NCBI RefSeq assembly: GCF_035084215.1
Contig: NC_090359.1
Location: forward strand, 24,738,001-24,802,000
Length of the DNA: 64,000 bases
DNA from: Heptranchias perlo
Lineage: Eukaryota
Direction: 5' to 3'
In this document: positions 1 to 64,000 of the stretch, piece by piece
Numbering within the stretch: position 1 is the first letter of the stretch
Layout of the letters: every line of letters starts with the position of its first letter
Program-made: the position numbers and the translations under genes
Notes under the pieces: generated by a model
The model's database searches: none
What the model was told of the DNA's origin: nothing
What the model saw: the letters and a program-made list of their open reading frames with translations, nothing else

Positions 1-510
1 AGGGCTATGGGGAAAGAGCAGGGGTGGGAGGGCTAATTAGAAAGCTGCTTCAAAGAGCCAGCACAGCTGTGATGGGCCAAATGGCCTCCTTCCGTGCTGC
101 ATCATTTCATGAATCGAAGCAGCCCAAAGCTTGATCACCTCCGAGGCAGAAGGGCCTAGGTTCGATCCAGCAGCTGGGACAACTGCAATTAGCCTGAGTC
201 TCCCCTGAGCTAGGTGAGTGAAACCACAAGATAAAACAGGCAGGGTTTTGCACCCCCACCACCCCACCACCTTGGCGACTGGCTCCAAACAAAAAGGCGC
301 AGGAGGAGTGGGCATCGAATCTAACTCGGGCGCGACGTCTGCCACAGCCAAATAGCACATCAAGGCATCATGCAAGGGGGGGGGGAAAGAAAATGGAAAA
401 CCAGTGTTGCACTCCACCGAATACAACTGGGCCGGACAAACACTGATAATTCAGGGTGTGCAACACTAAACAGAATCGGTGGTGGTTAAGGGGGGATAAC
501 ACACAGAGCG

Positions 511-525
511 GTTGCCCAGGGCAAC
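511..525. promoter_or_regulatory. RFX X-box in ARRB2 intron 1
   Basis: GTTGCC-CAG-GGCAAC fits the X-box consensus GTNRCC(N0-3)RGYAAC. Confidence 0.45.
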
Positions 526-764
526 AGATACCAGGAGCAAGAACATTTTTTTAAAAAAAAAATAGAGCAGGGCTTTTAAGGGATCGATTTGAATCAGACA
601 CAAGTTAAAAAAAAAAAGAGGGAAGCCCTCCCTTTAAATAAAAAGGAGCAGGCGGGCTGTGGGAGGCAGGGAAGACAGACAGGACACACGGGCTCTGCAG
701 AAAACATGAACAGCACACAATTATTTTTAACACAGCGATAACATTATGGTTAAAATGCACCCAC

Positions 765-787
765 CTCGTGCCAGACTTGTCCCCCAT
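765..787 (-). CDS. ARRB2: Beta-arrestin 2, first coding exon (MGDKSGTR, phase 2); rest of the gene lies left of the window
   Basis: Minus strand reads ACC ATG GGG GAC AAG TCT GGC ACG AG|GTGGGT: good Kozak context, 23-nt exon, GT donor. Matches the beta-arrestin N-terminus (human ARRB2 MGEKPGTR; ARRB1 is one residue shorter, MGDKGTR). ARRB2 neighbours MED11 in mammals. Confidence 0.85.
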
Positions 788-1099
788 GGTCGTTGCCCCC
801 TCCCTCTGAGGTGATTCTTCCAGTGAAGAGAGGGCTGGCTTCTGAGAGAGGGAGAGATTTTTTTTTTTTTGCAGATTAGAAGAGGTTTTTTTTAAAAAAA
901 AAAAAATTTGCATTCAATGGACATCAGGGTCTATCCTTCTTCTTCTTCTTCTTCTTCTTCTTTCCCCCACCTCTCACTCACTCAGGGCCGGCTGCTTTGA
1001 AGCCCAGACAGAGCGGAAACCCCGAGAGTTACAATGTATCCGAGCGCTCCAGTCCAGAGCCCGGGCTACAGCCGGAAAACACCCCCCCCCCCACTCTCA

Positions 1100-1230
1100 C
1101 TCTGAGTGACAGCCCACGCCAGCCAATCGGCCAGGGCTGGGTGGGAGGGGCCACCCCTCGCGTCACGTGGGAGCCGCCACTTCCTAAAGCGCTTTTTTTT
1201 TAGGGGGGGGGGGCTCTTGCTGACGTCACG
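1100..1230. promoter_or_regulatory. Probable ARRB2 proximal promoter
   Basis: CpG-rich stretch upstream of exon 1 with CCAAT (1123-1127), E-box GTCACGTG (1162-1169), ETS core CACTTCC (1178-1184) and palindromic CRE TGACGTCA (1221-1228). Confidence 0.65.
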
Positions 1231-1384
1231 TTGGGTAGGGTTGGGGAAAAGTGCAAGGGGGAAAGGGGGAAGGGGGAGCTGGGAATGGGCAGCTTCACGA
1301 TGGCCAGGGAGAGGGGAACCTCGCTGCCGCATCGTTGGAGGTTTTCCCATTTTGGGGTGGGGTACCGGTCTCGGGCATCGAACG

Positions 1385-2370
1385 CTCCCAGGGCGGGTAC
1401 AGCACGGGTTAGATACAGAGTAAAGCTCCCTCTACACCGTCCCATCAAACACTCCCAGGGCAGGTACAGCACGGGTTAGATACAGAGTAAAGCTCCCTCT
1501 ACACCGTCCCATCAAACACTCCCAGGGCAGGTACAGCACGGGTTAGATACAGAGTAAAGCTCCCTCTACACTGTCCCATCAAACACTCCCAGGGCAGGTA
1601 CAGCACGGGTTAGATACAGAGTAAAGCTCCCTCTACACTGTCCAGTCAAACACTCCCAGAGCAGGGACAGCACGGGGTTAGATACAGAGTAAAGCTCCCT
1701 CTACACCGTCCCATCAAACACTCCCGGGGCAGGTACAGCACGGGTTAGATACAGAGTAAAGCTCCCTCTACACCGTGCCATCAAACACTCCCGGGGCAGG
1801 TACAGCACGGGGTTAGATACAGAGTAAAGCTCCCTCTACACTGTCCAGTCAAACACTCCCAGAGCAGGGACAGCACGGGGTTAGATACAGAGTAAAGCTC
1901 CCTCTACACCGTCCCATCAAACACTCCCAGGGCAGGTACAGCACGGGTTAGATACAGAGTAAAGCTCCCTCTACACTGTCCAGTCAAACACTCCCAGAGC
2001 AGGGACAGCACGGGGTTAGATACAGAGTAAAGCTCCCTCTACACCGTCCCATCAAACACTCCCGGGGCAGGTACAGCACGGGTTAGATACAGAGTAAAGC
2101 TCCCTCTACACCGTCCCATCAAACACTCCCGGGGCAGGTACAGCACGGGGTTAGATACAGAGTAAAGCTCCCTCTACACTGTCCAGTCAAACACTCCCAG
2201 AGCAGGGACAGCACGGGGTTAGATACAGAGTAAAGCTCCCTCTACACCGTCCCATCAAACACTCCCGGGGCAGGTACAGCACGGGTTAGATACAGAGTAA
2301 AGCTCCCTCTACACTGTCCAGTCAAACAGTCCCAGGTACATGGTGGGTTAGATTCAGTGTAAAGCTCCCT
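1385..2370 (+). repeat. 67/68-bp minisatellite array (ACAGCACGGGTTAGATACAGAGTAAAGCTCCCTCTACACTGTCCCATCAAACACTCCCAGGGCAGGT)
   Basis: About 14 direct tandem copies, with two interspersed variants. Confidence 0.95.
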
Positions 2371-2549
2371 CACCTCTGCCCCAATAATGTGCCTCAGTCA
2401 CAACCCAAAACTCAACAGATTGCCTTCTACTGCACAGTGTAACATTATTCCATTTTTGACTTGTGCTCATGATAAAATTGCATTGATTCAATTACAGATC
2501 TCCTTTATATTGTAAGTAAGATTTGCCAATATTTATCAAATCCACACCT

Positions 2550-3245
2550 GACCTATTTGACCCCGAGATGAGCTTCCGACCCCATATCCGCTCCATCGCC
2601 AAGACCGCCTACTTCCACCTCCACAATATTACCCGTCTCCGCCCCCGCCTCAGCTCACCTGCTGCTGAAACCCTCATCCGTGCCTTTGTTACCTCCAGAC
2701 TTGACTATTCCAAGGCTCTCCCTGGCCGGCCTCCCATCTTCCACCCTCCATAAACATGAGCTCAGCCAAAGCTCTGCTGCCCGTACATTAACTCGCACCG
2801 AGTCCCGTTCACCCATCGCCCACTGTGATCGCTGACCGACATTGGCTCCCTGTCTGGCAAATCCTCAATTTTAAAATTCTTCATCCTTGTTTTCAAATCC
2901 CTCCAGGCCCTCGCTCCCCCTCCCCTAGCTCTGTAACCTCCTCTAGCCCTGCAACCCTCCGAGATCTCTGCGCTCCTCCAATTCTGGCCCCTTGCGCATC
3001 CCTGATTTCCATCGCTCCACCATTGGCGGCCGTGCCTTCAGCTGCCTGGGCCCTAAGCTCTGGAATTCCCTCCCTAAACCCCTCCGCCTCTCTCTCCTCA
3101 TTTAAGCCGCTCCTTAAAACTTACCTCGCTGACCAAGCTTTTGGTCACCTGTCCTAATGTCTCCTTATGTGGCTCGGAGTCTCCCGTGAAGCGCCTTGGG
3201 GCGTTTTACTATGTTAAAGGCGCTATATAAATGCAAGTTGTTGTT
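2550..3245 (+). mobile_element. L2-clade LINE, 3' fragment
   Basis: Translation AETLIRAFVTSRLDYS..HWLPV..FKIL is typical of the L2 ORF2 C-terminus; 3' end GGCGCTATATAAATGCAAGTTGTTGTT. Confidence 0.85.
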
Positions 3246-3729
3246 ATAGACAGGGATGGACATAAGGCATACCTCAAATTGCTGCCAATGACAGATTTCA
3301 ATTTAGGATTTAAATCCCTTTGCCTCTCCACCTCCCTCTCCTTTTTCACTACTTTAAATCCACTTGTTTGACCAAGCTTTTTGTCACCCCTCCTAAGATC
3401 TCATTCTTTGGCTCGGTATCAATTTTTTGTCTGTTTACACTGTAAATGTAGTTGTATATGGCTAAGGACGGCCCCTTTCCAAATCTCCAGGGCCACAAGA
3501 TTCAAACAGGACAGGCCAACGAGAAACGAATACAAGGGCCAATGGAATTGAGGGAATCTGGACTTCAAGGGCTTGATTGCTGGGATTATTGGGCTGCAAA
3601 TGGGGCCCTCCTGCTGTAAAGCATATACAGGCTGAGATCCAGAGATTAACTTAGTTAATTGTGAAAAATAATTGGGAATATTAATACCCGCACATCCTGA
3701 GGAGCATTAGCAAACGGGGAAAAGTTACT

Positions 3730-4172
3730 GTTTCACCCATCACCCCTGTACTCGGCAACCTACATTGGCTCCTGGTCTGGCAGCTGCTCAAATTTAAAAT
3801 TCTTATCCTTTGTTAAAATCCTTCCATGGCCTCACCCCCTCCTTTTCTCTCTAACCTCCTCCAGCCCCCAGAGAACTCCGCGCTCCTCCAATTCCAGCCC
3901 CTTGGCGCATCCCTGACTTCCTTCGCCCCTCCATTGGCGGCCGTGCCTTCAGCTGCCTGGGCCCTAAGCTCTGGAATTCCCTCCCTAAACCTCTCCGCCT
4001 CTCTCTCCTCCTTTAAGGCCTTCCTTAAAACCTACCTCTATTGACCAAGCTTTTGGTCACCTGTCCTAATATCTCCTTCTGTGGCTCAATGTCAAATTTT
4101 GTTTGATAATCGCTCCTGTGAAGTGCCTCGGGACGTTTTTACTGAAGTCGCTATATAAATGCGAGTTGTTGT
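3730..4172 (+). mobile_element. L2-clade LINE, 3' fragment
   Basis: Same family and 3' tail as 2550-3245. Confidence 0.8.
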
Positions 4173-4999
4173 TGAATTTACAAATGGACAAACACACCCT
4201 CTCCCCAAATGCCAGAAGGGAGGGGGGATATCAGGCAAAGTTTCCCTTCCTGATCGCTATCCAAAGGGTGAGGACATTCATTTTTTTTTAATTTGTTCTC
4301 GGGATGTGGGCATCGTTGGCAAGGCCAGCATTTATTGCCCATCCCTAACTGCCCTTCAGAAGATGGTGGTGAGCGAGATTGTACAACTGAGTGGCTTGCT
4401 AGGCCATTTAAGGATCAACCACATTGCTGTGGGTTTGGAGTCACATATAGGCCAGACTGGTGTAAGGACTGCAGGATTCCTTCCCTAAAGGACGTTAGTG
4501 GACTAGATGGGTTTTTACGACAATCTGGTAGTTTCATGGCCACCATTACTGATACTAATTTTTTTTTTAATTCCAGATTTTATTTAATTAATTGAATTTA
4601 AATTCCCCAGCTGCTCTGAGCGGGATTTGAACTCATGATTATTAGTCCGGAAAGATAACCACTATACTGCCGTACCCGAATGAGATCAGCCATGATGCCT
4701 TCCTCGGTGAAATAGCTTGCCATCGCTCACTATCCAGGCTCGTACATGATGACTGGTCACTTGGACGTCCTGAGGAGATGAAAGTCTTATTTTTCTCCAA
4801 CATAAATAAATTGGAAGGCAGCCAACACCTCTGGACCTGTCCCCTCACTAAAATAAATGCTTCAATTTCAATCTTACTGTTGGGCACGTCATTGCCTTAA
4901 TGTGTCACTGCCTTATAATGCACTCTAGGCTGGGTGCTGTTCTGTGTGTAATATATATCCTGCTATTAACAGACATTAGAATGTAGGGGAAAAATAAGA

Positions 5000-5430
5000 C
5001 TGTCACCTCCTCGGGACACCCCAAAGCACTCCACAGCCAATGGATTACTTTCAAAGTGCAGTCAAAGTTAGTTTTGTAGATTAATAGACCAACCAAATTC
5101 TGCACAACACGGTCCCACAAATGGCACATTAGACGATCGACCAGATAATCTGCTTTTGATGTTGTTAGTTGAGGGACAAATATCGGCCAGGACACCCGGT
5201 GGACTCCTCTGCCCTCCTTCAAAATAGTGGCCACGGGATCTTTGACGTCCACCTGAGAGGGCAGACGGGACCTGGGTTTAACGTCTCATCCCAAAGACGG
5301 CAACATGCGACAGCGCGGCGCTCCCTCAGCACTGGCACTGGCACTGGCAGTGCCAGCCTAGATTGTGTGCTCTAGCCGTGGAGTGAGACTTGAACCCACC
5401 ACCTTGGGACTCAAGAGAGTTACCCACTGA
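5000..5430 (-). mobile_element. tRNA-derived Deu-core SINE (SacSINE1-like)
   Basis: Reverse complement contains a tRNA-like head, the Deu-domain signature CCGGGTGTCCTGGCC and an L2-like tail. Confidence 0.7.
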
Positions 5431-5860
5431 GTGAAATCTGATCTCCTGGCTTGAAACAAAAAAAAGACCATGAAAACTGGAAAATTAAAATTAAAAAATG
5501 TTTGCCTCCCGTTCCTATTTTCCCTCCTGTGCCCTCCCTTGAATCGGCACTAATCCGATCATTCCAATTACAGCCTTTCAGTCTTCATGTGACCCTAGGA
5601 TTGGGTTCCTTTTAGTGAAACCACAGGACTGACTAATAGGCCAGAATAATAATCTCAATCTTCCGGGAAATGCTGGCCATCCACTCCTGCGGTTTATTTT
5701 GTTATCTGAACCCCTTGGTCATATTCCCGTCTTGCTGCCTCACTCCTCTAATGGATTGTAATTTTGATGGTAAAAGAACTTCAGAAAGAAATGATTGCTA
5801 TAAATCAGAATCGAATGACCACTTAGTCAGTTCACTGACTTCCCAATGCTGAGACGCACT

Positions 5861-6223
5861 CAGGGTCGCCAACTTTCCAGGATTGACCTGGAATCTCCAG
5901 GAATTGAAGATTAATCTCCAGGACACATGCCAGGAGCAACACCTGGGAGAAAAATCATAGGGGCATTAAAAAAAAAATTTGCTTATCAGTTCTAAAAATA
6001 TTGGAGACGGGAAAAGAAAGGATGTTTGGCGAGAGTCAAGAATCATTCCAATCGGAAAAGGAAGACTCTCTTTGCTTTCCCAATTGGCGTGGGAAGGCGG
6101 TGCCTCGCGACGATGGACGCGTTGGGCGACCAATGGCGGGAGTGTGGGGGCGGGACGGTTGGAAGGCAGGAAGTCACATGAAGAAACCTCCCGAAATACG
6201 TCCGACCAGAGTTGGCAACCCTC
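5861..6223 (+). mobile_element. hAT-type MITE
   Basis: TIR CAGGGTCGCCAAC / GTTGGCAACCCT; 8-bp TSD GACGCACT/GATGCACT (1 mismatch). Confidence 0.75.
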
Positions 6224-6227
6224 GATG

Positions 6228-7125
6228 CACTATGTGAGGCGGACACAAGAGTCTGCAAAGGACTATGGAGAGATTAAGTGAGGGGGCAAGAAGGTGGCAG
6301 GTGGAGTATAATGTGGGGAAATGTGAGGTTATTCACTTTGGGGGGGAAGAATAGAAAAACAGAATGTTTTTAAAATGATGAGAAACTATTAAATGTTGGC
6401 ATTCAGAGAAACTTGGGTGTCCTGGTACAAGAAACACAAAAAGTTAGTGTGCAGGTACAGCAGGCAATTAGGAAAGCAAATGGCATGTTGGCCTTTATTG
6501 CAAGGAGGTTGGAGTACAAGAGTAAGGAAGTCTTACTATAATTGTACAGGGCTTTAGTGAGACCTCACCTGGAGTACTGCAAATAGTTTTGGTCTCCTTA
6601 TCTAAAGAAGGATATACTTGCCTTAGAGGCCGTGCAACAGAGGTTCACTAGATTAATTCTTGGGGTGAGAGTGTTGTCCTATGAGGAGAGATTGAGTAGA
6701 ATGGGCCTATACTCTCTGGAGTTTAGAAGAATGAGAGGTGATCTCATTGAAACATATAAAATTATGAGGGGGCTTGACAGGGTAGATGCTGAGAGGTTGT
6801 TTCCCCTGGCTGGAGCGTCTAGAACCAGGGGGCATAGTCGCAGGATAAGGGGTCGGCCATTCAAAACTGAGATGAGGAGGAATTTCTGCACTCAGAGGGT
6901 TGTGAATCTTTAGAATTTCCTACCCCAGAGGGCTGTGGATGCTGAGTCATTGAATATATTCAAAGCTGAGATGGATAGATTTTTGGACTCTAGGGGAATC
7001 AAGGGATAAGGGGATCAGGCAGGAAAGCGGATTTGAGGTCGAAGATCAGCCATCATCAGATTGAATGGCGGAGCAGCTCGAGGGGCTGTGTGGCCCACTC
7101 CTGCTCCTATTTCTTATGTTCTTAT
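6228..7125 (+). mobile_element. CR1 LINE, 3' fragment
   Basis: Translation QRFTRLI..LSYEERLSRMGLYSLEFRRMRGDLIETYKI..TRGH..FKTEMRRNF; CR1 3' tail TTCTTATGTTCTTAT. Confidence 0.9.
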
Positions 7126-7829
7126 AATAACGATCTCCTCGGCTAGCGTGCGTCCAAGTCATTTCAAGACTTGAACAGCGCTCCCATATCTGGGAGGCTC
7201 TTCGACACCTCTCACACTCCTACACATGGCAGAAGAAAAGGCGGGGCAATCTGATGGCCAACCCATCAAACTTTCTCCTCTCCATCTATTACATCGATGG
7301 TCAGCAAGGTAAGGGTACCAAGGGATGTGGAGTGTAGGCAGATAAATGGAATTAAAGTGCAGGTCAGCCATGATCCAATTGAATAGCGGGGCAGGCTCGA
7401 AGGACTCAATTGCCGACTCTTGTTCCCATGTTTCTGGACATCCCCCCCGCCCCATCTAATTGCAAATGTAATACCCAACACAATCTTCCTCCTCACCTCG
7501 AGACTAAACATACTGTCGGCACCTCAAAATCATTCGTTCTCAGAAACTCAAATCTGTGGCACGCCTCACCTCCCTCCTACGATCTGCAGGCTCATGCTTG
7601 GCTTCAGCTCACCGCTAACTCTTGATTGATCTCATCTTCTCTCCTCTTTCCTGCCCGCCCCCAACTCTGCTGATGTCCTACTCCCTGGGCCTCGGCTCCA
7701 CGGCTGATCCCCTTTTGATTGATCTGAAGCACACTGGTTCATCTCTTCACAAGTTTATCTGTCAATCCCTTCTCTCAGTTCCAGCTCCAGGCCGACACCC
7801 ACCCCCCCCCCCCCAACTCCACCAAGCGC

Positions 7830-8190
7830 CAGTACTGAGGGAGCGCTGCGCTGCTGGAGGTGTCATCTTTCGGATGAGACGATAAACCGAGGCCCCGTCT
7901 CCCCTCTCAGGTGGATGTAAAAGATCCCACGGCCACTATTTCGAAGGGGAGCAGGGGAGTTCTCCCCGGTGTCCTGGGCCAATATTTGGTAACCCTCAAC
8001 CAACATCTACAACAGGTGATCTGATCATTTATCACACTGCCGTTTGTGGGATCTTGCTGTGCACAAATTGGCTGCTGTGTTTCCTACATTACAACAGTGA
8101 CTACACTTCAAAAGTACTTCATTGGCTTTAAAGTGCTTTGGGACATCCTGAGGTTGTGAAAGTCACTATATAAATGCAAGTCTTTCTTTC
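7830..8190 (+). mobile_element. Deu-core SINE (SacSINE1-like)
   Basis: CCCCGGTGTCCTGGGCCAA core and L2-like tail ACTATATAAATGCAAG. Confidence 0.75.
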
Positions 8191-8517
8191 TTTCATCGCT
8201 AGCCAGTGACTACTAGTAGAAGTGCCAGTGGTTTGGCTGTGATGCCTCACATGGTTAAGTAGTGTCCAGGCTCACGCGTGAAGAGTGCCCCCCCCCCCCC
8301 CCCCTCCCGGCCTGCCAGCATTCATGGAATTATATCAAAAGAAGAAATAGGAGGGAAGTCATGAGGGGAGAAACTGAAGGAAAGGAGGAGATGTGATGGG
8401 GGAAATAATTGAAAATTGAGGGATTAAGAAAGGCAAATGGACTTGCATTTATACAGCGCCTTTCACAACCTCAGGATGTCCCGAAGCGCTTTACGGCCAA
8501 TGAATTATCCTTGAAAT

Positions 8518-8642
8518 CACTCACCTGACGAAGGAGGAAGCCTCCGAAAGCTTGTGATTTTAAATAAAGCTGTTGGACTATAACCTGGTGTTGTAAGACT
8601 CCTTACATTTGTCCACCCCAGGCCATCACCGGCATCTCCACA
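8518..8642 (+). mobile_element. Penelope-like element terminal fragment with 9-bp TSD, nested in a SINE
   Basis: Flanked by CCTTGAAAT (8509-8517 and 8643-8651). Carries a hammerhead motif, AATAAA and a tail resembling shark Penelope-type ends (from memory). Confidence 0.7.
8521..8557 (+). ncRNA. Minimal type I hammerhead ribozyme motif
   Basis: TCAC-CTGACGA-A-GGAGG(AAG)CCTCC-GAAA-GC-TT-GTGA: conserved core, 5-bp stem II, stem I TCAC/GTGA, palindromic AGCT stem III. Confidence 0.65.
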
Positions 8643-8704
8643 CCTTGAAATGTAGTCACTGTTGTTATGTAGGCAAACGCGACAGCCAATCTGCGCACAG
8701 CAAG

Positions 8705-9028
8705 AAGGGTTGCCAAGTCTGGTTGAACATATTCCAGGAGCTTTCGTCATATGACCTCCTGCTACCAATCAGCCCACTGCTGCACTCCCGCCATTGGTCA
8801 GTCAACACATCCATCCTGCCCATCCCACACCAATTGGAAAGCAAACAGACTCTTTGTTACCCGATTGGCTGATTCTTGACTGTCAGTCAAACAATCTTTT
8901 ATCCCATCTCCGATCTTTTTTTATGCCCCTCTATGATTTTCCTCCTGGGTTTCCTCACAGCAGTGTCTGGGAGATGAATCTTTAATTGCTGGAGACTCCA
9001 GGGCAATCCAGAAGAATTGGCGGCCATA
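8705..9028 (-). mobile_element. hAT-type MITE (same family as 5861-6223), nested in a SINE
   Basis: Starts AGGGTTGCCAAG; interior is the reverse complement of 5861-6223; right TIR degenerate. Confidence 0.65.
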
Positions 9029-9184
9029 AAAGTAAGGTCCCACAAAGAGTAAATGAGATAAGCTACCAGTTAATCTAGCTTGGTTCTATTGGTTAAGCAA
9101 TTTTACATGGAAATTACAGCACAGAAACTGGCCATTCGGCCCAACTGATCCATGCCAGTGTTTATGCTCCATATGAGCCTCCTA

Positions 9185-10050
9185 CATAAGAACATAAGAA
9201 ATAGGAGCAGGAGTAGGCCAATCGGCCCCTCGAGCCTGCTCCGCCATTCAATAAGGTCATGGCTGATCTGATCCTAACCTCAAATCTAAATTCATGTCTA
9301 ATTTCCTGCCCGCTCCCCGTAACCCCTAATTCCCTTTACTTCTAGGAAACTGTCTATTTCTGTTTTAAATTTATTTAATGATGTAGCTTCCACAGCTTCC
9401 TGGGGCAGCAAATTCCACAGACCTACTGCCCTCTGAGTGAAGAAGTTTTTCCTCATCTCAGTTTTGAAAGAGCAGCCCCTTATTCTAAGATTATGCCCCC
9501 TAGTTCTAGTTTCACCCATCCTTGGGAACATCCTTACCGCATCCACCCGATCAAGCCCCTTCACAATCTTATATGTTTCAATAAGATCGCCTCTCATTCT
9601 TCTGAACTCCAATGAGTAGAGTCCCAATCTACTCAACCTCTCCTCATATGTCCGCCCCCCTCATCCCCGGGATTAACCGAGTGAACCTTCTTTGTACTGC
9701 CTCGAGAGCAAGCATGTCTTTTCTTAAGTATGGAGACCAAAACTGTATGCAGTATTCCAGGTGCGGTCTCACCAATACCTTATATAACTGCAGCAATACC
9801 TCCCTGTTTTTATATTCTATCCCCCTGGCAATAAAAGCCAACATTCCGTTGGCCTTCTTGATCACCTGCTGCACCTGCATACTAACTCCCACCCTACCTC
9901 ATCCTTCTATTCCTTTCTCCCTCATGTGTTCATCTAACTTCCCCTTAAATGCATCTACACTATTCGCCTCAACTACTCCTTGTGATAGCGAGTTCCACAT
10001 TTTCACCACTCTCTGGGTAAAGAAGTTTCTCCTGAATTCCGTATTGGAAT
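9185..10050 (-). mobile_element. CR1 LINE fragments (nested)
   Basis: ORFs 9298..9636 and 9644..9892 give LVRPHLEYCIQFWSP and RRMRGDLIETYKI. Confidence 0.9.
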
Positions 10051-10319
10051 AGCCAAAACTGACACTTTGGTAAGCCTACATAATTCTATCCTTTACAAGC
10101 CATGGGAAAACACTTCCGTTACATCGTTAAATACATGCCGGTGCCAGGACCTGAACACAGACGTCAAGTGCAATCTCCATACAATTGACCGATTAGTGTG
10201 TTGACATCTGATATGCTGGCACCCGGGATTATTTTATTGACTCTTTCTTCACCTCAAGCTGTTGTTCACTTCAAGCTGTGCTCAGACGTACGTCGGACGT
10301 AAAAGTTTAACGGCGTAAA

Positions 10320-10850
10320 ACATTGAGCACTGTGCACAGTTCTGGTCTCCATATTATAAAAACAGATATAGAGGCACTGGTGAAGGTCTAAAAAAGATTT
10401 ACAAGGATGATACCAGAACTGAGAGGTTATAGCTATCAGGAAAGACTGAACTCTCTCGAAAAGAGAAGGCTGAGGGGGTGACCTGATCGAGGTCTTTACA
10501 ATTACGAAAGGGTTTGATAGGGTAGATGAAGAGAAAATGTCTTCATTTGTGGGGGAGACCAAAACTAGGGGCCAATAAATATAAGATAGTCACTAATAAA
10601 TCCAATAGAGAATTCAGGAGAAACTTCTTTACCCAGAGAGTGGTGAGAATGTGGAACTCGCTACCCGATGGAGTAGTTGAGGCGAATAGTGTAGATGCAT
10701 TTAAGGGGAAGCTAGATAAACACATGAGGGAGAAAGGAAGAGAAGGATATACTGATAGAGTGAGTGGGAGGAGGCTCGTGTGGAGCATAAACACCAGCAC
10801 AGACCAGTTGGCCTTAAGGGCCTGTTTCTGTGATGTACGTTCTATGTAAT
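10320..10850 (+). mobile_element. CR1 LINE, 3' fragment
   Basis: Translation RRNFFTQRVVRMWNSLP..FKGKLDK. Confidence 0.85.
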
Positions 10851-10956
10851 TCTATGAAATTCGATGGAAACGCTGCAACCCGTCTGTCACATCTCTTTTC
10901 TTTCTTCGGCCCAAAGCAATGTTCCCTGACAAAGGGAAGGAAAGAATGGAGCGGGG

Positions 10957-11680
10957 GTGGGGGGGTGGGTGGGAGGGCAGGGGGTTGGAGAGGGTGAGAG
11001 GGGCAGGGGTTTGGGGGGTGGGAGGGCAGGGAGTTGTGGGGGGTGGGAGGGCAGGGAGTTGGGGGGGGGGGGTGGGAGGGCAGGGAGTTGGGGGGGGGGG
11101 TGGGAGGGCAGGTGGTTGGGGGGGGGGTGGGAGGGCAGGGAGTTGGGGGGGGGGTGGGAGGGCAGGGAGTTGGGGGGGGGGTGGGAGGGCAGGGAGTTGG
11201 GGGGGGGGGTGGGAGGGCAGGGAGTTGGGGGGGGGTGGGAGGGCAGGGAGTTGGGGGGGTGGGAGGGCAGGGGTTTGGGGGTGGTGGGAGGGCAGGGTGT
11301 TGAGGGGGTGGGAGGGCAGGGTGTTGGGGGGGTGGGAGGGCAGGGTGTTGAGGGGGTGGGAGGGCAGGGTGTTGGGGGGGTGGGAGGGCAGGGTGTTGGG
11401 GGGGTGGGAGGGCAGGGTGTTGAGGGGGTGGGAGGGCAGGGTGTTGGGGGGGTGGGAGGGCAGGGTGTTGGGGGGGTGGGAGGGCAGGGTGTTGGGGGGG
11501 TGGGAGGGCAGGGTGTTGAGGGGGTGGGAGGGTGGGAGGGCAGGGGTTTGGGGGGGTGGGAGGGGCAGGGTGTTGGGGGTGGTGGGAGGGCAGGGTGTTG
11601 GGGGGGTGGGAGGGTGGGAGGGCAGGGGTTTGGGGGGGTGGGAGGGCAGGGTGTTGAGGGGGTGGGAGGGGCAGGCGGGT
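10957..11680 (+). repeat. G-rich ~24-bp minisatellite ([24 protein letters not shown])
   Basis: Tandem copies with variable G-runs. Confidence 0.9.
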
Positions 11681-11879
11681 GGCACTTACGTGGTGACAGT
11701 TTAAATTGATGCTGCATTATTAGTCCAGTAACGTAACCACCACACGATCGTACCCAATAACGTCACAGAATGGTAAAATGGTATGGTGCAGAAACATTCG
11801 GCCCATCAAGTCTGTGCAGGGGTTTATCCCCGTTTGAGCCACCGAGTCTAACCTCAGGCCCTGCACCCTGATAATATTC

Positions 11880-12215
11880 ATGCGGCAGCCAATTTGCGCA
11901 CAGCAAGGTCCAACAAACAGCGATGTGACAATGACCAGATAATCTGTTTCTCAGTGATGTCGGTTGAGGGATAAATATTGGCCCCAGGGAGAACTCCCAC
12001 TGCTCTTCTTCCAATAGTACCATGGGAACATTTACGTCCACCTGAGAGGGCAGACGGGACCTCAGTTTAGCGTCTCGTCCGAAAGACTGCACCTCTGACA
12101 GTGCAGCACTCCCTCAGCATTGTATTGGGAGTGTCGGCCTGGATTATGTGCTCAAGTCTCGGGAGTGGGACTTGAACCCATGACCTTCTGACTCAGAGGC
12201 GTGACCGCTACCAAG
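11880..12215 (-). mobile_element. Deu-core SINE
   Basis: Same family as 7830-8190, reverse orientation; B-box GGTTCAAGTCCC on the minus strand. Confidence 0.75.
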
Positions 12216-24486: not shown

Positions 24487-26140
24487 AATTCCTAGCTTCT
24501 TACCACTTAGAAAATACTCAAATCTATCTGTTAGCAGATTTTCCCATTACTGTCGCTACAAAAGGGTTGTTAATCCTTCAACAATAACTTCCGCGTGATA
24601 CAAGCTCAAGTGGTTATAAAGTAGCAAGCTTTAATAGATTGACTCACAACAATATTAAAATTATAATATCTTCAGATTACATTAAATGGCAAGCCATCGA
24701 TACAACCCAGTTTCCCACGAGTTCAGGATGATCAGACCTGACCTCCACGGATGGCAATGGACTTCCGACTGTCCCCTCTCGAGAGCTCTAACTTTTGGGA
24801 GGGCGCGTGCCTTATCTTTATACTATTCGGCTGCGTTGTTCTGCACGTAAGCATCTCTGTCCTTATCTCCCGGTTGTAAACCATCCCACTGTGCTGAGTC
24901 TGGCGAGAACTAAGGATGTCCATGCTATGAAAGGGCGACTACCATATCCCTTATCACTGCTCCATAAACAGTTTGTTCCACCTCAGCCTTGCTTGACACC
25001 TGTGACGTCTATTGTTTACATAGCCTTTCACTGTTATCAGTTGTACGTTTATACTATTCTGTACAAACTCTCTCTTGACTTTTACTTGTTTTTTTCACCA
25101 TTCTAATGTCTCTGAATTTTTTTAAATGACCCCTTGGGTTTCTGTAAGTTTTCTTTCTCGCAGAGATGCTGAACTTTGCCCCCCGCCCCCCACACTTTGA
25201 CATCCGCCCTCTTGCTAAGATGCTTGGTGCCATGCCAGACTGTATCCTTGTCTCTGCTTGTTTCAAACCGTATTCTTACACTATCTTTCTTAGGTCCAAA
25301 ATGGATGACCTCACACTTCCCCACATTGAACTCCATCTGCCACAGTTTTGCCCACTCACTTAATCTCTCAATGTCCCTTTGCGACTTTCTGCTCCCGTCT
25401 ACACTCCTGCGGAGGAGCGAAGGGATTTAGGGGTCCATGTACAGAAATCACTAAAAGCTAGTGGACAGGTACAAAAATTAATTAAAAAGGCTAATGGAAT
25501 GTTGGCCTCCATCTCAGGGGTCTGGAACATAAAGGGATGGAAGTTTTGCTACAGTTATATAAAGCTCTGGTTAGACCTCATCTGGAGATACTGCGTTCAG
25601 TTCTGGGCACCGCACCTCAGGAAGGATGTATTGGCCTTGGAGGGGGTGCAGCGCAGATTCAACAGGGGCTAAAAGGGTTAAATTATGAGGACAGGTCGCA
25701 TGGACTAGGTTTGTATTCCCTCGAGTGTAGAAGATTAAGGGGTGATCTAATTGAGGTGTTTAAGATGATTAAAGGATTTGATAGGGTAGATAGAGAGAAA
25801 CTATTTCCTCTGGTGGGGGGAGTCCAGAACAAGGGGGCAGTACCTTAAAATTAGAGCTCGGCCGTTCAGGGGTGATGTCAGGAAGCACTTCTTCACACAA
25901 AGGGGAGTGGGAATCTGGAACTCTCTCCCCCCACTACCCCCGACAAAAAAAACCTGTTGAGGTTGAGGGTCAATTGAAAATGTCAAAACCGAGATTGATA
26001 GATTTTTGTGAGGCAAGGGCATTAAAGGATATGGAAAAGGTGAGTAGGTGGAGTTAAGATACAGATCAGCCATGATCTAATTGAATGGTGGAACAGGTTC
26101 GAGGGGCTGAATGGCCTCCTCCTGCTCCTACATTCCTACC
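24487..26140 (+). mobile_element. CR1 with an inverted 5' segment (24487-24528 plus 25281-25409, minus) and a sense 3' segment (25410-26140)
   Basis: Minus part encodes MEFNVGKCEVIHFGPKKD; plus part continues RDLGVHVQKSLK..ANGMLA. Confidence 0.75.
24529..25280 (-). mobile_element. Solo LTR (752 bp)
   Basis: TG...CA termini; 5-bp TSD CTATC (24524-24528 and 25281-25285); minus-strand TATAAA (24817-24822) followed by ATTAAA (24630-24635). Interrupts a CR1 segment. Confidence 0.8.
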
Positions 26141-26971
26141 TGTTGGCAGGTTCCCTTTGAACCTTCCTCCTGACTGATTATGTTAAAACAGAGGAAAATC
26201 CCAGGTGGGAACCAATCATCACTGACACCAAACTGCCAGCCTAAAGGCTTGTCACTGTGAACAAAACTAAATTTTGATATTCTCGGTGTCAGAACTTCCT
26301 GTTTAAAACCTGCACAACCCACACAATTTCCTTCTGCAGAGGAATTTTGCTCTATTTATTTTTAAATGGTATGATGATTTAATTTAGCAATGCATCCTCT
26401 CTAATTACTGAGGCCCATAAGGTACAATTATGGTATCTGTTGTTCTGCAGAATGTCAGGCAACCATAAGGGGTGTGGCTCTAACCTGCTTGGAGACTGCC
26501 CGTCATCCTGGCCACGCCCACTCATTTGACAGACAGCCTTAGGGGATATCCATAAATGTCATCTTTTGGCAGTAGTGTACAAAGACTGGCCATTTGGTCA
26601 CCTCGCAGCTCCCCCACCTGCAAAAAAGACCTGAATATAAAATCTAACATTTAATCTTGCAGCAGTGATACAGTTACAGTAACATTAACCGTTCCCCTCC
26701 CCCTCGAAGACCCATGTGGAGGGAATGACAATCATGGACGCTCCCTTATTGGAACATCAAATTTAAAAGTGAGAGTGGAACTGTCACTCTTCCTTTACTT
26801 GAGTTGCAGCTACTCCATCAATTTTATGCTAGACAATTGCGGCCAGAAGATGAGTTCCCCATCACTATTTTTTCTCCGCATTCCATTACATTCAGGCAAT
26901 TTGAGCAGTGATTCAGGAGACCATAAGGGGCATCAGTGGCTGCAGAGAAGCCAAATCAAGGCTGTTTGGGC

Positions 26972-29900
26972 CTATTTGTTACATTGTTTCTATTTGTTAC
27001 ATTGTTTCTATTTATCACATTATCCCCTGTCAGTTACATTGTTTCTATTTGTTACATTGTTTCTATACATCACATTGTCCCCTGTCAGTTACATTGTTTC
27101 CATTTGTTACATTGTTTCCATTTGTTACATTGTTTCTATTTGTCACATTGTCCCCTGTCAGTTACATTGTTTCCATTTGTTACATTGTTTCTATTTGTTA
27201 CATTGTTTCTATTTATCACATTATCCCCTGTCAGTTACATTGTTTCCATTTGTTACATTGTTTCTATACATCACATTGTCCCGTCAGTTACATTGTTTCC
27301 ATTTGTTACATTGTTTCTATTTGTCACATTGTCCCCTGTCAGTTACATTGTTTCTATTTGTTACATTGTTTCTATTTGTTACATTATCCCCTGTCAGTTA
27401 CATTGTTTTAATTTGTTACATTGTCCCCTGTCAGTTACATTGTTTCTATTTGTTACATTGTCCCCTGTCAGTTACATTGTTTCTATTTGTTACATTGTCC
27501 CCTGTCAGTTACATTGATTCTGTTTGTTACATTGTTTCTATTTGTTACATTGTCCCCTGTCAGTTACATTGTTTCTATTTGTCACATTGTCCCCTGTCAG
27601 TTACATTGATTCTGTTTGTTACATTGTTTCTATTTGTCACATTGTCCCCTGTCAGTTACATTGTTTCTATTTGTCACATTGTCCTGTCAGTTACATTGTT
27701 TCTATTTGTTACATTGTTTCTATTTGTTACATTATCCCCTGTCAGTTACATTGTTTTAATTTGTTACATTGTCCCCTGTCAGTTACATTGTTTCTATTTG
27801 TTACATTGTCCCCTGTCAGTTACATTGTTTCTATTTGTTACATTGTCCCCTGTCAGTTACATTGATTCTGTTTGTTACATTGTTTCTATTTGTTACATTG
27901 TCCCCTGTCAGTTACATTGTTTCTATTTGTCACATTGTCCTGTCAGTTACATTGTTTCTATTTGTTACATTATCGCCTGTCAGTTACATTGTTTCTATTT
28001 GTTACATTGTCCCCTGTCAGTTACATTGTTTCTATTTGTTACATTGTCCCCTGTCAGTTACATTGTTTCAATTTGTTACATTGTCCCCTGTCAGTTACAT
28101 TGTTTCTATTTGTCACATTGTCCCCTGTCAGTTACATTGTTTCTATTTGTTACATTGTTTCTATTTGTCACATTGTCCCCTGTCAGTTACATTGCTGCTA
28201 TTTGTTACATTGTCCCCTGTCAGTTACATTGTTTCTATTTGTTACATTGTCCCCTGTCAGTTACATTGTTTCTATTTGTCACATTGTCCCCTGTCAGTTA
28301 CATTGTTTCCATTTGTTACATTGTTTCTATTTGTTACATTGTTTCTATTTATCACATTATCCCCTGTCAGTTACATTGTTTCCATTTGTTACATTGTTTC
28401 TATACATCACATTGTCCCGTCAGTTACATTGTTTCCATTTGTTACATTGTTTCTATTTGTCACATTGTCCCCTGTCAGTTACATTGTTTCTATTTGTTAC
28501 ATTGTTTCTATTTGTTACATTATCCCCTGTCAGTTACATTGTTTTAATTTGTTACATTGTCCCCTGTCAGTTACATTGTTTCTATTTGTTACATTGTCCC
28601 CTGTCAGTTACATTGTTTCTATTTGTCACATTGTCCCCTGTCAGTTACATTGATTCTGTTTGTTACATTGTTTCTATTTGTCACATTGTCCCCTGTCAGT
28701 TACATTGTTTCTATTTGTCACATTGTCCTGTCAGTTACATTGTTTCTATTTGTTACATTGTTTCTATTTGTTACATTATCCCCTGTCAGTTACATTGTTT
28801 TAATTTGTTACATTGTCCCCTGTCAGTTACATTGTTTCTATTTGTTACATTGTCCCCTGTCAGTTACATTGTTTCTATTTGTTACATTGTCCCCTGTCAG
28901 TTACATTGATTCTGTTTGTTACATTGTTTCTATTTGTTACATTGTCCCCTGTCAGTTACATTGTTTCTATTTGTCACATTGTCCTGTCAGTTACATTGTT
29001 TCTATTTGTTACATTATCGCCTGTCAGTTACATTGTTTCTATTTGTTACATTGTCCCCTGTCAGTTACATTGTTTCTATTTGTTACATTGTCCCCTGTCA
29101 GTTACATTGTTTCAATTTGTTACATTGTCCCCTGTCAGTTACATTGTTTCTATTTGTCACATTGTCCCCTGTCAGTTACATTGTTTCTATTTGTTACATT
29201 GTTTCTATTTGTCACATTGTCCCCTGTCAGTTACATTGCTGCTATTTGTTACATTGTCCCCTGTCAGTTACATTGTTTCTATTTGTTACATTGTCCCCTG
29301 TCAGTTACATTGTTTCTATTTGTCACATTGTCCCCTGTCAGTTACATTGTTTCCATTTGTTACATTGTTTCTATTTGTTACATTGTTTCTATTTATCACA
29401 TTATCCCCTGTCAGTTACATTGTTTCCATTTGTTACATTGTTTCTATACATCACATTGTCCCGTCAGTTACATTGTTTCCATTTGTTACATTGTTTCTAT
29501 TTGTCACATTGTCCCCTGTCAGTTACATTGTTTCTATTTGTTACATTGTTTCTATTTGTTACATTATCCCCTGTCAGTTACATTGTTTTAATTTGTTACA
29601 TTGTCCCCTGTCAGTTACATTGTTTCTATTTGTTACATTGTCCCCTGTCAGTTACATTGTTTCTATTTGTTACATTGTCCCCTGTCAGTTACATTGATTC
29701 TGTTTGTTACATTGTTTCTATTTGTTACATTGTCCCCTGTCAGTTACATTGTTTCTATTTGTCACATTGTCCCCTGTCAGTTACATTGATTCTGTTTGTT
29801 ACATTGTTTCTATTTGTCACATTGTCCCCTGTCAGTTACATTGTTTCTATTTGTCACATTGTCCTGTCAGTTACATTGTTTCTATTTGTTACATTGTTTC

Positions 29901-32900
29901 TATTTGTTACATTATCCCCTGTCAGTTACATTGTTTTAATTTGTTACATTGTCCCCTGTCAGTTACATTGTTTCTATTTGTTACATTGTCCCCTGTCAGT
30001 TACATTGTTTCTATTTGTTACATTGTCCCCTGTCAGTTACATTGATTCTGTTTGTTACATTGTTTCTATTTGTTACATTGTCCCCTGTCAGTTACATTGT
30101 TTCTATTTGTCACATTGTCCTGTCAGTTACATTGTTTCTATTTGTTACATTATCGCCTGTCAGTTACATTGTTTCTATTTGTTACATTGTCCCCTGTCAG
30201 TTACATTGTTTCTATTTGTTACATTGTCCCCTGTCAGTTACATTGTTTCAATTTGTTACATTGTCCCCTGTCAGTTACATTGTTTCTATTTGTCACATTG
30301 TCCCCTGTCAGTTACATTGTTTCTATTTGTTACATTGTTTCTATTTGTCACATTGTCCCCTGTCAGTTACATTGCTGCTATTTGTTACATTGTCCCCTGT
30401 CAGTTACATTGTTTCTATTTGTTACATTGTCCCCTGTCAGTTACATTGTTTCTATTTGTCACATTGTCCTGTCAGTTACATTGTTTCTATTTGTTACATT
30501 GTCCCCTGTCAGTTACATTGTTTCTATTTGTTACATTGTTTCTATTTGTTACACTGTCCCCTGTCAGTTACATTGTTTCTATTTGTCACATTGTCCTGTC
30601 AGTTACATTGTTTCTATTTGTTACATTGTCCCCTGTCAGTTACATTGTTTCTATTTGTTACATTGTCCCCTGTCAGTTACATTGTTTCTATTTGTCACAT
30701 TGTCCTGTCAGTTACATTGTTTCTATTTGTTACATTGTCCCCTGTCAGTTACATTGTTTCTATTTGTTACATTGTCCCCTGTCAGTTACATTGTTTCTAT
30801 TTGTCACATTGTCCTGTCAGTTACATTGTTTCTATTTGTTACATTGTCCCCTGTCAGTTACATTGTTTCTATTTGTTACATTGTCCCCTGTCAGTTACAT
30901 TGTTTCTATTTGTTACATTGTTTCTATTTGTTACATTATCGCCTGTCAGTTACATTGTTCTATTTGTCACATTGTCCCCTGTCAGTTACATTGTTTCTAT
31001 TTGTTACATTGTTTCTATTTGTCACATTGTCCTGTCAGTTACATTGTTTCTATTTGTTACATTGTCCCCTGTCAGTTACATTGATTCTGTTTGTTACATT
31101 GTTTCTATTTGTCACATTGTCCCCTGTCAGTTACATTGTTTCTATGTGTTACATTGTTTCTATTTGTCACATTGTCCCCTGTCAGTTACATTGTTTCTAT
31201 TTGTCACATTGTCCCCTGTCAGTTACATTGTTTCTATTTGTCACATTGTCCCCTGTCAGTTACATTGTTTCTATTTGTCACATTGTCCCCTGTCAGTTAC
31301 ATTGTTTCTATTTGTTACATTGTCCCCTGTCAGTTACATTATTTCTATTTGTTACATTGTTTCTATTTGTCACATTGTCCCCTGTCAGTTACATTGTTTC
31401 TATTTGTCACATTGTCCCCTGTCAGTTACATTGTTTCTATTTGTCACATTGTCCCCTGTCAGTTACATTGTTTCTATTTGTCACATTGTCCCCTGTCAGT
31501 TACATTGTTTCTATTTGTTACATTGTCCCCTGTCAGTTACATTGTTTCTATTTGTTACATTGTCCCCTGTCAGTTACATTGTTTCTATTTGTCACATTGT
31601 CCTGTCAGTTACATTGTTTCTATTTGTTACATTGTCCCCTGTCAGTTACATTGTTTCTATTTGTCACATTGTCCTGTCAGTTACATTGTTTCTATTTGTC
31701 ACATTGTCCCCTGTCAGTTACATTGTTTCTATTTGTCACATTGTCCCCTGTCAGTTACATTGTTTCTATTTGTCACATTGTCCCCTGTCAGTTACATTGT
31801 TTCTATTTGTTACATTGTCCCCTGTCAGTTACATTGTTTCTATTTGTTACATTGTCCCCTGTCAGTTACATTGTTTCTATTTGTCACATTGTCCTGTCAG
31901 TTACATTGTTTCTATTTGTCACATTGTCCCCTGTCAGTTACATTGTTTCTATTTGTTACATTGTCCTGTCAGTTACATTGTTTCTATTTGTTACATTGTC
32001 CCCTGTCAGTTACATTGTTTCTATTTGTTACATTGTCCCCTGTCAGTTACATTGTTTCTATTTGTTACATTGTCCCCTGTCAGTTACATTGTTTCTATTT
32101 GTTACATTGTCCCCTGTCAGTTACATTGTTTCTATTTGTTACATTGTCCCCTGTCAGTTACATTGTTTCTATTTGTTACATTGTCCCCTGTCAGTTACAT
32201 TGTTTCTATTTGTTACATTGTCCCCTGTCAGTTACATTGTTTCTATTTGTTACATTGTTTCTATTTGTTACACTGTCCCCTGTCAGTTACATTGTTTCTA
32301 TTTGTCACATTGTCCCCTGTCAGTTACATTGTTTCTATTTGTTACATTGTCCCCTGTCAGTTACATTGTTTCTATTTGTTACATTGTCCCCTGTCAGTTA
32401 CATTGTTTCTATTTGTTACATTGTCCCCTGTCAGTCACATTGTTTCTATTTGTTACATTGTTTCTATTTGTTACACTCTCCCCTGTCAGTTACATTGTTT
32501 CTATTTGTCACATTGTCCCCTGTCAGTTACATTGTTTCTATTTGTTACATTGTCCCCTGTCAGTTACATTGTTTCTATTTGTTACATTGTCCCCTGTCAG
32601 TTACATTGTTTCTATTTGTTACATTGTCCCCTGTGAGTTACATTGTTTCTATTTGTTACATTGTTTCTATTTGTTACACTGTCCCCTGTCAGTTACATTG
32701 TTTCTATTTGTCACATTGTCCCCTGTCAGTTACATTGTTTCTATTTGTTACATTGTTTCTATTTGTTACATTGTTTCTATTTGTCACATTGTCCCCTGTC
32801 AGTTACATTGTTTCTATTTGTTACATTGTCCCCTGTCAGTTACATTGTTTCTATTTGTTACATTGTCCCCTGTCAGTTACATTGTTTCTATTTGTTACAT

Positions 32901-35390
32901 TGTCCCCTGTCAGTTACATTGTTTCTATTTGTTACATTGTTTCTATTTGTTACACTGTCCCCTGTCAGTTACATTGTTTCTATTTGTCACATTGTCCCCT
33001 GTCAGTTACATTGTTTCTATTTGTTACATTGTTTCTATTTGTTACATTGTTTCTATTTGTTACATTGTTTCTATTTGTTACACTGTCCCCTGTCAGTTAC
33101 ATTGTTTCTATTTGTTACATTGTCCCCTGTCAGTTACATTGTTTCTATTTGTTACATTGTCCCCTGTCAGTTACATTGTTTCTATTTGTTACATTGTTTC
33201 TATTTGTTACATTGTTTCTATTTGTTACATTGTTTCTATTTGTTACATTGTTTCTATTTGTCACATTGTCCCCTGTCAGTTACATTGTTTCTATTTGTTA
33301 CATTGTTTCTATTTGTTACATTGTTTCTATTTGTTACATTGTTTCTATTTGTCACATTGTCCCCTGTCAGTTACATTGTTTCTATTTGTTACATTGTCCC
33401 CTGTCAGTTACATTGTTTCTATTTGTTACATTGTCCCCTGTCAGTTACATTGTTTCTATTTGTTACATTGTCCCCTGTCAGTTACATTGTTTCTATTTGT
33501 TACATTGTTTCTATTTGTTACACTGTCCCCTGTCAGTTACATTGTTTCTATTTGTCACATTGTCCCCTGTCAGTTACATTGTTTCTATTTGTTACATTGT
33601 TTCTATTTGTTACATTGTTTCTATTTGTTACACTGTCCCCTGTCAGTTACATTGTTTCTATTTGTTACATTGTCCCCTGTCAGTTACATTGTTTCTATTT
33701 GTTACACTGTCCCCTGTCAGTTACATTGTTTCTATTTGTTACACTGTCCCCTGTCAGTTACACTGTTTCTATTTGTTACATTGTCCCCTGTCAGTTACAT
33801 TGTTTCTATTTGTTACATTGTCCCCTGTCAGTTACATTGTTTCTATTTGTTACATTGTTTCTATTTGTTACACTGTCCCCTGTCAGTTACATTGTTTCTA
33901 TTTGTCACATTGTCCCCTGTCAGTTACATTGTTTCTATTTGTTACATTGTTTCTATTTGTTACATTGTTTCTATTTGTTACACTGTCCCCTGTCAGTTAC
34001 ATTGTTTCTATTTGTTACATTGTCCCCTGTCAGTTACATTGTTTCTATTTGTTACACTGTCCCCTGTCAGTTACATTGTTTCTATTTGTTACATTGTCCC
34101 CTGTCAGTTACATTGTTTCTATTTGTTACATTGTCCCCTGTCAGTTACATTGTTTCTATTTGTTACATTGTCCCCTGTCAGTTACATTGTTTTTATTTGT
34201 TACATTGTCCCCTGTCAGTTACATTGTTTCTATTTGTTACACTGTCCCCTGTCAGTTACATTGTTTCTATTTGTTACATTGTCCCCTGTCAGTTACATTG
34301 TTTCTATTTGTTACATTGTCCCCTGTCAGTTACATTGTTTCTATTTGTTACATTGTCCCCTGTCAGTTACATTGTTTCTATTTGTTACATTGTCCCCTGT
34401 CAGTTACATTGTTTCTATTTGTTACATTGTCCCCTGTCAGTTACATTGTTTCTATTTGTTACATTGTTTCTATTTGTTACACTGTCCCTTGTCAGTTACA
34501 TTGTTTCTATTTGTCACATTGTCCCCTGTCAGTTACATTGTTTCTATTTGTTACATTGTCCCCTGTCAGTTACATTGTTTCTATTTGTTACATTGTCCCC
34601 TGTCAGTTACATTGTTTCTATTTGTTACATTGTCCCCTGTCAGTTACATTGTTTGTATTTGTTACACTGTCCCCTGTCAGTTACATTGTTTCTATTTGTT
34701 ACATTGTCCCCTGTCAGTTACATTGTTTCTATTTGTTACATTGTCCCCTGTCAGTTACATTGTTTCTATTTGTTACATTGTCCCCTGTCAGTTACATTGT
34801 TTCTATTTGTTACATTGTCCCCTGTCAGTTACATTGTTTCTATTTGTTACATTGTTTCTATTTGTTACATTGTTTCTATTTGTTACACTGTCCCCTGTCA
34901 GTTACATTGTTTCTATTTGTCACATTGTCCCCTGTCAGTTACATTGTTTCTATTTGTTACATTGTCCCCTGTCAGTTACATTGTTTCTATTTGTTACATT
35001 GTCCCCTGTCAGTTACATTGTTTCTATTTGTTACATTGTTTCTATTTGTTACATTGTTTCTATTTGTTACACTGTCCCCTGTCAGTTACATTGTTTCTAT
35101 TTGTCACATTGTCCCCTGTCAGTTACATTGTTTCTATTTGTTACATTGTCCCCTGTCAGTTACATTGTTTCTATTTGTTACATTGTCCCCTGTCAGTTAC
35201 ATTGTTTCTATTTGTTACATTGTTTCTATTTGTTACACTGTCCCCTGTCAGTTACATTGTTTCTATTTGTCACATTGTCCCCTGTCAGTTACATTGTTTC
35301 TATTTGTCACATTGTCCCCTGTCAGTTACATTGTTTCTATTTGTTACATTGTTTCTATTTGTTACATTGTTTCTATTTGTTACATTGTCC
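26972..35390 (+). repeat. 8.4-kb satellite of 18-bp (GTTACATTGTTTCTATTT) and 19-bp (GTTACATTGTCCCCTGTCA) monomers, mostly as a 37-bp dimer
   Basis: Directly visible tandem array; about 450 monomers, estimated from length. Confidence 0.98.
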
Positions 35391-35626
35391 ACTTGTTGTT
35401 TTCCCCTTTCTCTCCCTCTCATTCGCCGTCCCACTCCTTCCGGCGCTGTTGCGGGATCCGCTCCTCGGTTGCTCTCTGCTGCCGCCTCATTCTGTCTTCT
35501 TGTCGGTCTCTGTGCTGAGCAGGAAGCCTGTGTGGTCCGAGAGCCGAGAGCCGAGAGCCGAGCCGCCGGGTTAAAGCCTTGAGCCACATTTCGGCACAGA
35601 GAAAACCAACGCTCCCTGTCCCCGCC

Positions 35627-35711
35627 ATGGGCACCTACGGACCGGCTAACGAGAAACTCCGCAACCTGGAGGAGATCGAGAAGGAGATCGCGACCATCCT
35701 TCAGAGCGCAG
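35627..35711 (+). CDS. MED11: Mediator subunit 11, coding exon 1 (MGTYGPANEKLRNLEEIEKEIATILQSA)
   Basis: GCCATGG Kozak; similar to human [29 protein letters not shown]; 85 nt, G|GT donor. Confidence 0.93.
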
Positions 35712-36300
35712 GTGGGAGGGAGAGTGAGTGGGAGGAAAGAGAGAGGGGGCAGAGAGAGAGAGAACAAAGAGATGAGAGAAAGGAGAGAGGGATGAGAGGG
35801 GGAAGAGAGAGGGAAAGGAGAGAGGGATGAGAGGGGCAAGAGAGAGGGAAAGGAGAGAGGGAAGAGAGAGGGAAAGGAGAGAGGGAAGAGAGGGGGAACA
35901 GAGAGAGAGAAAGGAGAGGGGAACAGAGAGGGAAAGGAGAGAGGGATGAGAGGGGGAAGAGAGAGAAAGGAGGGAGAGAGGGATGAGAGGGGGAACAGAG
36001 AGGAGAGGGATGAGAGGGGGAACAGAGAGGAGAGGGATGAGAGGGGGAACAGAGAGGGAAAGGAGAGAGGGATGAGAGGGAAAGGAGAGAGAGAGGGAGG
36101 GAAAGGAAAGAGAGAGAGAAAGGATAGAGGGATGAGAGAGGGAGAGAGAGAAAGAGGGAAAGGAAAGAGAGGGAGAAAGGAGAGAGAGAGAGAGAAGGGA
36201 TGAGAGGGAGGGAAAGGAGAGAGGGAGGGAAAAAGAAAGGAGAGAGGGATGGGAGGGGGAACAGAGAGGAGAGAGAAGGGAGAGAGGGAGATGGGGAAGG
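35712..36300 (+). repeat. GA-rich polypurine tract in MED11 intron 1
   Basis: Almost only A and G on the + strand. Confidence 0.9.
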
Positions 36301-36499
36301 GGTGGGGTTCGTGTCAGGGGGCAGTTTGCTGCCCGGCGGGTGGGGTAATTCCCCCTGTTTAATGCACGGTTACATTTTACCGATGGGATTCCCACCACCA
36401 TCCGTCCCCGCCCCCAACGAGACCCCCCCCCACCAAAAAAGTGTTTTTGTGTCTGCAACCAGGCTGAGAATTAGCAAATGGTGTCCAACAGAGATGGTC

Positions 36500-37510
36500 A
36501 GCTCAAGGGGGCACGGGGCGGCGATGGGGTCAAGGGGGCACAGGGCGGCGATGGGGTCAAGGGGGCACGGGGCGGCATCGGGGTCAAGGGGGCACGGGGC
36601 GGCGTCGGGGTCAAGGGGGCACGGGGCGGCGTCGGGATTAAGGGGGCACGGGGCGGCGTCGGGGTCAAGGGGGCGCGGGGTCAAGGGGGCACGGGGCGGC
36701 GTCGGGGTCAAGGGGGCACGGGGCGGCGTCGGGGTCAAGGGGGCACGGGGCGGCGTCGGGGTCAAGGGGGCACGGGACGGCGTCGGGGTCAAGGGGGCAC
36801 GGGGGGGGTGTCGGGGTCAAGGGGGCACGGGACGGCGTCGGGGTCAAGGGGGCACGGGGCGTCGGGGTCAAGGGGGCACGGGGCGTCGACGGGGGCACGG
36901 GGCATCAACGGGGTCAAGGGGGCACGGGGCGGCGATGTTGGGGTCAAGGGGGCACGGGGCGGCATCGGGGTCAAGGGGGCACGGGGCGGCATCGGGGTCA
37001 AGGGGGCACGGGGCGGCGTCGGGATTAAGGGGGCACGGGGCGGCGTCGGGGTCAAGGGGGCGCGGGGTCAAGGGGGCACGGGGCGGCGTCGGGGTCAAGG
37101 GGGCACGGGGCGGCGTCGGGGTCAATGGGGCACGGGGCGGCGTCGGGGTCAAGGGGGCACGGGGCGGCGTCGGGGTCAAGGGGGCACGGGGCGGCGTCGG
37201 GGTCAAGGGGGCATGGGGCGTCGGGGTCAAGGGGGCACGGGGGGGTGTCGGGGTCAAGGGGGCACGGGACGGCGTCGGGGTCAAGGGGGCACGGGGCGTC
37301 GGGGTCAAGGGGGCACGGGGCGTCGACGGGGGCACGGGGCATCAACGGGGTCAAGGGGGCACGGGGCGGCGATGTTGGGGTCATGGGGGCACGGGGCGGC
37401 GATGTTGGGGTCAAGGGGGCACGGGGCGGCGATGTTGGGGGCACGGGGCGTCAACGGGGGCACGGGGCATCGACGGGGTCAGGGGGCACGGGGCGGCGGC
37501 GGGGTCAAAG
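36500..37510 (+). repeat. 27-bp G-rich minisatellite (GGGGTCAAGGGGGCACGGGGCGGCGTC) in MED11 intron 1
   Basis: Tandem copies; 9-aa period in the spurious ORFs. Confidence 0.92.
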
Positions 37511-37574
37511 GTTGACCTGTTTTGGAGAAGGTTCCTCACTCTCTAACCCGTTCTTTCCGCTCTTGGTTGCTCAG

Positions 37575-37705
37575 CCAATGCCATCCTGGAAATGTCGAAG
37601 GAGAAGCCGGCTGAACGGACCCTGGACCGTCACGCCCTGCAATTTACTGCCTCGGTCCAGCGCGTCGAAATGGAACTCTCGAGTCAGATCCGCTATCTGA
37701 CCCAG
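37575..37705 (+). CDS. MED11: MED11 exon 2 ([44 protein letters not shown])
   Basis: CAG acceptor and CAG|GTGAG donor; 131 nt, in frame with exon 1; conserved ELSxQIRYLTQ. Confidence 0.93.
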
Positions 37706-37799
37706 GTGAGCAGGAATCGGTTCAACCTCAACTGTAGATCCGTGAGGAACTGGCCCATAACTGGGGCCCTGGTGAACTCACCTGTGGCTGAACCCTCAT

Positions 37800-37972
37800 C
37801 CCCCACCCCCTCCCCCACCCCCTCCACCACCCCCTCCCCCACCCCCTCCACCACCCCCTCCCCCACCCCCTCCCCCACCCCCTCCACCACCCCCTCCCCC
37901 ACCCCCTCCACCACCCCCTCCACCACCCCCTCCCCCACCCCCTCCACCACCCCCTCCCCCACCCCCTCCACC
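37800..37972 (+). repeat. 12-bp C-rich repeat (ACCCCCTCCMCC), followed by an L2 3' fragment to about 38350
   Basis: Tandem copies, then the L2 tail GGCGCTATATAAATGC. Confidence 0.85.
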
Positions 37973-38669
37973 ATTGGCTCCCAGTCCGCCAACACCTCCA
38001 TTTTTAAAATTCTCATCCTTGCTTTCAAATCCCTCCATGGCCTCGCCCCCTCCCCTATCTCTGTAACCTCCTCCAGCCCCTACAACCCTCCGAGATCTCT
38101 GCGCTCCTCCAATTCTGGCCTTTTGCACATCCCCGATTTCCATCGCCCCACCATTGGCGGCCGTGCCTTCAGCTGTCGAGGCCCTAAGCTCTGGAATTCC
38201 CTCCCTAAACCTCTCCGCCTCTCTCTCTCTCCTCCTTAAAACCTCCCTCAGTGACCAAACTTTTTGTCGCCTGTCCTAATGTGTCAAATTTTTGCCTGAT
38301 AATCGGTCCTGTGGGACGTTTTACTACGTTAAAGGCGCTATATAAATGCAGGCTGTTATCGCACTGCCGGGCTGAGCTGAAACCCACAGTGAGACACCAG
38401 CTCCCAGGTTACTCAGCAACCCCTGGATCTCTTCCTTCCCTCTGGTTTCTCCCCCCCCCACCCCCGGACTCGGGTTCCACGCACACCCAGCGCAGCCCTC
38501 TGGCACCTCACACGAGGCCAGTCTTCATTGTATGAGCCCGAGCTATTGGATCATGGGGTGCATCGCGGCCAAGCCCATCGCCCACACGCGTGCGATCGGG
38601 AGGGGGATTGTCGACGTATTTACACACCTCTCCGCATTTCCTAACCTAGCCAATCCAATTCCACCACCT

Positions 38670-39240
38670 AGAATCATACAGCACAGGAGGAGGCCATTCG
38701 GCCCATCGTGCCTGTGCTGGCTCTTTGAAAGAGCTATCCAATTAGTCCCACTCCCCCTGCTCTTTCCCCCATAGCCCTGCAAATTTTTCCTTTTCAAGTA
38801 TTTATCCAATTCCCTTTTGAAAGTTACTATTGAATCTGCTTCCACCGCCCTTTCAGGCAGCGCGTTCCAGATCATCACAACTCGCTGCGTAAAAAATAAT
38901 TCTCCTCATCTCCCCTCTGGTTCTTTTGCCAATTATCTTCAATCTGTGTCCTCTGGTCACCGACCCTCCTGCCACTGGAAACAGTTTCTCCTTATTTACT
39001 CTATCAAAACCCCTCATGATTTTGAACACCTCGATTAAATCTCCCCTTAACCTTCTCTGTTCTGAGGAGAACAATCCCAGCTTCTCCAGTCTCTCCACGT
39101 AACTGAAGTCCCTCATCCCTGGTACCATTCTAGTAAATCTCCTCTGCACCCTCTCCGAGGCCTGGACATCCTTCCTAAAGTGCGGTGCCCAGAATTGGAC
39201 ACAATACTCCAGCTGGGGCCTAACCAGTGATTTATAAAGG
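38670..39240 (-). mobile_element. CR1 3' fragment in MED11 intron 2 (Deu-core SINE follows at about 39255-39640, +)
   Basis: Translation QRRFTRMVPGMRDFSYVERLEKLGLFS..LRGDLIEVFKI. Confidence 0.88.
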
Positions 39241-39708
39241 TAACTTCCTATTAACCCGTAGTCAGCCGCACTCTCACCTCTGAGTCAGAAGGTCGTGGGT
39301 TCAGGAGTTCTGAGCTTATAATCTCGTCTGACTCTCCCAGTGCCGGTACTGAGGGAGCGCCGCACTGTCGGAGGTGCTGTCCTTCGGATGAGACCTCAAA
39401 CCGAGGCCCCCCCCCGTCTGCCCCTCTCACGGGAGATGTAGAAGATCCCAACGGCCACTATTTCCAAGTTCTCCCCGGTGTCCTGGGCCAATATTTATCC
39501 CTCCGATTAACCGGTCAAAATATCACATTGCTGTTTGTGGGATCTTGCTGTGCGTAAATTGGCCGCTGCGTTTCCTACATTACAGCAGTGACTGCTGTTC
39601 ACTGTAAAGCCCTTTGGGACATCCTGATATAAATGCAAGGCCTTTTTTTTTTTCTTTCTTTCCCCCCCCCCCCCCCCCCGCCCCCCCCTGTCTCTTTCTC
39701 CCTCGAAG

Positions 39709-39849
39709 GTCGCTACGGGGCAGCCGCACGAAGGGTCCAGCTATTCCACCAGGAAGGATGCGCAGATGGCGGTGAATCGAGTGGAGTACACGCACATGAA
39801 AGTGCGGGACCTCGTCAAGACCTGTGAGCAGATGCTGGAGCAGCCGTGA
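39709..39849 (+). CDS. MED11: MED11 exon 3 ([46 protein letters not shown]); total 118 aa
   Basis: Long pyrimidine tract plus AAG acceptor; conserved [12 protein letters not shown] motif; TGA at 39847-39849. Confidence 0.93.
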
Positions 39850-40939
39850 AGTGAGACGATGCTCTGTGAATTGGTTTGATGTTCGAAACCCCCCTGACCC
39901 TGGTTGGGGGCCCCCTTGTCCATCCTGTAAGACAGCTCTCTGTGCTCCACTGTGCCGAGGCCCTGGTAATCTGTCCGGTTACCTTTGATTGTTGCTTTTG
40001 GTCTTTGAAACTTTTCAGGCGAGCATCAACCCCTTTTCCCCCCCCCCACCTTCTGAACAGGAATCGGCAAAGAATCATCACTAACTTTTGATTTAATCGC
40101 AGGTAAAGGGAAATGTTAATGTCTGAAACGGCGAGCCGGTGAGCAGAGGCACGTCTAGTCGCCTCAGCAGCCAGTCTTCCTCTCTCCCCCGACCCCCCAG
40201 TTCCTCTTTCCCCTCAACCCTCCAGTCCCTCTCTCTCCCCCTCCCAATCTCCAACCCCCATTCTCTCTCTCCTCTGATCCCATTCCCATTTTCTCTCCAT
40301 CCCTGACCCTATACTCTCTCTACCCCGACTCCTAGTCTCCCTCCCCCTGACCACCATTCCCTCTCTTCCCCCCACTCCCCAGTCTCCTTCTCTCCCCCAC
40401 ACACCCCTGACCCCAATTCCTGTCCCCCTCTCTATCCCCCACGCCCTCTATCCCCCCCCGCCCCCCCCCCATTTCCCAGTTTAGCTCTCCCTCTTCCCAA
40501 AGCTCCCCTATCTGACCCCAACCCCCAGGCTAGTGACCCGGGTGTGACCTTTCACCAGTCGCACTGACCAGGGGTCTCCACCCGAATCAGTAGCCTGTCT
40601 CTCTCTCTCCCTTTCAGACGCTGACTGACCATCGCTGTGCCATTCCAGTGTGTGTAATTTGAGGTTTCCGACTGTTTTTCTTTCTCTCTCACTGGCTCAG
40701 GGGAGCTGACTGACCCCCTCGTTGAGGTGGGGTGGGGGTCCTGATTATAAACGCAGGTGCAGCTGGGACAGGGTCTTGTATACCTCCTGGTGTGCGGTCA
40801 GCTCGCCCCACACTGTGAGGGGGCTCAGCTCCCCTGTTCCCCCCACCCCTACAAAAAAACCGTACCTCAGTGCCACGGAGCGGGACAGAAGCAGCCAGGG
40901 ACTCTGGCTAGACGTCGCCGCCTGCGAGTTCAGAGGGCG

Positions 40940-41029
40940 CAGCGGGCAGGCTATTTGACCATGGGGGGCGGGATACTGCAGCAGAATCTGCAGTATCCCG
41001 CCCCCCATGGTCAAATAGCCTGCCCGCTG
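40940..41029. repeat. Perfect 42-bp inverted repeat with a 6-nt loop
   Basis: Arm 40940-40981 is the exact reverse complement of 40988-41029; loop CAGAAT. Confidence 0.95.
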
Positions 41030-41686
41030 GGAGTGCCATAGCAAAGTGGGGCGGGGGGGGGTGGTCAAGCCAGTCCGTGTACCCCACAAGAGGCAGCGAC
41101 TTGGTGGGGTACGGTTTAAAAGAAGAGGTCGCCTTGCATTTTAGGGACCCTGTGTGCATCAGATCTTGGTGCGTGGGGACGGTCCTGAGCCGACTCCCAC
41201 CGTGTCTTTTATCCCATCGACAGCCAAGAATCGTATAAACCCTGGGAGTTGGCACAGGGTCCTGTGCCCGCTATGCCATCCCCTCTTCCCGGACTGCCAA
41301 ACGTAAAGCAGCCCCCCCCCAAAAAAAAAAAAACAGGGTAAAGTTACTGCTGATTCTTTGTCCACGGCGTGTGACGGTTTTAAAGTGAGGACGTCCAGTC
41401 TCTCCGCCCTCGTCTTCTCCCCCCGCCCCCCCCACACACTCGGCAATCGCACAGGGTGGGGCGGGGGGAAAGAAATGAGGGGGGAGTTTTCCGAGTGCAG
41501 GAATGTTGGTTTGCGGAACGGGGAATGCGAGGTTGGGAACGTACGTGTTGTGAGCCAGTCGCAAATGTCGCTTGCTGCAGCCGGTGGGTGTTTTTTGACC
41601 CGGTGCCTTGACGTTACTGTATAAATGTGGACGTTTTATATTGTTCTGTATTTTACATTTCTGTATCCGCAGGGACCCCCCCCTGC

Positions 41687-41692
41687 AATAAA
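41687..41692 (+). terminator. Probable MED11 polyadenylation signal
   Basis: First AATAAA I found after the stop codon; U-rich upstream (TGTA motifs) and GT-rich downstream. Confidence 0.55.
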
Positions 41693-41909
41693 CAGAAAGC
41701 AGCATGTCGTCTGTATCTGTCCTTTGCGTCGCACTCTTTCCTGCCATTCTGATCGCAGCGGGTTTCTTCGATCGCACTGCATGTCTCACCCAACGCCAAT
41801 CTGGGAGCTTCTCTTTTCCCCCCCCCCCCCCCCTCAGCCCTCGGTGGTCGACCAGTTAAAGGCACCACTTCACGTTCAGCTCATCCAGGAATGTCCTGGA
41901 TGAACCTGT

Positions 41910-41970
41910 TGTACCACCGTGTGACCAGTAGGTGGGGCTGCTGTACCACTCTGGCCAGTAGGTGGTGCTG
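41910..41970 (+). promoter_or_regulatory. Tandem pair of CTCF-like sites (30-bp duplication)
   Basis: TGACCAGTAGGTGGGGCTG and TGGCCAGTAGGTGGTGCTG resemble the CTCF core TGGCCACCAGGGGGCGCTA. Confidence 0.5.
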
Positions 41971-41974
41971 CTGA

Positions 41975-42880
41975 GCTCTTTACTCTGTATCTAACCCCGT
42001 GCTGTACCTGCCCTGGGAGTGTTTGATGGGACAGTGTCGAGGGAGCTTTACTCTGTATCTAACCCGTGCTGTACCTGCCCTGGGAGTGTTTGATGGGACA
42101 GTGTCGAGGGAGCTTTACTCTGTATCTAACCCGTGCTGTACCTGCCCTGGGAGTGTTTGATGGGACAGTGTCGAGGGAGCTTTACTCTGTATCTAACCCG
42201 TGCTGTACCTGCCCTGGGAGTGTTTGATGGGACAGTGTAGGGGGAGCTTTACTCTGTATCTAACCCGTGCTGTACCTGCCCTGGGAGTGTTTGATGGGAC
42301 AGTGTAGAGGGAGCTTTACTCTGTATCTAACCCGTGCTGTACCTGCCCTGGGAGTGTTTGATGGGACAGTGTAGAGGGAGCTTTACTCTGTATCTAACCT
42401 GTGCAGTACCTGCCCTGGGAGTGTTTGATGGGACAGTGTAGAGGGAGCTTTACTCTGTATCTAACCCGTGCTGTACCTGCCCTGGGAGTGTTTGATGGGA
42501 CAGCGTAGAGGGAGCTTTACTCTGTACCTAACCCGTGCTGTACCTGCCCTGGGAGTGTTTGATGGGACAGTGTAGAGGGAGCTTTACTCTGTATCTAACC
42601 CGTGCTGTACCTGCCCTGGGAGTGTTTGATGGGACAGTGTAGAGGGAGCTTTACTCTGTATCTAACCCGTGCTGTACCTGCCCTGGGAGTGTTTGATGGG
42701 ACAGTGTAGAGGGAGCTTTACTCTGTATCTAACCCGTGCTGTACCTGCCCTGGGAGTGTTTGATGGGACAGTGTAGAGGGAGCTTTACTCTGTATCTAAC
42801 CTGTGCAGTACCTGCCCTGGGAGTGTTTGATGGGACAGTGTAGAGGGAGCTTTACTCTGTATCTAATCCATGCTGTATCT
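41975..42880 (-). repeat. 67-bp minisatellite array (reverse orientation)
   Basis: About 13 copies, reverse complement of the 1385-2370 unit. Confidence 0.95.
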
Positions 42881-43138
42881 ACTCTCTATTAACTCATGCT
42901 GTTATGCCCGCTCCACTGCATTCACTCTACTCCTACTGCCTTCTCCATTGAGACCAGCTAACCTGACAAGCAAGAAGCAGTTCTGTTCTTTGAAGGGTTC
43001 ATTGAACTCCTCTGTTGACACGATCAGCCCCAATGTGAGAGATTCGGGGTAAATATGGGCAGCCCTCCTTATATGAGGTTGCCTCAACTACTTGTTGTGT
43101 TTCTGGGCCTTTAATCAGATAATTCCTCATACTCAGCA

Positions 43139-43515
43139 CCTTTGTTTCCGACAGCCTGGGCCTTTGTTTCCGACAGCCTGGGCCTTTGTTTCCGACAGCC
43201 TGGGCCTTTGTTTCCGACAGCCTGGGCCTTTGTTTCCGACAGCCTGGGCCTTTGTTTCCGACAGCCTGGGCCTTTGTTTCCGACAGCCTGGGCCTTTGTT
43301 TCCGACAGCCTGGGCCTTTGTTTCCGACAGCCTGGGCCTTTGTTTCCGACAGCCTGGGCCTTTGTTTCCGACAGCCTGGGCCTTTGTTTCCGACAGCCTG
43401 GGCCTTTGTTTCCGACAGCCTGGGCCTTTGTTTCCGACAGCCTGGGCCTTTGTTTCCGACAGCCTGGGCCTTTGTTTCCGACAGCCTGGGCCTTTGTTTC
43501 CGACAGCCTGGGCCT
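43139..43515 (+). repeat. 22-bp perfect VNTR (CCTTTGTTTCCGACAGCCTGGG) x17
   Basis: Identical tandem copies. Confidence 0.95.
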
Positions 43516-44697
43516 ACGCCTTTGTAAGTGTAACGAGTGCAGGAGTCCAACAGAAACCCTCGTTGTGGTAATTGGTTGACCCTTCTCACCTCCTAGACTT
43601 CAAAGGCAGCTGGAATATCCTCTATCACGACCTCAACATTAAACCTCTCCCATAAACTGGGGAATCAAGGGGCGAATGAGAGTGAGGAACTTAAAGTAAT
43701 TAAGATTAGTGAAAAAAAAAGTACTGGAGAAATTAATGGGACTAAAAGGTGATAAATCCCCTGGACCTGATGAGCTACATCCTCGGGTTCTAAAAGAGGT
43801 GGCTGCAGAGATAGTGGATGCATTGGTTGTGATCTTCCAAAATTCCCTAGATTCCAGAACGGTCCCAGTGGATTGGAAGGTAGCAAATGTAACCCCGCTA
43901 TTCAAGAAAGGAGGGAGAGAGAAAACAGGGAACTACAGGTCAGTTAGCCTGACACCAGTCATCGGGAAAATGCTGGAATCCATTATTAAGGACGTAGGAA
44001 CAGGTCACTTAGAAAATCATAACATGATTAGGCAGAGTCAACATGGTTTTATGAAAGGGAAATCATGTTTGACAAATCTATTAGAGTTTTTTGAGGGTGT
44101 AACTAGCAGGGTAGATAAAGGGGGAACCAGTGGATATGGTATATTTGGATTTTCAAAAGGCATTCGATAAGGTGCCACACAAAAGGTTGTTAAGGGCTCA
44201 TGAGGTTGGGGGTAATATATTAGCATGGATAGAGGATTGGTTAACGGACAGAAAACAGAGAGTAGGGATAAACGGGTCATTCTCGGGTTGACAGGCTGTA
44301 ACTAGTGGGGTACCGCAAGGATCGGTGCTGGGGGCCTCAGCTATTTACACTCTATATTAATGACTTAGATGAAGGGACTGAGTGTAATGTACTCAAGTTT
44401 GCTGACGATACAAAGCTAGTTGGGAAAGTAAGCTGTGAGGAGGACACGAAGGGTTCGATGTTAGCAGGGCTGCGGGTTCACGGCGGGGGGGGCTATTCAC
44501 GCCCGGTGAAATCAGTCTGCCCCCCGCGCAATCGCAGGCTGATTGGATCCACTTACCTGGTCTTCCGGGTTCCCCACTGCTGGTCTGCGCGTCGGGTGGG
44601 CTGCGCATGCGCAGTAAGATCTGTCAGCTGGAGGCTCTCTATTTAAAGGGGCAGTCCTCCACTGACAGATGCTGTAACAAATAGAAAAAATTACAGC

Positions 44698-44943
44698 ATG
44701 GAGCAGCCCAGGGGGAAGGCTGCTCCCAGGTTTAATGATGCCTCACTCCAGGTATCATTAGATGGGGTGAGGAGGAGGGGGAGGACAGAGATCTTCCCCC
44801 CAGCGTGCGGGAGGAAGTTGCCTGCCTCTGCCACCAAGAAGGCCTGGCTCGAGGTGGCAGAGGAGGTCACCTGCACCACCAACATATCGCCCACCTGCAT
44901 ACAGTGCAGGAGGCGCTGCAATGACCTAAGTAGGTCAGCCACA
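44698..44943 (+). pseudogene. Harbinger Myb/SANT-like DNA-binding protein, first exon
   Basis: APRFNDASL..KKAWLEVAEEV..TCIQCRRRCNDLSRSA fits the trihelix/Myb-like pattern; TATTTAAA at 44640; donor GTGAGG at 44944. Confidence 0.7.
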
Positions 44944-45472
44944 GTGAGGACACTTACTCATTCCCCAACACTCCGTCTGCCACATCACCGCCCCCACCCC
45001 ACATCTCCTTCAGCACTGCCAACACTACTCTGTCACATCACCCCTCATACCCACTCAAACCCCATCCTCATCTTACCTGCACCTACTCACCTCGCCAGTA
45101 CTCATCCCGCCACTACCACTCAACCCAACCCTCATACAATCTCATGGCTCTATCTCATACTCACCCTCTCGTGCATCTCCCTCACGGCCAGCCTCACTCA
45201 ACCTGCCACAACCTGTGCTGCAGCCACAGGGCATGCATCACATATGTGCAGTAGGCAGCGTAAGGCAAACGTGTCGTGAGCATGAAGGGGATGCACAAGG
45301 GTGTTTGAGGGTTTGTCGTGGTTTTCACTTACATTTAATTTCTGACCAACTCACATTACATATTATATTGGCACCACTACTGCCATGTCTTTGCAAATCT
45401 TGTCCGGTTTGTGCAATAATGCCCTTTCCTGGGTATCACTATGAGGACCCACCACTGATGCCACCCATTGTG

Positions 45473-45940
45473 TCACTGCAGAGTGGGTGTAGGTGTATTT
45501 GCAGGGCTCTTCTGCGCAGACGACTGAGAGACATCGGCGATGTCCCCGGTTGCACCCTGGAAGGATGCGGAGGAGAAGTTGTTGAGGGCAGTGGTGAATT
45601 TGACAGCGACAGGTAAGAAGATGGTGCTTGGGCCAGCCAGGAGCAGCTCGGCATGAAAGAGGCTGCAGATGTCCACGGCTACATGTCGAGTGACTCTGAG
45701 CCTCCGTGTGCACTGCTGCTCAGAGAGGTCCAGGAAACTGAGCCTCGGTCTGTGGACCCTGTGGCGAGGGTAGTGCCCTCTGCGACGCATCTCTCTCTGC
45801 GGTTGCCCTCCCTCCTGCTGTGCAGGTGGATGTGTCACAGCACTGTGTTGTGGAGCTCCACGTGTCAGAGGTGGATGGCGAGGCTGGTGATGCTGTTCGC
45901 CCTCCGAGGAGGTCATGACTGCAGCTACGGCGGCCCCCAT
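45473..45940 (-). pseudogene. Harbinger (HARBI1-like) transposase N-terminal remnant, DDE core missing
   Basis: RPRLSFLDLSEQQCTRRLR..LPVAVKFTTALNNFSSASFQGATGDIADVSQS resembles the HTH region of Harbinger transposases. Confidence 0.7.
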
Positions 45941-47759
45941 CCGCAAGATGTACGTTTGAGGGGGTCCGCAAGGTAGGCACATGTCTCTGGACCCCGGGGT
46001 AAGTGTGCAAGTTTGTGAATTTTGTTAGGAGGAGGGTGGTGGAGGCCAAACTTTGTCCCGAGTGACAGAGTGGCCTCCTGCAATGAGTGAGGGTCTCCCC
46101 CACCCCCCGACCTGTCAAATGGACCTTTGCAGCTGCCACAGACCGATGGCTGCAACACGTCCATTTGAACTGGGAGTGTTTCCCCCAGTACGGGAAACAG
46201 TCCCAGTTGTTTGCAAAATCCCACCCCTCCTAAAATATCAGGTCAATCAGGTCTCTAAACGACCTGAAATACCTAAATAAATACTTTAAGTGGCATCCCG
46301 TCGGCTTTAATTACCGGCGGGAGTCCCACATGCGGGGGCTGCGTGCGCACGTCAGCGCGTCTGCGGGGAACCCGGAAGTGGGCGGGTTGGAGCCGGGCTC
46401 CCGCCCCGCTCCGGGATTCCTCGATTTTCGGAGCCCCCCTCCCGCCCGGAACGCACCCGATAGCGGGTGCTAATATCGAGCCCAAAGAGTCTGCAAAGGG
46501 ATATCGACAGGTTGAGTGAGTGGGTGAGAAGGTGTCAGATGGAGTATAATGTGGGGAAATGTGAGGTTATTCACTTTGGTAAGAAGAATAGAAAAGCAGA
46601 ATATTTTTTAAAAGGTGAGAGACTAAGAAATGTTGGTGTTCAGAGAGATTTGGGTGTCCTTGTACATGAAACATTGAATGTTAACATGCAGGTAAAGCAA
46701 GCAATTAGGAAGGTAAATGGTATGTTAACCTTTATTGTAAGGGGTTTGGAGAACAAGAGTAAGGAGGTCTTGCTGCAATTGTACAGGGCTCTGGTGAGAC
46801 CTCACCTGCAGTACTGCGTACAGTTTTGGTCTCCTTACCTAAGGAAGGATATACTTGCCTTCGAGGGAGTGCAATGAAGGTTCACTAGATTGATTCCTGG
46901 GATGAGAGGGTTGTCCTATGAGGAGAGGTTGAGTAGAATGGACCTATACTCTCTGGAGTTTAGAAGAATGAGAGGTGATCTCATTGAAATGTATAAAATT
47001 CTTAAGAGGACTTGAGAGGGTAGATGCTGAGAGGATGTTTCCCCCGGCTGGAGAGTCTAGAACTAGGGGACATAGTCTCAGGATAAGGGGTCGGACATTT
47101 AAGACTGAGATGAGGAGGAATTTCTTCACTCAGAGGGTTGTGAATCTTTGGAGTTCTCTACCCCAGAGGGCTGTGGATGCTGAGTCCTTGAGTATATTCA
47201 AGGCTGAGATGGATAGATTTTTGGACTCTCGGGGAATCAAGGGATCGAGCAGGAAAGTGGAGTTGATTGAACGGCAGAGCAGGCTCGAGGGGCCGAATGG
47301 CCTACTCCTGCTCCTATTTCTTATGCTCTTAAACTACGGAGCCGGTTTGGTGTAGATAAAAGACCAATGTTCTAAAAAATACTACAGCCGATTACATTAA
47401 ATGTTTGAAAATCCTGTGCGAGGCCACGCTGACCTGAGTTCCCAGCACGTTGCCCTGTTGCATAAGGCCGTGTTCCTGGAGGTCTCATTTTGTAAAATCG
47501 ACTGCAATATTTAAATTATAGGTCCTTGTTGCCTTTTTGCACTTTGCAACCTTTCTGAAATCAGGATGATGATGGGCTGTATTTGAGATATAAAAAAATA
47601 ATTACAGCTAAAACCTTAAACTCTACTGTACCTTTTATACGCTCAATACCTGTTAATGTAGAGTGCCCAGGGATCAAACATTAAGTTCGGGCAGGTCAGT
47701 TTGTCTCAGAAGGGCATAAAATCTATTAACTTAAAAAAAAAATAATGTTTTGTTTTCAC

Positions 47760-48230
47760 TAGAACGATAGCAGGGCTTAGAGGGTTAAATTATGAGGAAG
47801 GGTCGCATAGACTTGGCTTGTAGTCCCTTGAGTTTTGGAGATTGAGAGGGCGATCTGATCGAGTGTTTAAAGCAATAAAAAGGATTTGAGAGGGTGGATG
47901 GAGAGAGACTATTTCCTCTGGTGGGCGAGTCCAGAGCGAGGGGGGATTAACCTTAAAATTCGAGCCAGGCCGTTCAGGAGTGAAATCAGGGAAGCATTTA
48001 TTTCAATAAAAGGGCAGTGGGAATCTGGAACTCTCTTCCCCCGAAAGGCTGTGGATTCTGTGGGACAGTTGGAGCTTTCAGGACTGAGATGGATAGACTT
48101 TTGTTGGGTGAGGGTATCGAGGGATAGGGAGCAAAGGCGGGGTAAATGGAGTTGGAGGTGCAGATCAGCCATGATCTGATTGAAGGGCGGAATAGTCTCG
48201 AGGGGCTGAATGGCCTCCTCCTGTCCCTGT
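47760..48230 (+). mobile_element. CR1 3' fragment
   Basis: CR1 3' UTR motif GATCAGCCATGATCT...GGCCTCCTCCTGT. Confidence 0.75.
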
Positions 48231-48559
48231 GTTCATTATAAAAGGCAGGAAAGCCCTGATTTTTTTGTTCTTCCCTTTATTGGTCCGCTGCGGACCAAGC
48301 CGAGCTGCGACCTGGTCTACTGCACGGCCAGCAGGGGGATTAGTTAACGCATCCCGGCGAATTCAAAGGTTTCCAGGCCGGGCGGGCGTGAGGAGGATTT
48401 ACCGGGTGGTGTCTGATCGCGTCTCGAATTGAGACTGAGCGCGATGCCACAGTCAGCACCATCCACACCGAGTCTCAGTTATCGTGAAACCTTGCTCGAA
48501 AGTTGAAGGCAGATATTGGAGAGCGACTTTGAGGTTAAGAAAGAATCAACAAGCAAAAA

Positions 48560-50210
48560 ACTTGCATTCAAACAGCGCCCAAAACACTCTACAGCCAACG
48601 AAGCACTTTTTAAAGTGCGGTCACTGCTGTAATGTAGGAAACGCTGCGGCCAATTTGCGCACAGCAAGATCCCGCAATCAACGACGTGATAAATGACCAG
48701 ATCATCTTTTTTTAAGTGATGTTGGTTGAGGGATAAATCTCGGCCCCAGGAAACCAGGGGACGAACTCCCCCAGCTCTTCTTCGAAATAGTGGCCGTGGG
48801 ATCTTTTACGTCCACCCGAGAGGGGCAGACGGCGGCGGGGGGGGCCTCGGTTTAACGTCTCGGGAGAAAGATGGCACCTCCCGACGGTGCGGCGCTCCCT
48901 CGGTGCCAGTGCTGGCGGGGGGGTGTCGGTCTGGATTATGCGCTCGAGCCTGTGGAGCGGGAGACTTGAACGCCCACTCGGAGGCGAGGGAGAGTTTACT
49001 CACAGAGGCCAGGCTGACACCTAAACAGTTAAACCTGGGGTGTGGGATAGAAAGAAATAGCATTCAGACAACTTCATGAAAAGCCTGTAGGCTGTAGTGG
49101 GGGGAATAGGGGGCTGAAGGAGTTTTCAGCACCTGGGAACGAGTCGAACGAGGAGATGGAATGATAACTGTCAGCTTGGGGCCCACATCACTGCTGTGTA
49201 CAGAAAGCCAACTAAAAATAAACTGGTTTGAAAGATCGACAGAAGAGATAGAACTGATGTACGATGATAAATATCTCGAACCTGCAGGCGTTTCCTGCAC
49301 AGCCTCCAGCTCAGTTTGAAGCCTCCGTGTGGTTTTGTGTGACCATCAATCTTGCACTTTACACACAGATCAGGCTCGGATAAGCCAGGATTGCCTGGGC
49401 TCAGGTCACCTAAGGAAGGTCTTGCATTCATTTAGCACCTTTCACAACCTCAGGAAGCCCCAAAGCTACTCACAAGCCAACAAAGCACTTTTTAAAAGTG
49501 TGGTCACTGCTGTAACGTAGGGAGACGTGACAGCCAATTTGCGCACAGCAAGATCCCACAAACAGCGATGTGATAACGACCAGATTATCCGTTTTTTTTT
49601 TGGTGATGTTGGTTGAGGGATAAACATTAGACCCAGGGGGAAAAACTCCCCTGCTCGTCTTCAAATAGTGGCCCTGGGATCTTTTACGTCCACCCGGAGA
49701 GAGCAGACTTGGTTTAATGTTTTGTGCGAAAGACAGCACCTCCAACAGTGTGGCACCCGAGTGTTAGCCTGGATTACGTGCTCAGGTCTCTGGTGATGGG
49801 AATATGAGCCCACAGCACCTTCTGACTCAGAGACGAGCGTGCTACCCACCGAGCTACAGTTGAAATAATGCTCGGAAATAATGTGTTGAATGTGAAATAA
49901 TGTGTTGAAATAATGCTCGGAGCTAGGTCTCACCGTGCTCTTTGCACTTTGTTTGGAACTTAGCACTGTCCTTTCAGAAGATAAAAGGTGGAGTCAAGAA
50001 CAGAAACACATTTATTGGAATCCTGGGCCAATGTTTATCCCTCCAGCAACATCACTAAAACAGATTATCCAGTCATTATCACATTGCTGCTTGTGGGATC
50101 TTGCTGTGCACAATTTAGCTGCCGCATGTCCCTATATGACAACAGTGACTGCACTTCATTGACTGTAAAGCGCTTTGGGACGTCCTGAGGTTGTGAAAGG
50201 CGCTATATAA
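48560..50210. mobile_element. Three Deu-core SINEs (about 48560-49020 minus, 49420-49860 minus, 50020-50210 plus)
   Basis: Shared SINE body and tail. Confidence 0.7.
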
Positions 50211-51293
50211 ACGAAACTGTTTTTTTTTTAGTGCACTGCCTTTCCCGTCGAGGGCTGTGAGTCAGGCCGTGACCTGCCCGTGGAAACAGTGCCTCTCGTT
50301 ACGGAAACAACCCAGAGTCAAGACGAGTCTGTTACGGACAGGCAAATGTAGGCGTACGCTGTGGAGAGCTGCTCCGCTGGCTTATGGTAGATTGGAATCA
50401 AATGTCTTACTCTGGGCAGGCAGCAATGGAAGAAATGAGTTGTCTCGTTGTACCCCTCGGCACAGGAGACGCTAACTAACTAACTAACTAACTAACTCGT
50501 TGGACAGGCAGTAGGAAGCCCACCATTCTTTGCTGGGGGAGAGGGGAAAGAGCGGGGGTGGGGGCAGCATTTTTTTTACTGGTTAAATTCCTTCTGCTGG
50601 AATGGTACCAGGGATGGGGGACTTCAATTATGTGGAGAGACTGGAGAAGCTGGGGTTGTTCTCCTTAGAGCAGAAAAGGTTAAGGGGAGATTAAATCGAG
50701 GTGTTCAAAATCATGAAGGGTTTCGATAGAGTAAATAAGGAGAAACTGTTTCCACTGGCAGGAGGGTCGGTAACCCAGAGGACGCAGATTGAAGGTAAAA
50801 GAACCAGAGGGGGGGATATGAGGAGAACATTTTTTTACACAGCGAGTTGTGACAAGGGCGGTGGAAGCAGATTCAATAATAACTTTCAAAAGGGAATTGG
50901 ATAAATACTTGAAGGGGAAAAATTTGCAGGGCTGTGGGGAAGGAGTGGGGACGAATTGGATAGCTCTTTCAAAGAGCCAGCACAGGCACGATAGGGCCGA
51001 ACGACCTCCATTCTGCGCTGTATCGTTCTATAATTCTACGAAATGCTGGCTCGTTTGCAGCTGATTCAGATTGAGATAAAATTTGATTTCATTGGGTTTT
51101 GGAACGATTCATGTAGCAGCCAACCAAAAGGAACTTCCTGAACGGAAACAGTCAATATTACAACACAGAAGCACTTAGACCTTCAGAAATGATGACAGCG
51201 TTGAGGTGAAGTGTAAAAGGTACGGGCGAGACTCACCGCCTTCCGATTCTCGGGGAGACAAGTACTCGCACCCCAGAACTCGCTGCGTCGACG

Positions 51294-51360
51294 ATGGCCG
51301 CTCCTTTCACCGTCCTGAGCTCAGCGCTATGGATAAGCCTCGTCTCGCTCCCCATTCCAG
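51294..51360 (+). CDS. Single-IgV membrane receptor, exon 1 (signal peptide MAAPFTVLSSALWISLVSLPIP)
   Basis: ACGATGG start, hydrophobic leader, phase-1 donor CAG|GTAAT; splices in frame to the V exon. Confidence 0.75.
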
Positions 51361-52034
51361 GTAATCCGGCCATTCCTACCGCTCCTCTCCTGTTTTTCCG
51401 CGCTCTCTCTCCCTTTTTGTTTTGCCGGTTTTCAAATGAGGCTTCTTCAAAGAATCGTACGGCACAGCAGGAGGCCGTTCAGCCCATCGTGCCTGTGCCA
51501 GCTCTTTGAAAGAGCCATCCAATTAATCCCACTTCCCTTTCCCCACAGCCCTGCAACTTTTTCCTTTTCAAGTGTTTATATATATATATATATAAGTAAT
51601 TCCCCCCCCCCCACCGACTTTTAAAAGTTACGATTGAATCTGCTTCCACCGCCCTTTCAGGCAGTGAATTCCAGATCATCACAACTCGCTGCGTTAAAAA
51701 AAAAAGTCTCCTCGTCTCCCCTCTAGTTCTTTTACCGATTACCTTAAATCTGCGTCCTCTGATTACCGACCCTCCTGCCAGTGGAAGTCGTCGCTCCTTA
51801 TTTACTCCATCGAAACCCTTCTCGGTTTTGCTGCGAGTGGGATCTTGCTGTGCGCAATATGGTGACGTAACAGTCACTGGCTGTACTTCAGGTGGAGCGG
51901 CGGTCCTGCTTATCGTCCCTGTCTTCGTGCCTAGCACCGTGTAAAAGCCTTGCATTGAGATTAAATCTCACCTTAACCTTCTCTGCTTTAAGGAGAACAA
52001 CACTCTCGCTTTTTCTCTTACCCCCCCCACACAG

Positions 52035-52409
52035 CTGCAATGGGGAGGTACTCGGTCTGTCAGAATCCACCTTATCTCTCCGTGCGGGAGGGTGAACCCA
52101 TCCGCATCAGTTGCAGTTTTAATTACAGCGGCCGAAGGGAGCTCGAGACTGTCGTCTTCAAATGGTTTGTGAATAATGTCACTCACCAATTAGTAAAGAC
52201 GGCTTCAAACAAGACCTACTGGAACGATTCGGAACAGGTGACGTTAGGACTGCGGATCGAGGGGGATTTAGAACGTAAATTCACGACCCTGATCGTGGAC
52301 CGTGCGACTAGAAACGACGGCGGAGTCTACGTGTGTCATGTGTCGATAATCAAACCGCTCTTAAATCAACGGGACCTTCACAGCAATGGGACTGTGGTCA
52401 CGGTACTGG
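52035..52409 (+). CDS. Single-IgV membrane receptor, exon 2 (VJ-type Ig domain; CD28/TMIGD2/NKp30-like)
   Basis: CAG acceptor, phase 1/1. V-set motifs Q-x-P, B-strand Cys, C-strand Trp, D-x-G-x-Y-x-C (Cys pair 74 residues apart) and G-strand SNGTVVTV; 5 N-glycosylation sequons. Confidence 0.9.
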
Positions 52410-52636
52410 GTAAACTCTCTTTCCTCACTGGGCGGTGGTGGTGGGTTGGCGAGGGGAGGGCGGTGGAGATGGCGGTGTTAACAATCTCATTTTTGAACAC
52501 GCGTACCCCGGTATAGACGCGTCGTCTCGTGTACGATACTACGGGCCAACTCAAGAGGTGTAATTGGACGCCAGGCACTTTAAAAACAGCGATCGTTAGG
52601 GACAATGTTAGGAGGGAGACAGAAGATGGGTTAGTG

Positions 52637-54175
52637 TTTCACGGGCACCGACTCTCACCGGGGTACGGGTTCCACGGGCACTGACTCTCACCGGGGTACG
52701 GGTTCCACGGGCACTGACTCTCACCGGGGGACAGGTTCCACGGGCACTGACTCTCACCGGGGGACAGGTTCCACGGGCACTGACTCTCACCGGGGTACGG
52801 GTTCCACGGGCACTGACTCTCACCGGGGGACAGGTTCCACAGTCACTGACTCTCACCGGGGGACAGGTTCCACGGGCACTGACTCTCACCGGGGTACGGG
52901 TTCCACGGGCACTGACTCTCACCGGGGTACGGGTTCCACGGGCACTGACTCTCACCGGGGGACAGGTTCCACAGACACTGACTCTCACCGGGGGACAGGT
53001 TCCACAGACACTGACTCTCACCGGGGGACAGGTTCCACGGGCACTGACTCTCACCGGGGTACGGGTTCCACGGGCACTGACTCTCACTGGGGTACGGGTT
53101 CCACGGGCACTGACTCTCACCGGGGGACAGGTTCCACGGGCACTGACTCTCACTGGGGTACGGGTTCCACGGGCACTGACTCTCACTGGGGTACGGGTTC
53201 CACGGGCACTGACTCTCACTGGGGTACGGGTTCCACGGGCACTGACTCTCACCGGGGTACGGGTTCCACGGGCACTGACTCTCACCGGGGTACGGGTTCC
53301 ACGGGCACTGACTCTCACCGGGGTACGGGTTCCACGGGCACTGACTCTCACCGGGGTACGGGTTCCACGGGCACTGACTCTCACCGGGGTACGGGTTCCA
53401 CGGGCACTGACTCTCACTGGGGTACGGGTTCCACAGACACTGACTCTCACTGGGGTACGGGTTCCACGGGCACTGACTCTCACTGGGGTACGGGTTCCAC
53501 AGTCACTGACTCTCACCGGGGTACGGGTTCCACAGGCACTGACTCTCACTGGGGTACAGTTCCACGGGCACTGACTCTCACTGGGGTACGGGTTCCACAG
53601 GCACTGACTCTCACTGGGGTACAGTTCCACGGGCACTGACTCTCACTGGGGTACGGGTTCCACGGGCACTGACTCTCACTGGGGTACGGGTTCCACAGAC
53701 ACTGACTCTCACTGGGGTACGGGTTCCACGGGCACTGACTCTCACTGGGGTACAGTTCCACGGGCACTGACTCTCACTGGGGTACGGGTTCCACGGGCAC
53801 TGACTCTCACTGGGGTGCGGGTTCCACAGACACTGACTCTCACCGGGGTACGGATTCCACAGACACTGACTCTCACTGGGGTACGGGTTCCACAGACACT
53901 GACTCTCACTGGGGTACGGGTTCCACAGACACTGACTCTCACTGGGGTACAGTTCCACGGGCACTGACTCTCATTGGGGTACGGGTTCCACACACACTGA
54001 CTCTCACTGGGGTACGGGTTCCACAGACACTGACTCTCACTGGGGTACGGGTTCCACAGACACTGACTCTCACTGGGGTACAGTTCCACGGTCACTGACT
54101 CTCACTGGGGTACGGGTTCCACGGGCACTGACTCTCACTGGGGTACTGGCTATTGTTCCATGGGCACTGACTCTC
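52637..54175 (+). repeat. 33-bp VNTR (TTCCACGGGCACTGACTCTCACYGGGGTACGGG) in intron 2 of the IgV gene
   Basis: About 46 tandem copies. Confidence 0.95.
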
Positions 54176-54179
54176 CCTG

Positions 54180-54960
54180 TTAGTCTCCCTGGTAAATACT
54201 GAGGCAAAGTAATTATTTAATATTTCTGCCATTTTGGCGATACTACCTGTGAGTTTATTGTGTGTATATCTTAGTGGCCCGATCCCTATCCTGATTTTTC
54301 TTTTGTTATTTATGTGTCTGTAAAATACTTTACTATTTCTTTTTATATTCCTCGATAATTTAATTTTGTAGTTTCTCTTTGCACCCTAATTGTTTTTTTA
54401 AACGTCTTTTCTAACCTTTTCATGTTCTCTTGTGTCATCCTCTCCTTTATTGTCTATGTAATTAGTGTCTGCCTTTTTCTTCAGTTTCAATTTTGCCCTG
54501 ACCTCTTTATTCAGCCATGGTGTATTATTACTGACTAGTTTGTTCTTGCTTTGTGGTGGGGTATATATCTCCTGGACTCTATTGGTCACCATTTTAAATG
54601 TTTCCCACTTCTGTTCTATTTCTTTGTTTATCATAGAATCATAGATCTTATCAGTTAATTTTTCCAGCATATTTTCCCTCGTTCCAATCTCATCCTCTGA
54701 AAATCAGCTTCCTTCCAATTTATTACTTTGGTCTTTGTCTTGCTTACGTCCTTCTCAATCTTTATCTTAAAGCTTATTATGATGTGATCGCTATTGCCTA
54801 GATGTTCCCCTACCATTACTTCCCTTATCTGCTCGGGTTCATTTCCCATTACCAGATCCAGCAGTGCTTCCTCTCTTGTTGGGCTTTTAACATACTGGGT
54901 GAGAAGGGAGTCCTAAACACACTGTAAAAAAAACTCCATTCCCTCTACCCCTTTACCTAC
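54180..54960 (-). mobile_element. Old CR1 ORF2 fragment (endonuclease-RT linker)
   Basis: Translation VGEHLGNSDHIIISF..NWKEADF..PWLNKEV. Confidence 0.75.
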
Positions 54961-55290
54961 CTCTTGGCAGTTTATTTGGCGCTATTATTCTTTGCCCTTT
55001 GCTTATTTCACTGCCCTCTGCGACCTCTCCAAAGTGCTCATTCTTCGTGGACAGACCCGGATAGTGAGAGTCAGCTTGCTATTTGACTGTGGGTGGCATC
55101 GCAAGTGAGCCCGATCCTGTGGTCACCACATGTCCCCACACTTTCGAGCAGGGGTTAGCGTTAAAACAGCACAGAGATGGCCAGCGTGGTAAAGGAGTCT
55201 TCGCGAGGTTGTGATTTCCACCCTGAGTGGCGAGGGGAGCTAAAAACATGACTTAGCGACGCTGGCAAATTGTTTCCTCTCGTGTTTTAG

Positions 55291-55392
55291 ATGCGAAAGC
55301 GGCCTCCTCGCCCATTTTCTACGTGACCATGAGCGGACTGGCCCTGGGCCTCTTGCTCACCGTTTGCCTGTTAACGAGGACAGCCTGCCGAG
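55291..55392 (+). CDS. Single-IgV membrane receptor, exon 3 (stalk + TM: DAKAASSPIFYVTMSGLALGLLLTVCLLTRTACR)
   Basis: TTTTAG acceptor, G|GTAAGA donor, phase 1/1; about 20-aa uncharged hydrophobic segment followed by Arg residues. Confidence 0.8.
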
Positions 55393-55639
55393 GTAAGATG
55401 CTTTCCGTCTCTCTCTTCCACTTTCTTCCCCCCTGTCAACTCACACTGCGGGGGCTGGGAGGGGGGTGGGGGGCGCAGTCATTCGTTCTCGGGAGCAGGG
55501 CGCCGTTCGGCAAGGCTGCATTGGTCCTCCGCCGCTGGTTACCCTCAGAAGGTGGCGGTGGGCCTTCTGCTTGAACCGCTGCGGCCCCTGTGGTGATGGG
55601 GCTCCAAGTGGTGGGATTTGGAGGATTTGCACCGCAGCA

Positions 55640-55965
55640 ACTCGCCAAGGCTTCTCCGACAGCACCTCCCAAACCCGCGGCCTCTACCACCTAGAAGGAC
55701 AAGGGCAGCGGGCACATGGGAACAACACCACCTGCACGTTCCCCTCCAAGTCACACACCATCCCGACTTGGAAATATATCGGCCGTTCCTTCATCGTCGC
55801 TGGGTCAAAATCCTGGAACTCCCTTCCTAACAGCACTGTGGGAGAACCGTCACCACACGGACTGCAGCGGTTCAAGAGGGCGGCTCACCACCACCTTCTC
55901 AAGGGGCATCTCAGGATGAGCAATAAATGCCGGCCTCGCCAGCGACACCCACATCCCGAGAATGA
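55640..55965 (+). mobile_element. Non-LTR retrotransposon 3' end (clade uncertain, RTE-X-like); related pieces at about 4290-4375, 17215-17330 and 55500-55620
   Basis: Translation SFIVAGSKSWNSLP..LQRFKRAAHHHLLKG; recurs in the window. Confidence 0.6.
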
Positions 55966-56180
55966 ATTTTTAAAAAACGACCCTGCCTTTCATCTAGTAG
56001 CCTGTGGGCTGAGGCTCCTGAGTTTCTATGGTTTAGTTCTGAGTGGTGTTTAGTGTCTGTCTCAAATTATGAAACACAATAAAGGTGACACATCAACTGA
56101 CATTTAAAACGGGGATCAAAGCACAAAATTAATTTCTTTAATGAGCCCATTTTGTGTCTCACATGTACAGTCTGTACGAT

Positions 56181-56508
56181 TCCATCAAACACTCCCAGGG
56201 CAGGTACAGCAAGGGTTAGATACAGAGTAAAGCTCCCTCTACACTGTCCCATCAAACACTCCCAGGGCAGGTACAGCATGGGTTAGATACAGAGTAAAGC
56301 TCCCTCTACACTGTCCCAACAAACACTCCCGGGTTAGATACAGAGTAAAGCTCCCTCTACATGTCCCATCAAACACTCCCAGGGCAGGAACAGCACGGGT
56401 TAGATACAGAGTAAAGCTCCCTCTACGCTGTCCCATCAAACACTCCCAGGGCGGGTACAGCATAGGTTAGATTCAGAGTAAAGCTCCCTCTCCGCTGTCC
56501 CATCAAAC
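56181..56508 (+). repeat. 67-bp minisatellite array
   Basis: About 5 copies. Confidence 0.9.
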
Positions 56509-56653
56509 AACAATGAGATGCACGGCCGATTAATCTGTCTTTTGGTGGCGTTTGTAACCCGAGGAGTGTTGCCTCAGGGCGGCATTATTGCAGGGCTTGA
56601 CCAGCTGCTTAACGAACTGATCATAAGATTTTCTATTTCTGTACTTTATCTAG

Positions 56654-56733
56654 GAAATGTTGACAAAACAGCGCAGGCCTCCCCCACAAGTGGACAAGAG
56701 CCCTGCAGCAGTCAGTATAATAATGACCCACAG
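56654..56733 (+). CDS. Single-IgV membrane receptor, exon 4 (cytoplasmic GNVDKTAQASPTSGQEPCSSQYNNDPQ); terminal exon not identified
   Basis: T-rich tract plus TAG acceptor; consensus CAG|GTGAGT donor; open in the frame set by exon 3. Confidence 0.65.
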
Positions 56734-57520
56734 GTGAGTCAGGATCTGTGCACTTAGAGAGTGTGGTCAATCACCCATGGCATTCCGCATAGGGAGTTCA
56801 GATCAAGTGTAACCATCAGGTGAAGTGGGGGATAATGGAACCAGGGTTCGCAGACAGCATTCAGTCCCCGTTTTAAAGCTATACCTTCCATCGTTAATTG
56901 TAATTAATACTTTGATTTGATATTATTATTTACATCTAAATAGGAAGCTGAGGGCAATTTGGGGGGGGGCCAAGAAGTAGAGTTCATTGGAGCACAAGAG
57001 TTTCTCTGGAGTGCAGGCTATGGGGCTGGGAGACGTGAAACTGAGGGGCTACAGCGCCGCCAGTGGTGGGAGGGTGTATTCACAGCGTGACACGTTTACG
57101 TAGGTTATTTCCATTGTAAACAGGGGCATGGGGAATTTATAATGGCGAAAGTCAATGCAAAAATGTGACAATAGGATGCAGCTTTCCAAGATAGGACGTG
57201 TACACAGATGTAAAACTTAAAAAAAATATATATATTCCAGATGTCTCGAAAGTAAAGTTAAAAAAATTGTAAAGAGGTGGGTGAGCAGCGGGTTAAACAC
57301 TGACCTTTGAACTCAGGGACTTGAGCTGAACCCAGCCTCCTGGGCTGAAGGCCTCCTGTATTTCCTGGGTCTGTGGTTCAACGTGACAGAGTGTGAGTAA
57401 TCTCCTCGAAACAGTTTCACATTGACAGAAGTTGAAAAGCTCTCCTGTTTTCATCAGTCATCTCCAAACTGCACACAATAACAACTTTTAAAAATGGAAA
57501 TAGGAACTTGGAACAGCTCA

Positions 57521-58363
57521 GAGACAGAGTAAAGCTCCCTCTACACTGTCCCGTCAAACACTCCCAGGGCAGGTACAGCACGGGTTAGATACAGAGTAAA
57601 GCTCCCTCTACACTGTCCCATCAAACACTCCCAGGACAGCTTACAGCACGGGTTAGATACAGAGTAAAGCTCCCTCTACACTGTCCCGTCAAACACTCCC
57701 AGGGCAGGTTACAGCATGGGTTTGATACAGAGTAAAGCTCCCTCTACACTGTCCCATCAAACACTCCCAGGGCAGGTACAGCACGGGTTAGATACAGAGT
57801 AAAGCTCCCTCTACACTGTCCCATCAAACACTCCCCGGGCAGGTACAGCACGGGTTAGATACAGAGTAAAGCTCCCTCTACACTGTCCCGTCAAACACTC
57901 CCGGGGCAGGTACAGCACGGGTTAGATACAGAGTAAAGCTCCCTCTACACTGTCCCATCAAACACTCCCAGGGCGGGTACAACACGGGTTAGATACAGAG
58001 TAAAGCTCCCTCTACACTGTCCCATCAAACACTCCCAGGGCGGGTACAACACGGGTTAGATACAGAGTAAAGCTCCCTCTACACTGTCCCATCAAACACT
58101 CCCAGGGCGGGTACAACACGGGTTAGATACAGAGTAAAGCTCCCTCTACACTGTCCCATCAAACACTCCCAGGGCAGGTACAGCACGGGTTAGATACAGA
58201 GTAAAGCCCCCTCTACACTGTCCCATCAAACACTCCCAGGGCAGGTACAGCACGGGTTAGATACAGAGTAAAGCTCCCTCTACACTGTCCCATCAAACAC
58301 TCCCAGGGCAGGTACAGCATGGGTTAGATACAGAGTAAAGCTCCCTCTACACTGTCCCATCAA
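57521..58363 (+). repeat. 67-bp minisatellite array
   Basis: About 12.5 copies. Confidence 0.95.
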
Positions 58364-58519
58364 CGTAGCTCAGTCCCAACATGAGAGAACATCCCCAACT
58401 GCACAAGTGTGACATTTTTCCACTTCTGACCCTCGCCCACTTGTGACCTTTAAGTGAGATTTTGTGCAAATTAATTCTGTGTTGTGGGCAAAACTCATTT
58501 TCTCTGTGCCACATTGTTG

Positions 58520-59465
58520 TATCATAGTAGGTACAGCACAGGAGGAGGCCATTCGGCCCATCGTGCCTGTGCCGGCTCTTTCAAAGAGCTATCCAATTAG
58601 TTCCACTCCCCTGCTCTTTCCCCACAGCCCTGTAAATTTTTTCCCTTCAAGTATTTATCCAATTCCCTTTTGAAAGTTACTATTGAATCTGCTTCCATCG
58701 CCCTTTCAGGCAGCACATTCCAGATCATAACAACTCGCTGTGTAAAAAAATGTTTCCTCATGTCGCCTCTGGCTCTTTTGCCAATTATCTTAAATCTGTG
58801 TCCTCTGGTTACCGACCCTCCTGCCACTGGAAACAGTTTCTCCTTATTCACTCTCTCAAAACCCCTTCATGATTTTGAACACCTCTATTAAATCTCCTCT
58901 CAACCTTCACTGCTCGAAGGAGAACAACCCCAGCTTCTCCAGTCTCTCCACATAACTGAAGTCCCTCATCCCTGGAACCATTCTAGTAAATCTCCTCTGC
59001 ACCCTCTCCAAGGCCTTGACATCCTTCCTATAGTGTGGTGCCCAGAATTGAACACAATACTCCAGCTGAGGCCTAACCAGTGTTTTATAAAGGTTTAGCA
59101 TAACATCCTTGATTTTGTACTCTGTGCCTCTATTAATAAAGCCCAGGATCCCATATGCTTTTTTAACAGCCTTCTCAACTTGTCCTGCCACCTCCAATGA
59201 TTTGTGCACATACACCCCCAGGTCTCTCTGTTCCTGCACCCCCTTTAAAATTGTACCATTTAGTTTATTTTGCCTCTCCTCATTCTTCCTACCAAAACGA
59301 ATCACTTCACACTTCTCTGCATTAAATTTCATCTGCCACGTGTCCACCCATTTCACCAGTCTGTCTATATCCTCCTGAAGTCTGTTACCATCCTCCACAT
59401 TGTTTACTACATTTCCGAGTTTCGTGTCATCTGCAAACTTTGAAATTTTACCCTCTGAACCCATA
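58520..59465 (-). mobile_element. CR1 3' fragment
   Basis: Translation ISKFADDTKLG..LVRPQLEYCVQFWAP. Confidence 0.9.
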
Positions 59466-59589
59466 TTTATTTATATAATGATTTATATAATGTGTTCATC
59501 ACAATCCAAGTCCTGCATTTTGTATAACATGTCAACAAATTACAACTGGACAACATTTCAGTGGGATGAGAACAGATCTGGCCCGGGTA

Positions 59590-62470
59590 AATTGGAATCA
59601 AAGATTGACAGGCAAAACTGTAATTGAACAGTGGGCGGCCTTTAAGGAGGAGATGGTTTGGGTACAGTCTAGGTACATTCTCACAAGGGGGAAAGGGAGG
59701 GGGCAACTAAAGCCAGAGCTCCCTGGATGACGAAAGAGATAGAGAGTAAGATGAAACAGAAAAAATGGGCGTATGACAGATGTCAGGTTGATATCACAAG
59801 TGAGAACCAGGCAGAATATAGAAAGTTCAGAGGGGAAGTGAAAAAGGAAATAAGAGGGGCAAAGAGAGATTATGAGAATAGACTGGCGGCCAACATAAAA
59901 GGGAATCCAAAAGTCTTCTACAGGCATGTAAACAGTAAACGGGTAGTAAGAGGAGGGGTGGGGCCGATTAGGGGCCATAAAGGAGATCTACTCATGGAGG
60001 CAGAGGGGATGGCCGAGGTACTAAATGAGTACTTTGTATCTGTCTTTAACAAGGAAGAAGATGCTGCCAGAGTCTCAGTAAAAGGAAGATATAGTTGAGA
60101 TACTGGATGGGCTAAAAATTGATAAAGAAGAGGTACTAGAAAGGCTAGCTATACTTAAAGTAGATAAGTCACCCGGTCCGGATGGGATGCATCCTAGGTT
60201 GCTGAGGGAAGTAAGGGTGGAAATTGCGGAGGTACTGGCCATAATCTTCCAAACATCCGTAGATACGGGAGGGTGCCAGAGGACTGGAGAATTGCAAATG
60301 TTACACCCTTGTTCAAAAAAGGGTGTACGGATAAACCCAGCAACTACAGGCCAGTCAGTTTAACCTCAGTGGTGGGGAAACTTTTAGAAACAATAATCTG
60401 GGACAGAATTAACAGTCACTTGGATGAGTGTGGATTGATTAGGGAAAGCCAGCACGGATTTGTTAAAGGCAAATCGTGTTTAACTAACCTGATAGAGTTT
60501 TTTGATGAGGTAACAGAGAGGGGAGATGAGGGCAATGCAGGTGATGTGGTTTGCTAAAGTGTCGCACAGTAGGCTTATCATCAAGATTGCGGCCCATGGA
60601 ATAAAGGGGGCTGTAGCAACATAGATACAGAATTGGCTAAGTGACAGGAAACAGAGAGTAGTGGTGAACGGTTGTTTTTCGGACTGGAGGGAGGTGTACA
60701 GTGGTGTTCCCCATGGGTCGGTGCTGGGACCACTGCTTTTCTTGATATATATTAATGACTTGGACTTGGGTGTACAGGGCACAATTGCAAAATTTGCAGA
60801 TGACACAAAACAGTAGCAGTGAGGAGGATAGTGATAGACTTCAAGAGGATATAGACAGGTTGGTGGCATGGGCGGACACGTGGCAGATGAAATTTAACTC
60901 AGAGAAATGCAAAATGATACATTTCGGTAGGAAGAACGAGGAGAGGCAATATAAACTAAAGGGCACAACTCTAAAAGGGGTAGAGGAACAGAGAGATCTG
61001 GGGGTATATGTGCACAAATCATTGAAGGTGGCAGGGCAGGTTGAGAAAGCGGTTAAAAAAGTATATGGGATCTTGGGCTTTATAAATAGAGGCATAGAGT
61101 ACAACAGTATGGAAGTCATTGTGAACCTTTTATAAAACACTGGTTCGACAACAACTGGAGTATTGGGCTCGATTTTAGGAGGGAGACGGGTTGGCAGCGG
61201 GGGGTCGAATGGGCACGTGGGTAACGCGCCCAGTGAATTCGCGGAGCCCTGCACGCGATCGCAGCCTAATTGAAGCCACTTACCTTGGCTTCGCGCTGGA
61301 AAGCTGCGCAGCGGGCAGACTGCACACGCGCATCATAGGCCGTCAGCTGGAGGAGCCCTATTTAAAGGGGCAGTCCTCCACTGACTGATGCTGCAGAAAG
61401 GAGCCACAATTACAGCATGGAGCAGCCCAGGGGGAAGGCTGCTCCCAGGTTTAATGATGCCTCACTCCAGGTCCTACTGGATGGGATGAGGAGGGGGGAG
61501 GACAGAGATCTTCTCCCCGGCGGGCGGGAGGAAGCGGCCTGCCTCTGCCACCATGAAGGCGCGGCTTGAGGTGGCAGAGGGGGTCACCAGCACCACCCAC
61601 ATATCACGCACCTGCATACAGTGCAGGAGGCGCTGCAATGACCTAAGTAGGTCAGCCGAAATGAGTACACTTACTCATTCCCCTACACTCCGTCTGCCAC
61701 ATCACCGCCCCCACCCCACAACTCCTTCTGCACTGCCAACACTACTCTATCACATCACTCCTCACACCCACTCAAAGCTCATCCTCATCTTATCTGCACT
61801 TACTCACCTCGCCAGTACTCATCCCACCACGACCACTCAACCCAATCCTCATACAATCTCATGGCTCCGTCTCATACTCATCCTCTCATGCACCTCTTTC
61901 ATGGTCAGCCTCACCCACGAACCCGCCGACTCGGACGTCCGAAAATCGAGCCCATTGTGTCCAGTTCTGGGCACCGCACTTCAGGAAAGATATGAAGGCC
62001 TTAGAGAGGGTGCAAAAGAGATTTACTAGAATGACTCCAGAGATGAGGGGCTTCAGTTACGTGGATAGACTGGAGAAACTGGGGTTGTTCTCCTTGGAAC
62101 AGAGACGGTTGTGAGGAGATTTGATCGAGGTATTCAAAATCATGAAGGGTCCAGACAGAGCAGATAGAGAGAAACTGTTCCCATTGGCGGAAGGGTCGAG
62201 AACCAGAGGACATAGATTTAAGGTGATTGGCAAAAGAACCAAAGGCGACATGAGGAAAAACTTTTTTACACAGCGAGTGGTTAGGATCTGGAATGCACTG
62301 CCCGAGGGGGTGGTGGAGGCAGATTCAATCATGGCCTTCAAAAGGGAACTGGATAAGTACTTGAAAGGAAAAAAATTGCGAGGGAGTGGAACTAGCTGGA
62401 TTGCTCATGTGTAGAGCCGGCACAGACTCGATGGGCCGAATGGCCTCCTTCGGTGCTGTAACCTTTCTGT
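59590..62470 (+). mobile_element. Long decayed CR1 ORF2 interrupted by a Harbinger element (61165-61953)
   Basis: Translation PEDWRIANVTPLFKKG..NYRPVSLTSVVGK..QHGFVKGKSCLTNL; stops and frameshifts. Confidence 0.9.
61165..61953 (+). mobile_element. Short non-autonomous Harbinger (same family as 44451-46483)
   Basis: Perfect 12-bp TIR GGGCTCGATTTT/AAAATCGAGCCC; exact 3-bp TSD ATT; frameshifted Myb exon starting at ATG 61417. Confidence 0.9.
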
Positions 62471-62794
62471 GATTAAATTTAAAACAATGTACAGAAAAGG
62501 AGAGGAAGCCCATCATTTCCTGCTGGTTTTTGTTCTTGGCGTGACCTGGCGACATTAGTGGAGATAAAAGGAGAGTTTCCCTGCAGAAAACCCAGAATAA
62601 TTAGCCTCCCGTTCACCTCAATACCTATTTAGAGCATTTTCCCCACAGGGCGTAACTAAGCAGGGATCAGAACAAAAAAAAATTTTAAGTGCTAAATGCT
62701 GCTGCCAGCATTTTGTTACTTGATTGCTGTAATGGAGCTGCCCTGAAGCATACAGCGCAGTTCAAAAGCACCAACAAATCCCTGATGTCCCGAG

Positions 62795-64000
62795 CCATAA
62801 GAGATAGGAGCAGGAGTTGGCCATCCGGCCCCTCGAGCCTGCTCCGCCATTCAATGAGATCATGGCTGATTTTTACCTCAACTCCACTTTCCCGCCCTTT
62901 CCCCATATCCTTTGACCCCCTCGCTGATCAAAAATGTGTCTAACTCAGCCTTGAATGTATTCAATGACTCAGCCTCCACAGCTTTTTGGGGTAAAGAATT
63001 CCAAAGATTCACGACCCTCTGGGAGAAGAAATTCCTCCTCATTTCCGTTTTAAACATGCGACCCCTCATTCTGAGACTATGCCCCCTAGTTTTAGATTCC
63101 CCCATGAGGGGTAACATCCTCTCAGCATCTACCCTATCGAGTCCCCTCAGAATCTTGTATGTTTCAATAAGATCGCCTCTCATTCTTCTAAACTCCAATG
63201 AGTATAGACCCAACCTGTTCAATCTTTCCTCATAAGACAACCCTTCCATACCCGGAATCAACCTAGTGAACCTTCTCTGAACTGCCTCCAATGCAAGTAT
63301 GTCCTTCCTTAAATAAGGGCACCAGAACTGTACGCAGTACTCCAGGTGTGGCCTCACCAGCACCCTGTACAGTTGTAGCATGACTTCCCTGCTTTTATAC
63401 TCCATCCCCCTAGAAATAAAGGCCAATATTCCGTTTGCCTTCCGGATTACCTGCTGCACCTGTATGTTGACTTTCTGTGTTTCATGTACAAGGACACCCA
63501 GATCCCTCTGTACCGCAGCATTTTGTAGTATTTCTCCATTCAAATAATATTTTGCTTTTTTATTTTTCTTCCCAAAGTGGATGACTTCACATTTTCCCAC
63601 ATTATATTCCATCTGCCAAATTTTTGCCCATTCGCTTAACCTGTCAATATCCCTTTACAGACACTTTGTGTCCTCATCACAACTTGCTTTTCCACCTATC
63701 TTTGTATCATCAGCAAATTTGGCCACAAGACATTCTGTTCCTTCATCCAAGTCATTGATATATATTGTAAATAGTTGAGGCCCCAGCACTGATCCCTGCG
63801 GCACCCCACTAGTTACAGATTGCCATTTTGAAAATGACCCTTTAATCCCGACTCTTTGTTTTCTGTTAGTTAGCCAATCCTCTATCCATGCCAGTATATT
63901 ACCCCCAACACCATGAGCTCTTGTGCAGTAATCTTTTATGTGGCACCTTATCGAATGCCTTTTGGAAATCCAAATATACTGCATCCATTGGTTCCCCTTT
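62795..64000 (-). mobile_element. CR1 LINE RT / C-terminal region
   Basis: Translation [25 protein letters not shown] and ORF 62878..63612. Confidence 0.92.

What the first reader, a model, noticed from the sequence alone, without database searches (positions are those of the whole stretch)
26972..35390. 8.4-kb satellite built of DMRT/Doublesex-type sites, abutting the MED11 promoter
Seen: the standard monomers carry the 13-bp pseudo-palindrome GTTACA-T-TGTTTC or GTTACA-T-TGTCCC (about 450 monomers by length), and the array ends about 240 bp before the MED11 ATG. Known: DM-domain proteins (DMRT1, Dsx) bind RNNACAWTGTNNY. TTGTTACATTGTTTC, present wherever two 18-mers are adjacent, fits the DMRT1 ChIP consensus TWGHWACAWTGTWDC (recalled) at every position. 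CATTGT is also a SOX HMG core. Inference: the array could be a very large homotypic DMRT/SOX platform or sink acting on a Mediator head subunit gene, with copy-number or sex-dependent effects. Chance origin from one AT-rich seed is equally possible.
Basis: partly seen in the sequence, partly recalled or inferred. Interest (0 to 1): 0.7.

Follow-up and report, generated by a model that had tools for sequence, protein, structure and literature searches.

The report
Runaway DMRT-site repeat at MED11 promoter
Just upstream of a shark's MED11 gene lies a repeat 4 or 8 kb long, depending on the chromosome copy, with 100 to 230 matches to the DNA word bound by DMRT regulators of sex and development; it likely grew from one of the small clusters of such words found at other gene starts in this genome, but binding and any effect on MED11 are untested.

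Summary
The array is real: 459 units of 17-19 bp ending 238 bp before the MED11 start codon. It is a single-locus minisatellite, not a satellite family. The second haplotype carries 4.1 kb instead of 8.4 kb. Such length differences are normal here (23 of 28 neighbouring arrays differ by 10% or more).

The 18-bp unit fits the strict DMRT consensus (230 sites); the 19-bp unit does not. Unit variants do not avoid the core, and about 0.6 such arrays are expected per genome by chance.

Against pure chance: close pairs of full DM-type sites occur at 15 other loci. Short clusters lie near CpG islands in 15 of 21 cases, against 20 of 78 for ordinary short arrays, including first exons of PLK1, LASP1 and a 14-3-3 gene.

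Best reading: a promoter DM-site cluster that expanded by ordinary minisatellite turnover. It is likely bindable, but its size is probably unselected. A sex-specific platform or sink is not supported. The scan earlier noted one such cluster elsewhere in this genome (e1-9302552).

The parts
26972..35390 (.). Minisatellite (VNTR) of 459 units of 17-19 bp; 240 full 13-bp DM-type sites, 230 strict sites; 34% GC, 7 CpG; second haplotype 4091 bp with 223 units
27124..30470 (.). Older, variant-rich 5' part; a block of about 1.04-1.14 kb is present three times here and once in the second haplotype
   Evidence: exact repeats of 1166, 1101 and 764 bp; unit strings of both alleles
31150..35390 (.). Homogeneous promoter-side half; differs most between alleles; holds 19 of the 20 centre-changed units
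35380..35720 (+). CpG-island promoter region of MED11 with two ETS-like words (35437, 35520; motif recalled) and no TATA or CCAAT box; start site not mapped
35607..35711 (+). MED11 exon 1 as far as RNA contigs reach; ATG at 35627
37575..37705 (+). MED11 exon 2
39709..39849 (+). MED11 exon 3 to the stop codon (no Pfam hit on its own); candidate polyA signal at 41687
26644..26810 (.). Unique left flank, identical in both haplotypes; held by a run of organism B with 6 differences in 167 bases (contig depth 3.5, so some may be errors)

Best explanation
The array is a single-locus, length-variable minisatellite at the MED11 promoter that likely grew by ordinary tandem turnover from a small cluster of DM-domain binding sites, of a kind that recurs at other gene starts in this genome. 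Shown: the array, its two alleles, the motif match, the gene, and the other clusters. Inferred: the seed was a real regulatory element; DMRT proteins (DMRT3/DMRTA types as much as DMRT1) would bind the A units where they are expressed and could modestly tune MED11 in those cells; the 4-8 kb size is a by-product of a region where 39% of the DNA is tandem repeat, not an adaptation.
For: Single locus: 221 exact B-type units genome-wide = 141 here + 80 on C1237. C1237 is colinear with 0.48% SNPs, so it reads as the other allele. Ordinary VNTR behaviour: 23 of 28 arrays compared differ by 10% or more between haplotypes, 9 of 28 twofold or more. Class of clusters: 66 close pairs at 15 independent loci; palindromes with other arms give 0 and 0; the mirror control has 149 matches, the first 100 at 2 loci. 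Short full-site clusters lie within 300 bp of a CpG island in 15 of 21 cases, against 20 of 78 ordinary short arrays (p=2e-4) and 1 of 20 single sites. Six sit at first exons named by tools: PLK1, LASP1, 14-3-3, a RING-B-box gene, a B-box gene and an SDF transporter. Twelve DM-domain matches exist in the genome; one aligns almost letter for letter with human DMRT1 over 54 residues (E 2e-31). A chance strict array this close to a start codon has about 0.6 x 0.16%, or 0.001, expected per genome (22,000 genes assumed).
Against: The MED11 array is atypical of the class. It is kilobases long, while 0 of 4 other kb-scale full-site arrays touch a CpG island. It is AT-rich and lacks the CpG-containing left flank most class members have. 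My CpG-island rule is loose: 5 of 10 long arrays in this region pass it, this one included. Short core-only arrays also pass in 3 of 6 cases, not different from full-site ones (p=0.37). One control palindrome gave 122 matches, the first 100 at 13 places, all of one 8-bp simple-repeat type, flanks not fetched. Clusters with G or C at the centre also occur (123 matches, first 100 at 7 loci), and 2 of 3 fetched touch CpG islands, so the binder may not be DMRT1. Single sites are not enriched genome-wide (about 4,960 outside the array against 4,984 for the centre-changed control). Two clusters lie inside open frames and may be coding repeats. No binding, chromatin or tissue data were available.
Confidence: 0.5

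Rival explanations
1. Pure coincidence: an AT-rich seed with no regulatory history happened to match the DMRT motif and expanded next to a promoter in a repeat-rich region; it is unrelated to the small clusters and has no effect.
For: About 56,000 arrays of 1 kb or more are estimated genome-wide (9 in 520 kb; range 26,000-107,000), giving 0.6 strict arrays by chance. Arrays with the 10-bp core are common and no commoner than the mirror control (788 against 667 and 4,536 against 8,249 matches). A 46-kb-or-longer 29-bp array on C1 has the 13-bp site and no CpG island in its left flank. The unit is low in complexity (15-bp mirror symmetry) and also fits recalled forkhead and SOX words. No core-preserving bias.
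Against: Being within 240 bp of a start codon is a 0.16% event per array if arrays are placed at random, and the same motif independently marks other gene starts.
Confidence: 0.28
2. Selected mega-platform or sink: the hundreds of sites are maintained to load DMRT/SOX proteins on the MED11 promoter or to titrate them, with copy-number or sex-dependent effects.
For: The array holds 20% (long allele) or 9% (short allele) of the haploid genome's strict matches. The same units are present in a run of another organism label. DMRT1 binds and activates alpha satellite in human germ-cell models (PMC10567552 section 12). Dmrt1 and Sox9 are male-biased in juvenile bamboo shark gonads (10.1101/2025.03.13.642935 passages).
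Against: Twofold allelic difference like the neighbours. No variant bias, and centre-broken units accumulate at the promoter end. Mammalian DMRT1 occupies 7,818-11,920 peaks or tens of thousands of sites, so 100-230 more are a small sink. A section heading of PMC3322331 reports larger contiguous decoy arrays to be less effective (outline). No paper holds both MED11 and DMRT1 as whole words.
Confidence: 0.1
3. The promoter clusters and this array are real binding elements, but of another factor that reads the same inverted arms with a free centre base, not of DMRT proteins.
For: Centre-G/C clusters occur in the same CpG-rich setting. The named neighbours are broadly expressed genes rather than gonad genes (gene roles recalled).
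Against: DMRT5 selects or tolerates G at 0 and C at +4. By eye the class's commonest form equals the centre of the DMRT2 probe in PMC1931443 Methods. No other factor with this motif came up in my searches.
Confidence: 0.12

Closest known systems
Human TRIB3 promoter 33-bp VNTR (PMC7425993; abstract and outline seen)
   Same: A promoter factor site amplified in tandem, single in relatives, variable in copy number
   Different: 1-5 copies with a measured effect on expression; here 105-230 strict sites, DM-type, effect untested
DMRT response elements of mouse DMRT1-7 (PMC1931443; sections 5 and 6 and Methods passages seen; supplement not readable)
   Same: 13-bp inverted repeat with G at -6 and A/T centre. 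By eye the A unit matches the DMRT1 probe at 15 of 17 and the DMRT3 probe at 14 of 15 positions; the B unit matches the DMRT5 probe at 14 of 15
   Different: Those are single sites tested in vitro; no shark protein or array has been tested; my probe comparison has no computed control
DMRT1 binding to human ALR/alpha satellite and LTR12C (PMC10567552; passages and section 12 seen)
   Same: A DM protein acting on repeated DNA in germ cells
   Different: Centromeric or dispersed repeats with measured peaks; here one promoter-adjacent locus built almost wholly of sites
Izanagi transposon Dmrt1 site in the medaka dmrt1bY promoter (PMC2820524; abstract and outline seen)
   Same: Repeat-derived DMRT site near a promoter in a fish
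   Different: One site brought by a transposon and shown to work; here local tandem expansion, no transposon origin seen
Hypervariable human minisatellites (PMC2599865; passages seen)
   Same: 9-100 bp units, interspersed variant units, alleles differing in length and structure
   Different: None of substance; this is the family it belongs to
Decoy arrays of repeated factor sites (PMC3322331; abstract and outline seen)
   Same: Tandem sites that could sequester a factor
   Different: Synthetic yeast system with measured titration; not shown here

Membership tests
Minisatellite / VNTR | Tandem units of 9-100 bp | tested here: met
   459 units of 17-19 bp
Minisatellite / VNTR | Single locus | tested here: met
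   All 221 exact B-type units are in the two alleles
Minisatellite / VNTR | Allelic length and structure variation | tested here: met
   8417 against 4091 bp, different unit strings; one individual only
Multi-locus satellite family | Same unit at many or very large loci | tested here: not met
DMRT1 response element | 13-bp inverted repeat, G at -6, A/T centre, no G at -8, no C at +4 | tested here: met
   Met by A-type units (240 of 459 full sites, 230 strict); B-type units have C at +4 on the + strand and fail the strict consensus on both
DMRT1 response element | Cognate DM protein present and conserved | tested here: met
   12 DM-domain matches; one close to human DMRT1 over 54 residues
DMRT1 response element | Binding in vitro or in chromatin | not testable with these tools
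   No binding data available
DMRT1 response element | Sequence constraint on the site | tested here: not met
   7 of 22 distinct substitutions fall in the 7-bp core, 8.3 expected
Shark promoter DM-site clusters (class seen here) | Two or more full sites within 30 bp | tested here: met
Shark promoter DM-site clusters (class seen here) | Within 300 bp of a CpG island or first exon | tested here: met
   Abuts the island; 238 bp to the ATG
Shark promoter DM-site clusters (class seen here) | Short (36-624 bp) with CpG-rich spacers | tested here: not met
   8.4 kb, 7 CpG
Expression-modulating promoter VNTR (TRIB3 type) | Copy number changes expression | not testable with these tools
   Only contigs of one sample of this organism were laid
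Decoy / sink array | Large share of the factor's bound sites | tested here: inconclusive
   9-20% of strict matches but small against mammalian peak numbers

The most novel reading that the evidence does not exclude
Sharks use clusters of DM-domain sites at the starts of housekeeping and cell-cycle genes (PLK1, 14-3-3, LASP1, TRIM genes, MED11) as a DMRT-driven promoter module, probably in germ cells, and tandem turnover tunes the number of sites. At MED11 it has run to 100-230 strict sites, so a core Mediator subunit would carry a heritable, copy-number-graded DMRT input.
Probability: 0.2. Interest if true: 0.8.

Novelty: new variant of a known kind. Interest (0 to 1): 0.52.

Why it matters
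If the reading holds, it shows how a repeat-prone shark genome turns small promoter elements into kilobase arrays. It also points to a set of candidate DMRT target promoters in a lineage where DMRT targets did not come up in my searches. In the mammalian data seen, DMRT1 binds mostly introns and intergenic DNA, so clusters at gene starts would be a different arrangement. The two MED11 alleles in one animal give a ready allele-specific test.

Tried and rejected
Multi-locus satellite or transposon origin: rejected, single locus. Assembly artefact as the whole story: rejected; the second haplotype and contigs of four DNA runs of the same sample hold the units, though the threefold block in the long allele was not checked against raw reads. 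Hairpin-driven instability: the strand folds no better than shuffles (z -1.0, 32 of 200). Transcription of the array: no RNA holder on record; array contigs in a run guessed to be RNA are shallow, so no conclusion. Start site: contigs begin at 35607 but cannot show a start. Divergent gene behind the array: no Pfam hit among 18 upstream frames of 110 aa or more and no contig in 35391-35606; neither excludes one. My 'Murphy-rule' site class was too loose (it passes B units on the reverse strand) and is not used. The centre-G/C pattern failed as a negative control. Sex linkage: not tested; the shark X is reported as homologous to human chromosome 12 (10.1101/2022.10.17.512540 passages) and human MED11 is on chromosome 17 (recalled). 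A matrix from the 2007 selection data could not be built because the supplement is unreadable; the 2015 structure paper was not held. A computed, shuffle-controlled comparison of the units with the published probes is missing, so those matches are by eye. PMC13100897 (passages) gave nothing relevant. Literature searches (listings only) showed no report of this array or of DMRT-site clusters at shark promoters; bioRxiv supplements were closed and could hold such lists.
Full report
Observation. The window is G000:C38:24,738,001-24,802,000 in a 3.25-Gb genome. The array runs from 26972 to 35388 and has 459 units: an 18-bp A unit (221 exact copies), a 19-bp B family and rarer variants. It ends 238 bp before the ATG of a three-exon, 118-aa gene. 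That gene is MED11 by Pfam (exons 1 and 2, below the curated cut-off) and by PDB match. Contigs from three runs guessed to be RNA splice exon 1 to exon 2; two of them begin at 35607.

Motif. Of 459 units, 412 keep the 7-bp core, 240 carry the full 13-bp site and 230 the strict 15-bp consensus on one strand or the other. Only 9 of 400,000 shuffles of the A unit contain the strict motif. The strict consensus is recalled and was found in no paper, so I checked the rules in PMC1931443: G at -6, no G at -8, and G at 0 or C at +4 not selected by DMRT1 but selected by DMRT5. The B unit has C at +4. By eye, without a computed control, the A unit matches the paper's DMRT1 probe at 15 of 17 positions and its DMRT3 probe at 14 of 15, and the B unit matches the DMRT5 probe at 14 of 15. 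The genome has 12 DM-domain matches, one close to human DMRT1.

What kind of repeat. All 221 exact B-type units in the genome lie here (141) or on contig C1237 (80). C1237 is colinear with this region at 0.48% SNPs and reads as the other allele; its array is 4,091 bp. The alleles share the variant-rich 5' block, which is tripled in the long allele, and differ most at the promoter end. The region is 39% tandem repeat, with 32 arrays of 300 bp or more in 264 kb. Of the 28 that could be compared, 23 differ by 10% or more and 9 twofold or more. Small shark chromosomes are reported to be rich in tandem repeats (10.1101/2022.10.17.512540 passages). A run labelled as another organism holds an 85-base contig of the same units in an order absent from both alleles, and a flank with 6 differences in 167 bases at low depth. 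The array is therefore likely older than this species, though adjacency there is not shown.

No sign of selection on the array. Pooling both alleles, 7 of 22 distinct substitutions fall in the core (p=0.37) and 14 of 22 in the 13-bp site (p=0.32). Centre-changed units rise from 0 to 14 per quarter toward the promoter in the long allele.

Chance. Fifty-two 10-kb samples hold 9 arrays of 1 kb or more, about 56,000 genome-wide. With 1,204 strict matches outside the array, 0.63 strict arrays are expected (0.29-1.19). Arrays with the 10-bp core are common, at 18 loci in the first 100 rows, and no commoner than the mirror control. The motif match alone is thus unremarkable. The position is less so: about 0.16% of arrays would end within 240 bp of a start codon (000 genes assumed).

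A class of promoter clusters. Close pairs of full sites gave 66 matches, all listed, at 15 independent loci with unrelated spacers; searches added more. Controls: two palindromes with other arms gave 0 and 0 (the mirror of the second had 71 matches, not listed). A third gave 122 matches, the first 100 at 13 places, all of one simple-repeat type. The mirror pattern gave 149, the first 100 at 2 loci. Of 25 full-site loci scored, 15 lie within 300 bp of a non-repeat CpG island (C1169 not scored, C1 scored on its left flank only), against 3 of 19 core-only arrays, 8 of 52 random points and 1 of 20 single sites. Size-matched, the figures are 15 of 21 against 20 of 78 ordinary short arrays (p=2e-4), but only against 3 of 6 short core-only arrays (p=0.37). 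Six clusters sit at first exons named by tools: 230 bp into the intron after the first PLK1 exon seen, 57 bp after the first LASP1 exon, 247 bp after a 14-3-3 exon, 266 and 26 bp before the ATGs of two B-box genes, and inside the first coding exon of an SDF transporter. Centre-G/C clusters occur in the same setting, which fits DMRT5-like tolerance or another factor.

Does MED11 belong? It meets the site and position criteria but is an outlier in size and CpG content. None of 4 other kb-scale full-site arrays touches an island, and my island rule passes 5 of 10 long arrays in this region. Some class members use the same left half-site as MED11, for example the LASP1 and C42 clusters. I put descent from a real cluster at 0.5, chance at 0.28, another binder at 0.12 and a selected platform or sink at 0.1.

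Mechanism. Shown: array, alleles, motif, gene, other clusters. Inferred: a few promoter-proximal sites were duplicated, then grew by unequal exchange and conversion as in human minisatellites (PMC2599865 passages). Where DMRT proteins are expressed they would likely occupy accessible A units; DMRT1 can open chromatin (PMC8216462 passages) and acts on alpha satellite (PMC10567552 section 12). Any effect on MED11 is probably a tissue-limited modulation of an otherwise ordinary CpG-island promoter. As a sink, the array holds 9-20% of strict matches, few beside mammalian peak numbers. Dmrt1 is male-biased in juvenile shark gonads but was not detected in gonadal primordia, so a role in sex determination is unlikely.

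Verdict. A real and unusually large VNTR of DM-type sites, best filed as a new variant of promoter VNTRs of the TRIB3 type. The wider class of DM-site clusters at shark gene starts is the more testable result. Searches (listings only) showed no description of either.

Noticed in passing
L124, L126-L129, L132, L135, L155-L159, L161, L163, L285, L286 (G000 C7, C9, C11, C12, C18, C25, C28, C33, C34, C36, C37, C42, C44, C47): Short clusters of 2-24 DM-type sites at CpG islands or first exons, including PLK1, LASP1, 14-3-3, two B-box genes, an SDF transporter and, by recalled resemblance only, a calpain small subunit gene (L161, 85 bp before the ATG)
   Followed up: partly
L205 (C1:196.60 Mb) and L220 (C12:58.52 Mb): Clusters of 13 and 3 perfectly palindromic sites with G/C at the centre, touching CpG islands
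   Followed up: partly
L119-L123 (C1:115,908,658 to at least 115,955,000): A 29-bp satellite of at least 46 kb with the 13-bp site; its unit resembles the B unit beyond the searched motif, and 18-bp sub-arrays lie at its left end; common origin not tested
   Followed up: partly
L130-L131 (C1169 from 16,815): 26-bp AT-rich array with full DM-type sites on an unplaced contig; not scored
   Followed up: no
C25:15.10-15.15 Mb: Dozens of palindromic DM-type sites, often in pairs 99 bp apart, in a larger repeated unit; similar repeated centre-C sites on C20 and C23
   Followed up: no
L124 3749-5794 (-) and L129 4786-5397 (+): DM-type site repeats lie inside open reading frames (682 aa without Pfam hit; SDF transporter N-terminus)
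   Followed up: no
window 1376-2336, 41978-42877, 56182-56509, 57520-58363: A dispersed 67-bp minisatellite family, four arrays in the window, varying up to fourfold between haplotypes
   Followed up: partly
   Followed up: no
C38 about 24,931,000-24,965,000 against C1237: A stretch of about 33 kb on C38 corresponds to about 1 kb on the other haplotype
   Followed up: no
L055-L066: Twelve DM-domain matches, with three-gene groups on C4 and C9 and apparently broken copies on C45 and C46
   Followed up: no

Follow-up and report, generated by a model that had tools for sequence, protein, structure and literature searches.

A five-exon, single-IgV receptor gene with tandem ITIM-type and ITSM motifs beside MED11 in the sevengill shark Heptranchias perlo: a likely inhibitory receptor of CD28/PD-1 build

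Introduction

In mammals, B7 ligands are encoded on other chromosomes than the known CD28-family receptors that they bind. The latest survey lists nine CD28-family members, and the features by which the family is recognized are an IgV-TM-cytoplasmic build, a motif near CDR3 (YxCx6P, with a G-strand GxG in part of the family), tyrosine motifs, synteny and a B7 ligand (PMC11599192). CD28HL3 has been reported only from ray-finned fish (PMC11599192). Among CD28-family members in cartilaginous fish, only PD-1 has been described with an ITIM/ITSM tail; the PD-1 tyrosines are spaced 25 apart (Y223/Y248) and the ITSM binds SHP-2 (PMC12151841).

A receptor gene was analyzed in a stretch of 64,000 nucleotides from Heptranchias perlo (the window; NC_090359.1, positions 24,738,001 to 24,802,000, C38 below). 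RefSeq labels the gene "uncharacterized". An earlier note had described it as an unnamed, CD28-like receptor with a single VJ domain and had stressed its likeness to CD28. The analysis supported an unnamed receptor of CD28/PD-1 type with one V domain and Pro at Cys+7, whose position corresponds to no locus of the nine published family members; a special likeness to CD28 was not supported. The favored reading is that this five-exon, single-IgV receptor with a tandem ITIM-type/ITSM pair probably acts as an inhibitory checkpoint with a B7-type ligand.

Gene Structure

The gene comprises five exons and encodes a type I membrane receptor with one IgV domain and a CD28/PD-1 build (Table 1). Exons 1 to 4, proposed earlier as an in-frame set, are genuine, with splicing shown for exons 1-3. 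They have GT-AG ends and phases of 1, 1, 1 and 0, and their in-frame join of 208 aa is identical to residues 1-208 of RefSeq XP_067828269.1 (280 aa). The exon 1-exon 2 join was found at GT..AG in contigs from three of four sequencing runs, and one contig extends beyond exon 2 with a loose end that matches the opening letters of exon 3. The four runs come from one study and one sample, are unlabelled and were used as contigs only, and their RNA nature is presumed. The last exon, which was to be searched for an ITIM or ITSM, was not found inside the window but 3.4 kb past its end, carrying an ITIM-type motif and an ITSM. The exon 4-5 junction is based on the RefSeq model and the orthologues. In RefSeq isoform X1 the exon 2 acceptor is at 51993. 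The Chiloscyllium X2 model skips exon 3.

Table 1. Features of the receptor locus (window positions unless C38 is given).
Feature	Position	Strand	Description
MED11	35627..39849	+	Three exons, 11.4 kb upstream of receptor, same strand; Pfam Med11 on two exons
Exon 1	51294..51360	+	Start codon, leader peptide; phase 1
Exon 2	52035..52409	+	VJ-type IgV in one exon; YxCx6P FG loop; 5 N-glycan sequons
Exon 3	55291..55392	+	Short stalk without Cys, uncharged TM helix
Exon 4	56654..56733	+	Part of the tail next to the membrane; YNND, not conserved; phase 0
Intron 4	56734..64000 and past window end	+	Exon 5 beyond
Exon 5	C38:24805356-24805574 (window start + 67356 to 67574)		ITIM SVYSSL (Y216), ITSM TEYCTV (Y244), stop
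Adjacent B7-like gene	C38:24810793-24818058		Leader, V with second Cys pair, tail-less hydrophobic end; candidate ligand
V-exon twin of adjacent B7-like gene	V at C38:24874665-24875030		With TM; candidate ligand

Exon 2 encodes a V-set domain (Pfam E 1.2e-8), and its predicted model had a pLDDT of 88.5. The leader, IgV, uncharged TM and tail and the missing stalk Cys are all as claimed, as is the FG loop of this shark, with 15 residues from Cys to SNGT and Pro at Cys+7. The extra A-strand Cys (Cys31) is present here but absent in all four other species whose models cover the strand. The orthologue set comprised six species, four sharks (this one included) and two rays. YxCx6P was found in 6/6 and GNG at the G strand in 5/6, a GxG-type G strand being a feature of the orthologues. 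The SNGT on which the CD28 likeness had been built is GNGT in all five other orthologous species, and in this shark's own CD28/CTLA4-type V, located on C7, the loop counts 14 residues and identity to the receptor V is 18%.

Cytoplasmic Tail

YxxL (ITIM-type) and a strict TxYxxV (ITSM) were kept in 4/4 shark orthologues at a spacing of 24-28 residues. Exon 5 is missing from the models of the two ray species and the tail counts refer to sharks only. When the tail was shuffled 100,000 times, an ITIM/ITSM-type pair appeared in 8 of the shuffled sequences, the motif having been picked after the tail was seen. Position -2 of the ITIM fits the strict consensus in one of the four sharks (T, A and T in the other three), and the ITSM reads YATV in two shark orthologues compared to YATI in PD-1. 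Other subfamily members (P0009, P0013, P0021, P0049) have two or three similar tyrosine motifs.

The YxN motif described earlier is present as YNND (Y203), but the Grb2/GADS signaling attached to it was not borne out, the Tyr being His, Cys or Gly in the three other shark orthologues. Because the ITIM/ITSM pair is kept in 4/4 sharks and the YxN in one, the receptor is likely, as judged from its motifs, to be inhibitory rather than costimulatory. A costimulatory CD28-like receptor acting via pY-x-N and Grb2/GADS could use YNND, but with that Tyr confined to this shark, no YxxM in the receptor tail and the ITIM/ITSM conserved instead, it is most improbable.

SLAM-family receptors activate via SAP/EAT-2-type adaptors, and the ITSM could be a switch of this kind, through which the receptor would activate where such an adaptor is present. 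No motif is better conserved than the strict TxYxxV and the ITIM varies at position -2, as a switch might suggest, but in its tandem spacing and in YATV the tail agrees with PD-1, and the PD-1 ITSM binds SHP-2 (PMC12151841). The switch is very unlikely. For an inhibitory checkpoint, a B7-type ligand would bind the receptor. By analogy with PD-1 biology, binding would lead to phosphorylation of Y216 and Y244, the phosphotyrosines would recruit SHP-2/SHP-1-type phosphatases and these would dampen lymphocyte activation, expression in lymphocytes being presumed on the same analogy.

Phylogeny

Word-index homologue searches, which are insensitive, gave 1, 2 and 8 matches. The best single-V matches in a PDB sequence search included PD-1 (E 0.002). 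In the fold search Siglec-15, TCR V and PILRA (Z 14.8-14.4) ranked at or above PD-1 (Z 13.7); fold searches support an IgV and do not separate the families. The Atlas search returned generic V-set clusters only. In Siglec and PILR proteins a conserved F-strand Arg binds sialic acid. This site is His, Cys, Val, Ala, His and Asp across the six species, which lack this Siglec/PILR feature.

A maximum likelihood tree of V domains was built (WAG+F+G4, 36 rows × 115 columns) after 14 near-duplicate or distant rows were dropped from 50; the rows comprised no CD28HL3 or NITR sequence. The receptor grouped in a subfamily forming its own clade (96.3/96), which takes in the neighboring gene, multi-domain shark/skate proteins and two amphibian proteins (support 96). 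On this sequence evidence the receptor belongs to an unnamed subfamily. As the two amphibian proteins (caecilian and axolotl) belong to it, the subfamily is not limited to cartilaginous fish, and the possible loss in bony vertebrates proposed earlier was not supported at the level of the subfamily grouping. The phylogeny called for in the earlier note thus gave an own clade and no named family, but no firm deep placement, several groupings not being rejected by the AU test. Grouping with the CD28H candidate was rejected (p-AU 0.005), as was a single clade of the orthologues and PD-1 (p-AU 0.029). Grouping with CD28/CTLA4/ICOS was not rejected (p 0.19). A position of the subfamily as sister to PD-1 is missing from the ML tree but was not rejected (p-AU 0.43); the PD-1 branch is long.

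Grouping with a V exon on C42 that we take to be NKp30-like was likewise not rejected (p-AU 0.49). This bears on the reading of the gene as an NK-type inhibitory V-only receptor nearer NKp30/XMIV or NITR than CD28/PD-1, whose ligand would be B7-H6-like or outside the B7 family. The single-exon VJ-type V and the GxG of the orthologues suit such a receptor, and a bowfin preprint places NITR genes among CD276-like genes (bioRxiv 2021.06.11.448072). NKp30 (NCR3) and NITR share a non-rearranging VJ exon with the receptor. The receptor is, however, without the charged TM residue that serves an ITAM adaptor in NKp30 and without the I domain; an I domain was found in no orthologue model, though V-only NITRs exist. 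The C42 V is separate and without Pro at Cys+7, and the receptor sits in its own ML clade. An NK-type identity is unlikely.

Gene Cluster

The receptor is neighbored by beta-arrestin, MED11 and amine oxidase genes. MED11 adjoins it as claimed; a Pfam Med11 search of the whole genome gave no match and the gene was found by exon-by-exon reading. CXCL16 was also sought, but the surroundings of a mucin-stalk TM exon at C38:24.922 Mb showed no chemokine domain.

Five B7-like V-domain genes and three receptor genes alternate in a 0.6 Mb cluster. The adjacent B7-like V has its closest relatives on C38 at 24.27-24.87 Mb, and its best PDB match is CD276. A Mobula (manta ray) model, P0005, fuses the receptor and the B7-like gene in the same order (one ray model). 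The complex of receptor V and adjacent B7-like V, predicted without alignments, scored 0.23 (mark 0.34), which counts neither way. PILR-like, NLR and protease genes are also present in the region, which may therefore be a cluster of immune genes in general, where linkage is a poor guide to binding. The suggestion that the ligand is one of the neighboring B7-like proteins is tentative. Because its FG loop is without the PPP motif, the receptor probably does not bind CD80/86. The interleaving gives a short list of candidate ligands and bears on the origin of CD28/B7 pairs. The receptor of B7-H3 is debated. The B7-like genes of the cluster are nearest B7-H3 among solved structures, a link which is a lead only.

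Comparison With Described Receptors

The receptor has several features by which the CD28 family is recognized, namely the one-V IgV-TM-tail build, YxCx6P and conserved tyrosine motifs (4/4 sharks). It would be the second ITIM/ITSM member in cartilaginous fish and points to an unnamed subfamily reaching amphibians.

Pro at Cys+7 and a G-strand NGT are common to the receptor and the CD28/CTLA4/ICOS cassette. Membership was rejected, the receptor being without the PPP in CDR3, the stalk Cys, the TM YxxxxT, the YxxM and the three-gene cassette. CD28H/TMIGD2, CD28HL1, CD28HL2 and CD28X share the VJ-type exon and YxCx6P loop, and YxCx6P is also found in human PD-1. This shark's candidates for these four, on C32, C1 and C6, have 24-26% identity to the receptor V. 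Unlike them the receptor has no EIP or PPP and no conserved YxN or YEDM; for CD28H/HL1/HL2, membership was rejected on the lack of EIP and of a conserved YxN or YESF tail, together with the AU result for CD28H.

CD28HL3, compared by description, resembles the receptor in its single V, FG-loop Pro, GNGT-type G strand, TM and two inhibitory-type tyrosine motifs, mostly 27-40 apart (PMC11599192). The receptor could be its cartilaginous-fish counterpart at another locus, as CD28HL3 was not found in Chondrichthyes by that survey and 200 kb of sequence about its likely syntenic site, the AMPK-beta gene on C28, showed no V exon (AMPK-beta is also encoded on C9). The flanking genes differ, however (PRKAB1/PLA2G1B/TMEM233 vs beta-arrestin/MED11), and the FG Pro is preceded by Lys or Arg, compared to I/A/V/L in CD28HL3. 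A single-V-TM gene 1.8 Mb from the C28 AMPK-beta gene is another candidate; the 40 kb that follow the C28:10.2 Mb V exon gave no ITIM pair. Such a counterpart is quite unlikely.

PD-1 itself was rejected as the identity of the receptor. This shark has a separate PD-1 on C13 (V, TM and tail exons; YAVL/YATI tail), and the joint clade was rejected above. The p53 and Dishevelled families each match C13, C35 and C38 (two marker families only), and because C38 and C13 share these paralogues the receptor is possibly a PD-1 ohnologue (2R paralogue). A broader scenario is speculative and rather doubtful. It would see a second PD-1-type checkpoint axis arising from the vertebrate genome duplications, with the subfamily interleaved in one cluster with B7-like ligands of its own, some GPI-type and some transmembrane. 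Sharks, rays and amphibians would have retained the cluster, and mammals would have lost it beside MED11.

Likenesses to PD-1 are the single IgV, the lack of a stalk Cys, the uncharged TM and a phase 0 last exon in which about 25 residues separate ITIM and ITSM (24-28 in the receptor; 25 by count in the PD-1 of this shark). The introns that follow the V and TM exons and the one that precedes the last exon have the same phases in the receptor and in this shark's PD-1. The two V domains have 16% identity. The receptor V is without PD-1 Y68 (Phe follows Trp) and the N116 sequon (NDG in place of NDS/NNS), the long Ser/Thr stalk is absent and the ITIM is YSSL compared to YAVL/YGEL. Unlike PD-1, the receptor has linked candidate ligand genes and a GxG-type G strand in its orthologues.

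Gene Structure and Cytoplasmic Tail

The four exons that the earlier note assigned to the receptor gene beside MED11 were borne out and encode 208 amino acids in frame. They correspond to the N-terminal portion of RefSeq XP_067828269.1 (Heptranchias perlo, 'uncharacterized protein', 280 amino acids). In isoform X1 (294 amino acids) the acceptor of exon 2 is placed 42 bases earlier. The predicted structure of the V-set domain is a regular IgV (pLDDT 88.5). The window spans C38:24738001-24802000. A second copy of it on contig C1237, 97-99.6% identical across long blocks, is probably the other haplotype.

Exons 1 and 2 were joined at GT..AG by contigs from three of four runs, and in run X1 one contig, 1,644 bases long, extends on into exon 3. 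All four runs come from one sample of one study. Their 'RNA' label was guessed, although the spliced joints argue for it.

The last exon with ITIM/ITSM motifs sought in the earlier note was found, but outside the window. Exon 5 encodes SVYSSL (Y216, ITIM consensus) and TEYCTV (Y244, ITSM consensus). Such a pair occurred in 8 of 100,000 tail shuffles, in a test devised only once the motifs had been noticed. The exon 4-5 junction is based on the RefSeq model and conservation. YxxL and a strict TxYxxV are kept in the tails of all four sharks with a spacing of 24-28 residues, the ITIM -2 position being strict in one of them. Exon 5 is absent from the ray (Mobula) models.

Positions of the receptor exons, the C38 cluster and other V-domain genes (plain numbers, window; others, contig)
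Feature	Position	Details
Exon 1	51294-51360	GT-AG, phase 1
Exon 2	52035-52409	GT-AG, phase 1; V-set domain
Exon 3	55291-55392	GT-AG, phase 1
Exon 4	56654-56733	GT-AG, phase 0
Exon 5	C38:24805356-24805574	3.4 kb past window end; clean acceptor in front
Long tandem repeats, intron 2	52640-54160	source of long spurious ORFs
Long tandem repeats, upstream of MED11	26900-35500	source of long spurious ORFs
Four PILR/Siglec-like V exons, exon with two ITIM-type motifs	C38:24206492-24252433	minus strand
R1, unnamed CD28-like single-V gene	C38:24386367-24392575	three tail tyrosines
LECT2-like peptidase M23 exon	C38:24411371-24411538	between R1 and R2
R2, unnamed CD28-like single-V gene	C38:24420916-24431511	uncharged TM, repeated stalk; no tyrosine motif seen
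NAIP/NLRC4-like gene (BIR, NLRC4 helical domain), two single-exon trypsin-family domains	C38:24538289-24628079	between cluster halves
P0085 V exon	C38:24816651-24817156	shared with P0086
P0086 V exon	C38:24874574-24875079	shared with P0085
Mucin-like stalk and TM exon	C38:24922024-24922284	minus strand, as expected for CXCL16
Six V exons	C11:48.0-54.4 Mb	YxCx6P loops, four with PPP
VJ-type V, C1-like and ITIM-pair exons, in this order	C27:44852360-44895530	B7-like V exon ~24 kb past ITIM-pair tail exon
Single-V-TM gene	C28:10197641-10199700	1.8 Mb from an AMPK-beta gene
CD28/CTLA4-type V exon	C7	motif reading against available text of PMC11599192
CD28H-type V exon	C32	same motif reading
Two CD28HL1/2-type V exons	C1	same motif reading
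CD28X-type V exon	C6	same motif reading
PD-1	C13	V, TM and YAVL/YATI tail found

Orthologues and Phylogeny

Unnamed orthologues were found in Heterodontus, Scyliorhinus, Chiloscyllium and two Mobula species, with V identities to the receptor of 41-58% (four orthologues in the trimmed alignment). The CD28-like traits noted earlier are mostly private to Heptranchias perlo. In the other sharks His, Cys or Gly replaces the tyrosine of the YxN motif, read as a signalling site; GNGT stands in place of SNGT in the five other species; and the extra A-strand cysteine (Cys31) is missing in the four species whose models cover that strand. The FG loop has kept its length of 15 residues and its Pro at Cys+7, but this Pro also occurs in CD28H, CD28X and human PD-1.

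A tree built from 36 V domains (support as SH-aLRT/UFBoot) placed the receptor and four orthologues in one clade (95.1/95). A larger clade (96.3/96) added R2, multi-V shark and skate proteins and single-V caecilian and axolotl proteins; adding R1 was weak (83.4/56). In the amphibian proteins a V domain and a TM are accompanied by two tyrosine motifs with a spacing of 29-31, which argues against the proposed loss from all bony vertebrates. A V exon on C42 presumably belongs to an NKp30-like gene. AU tests did not reject grouping the orthologues with the NKp30-like (p 0.49), amphibian (0.39), CD28/CTLA4 (0.19) or C28 (0.125) sequences, or the subfamily with PD-1 (0.43). On clade support and AU tests the subfamily is therefore well supported, its deeper placement being left unsettled by the tree. 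Grouping the orthologues with CD28H was rejected (p 0.005), as was grouping them with PD-1 (p 0.029), which is a separate gene on C13.

According to the available text of PMC11599192, the nine CD28-family members have flanking genes other than those of the receptor, and the main text makes no mention of MED11. By our reading of that text the six C11 V exons match none of the nine published loci. The C28 gene, for which no tail was found, is possibly chondrichthyan CD28HL3.

Genomic Neighborhood

The cluster at C38 24.2-24.9 Mb begins on the minus strand with PILR/Siglec-like V exons and a B7-like V. A B7-like gene, R1, the LECT2-like gene, R2 and a B7-like gene follow, then the NAIP/NLRC4-like gene, two trypsin-family exons (C1r/C1s-like in our reading), beta-arrestin, MED11 and the receptor. 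A B7-like gene 5.2 kb past the receptor's stop, an amine oxidase and another B7-like gene complete it. In human, beta-arrestin 2 and MED11 mark 17p13. Genes of the p53 and Dishevelled families each lie on C13, C35 and C38; since both families are on C13 and C38, C38 is likely paralogous to PD-1's chromosome. In P0009, a model from another record, an M23-type domain is fused to subfamily V domains, so the LECT2-like linkage may be conserved. No chemokine domain was found near the mucin-like stalk/TM exon.

P0085, the B7-like protein encoded next to the receptor, carries one V (its best PDB match is CD276), a second Cys pair common to all five B7-like cluster copies, and a hydrophobic, tail-less C-terminus predicted to be GPI-type. 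Its twin P0086, which has a TM, has the V exon alone in common with it (98% over 506 bp). This near-identity beside unrelated leaders and C-termini points to exon conversion or to a recent duplication of the exon. Contig C1237 carries both V exons as well. Contigs of all four runs cover the B7-like V exon and match P0086. The P0085 V had 16 genome matches; the four best were in this cluster (C1237 duplicates set aside), and the fifth cluster copy ranked after C27 and C29 exons. B7-like orthologues were found in three more rays and one sawshark.

Receptor and B7-like gene are fused, in unchanged order, in a Mobula birostris model, so their adjacency is common to a ray. Candidate ligand genes stand beside the receptor, which is more interesting than first read. 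That a cluster B7-like protein is its ligand is a tentative proposal; unrelated immune genes also lie in the region, and the linkage may mean no more than that immune genes cluster here. An ohnologous, ligand-linked checkpoint is unlikely.

Discussion

No prior description of the gene or cluster was found in the literature, of which subscription papers were scarcely covered; descriptions under other names (e.g. in NKp30/B7 evolution work) are possible. The subfamily is absent from the current CD28-family census as represented in the available text of PMC11599192.

The gene is real and unnamed, and likely encodes a second PD-1-type inhibitory receptor. By analogy with PD-1 (available text of PMC12151841), a kinase would phosphorylate both tail tyrosines, SHP-2 or SHP-1 would bind these through its tandem SH2 domains, and lymphocyte activation would be damped. 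The same text places SHP-2 as well as SHP-2L in sharks. The features actually observed are the structure, the splicing of exons 1-3, the conserved tandem tyrosine motifs, the linkage, and intron phases like those of this shark's own PD-1.
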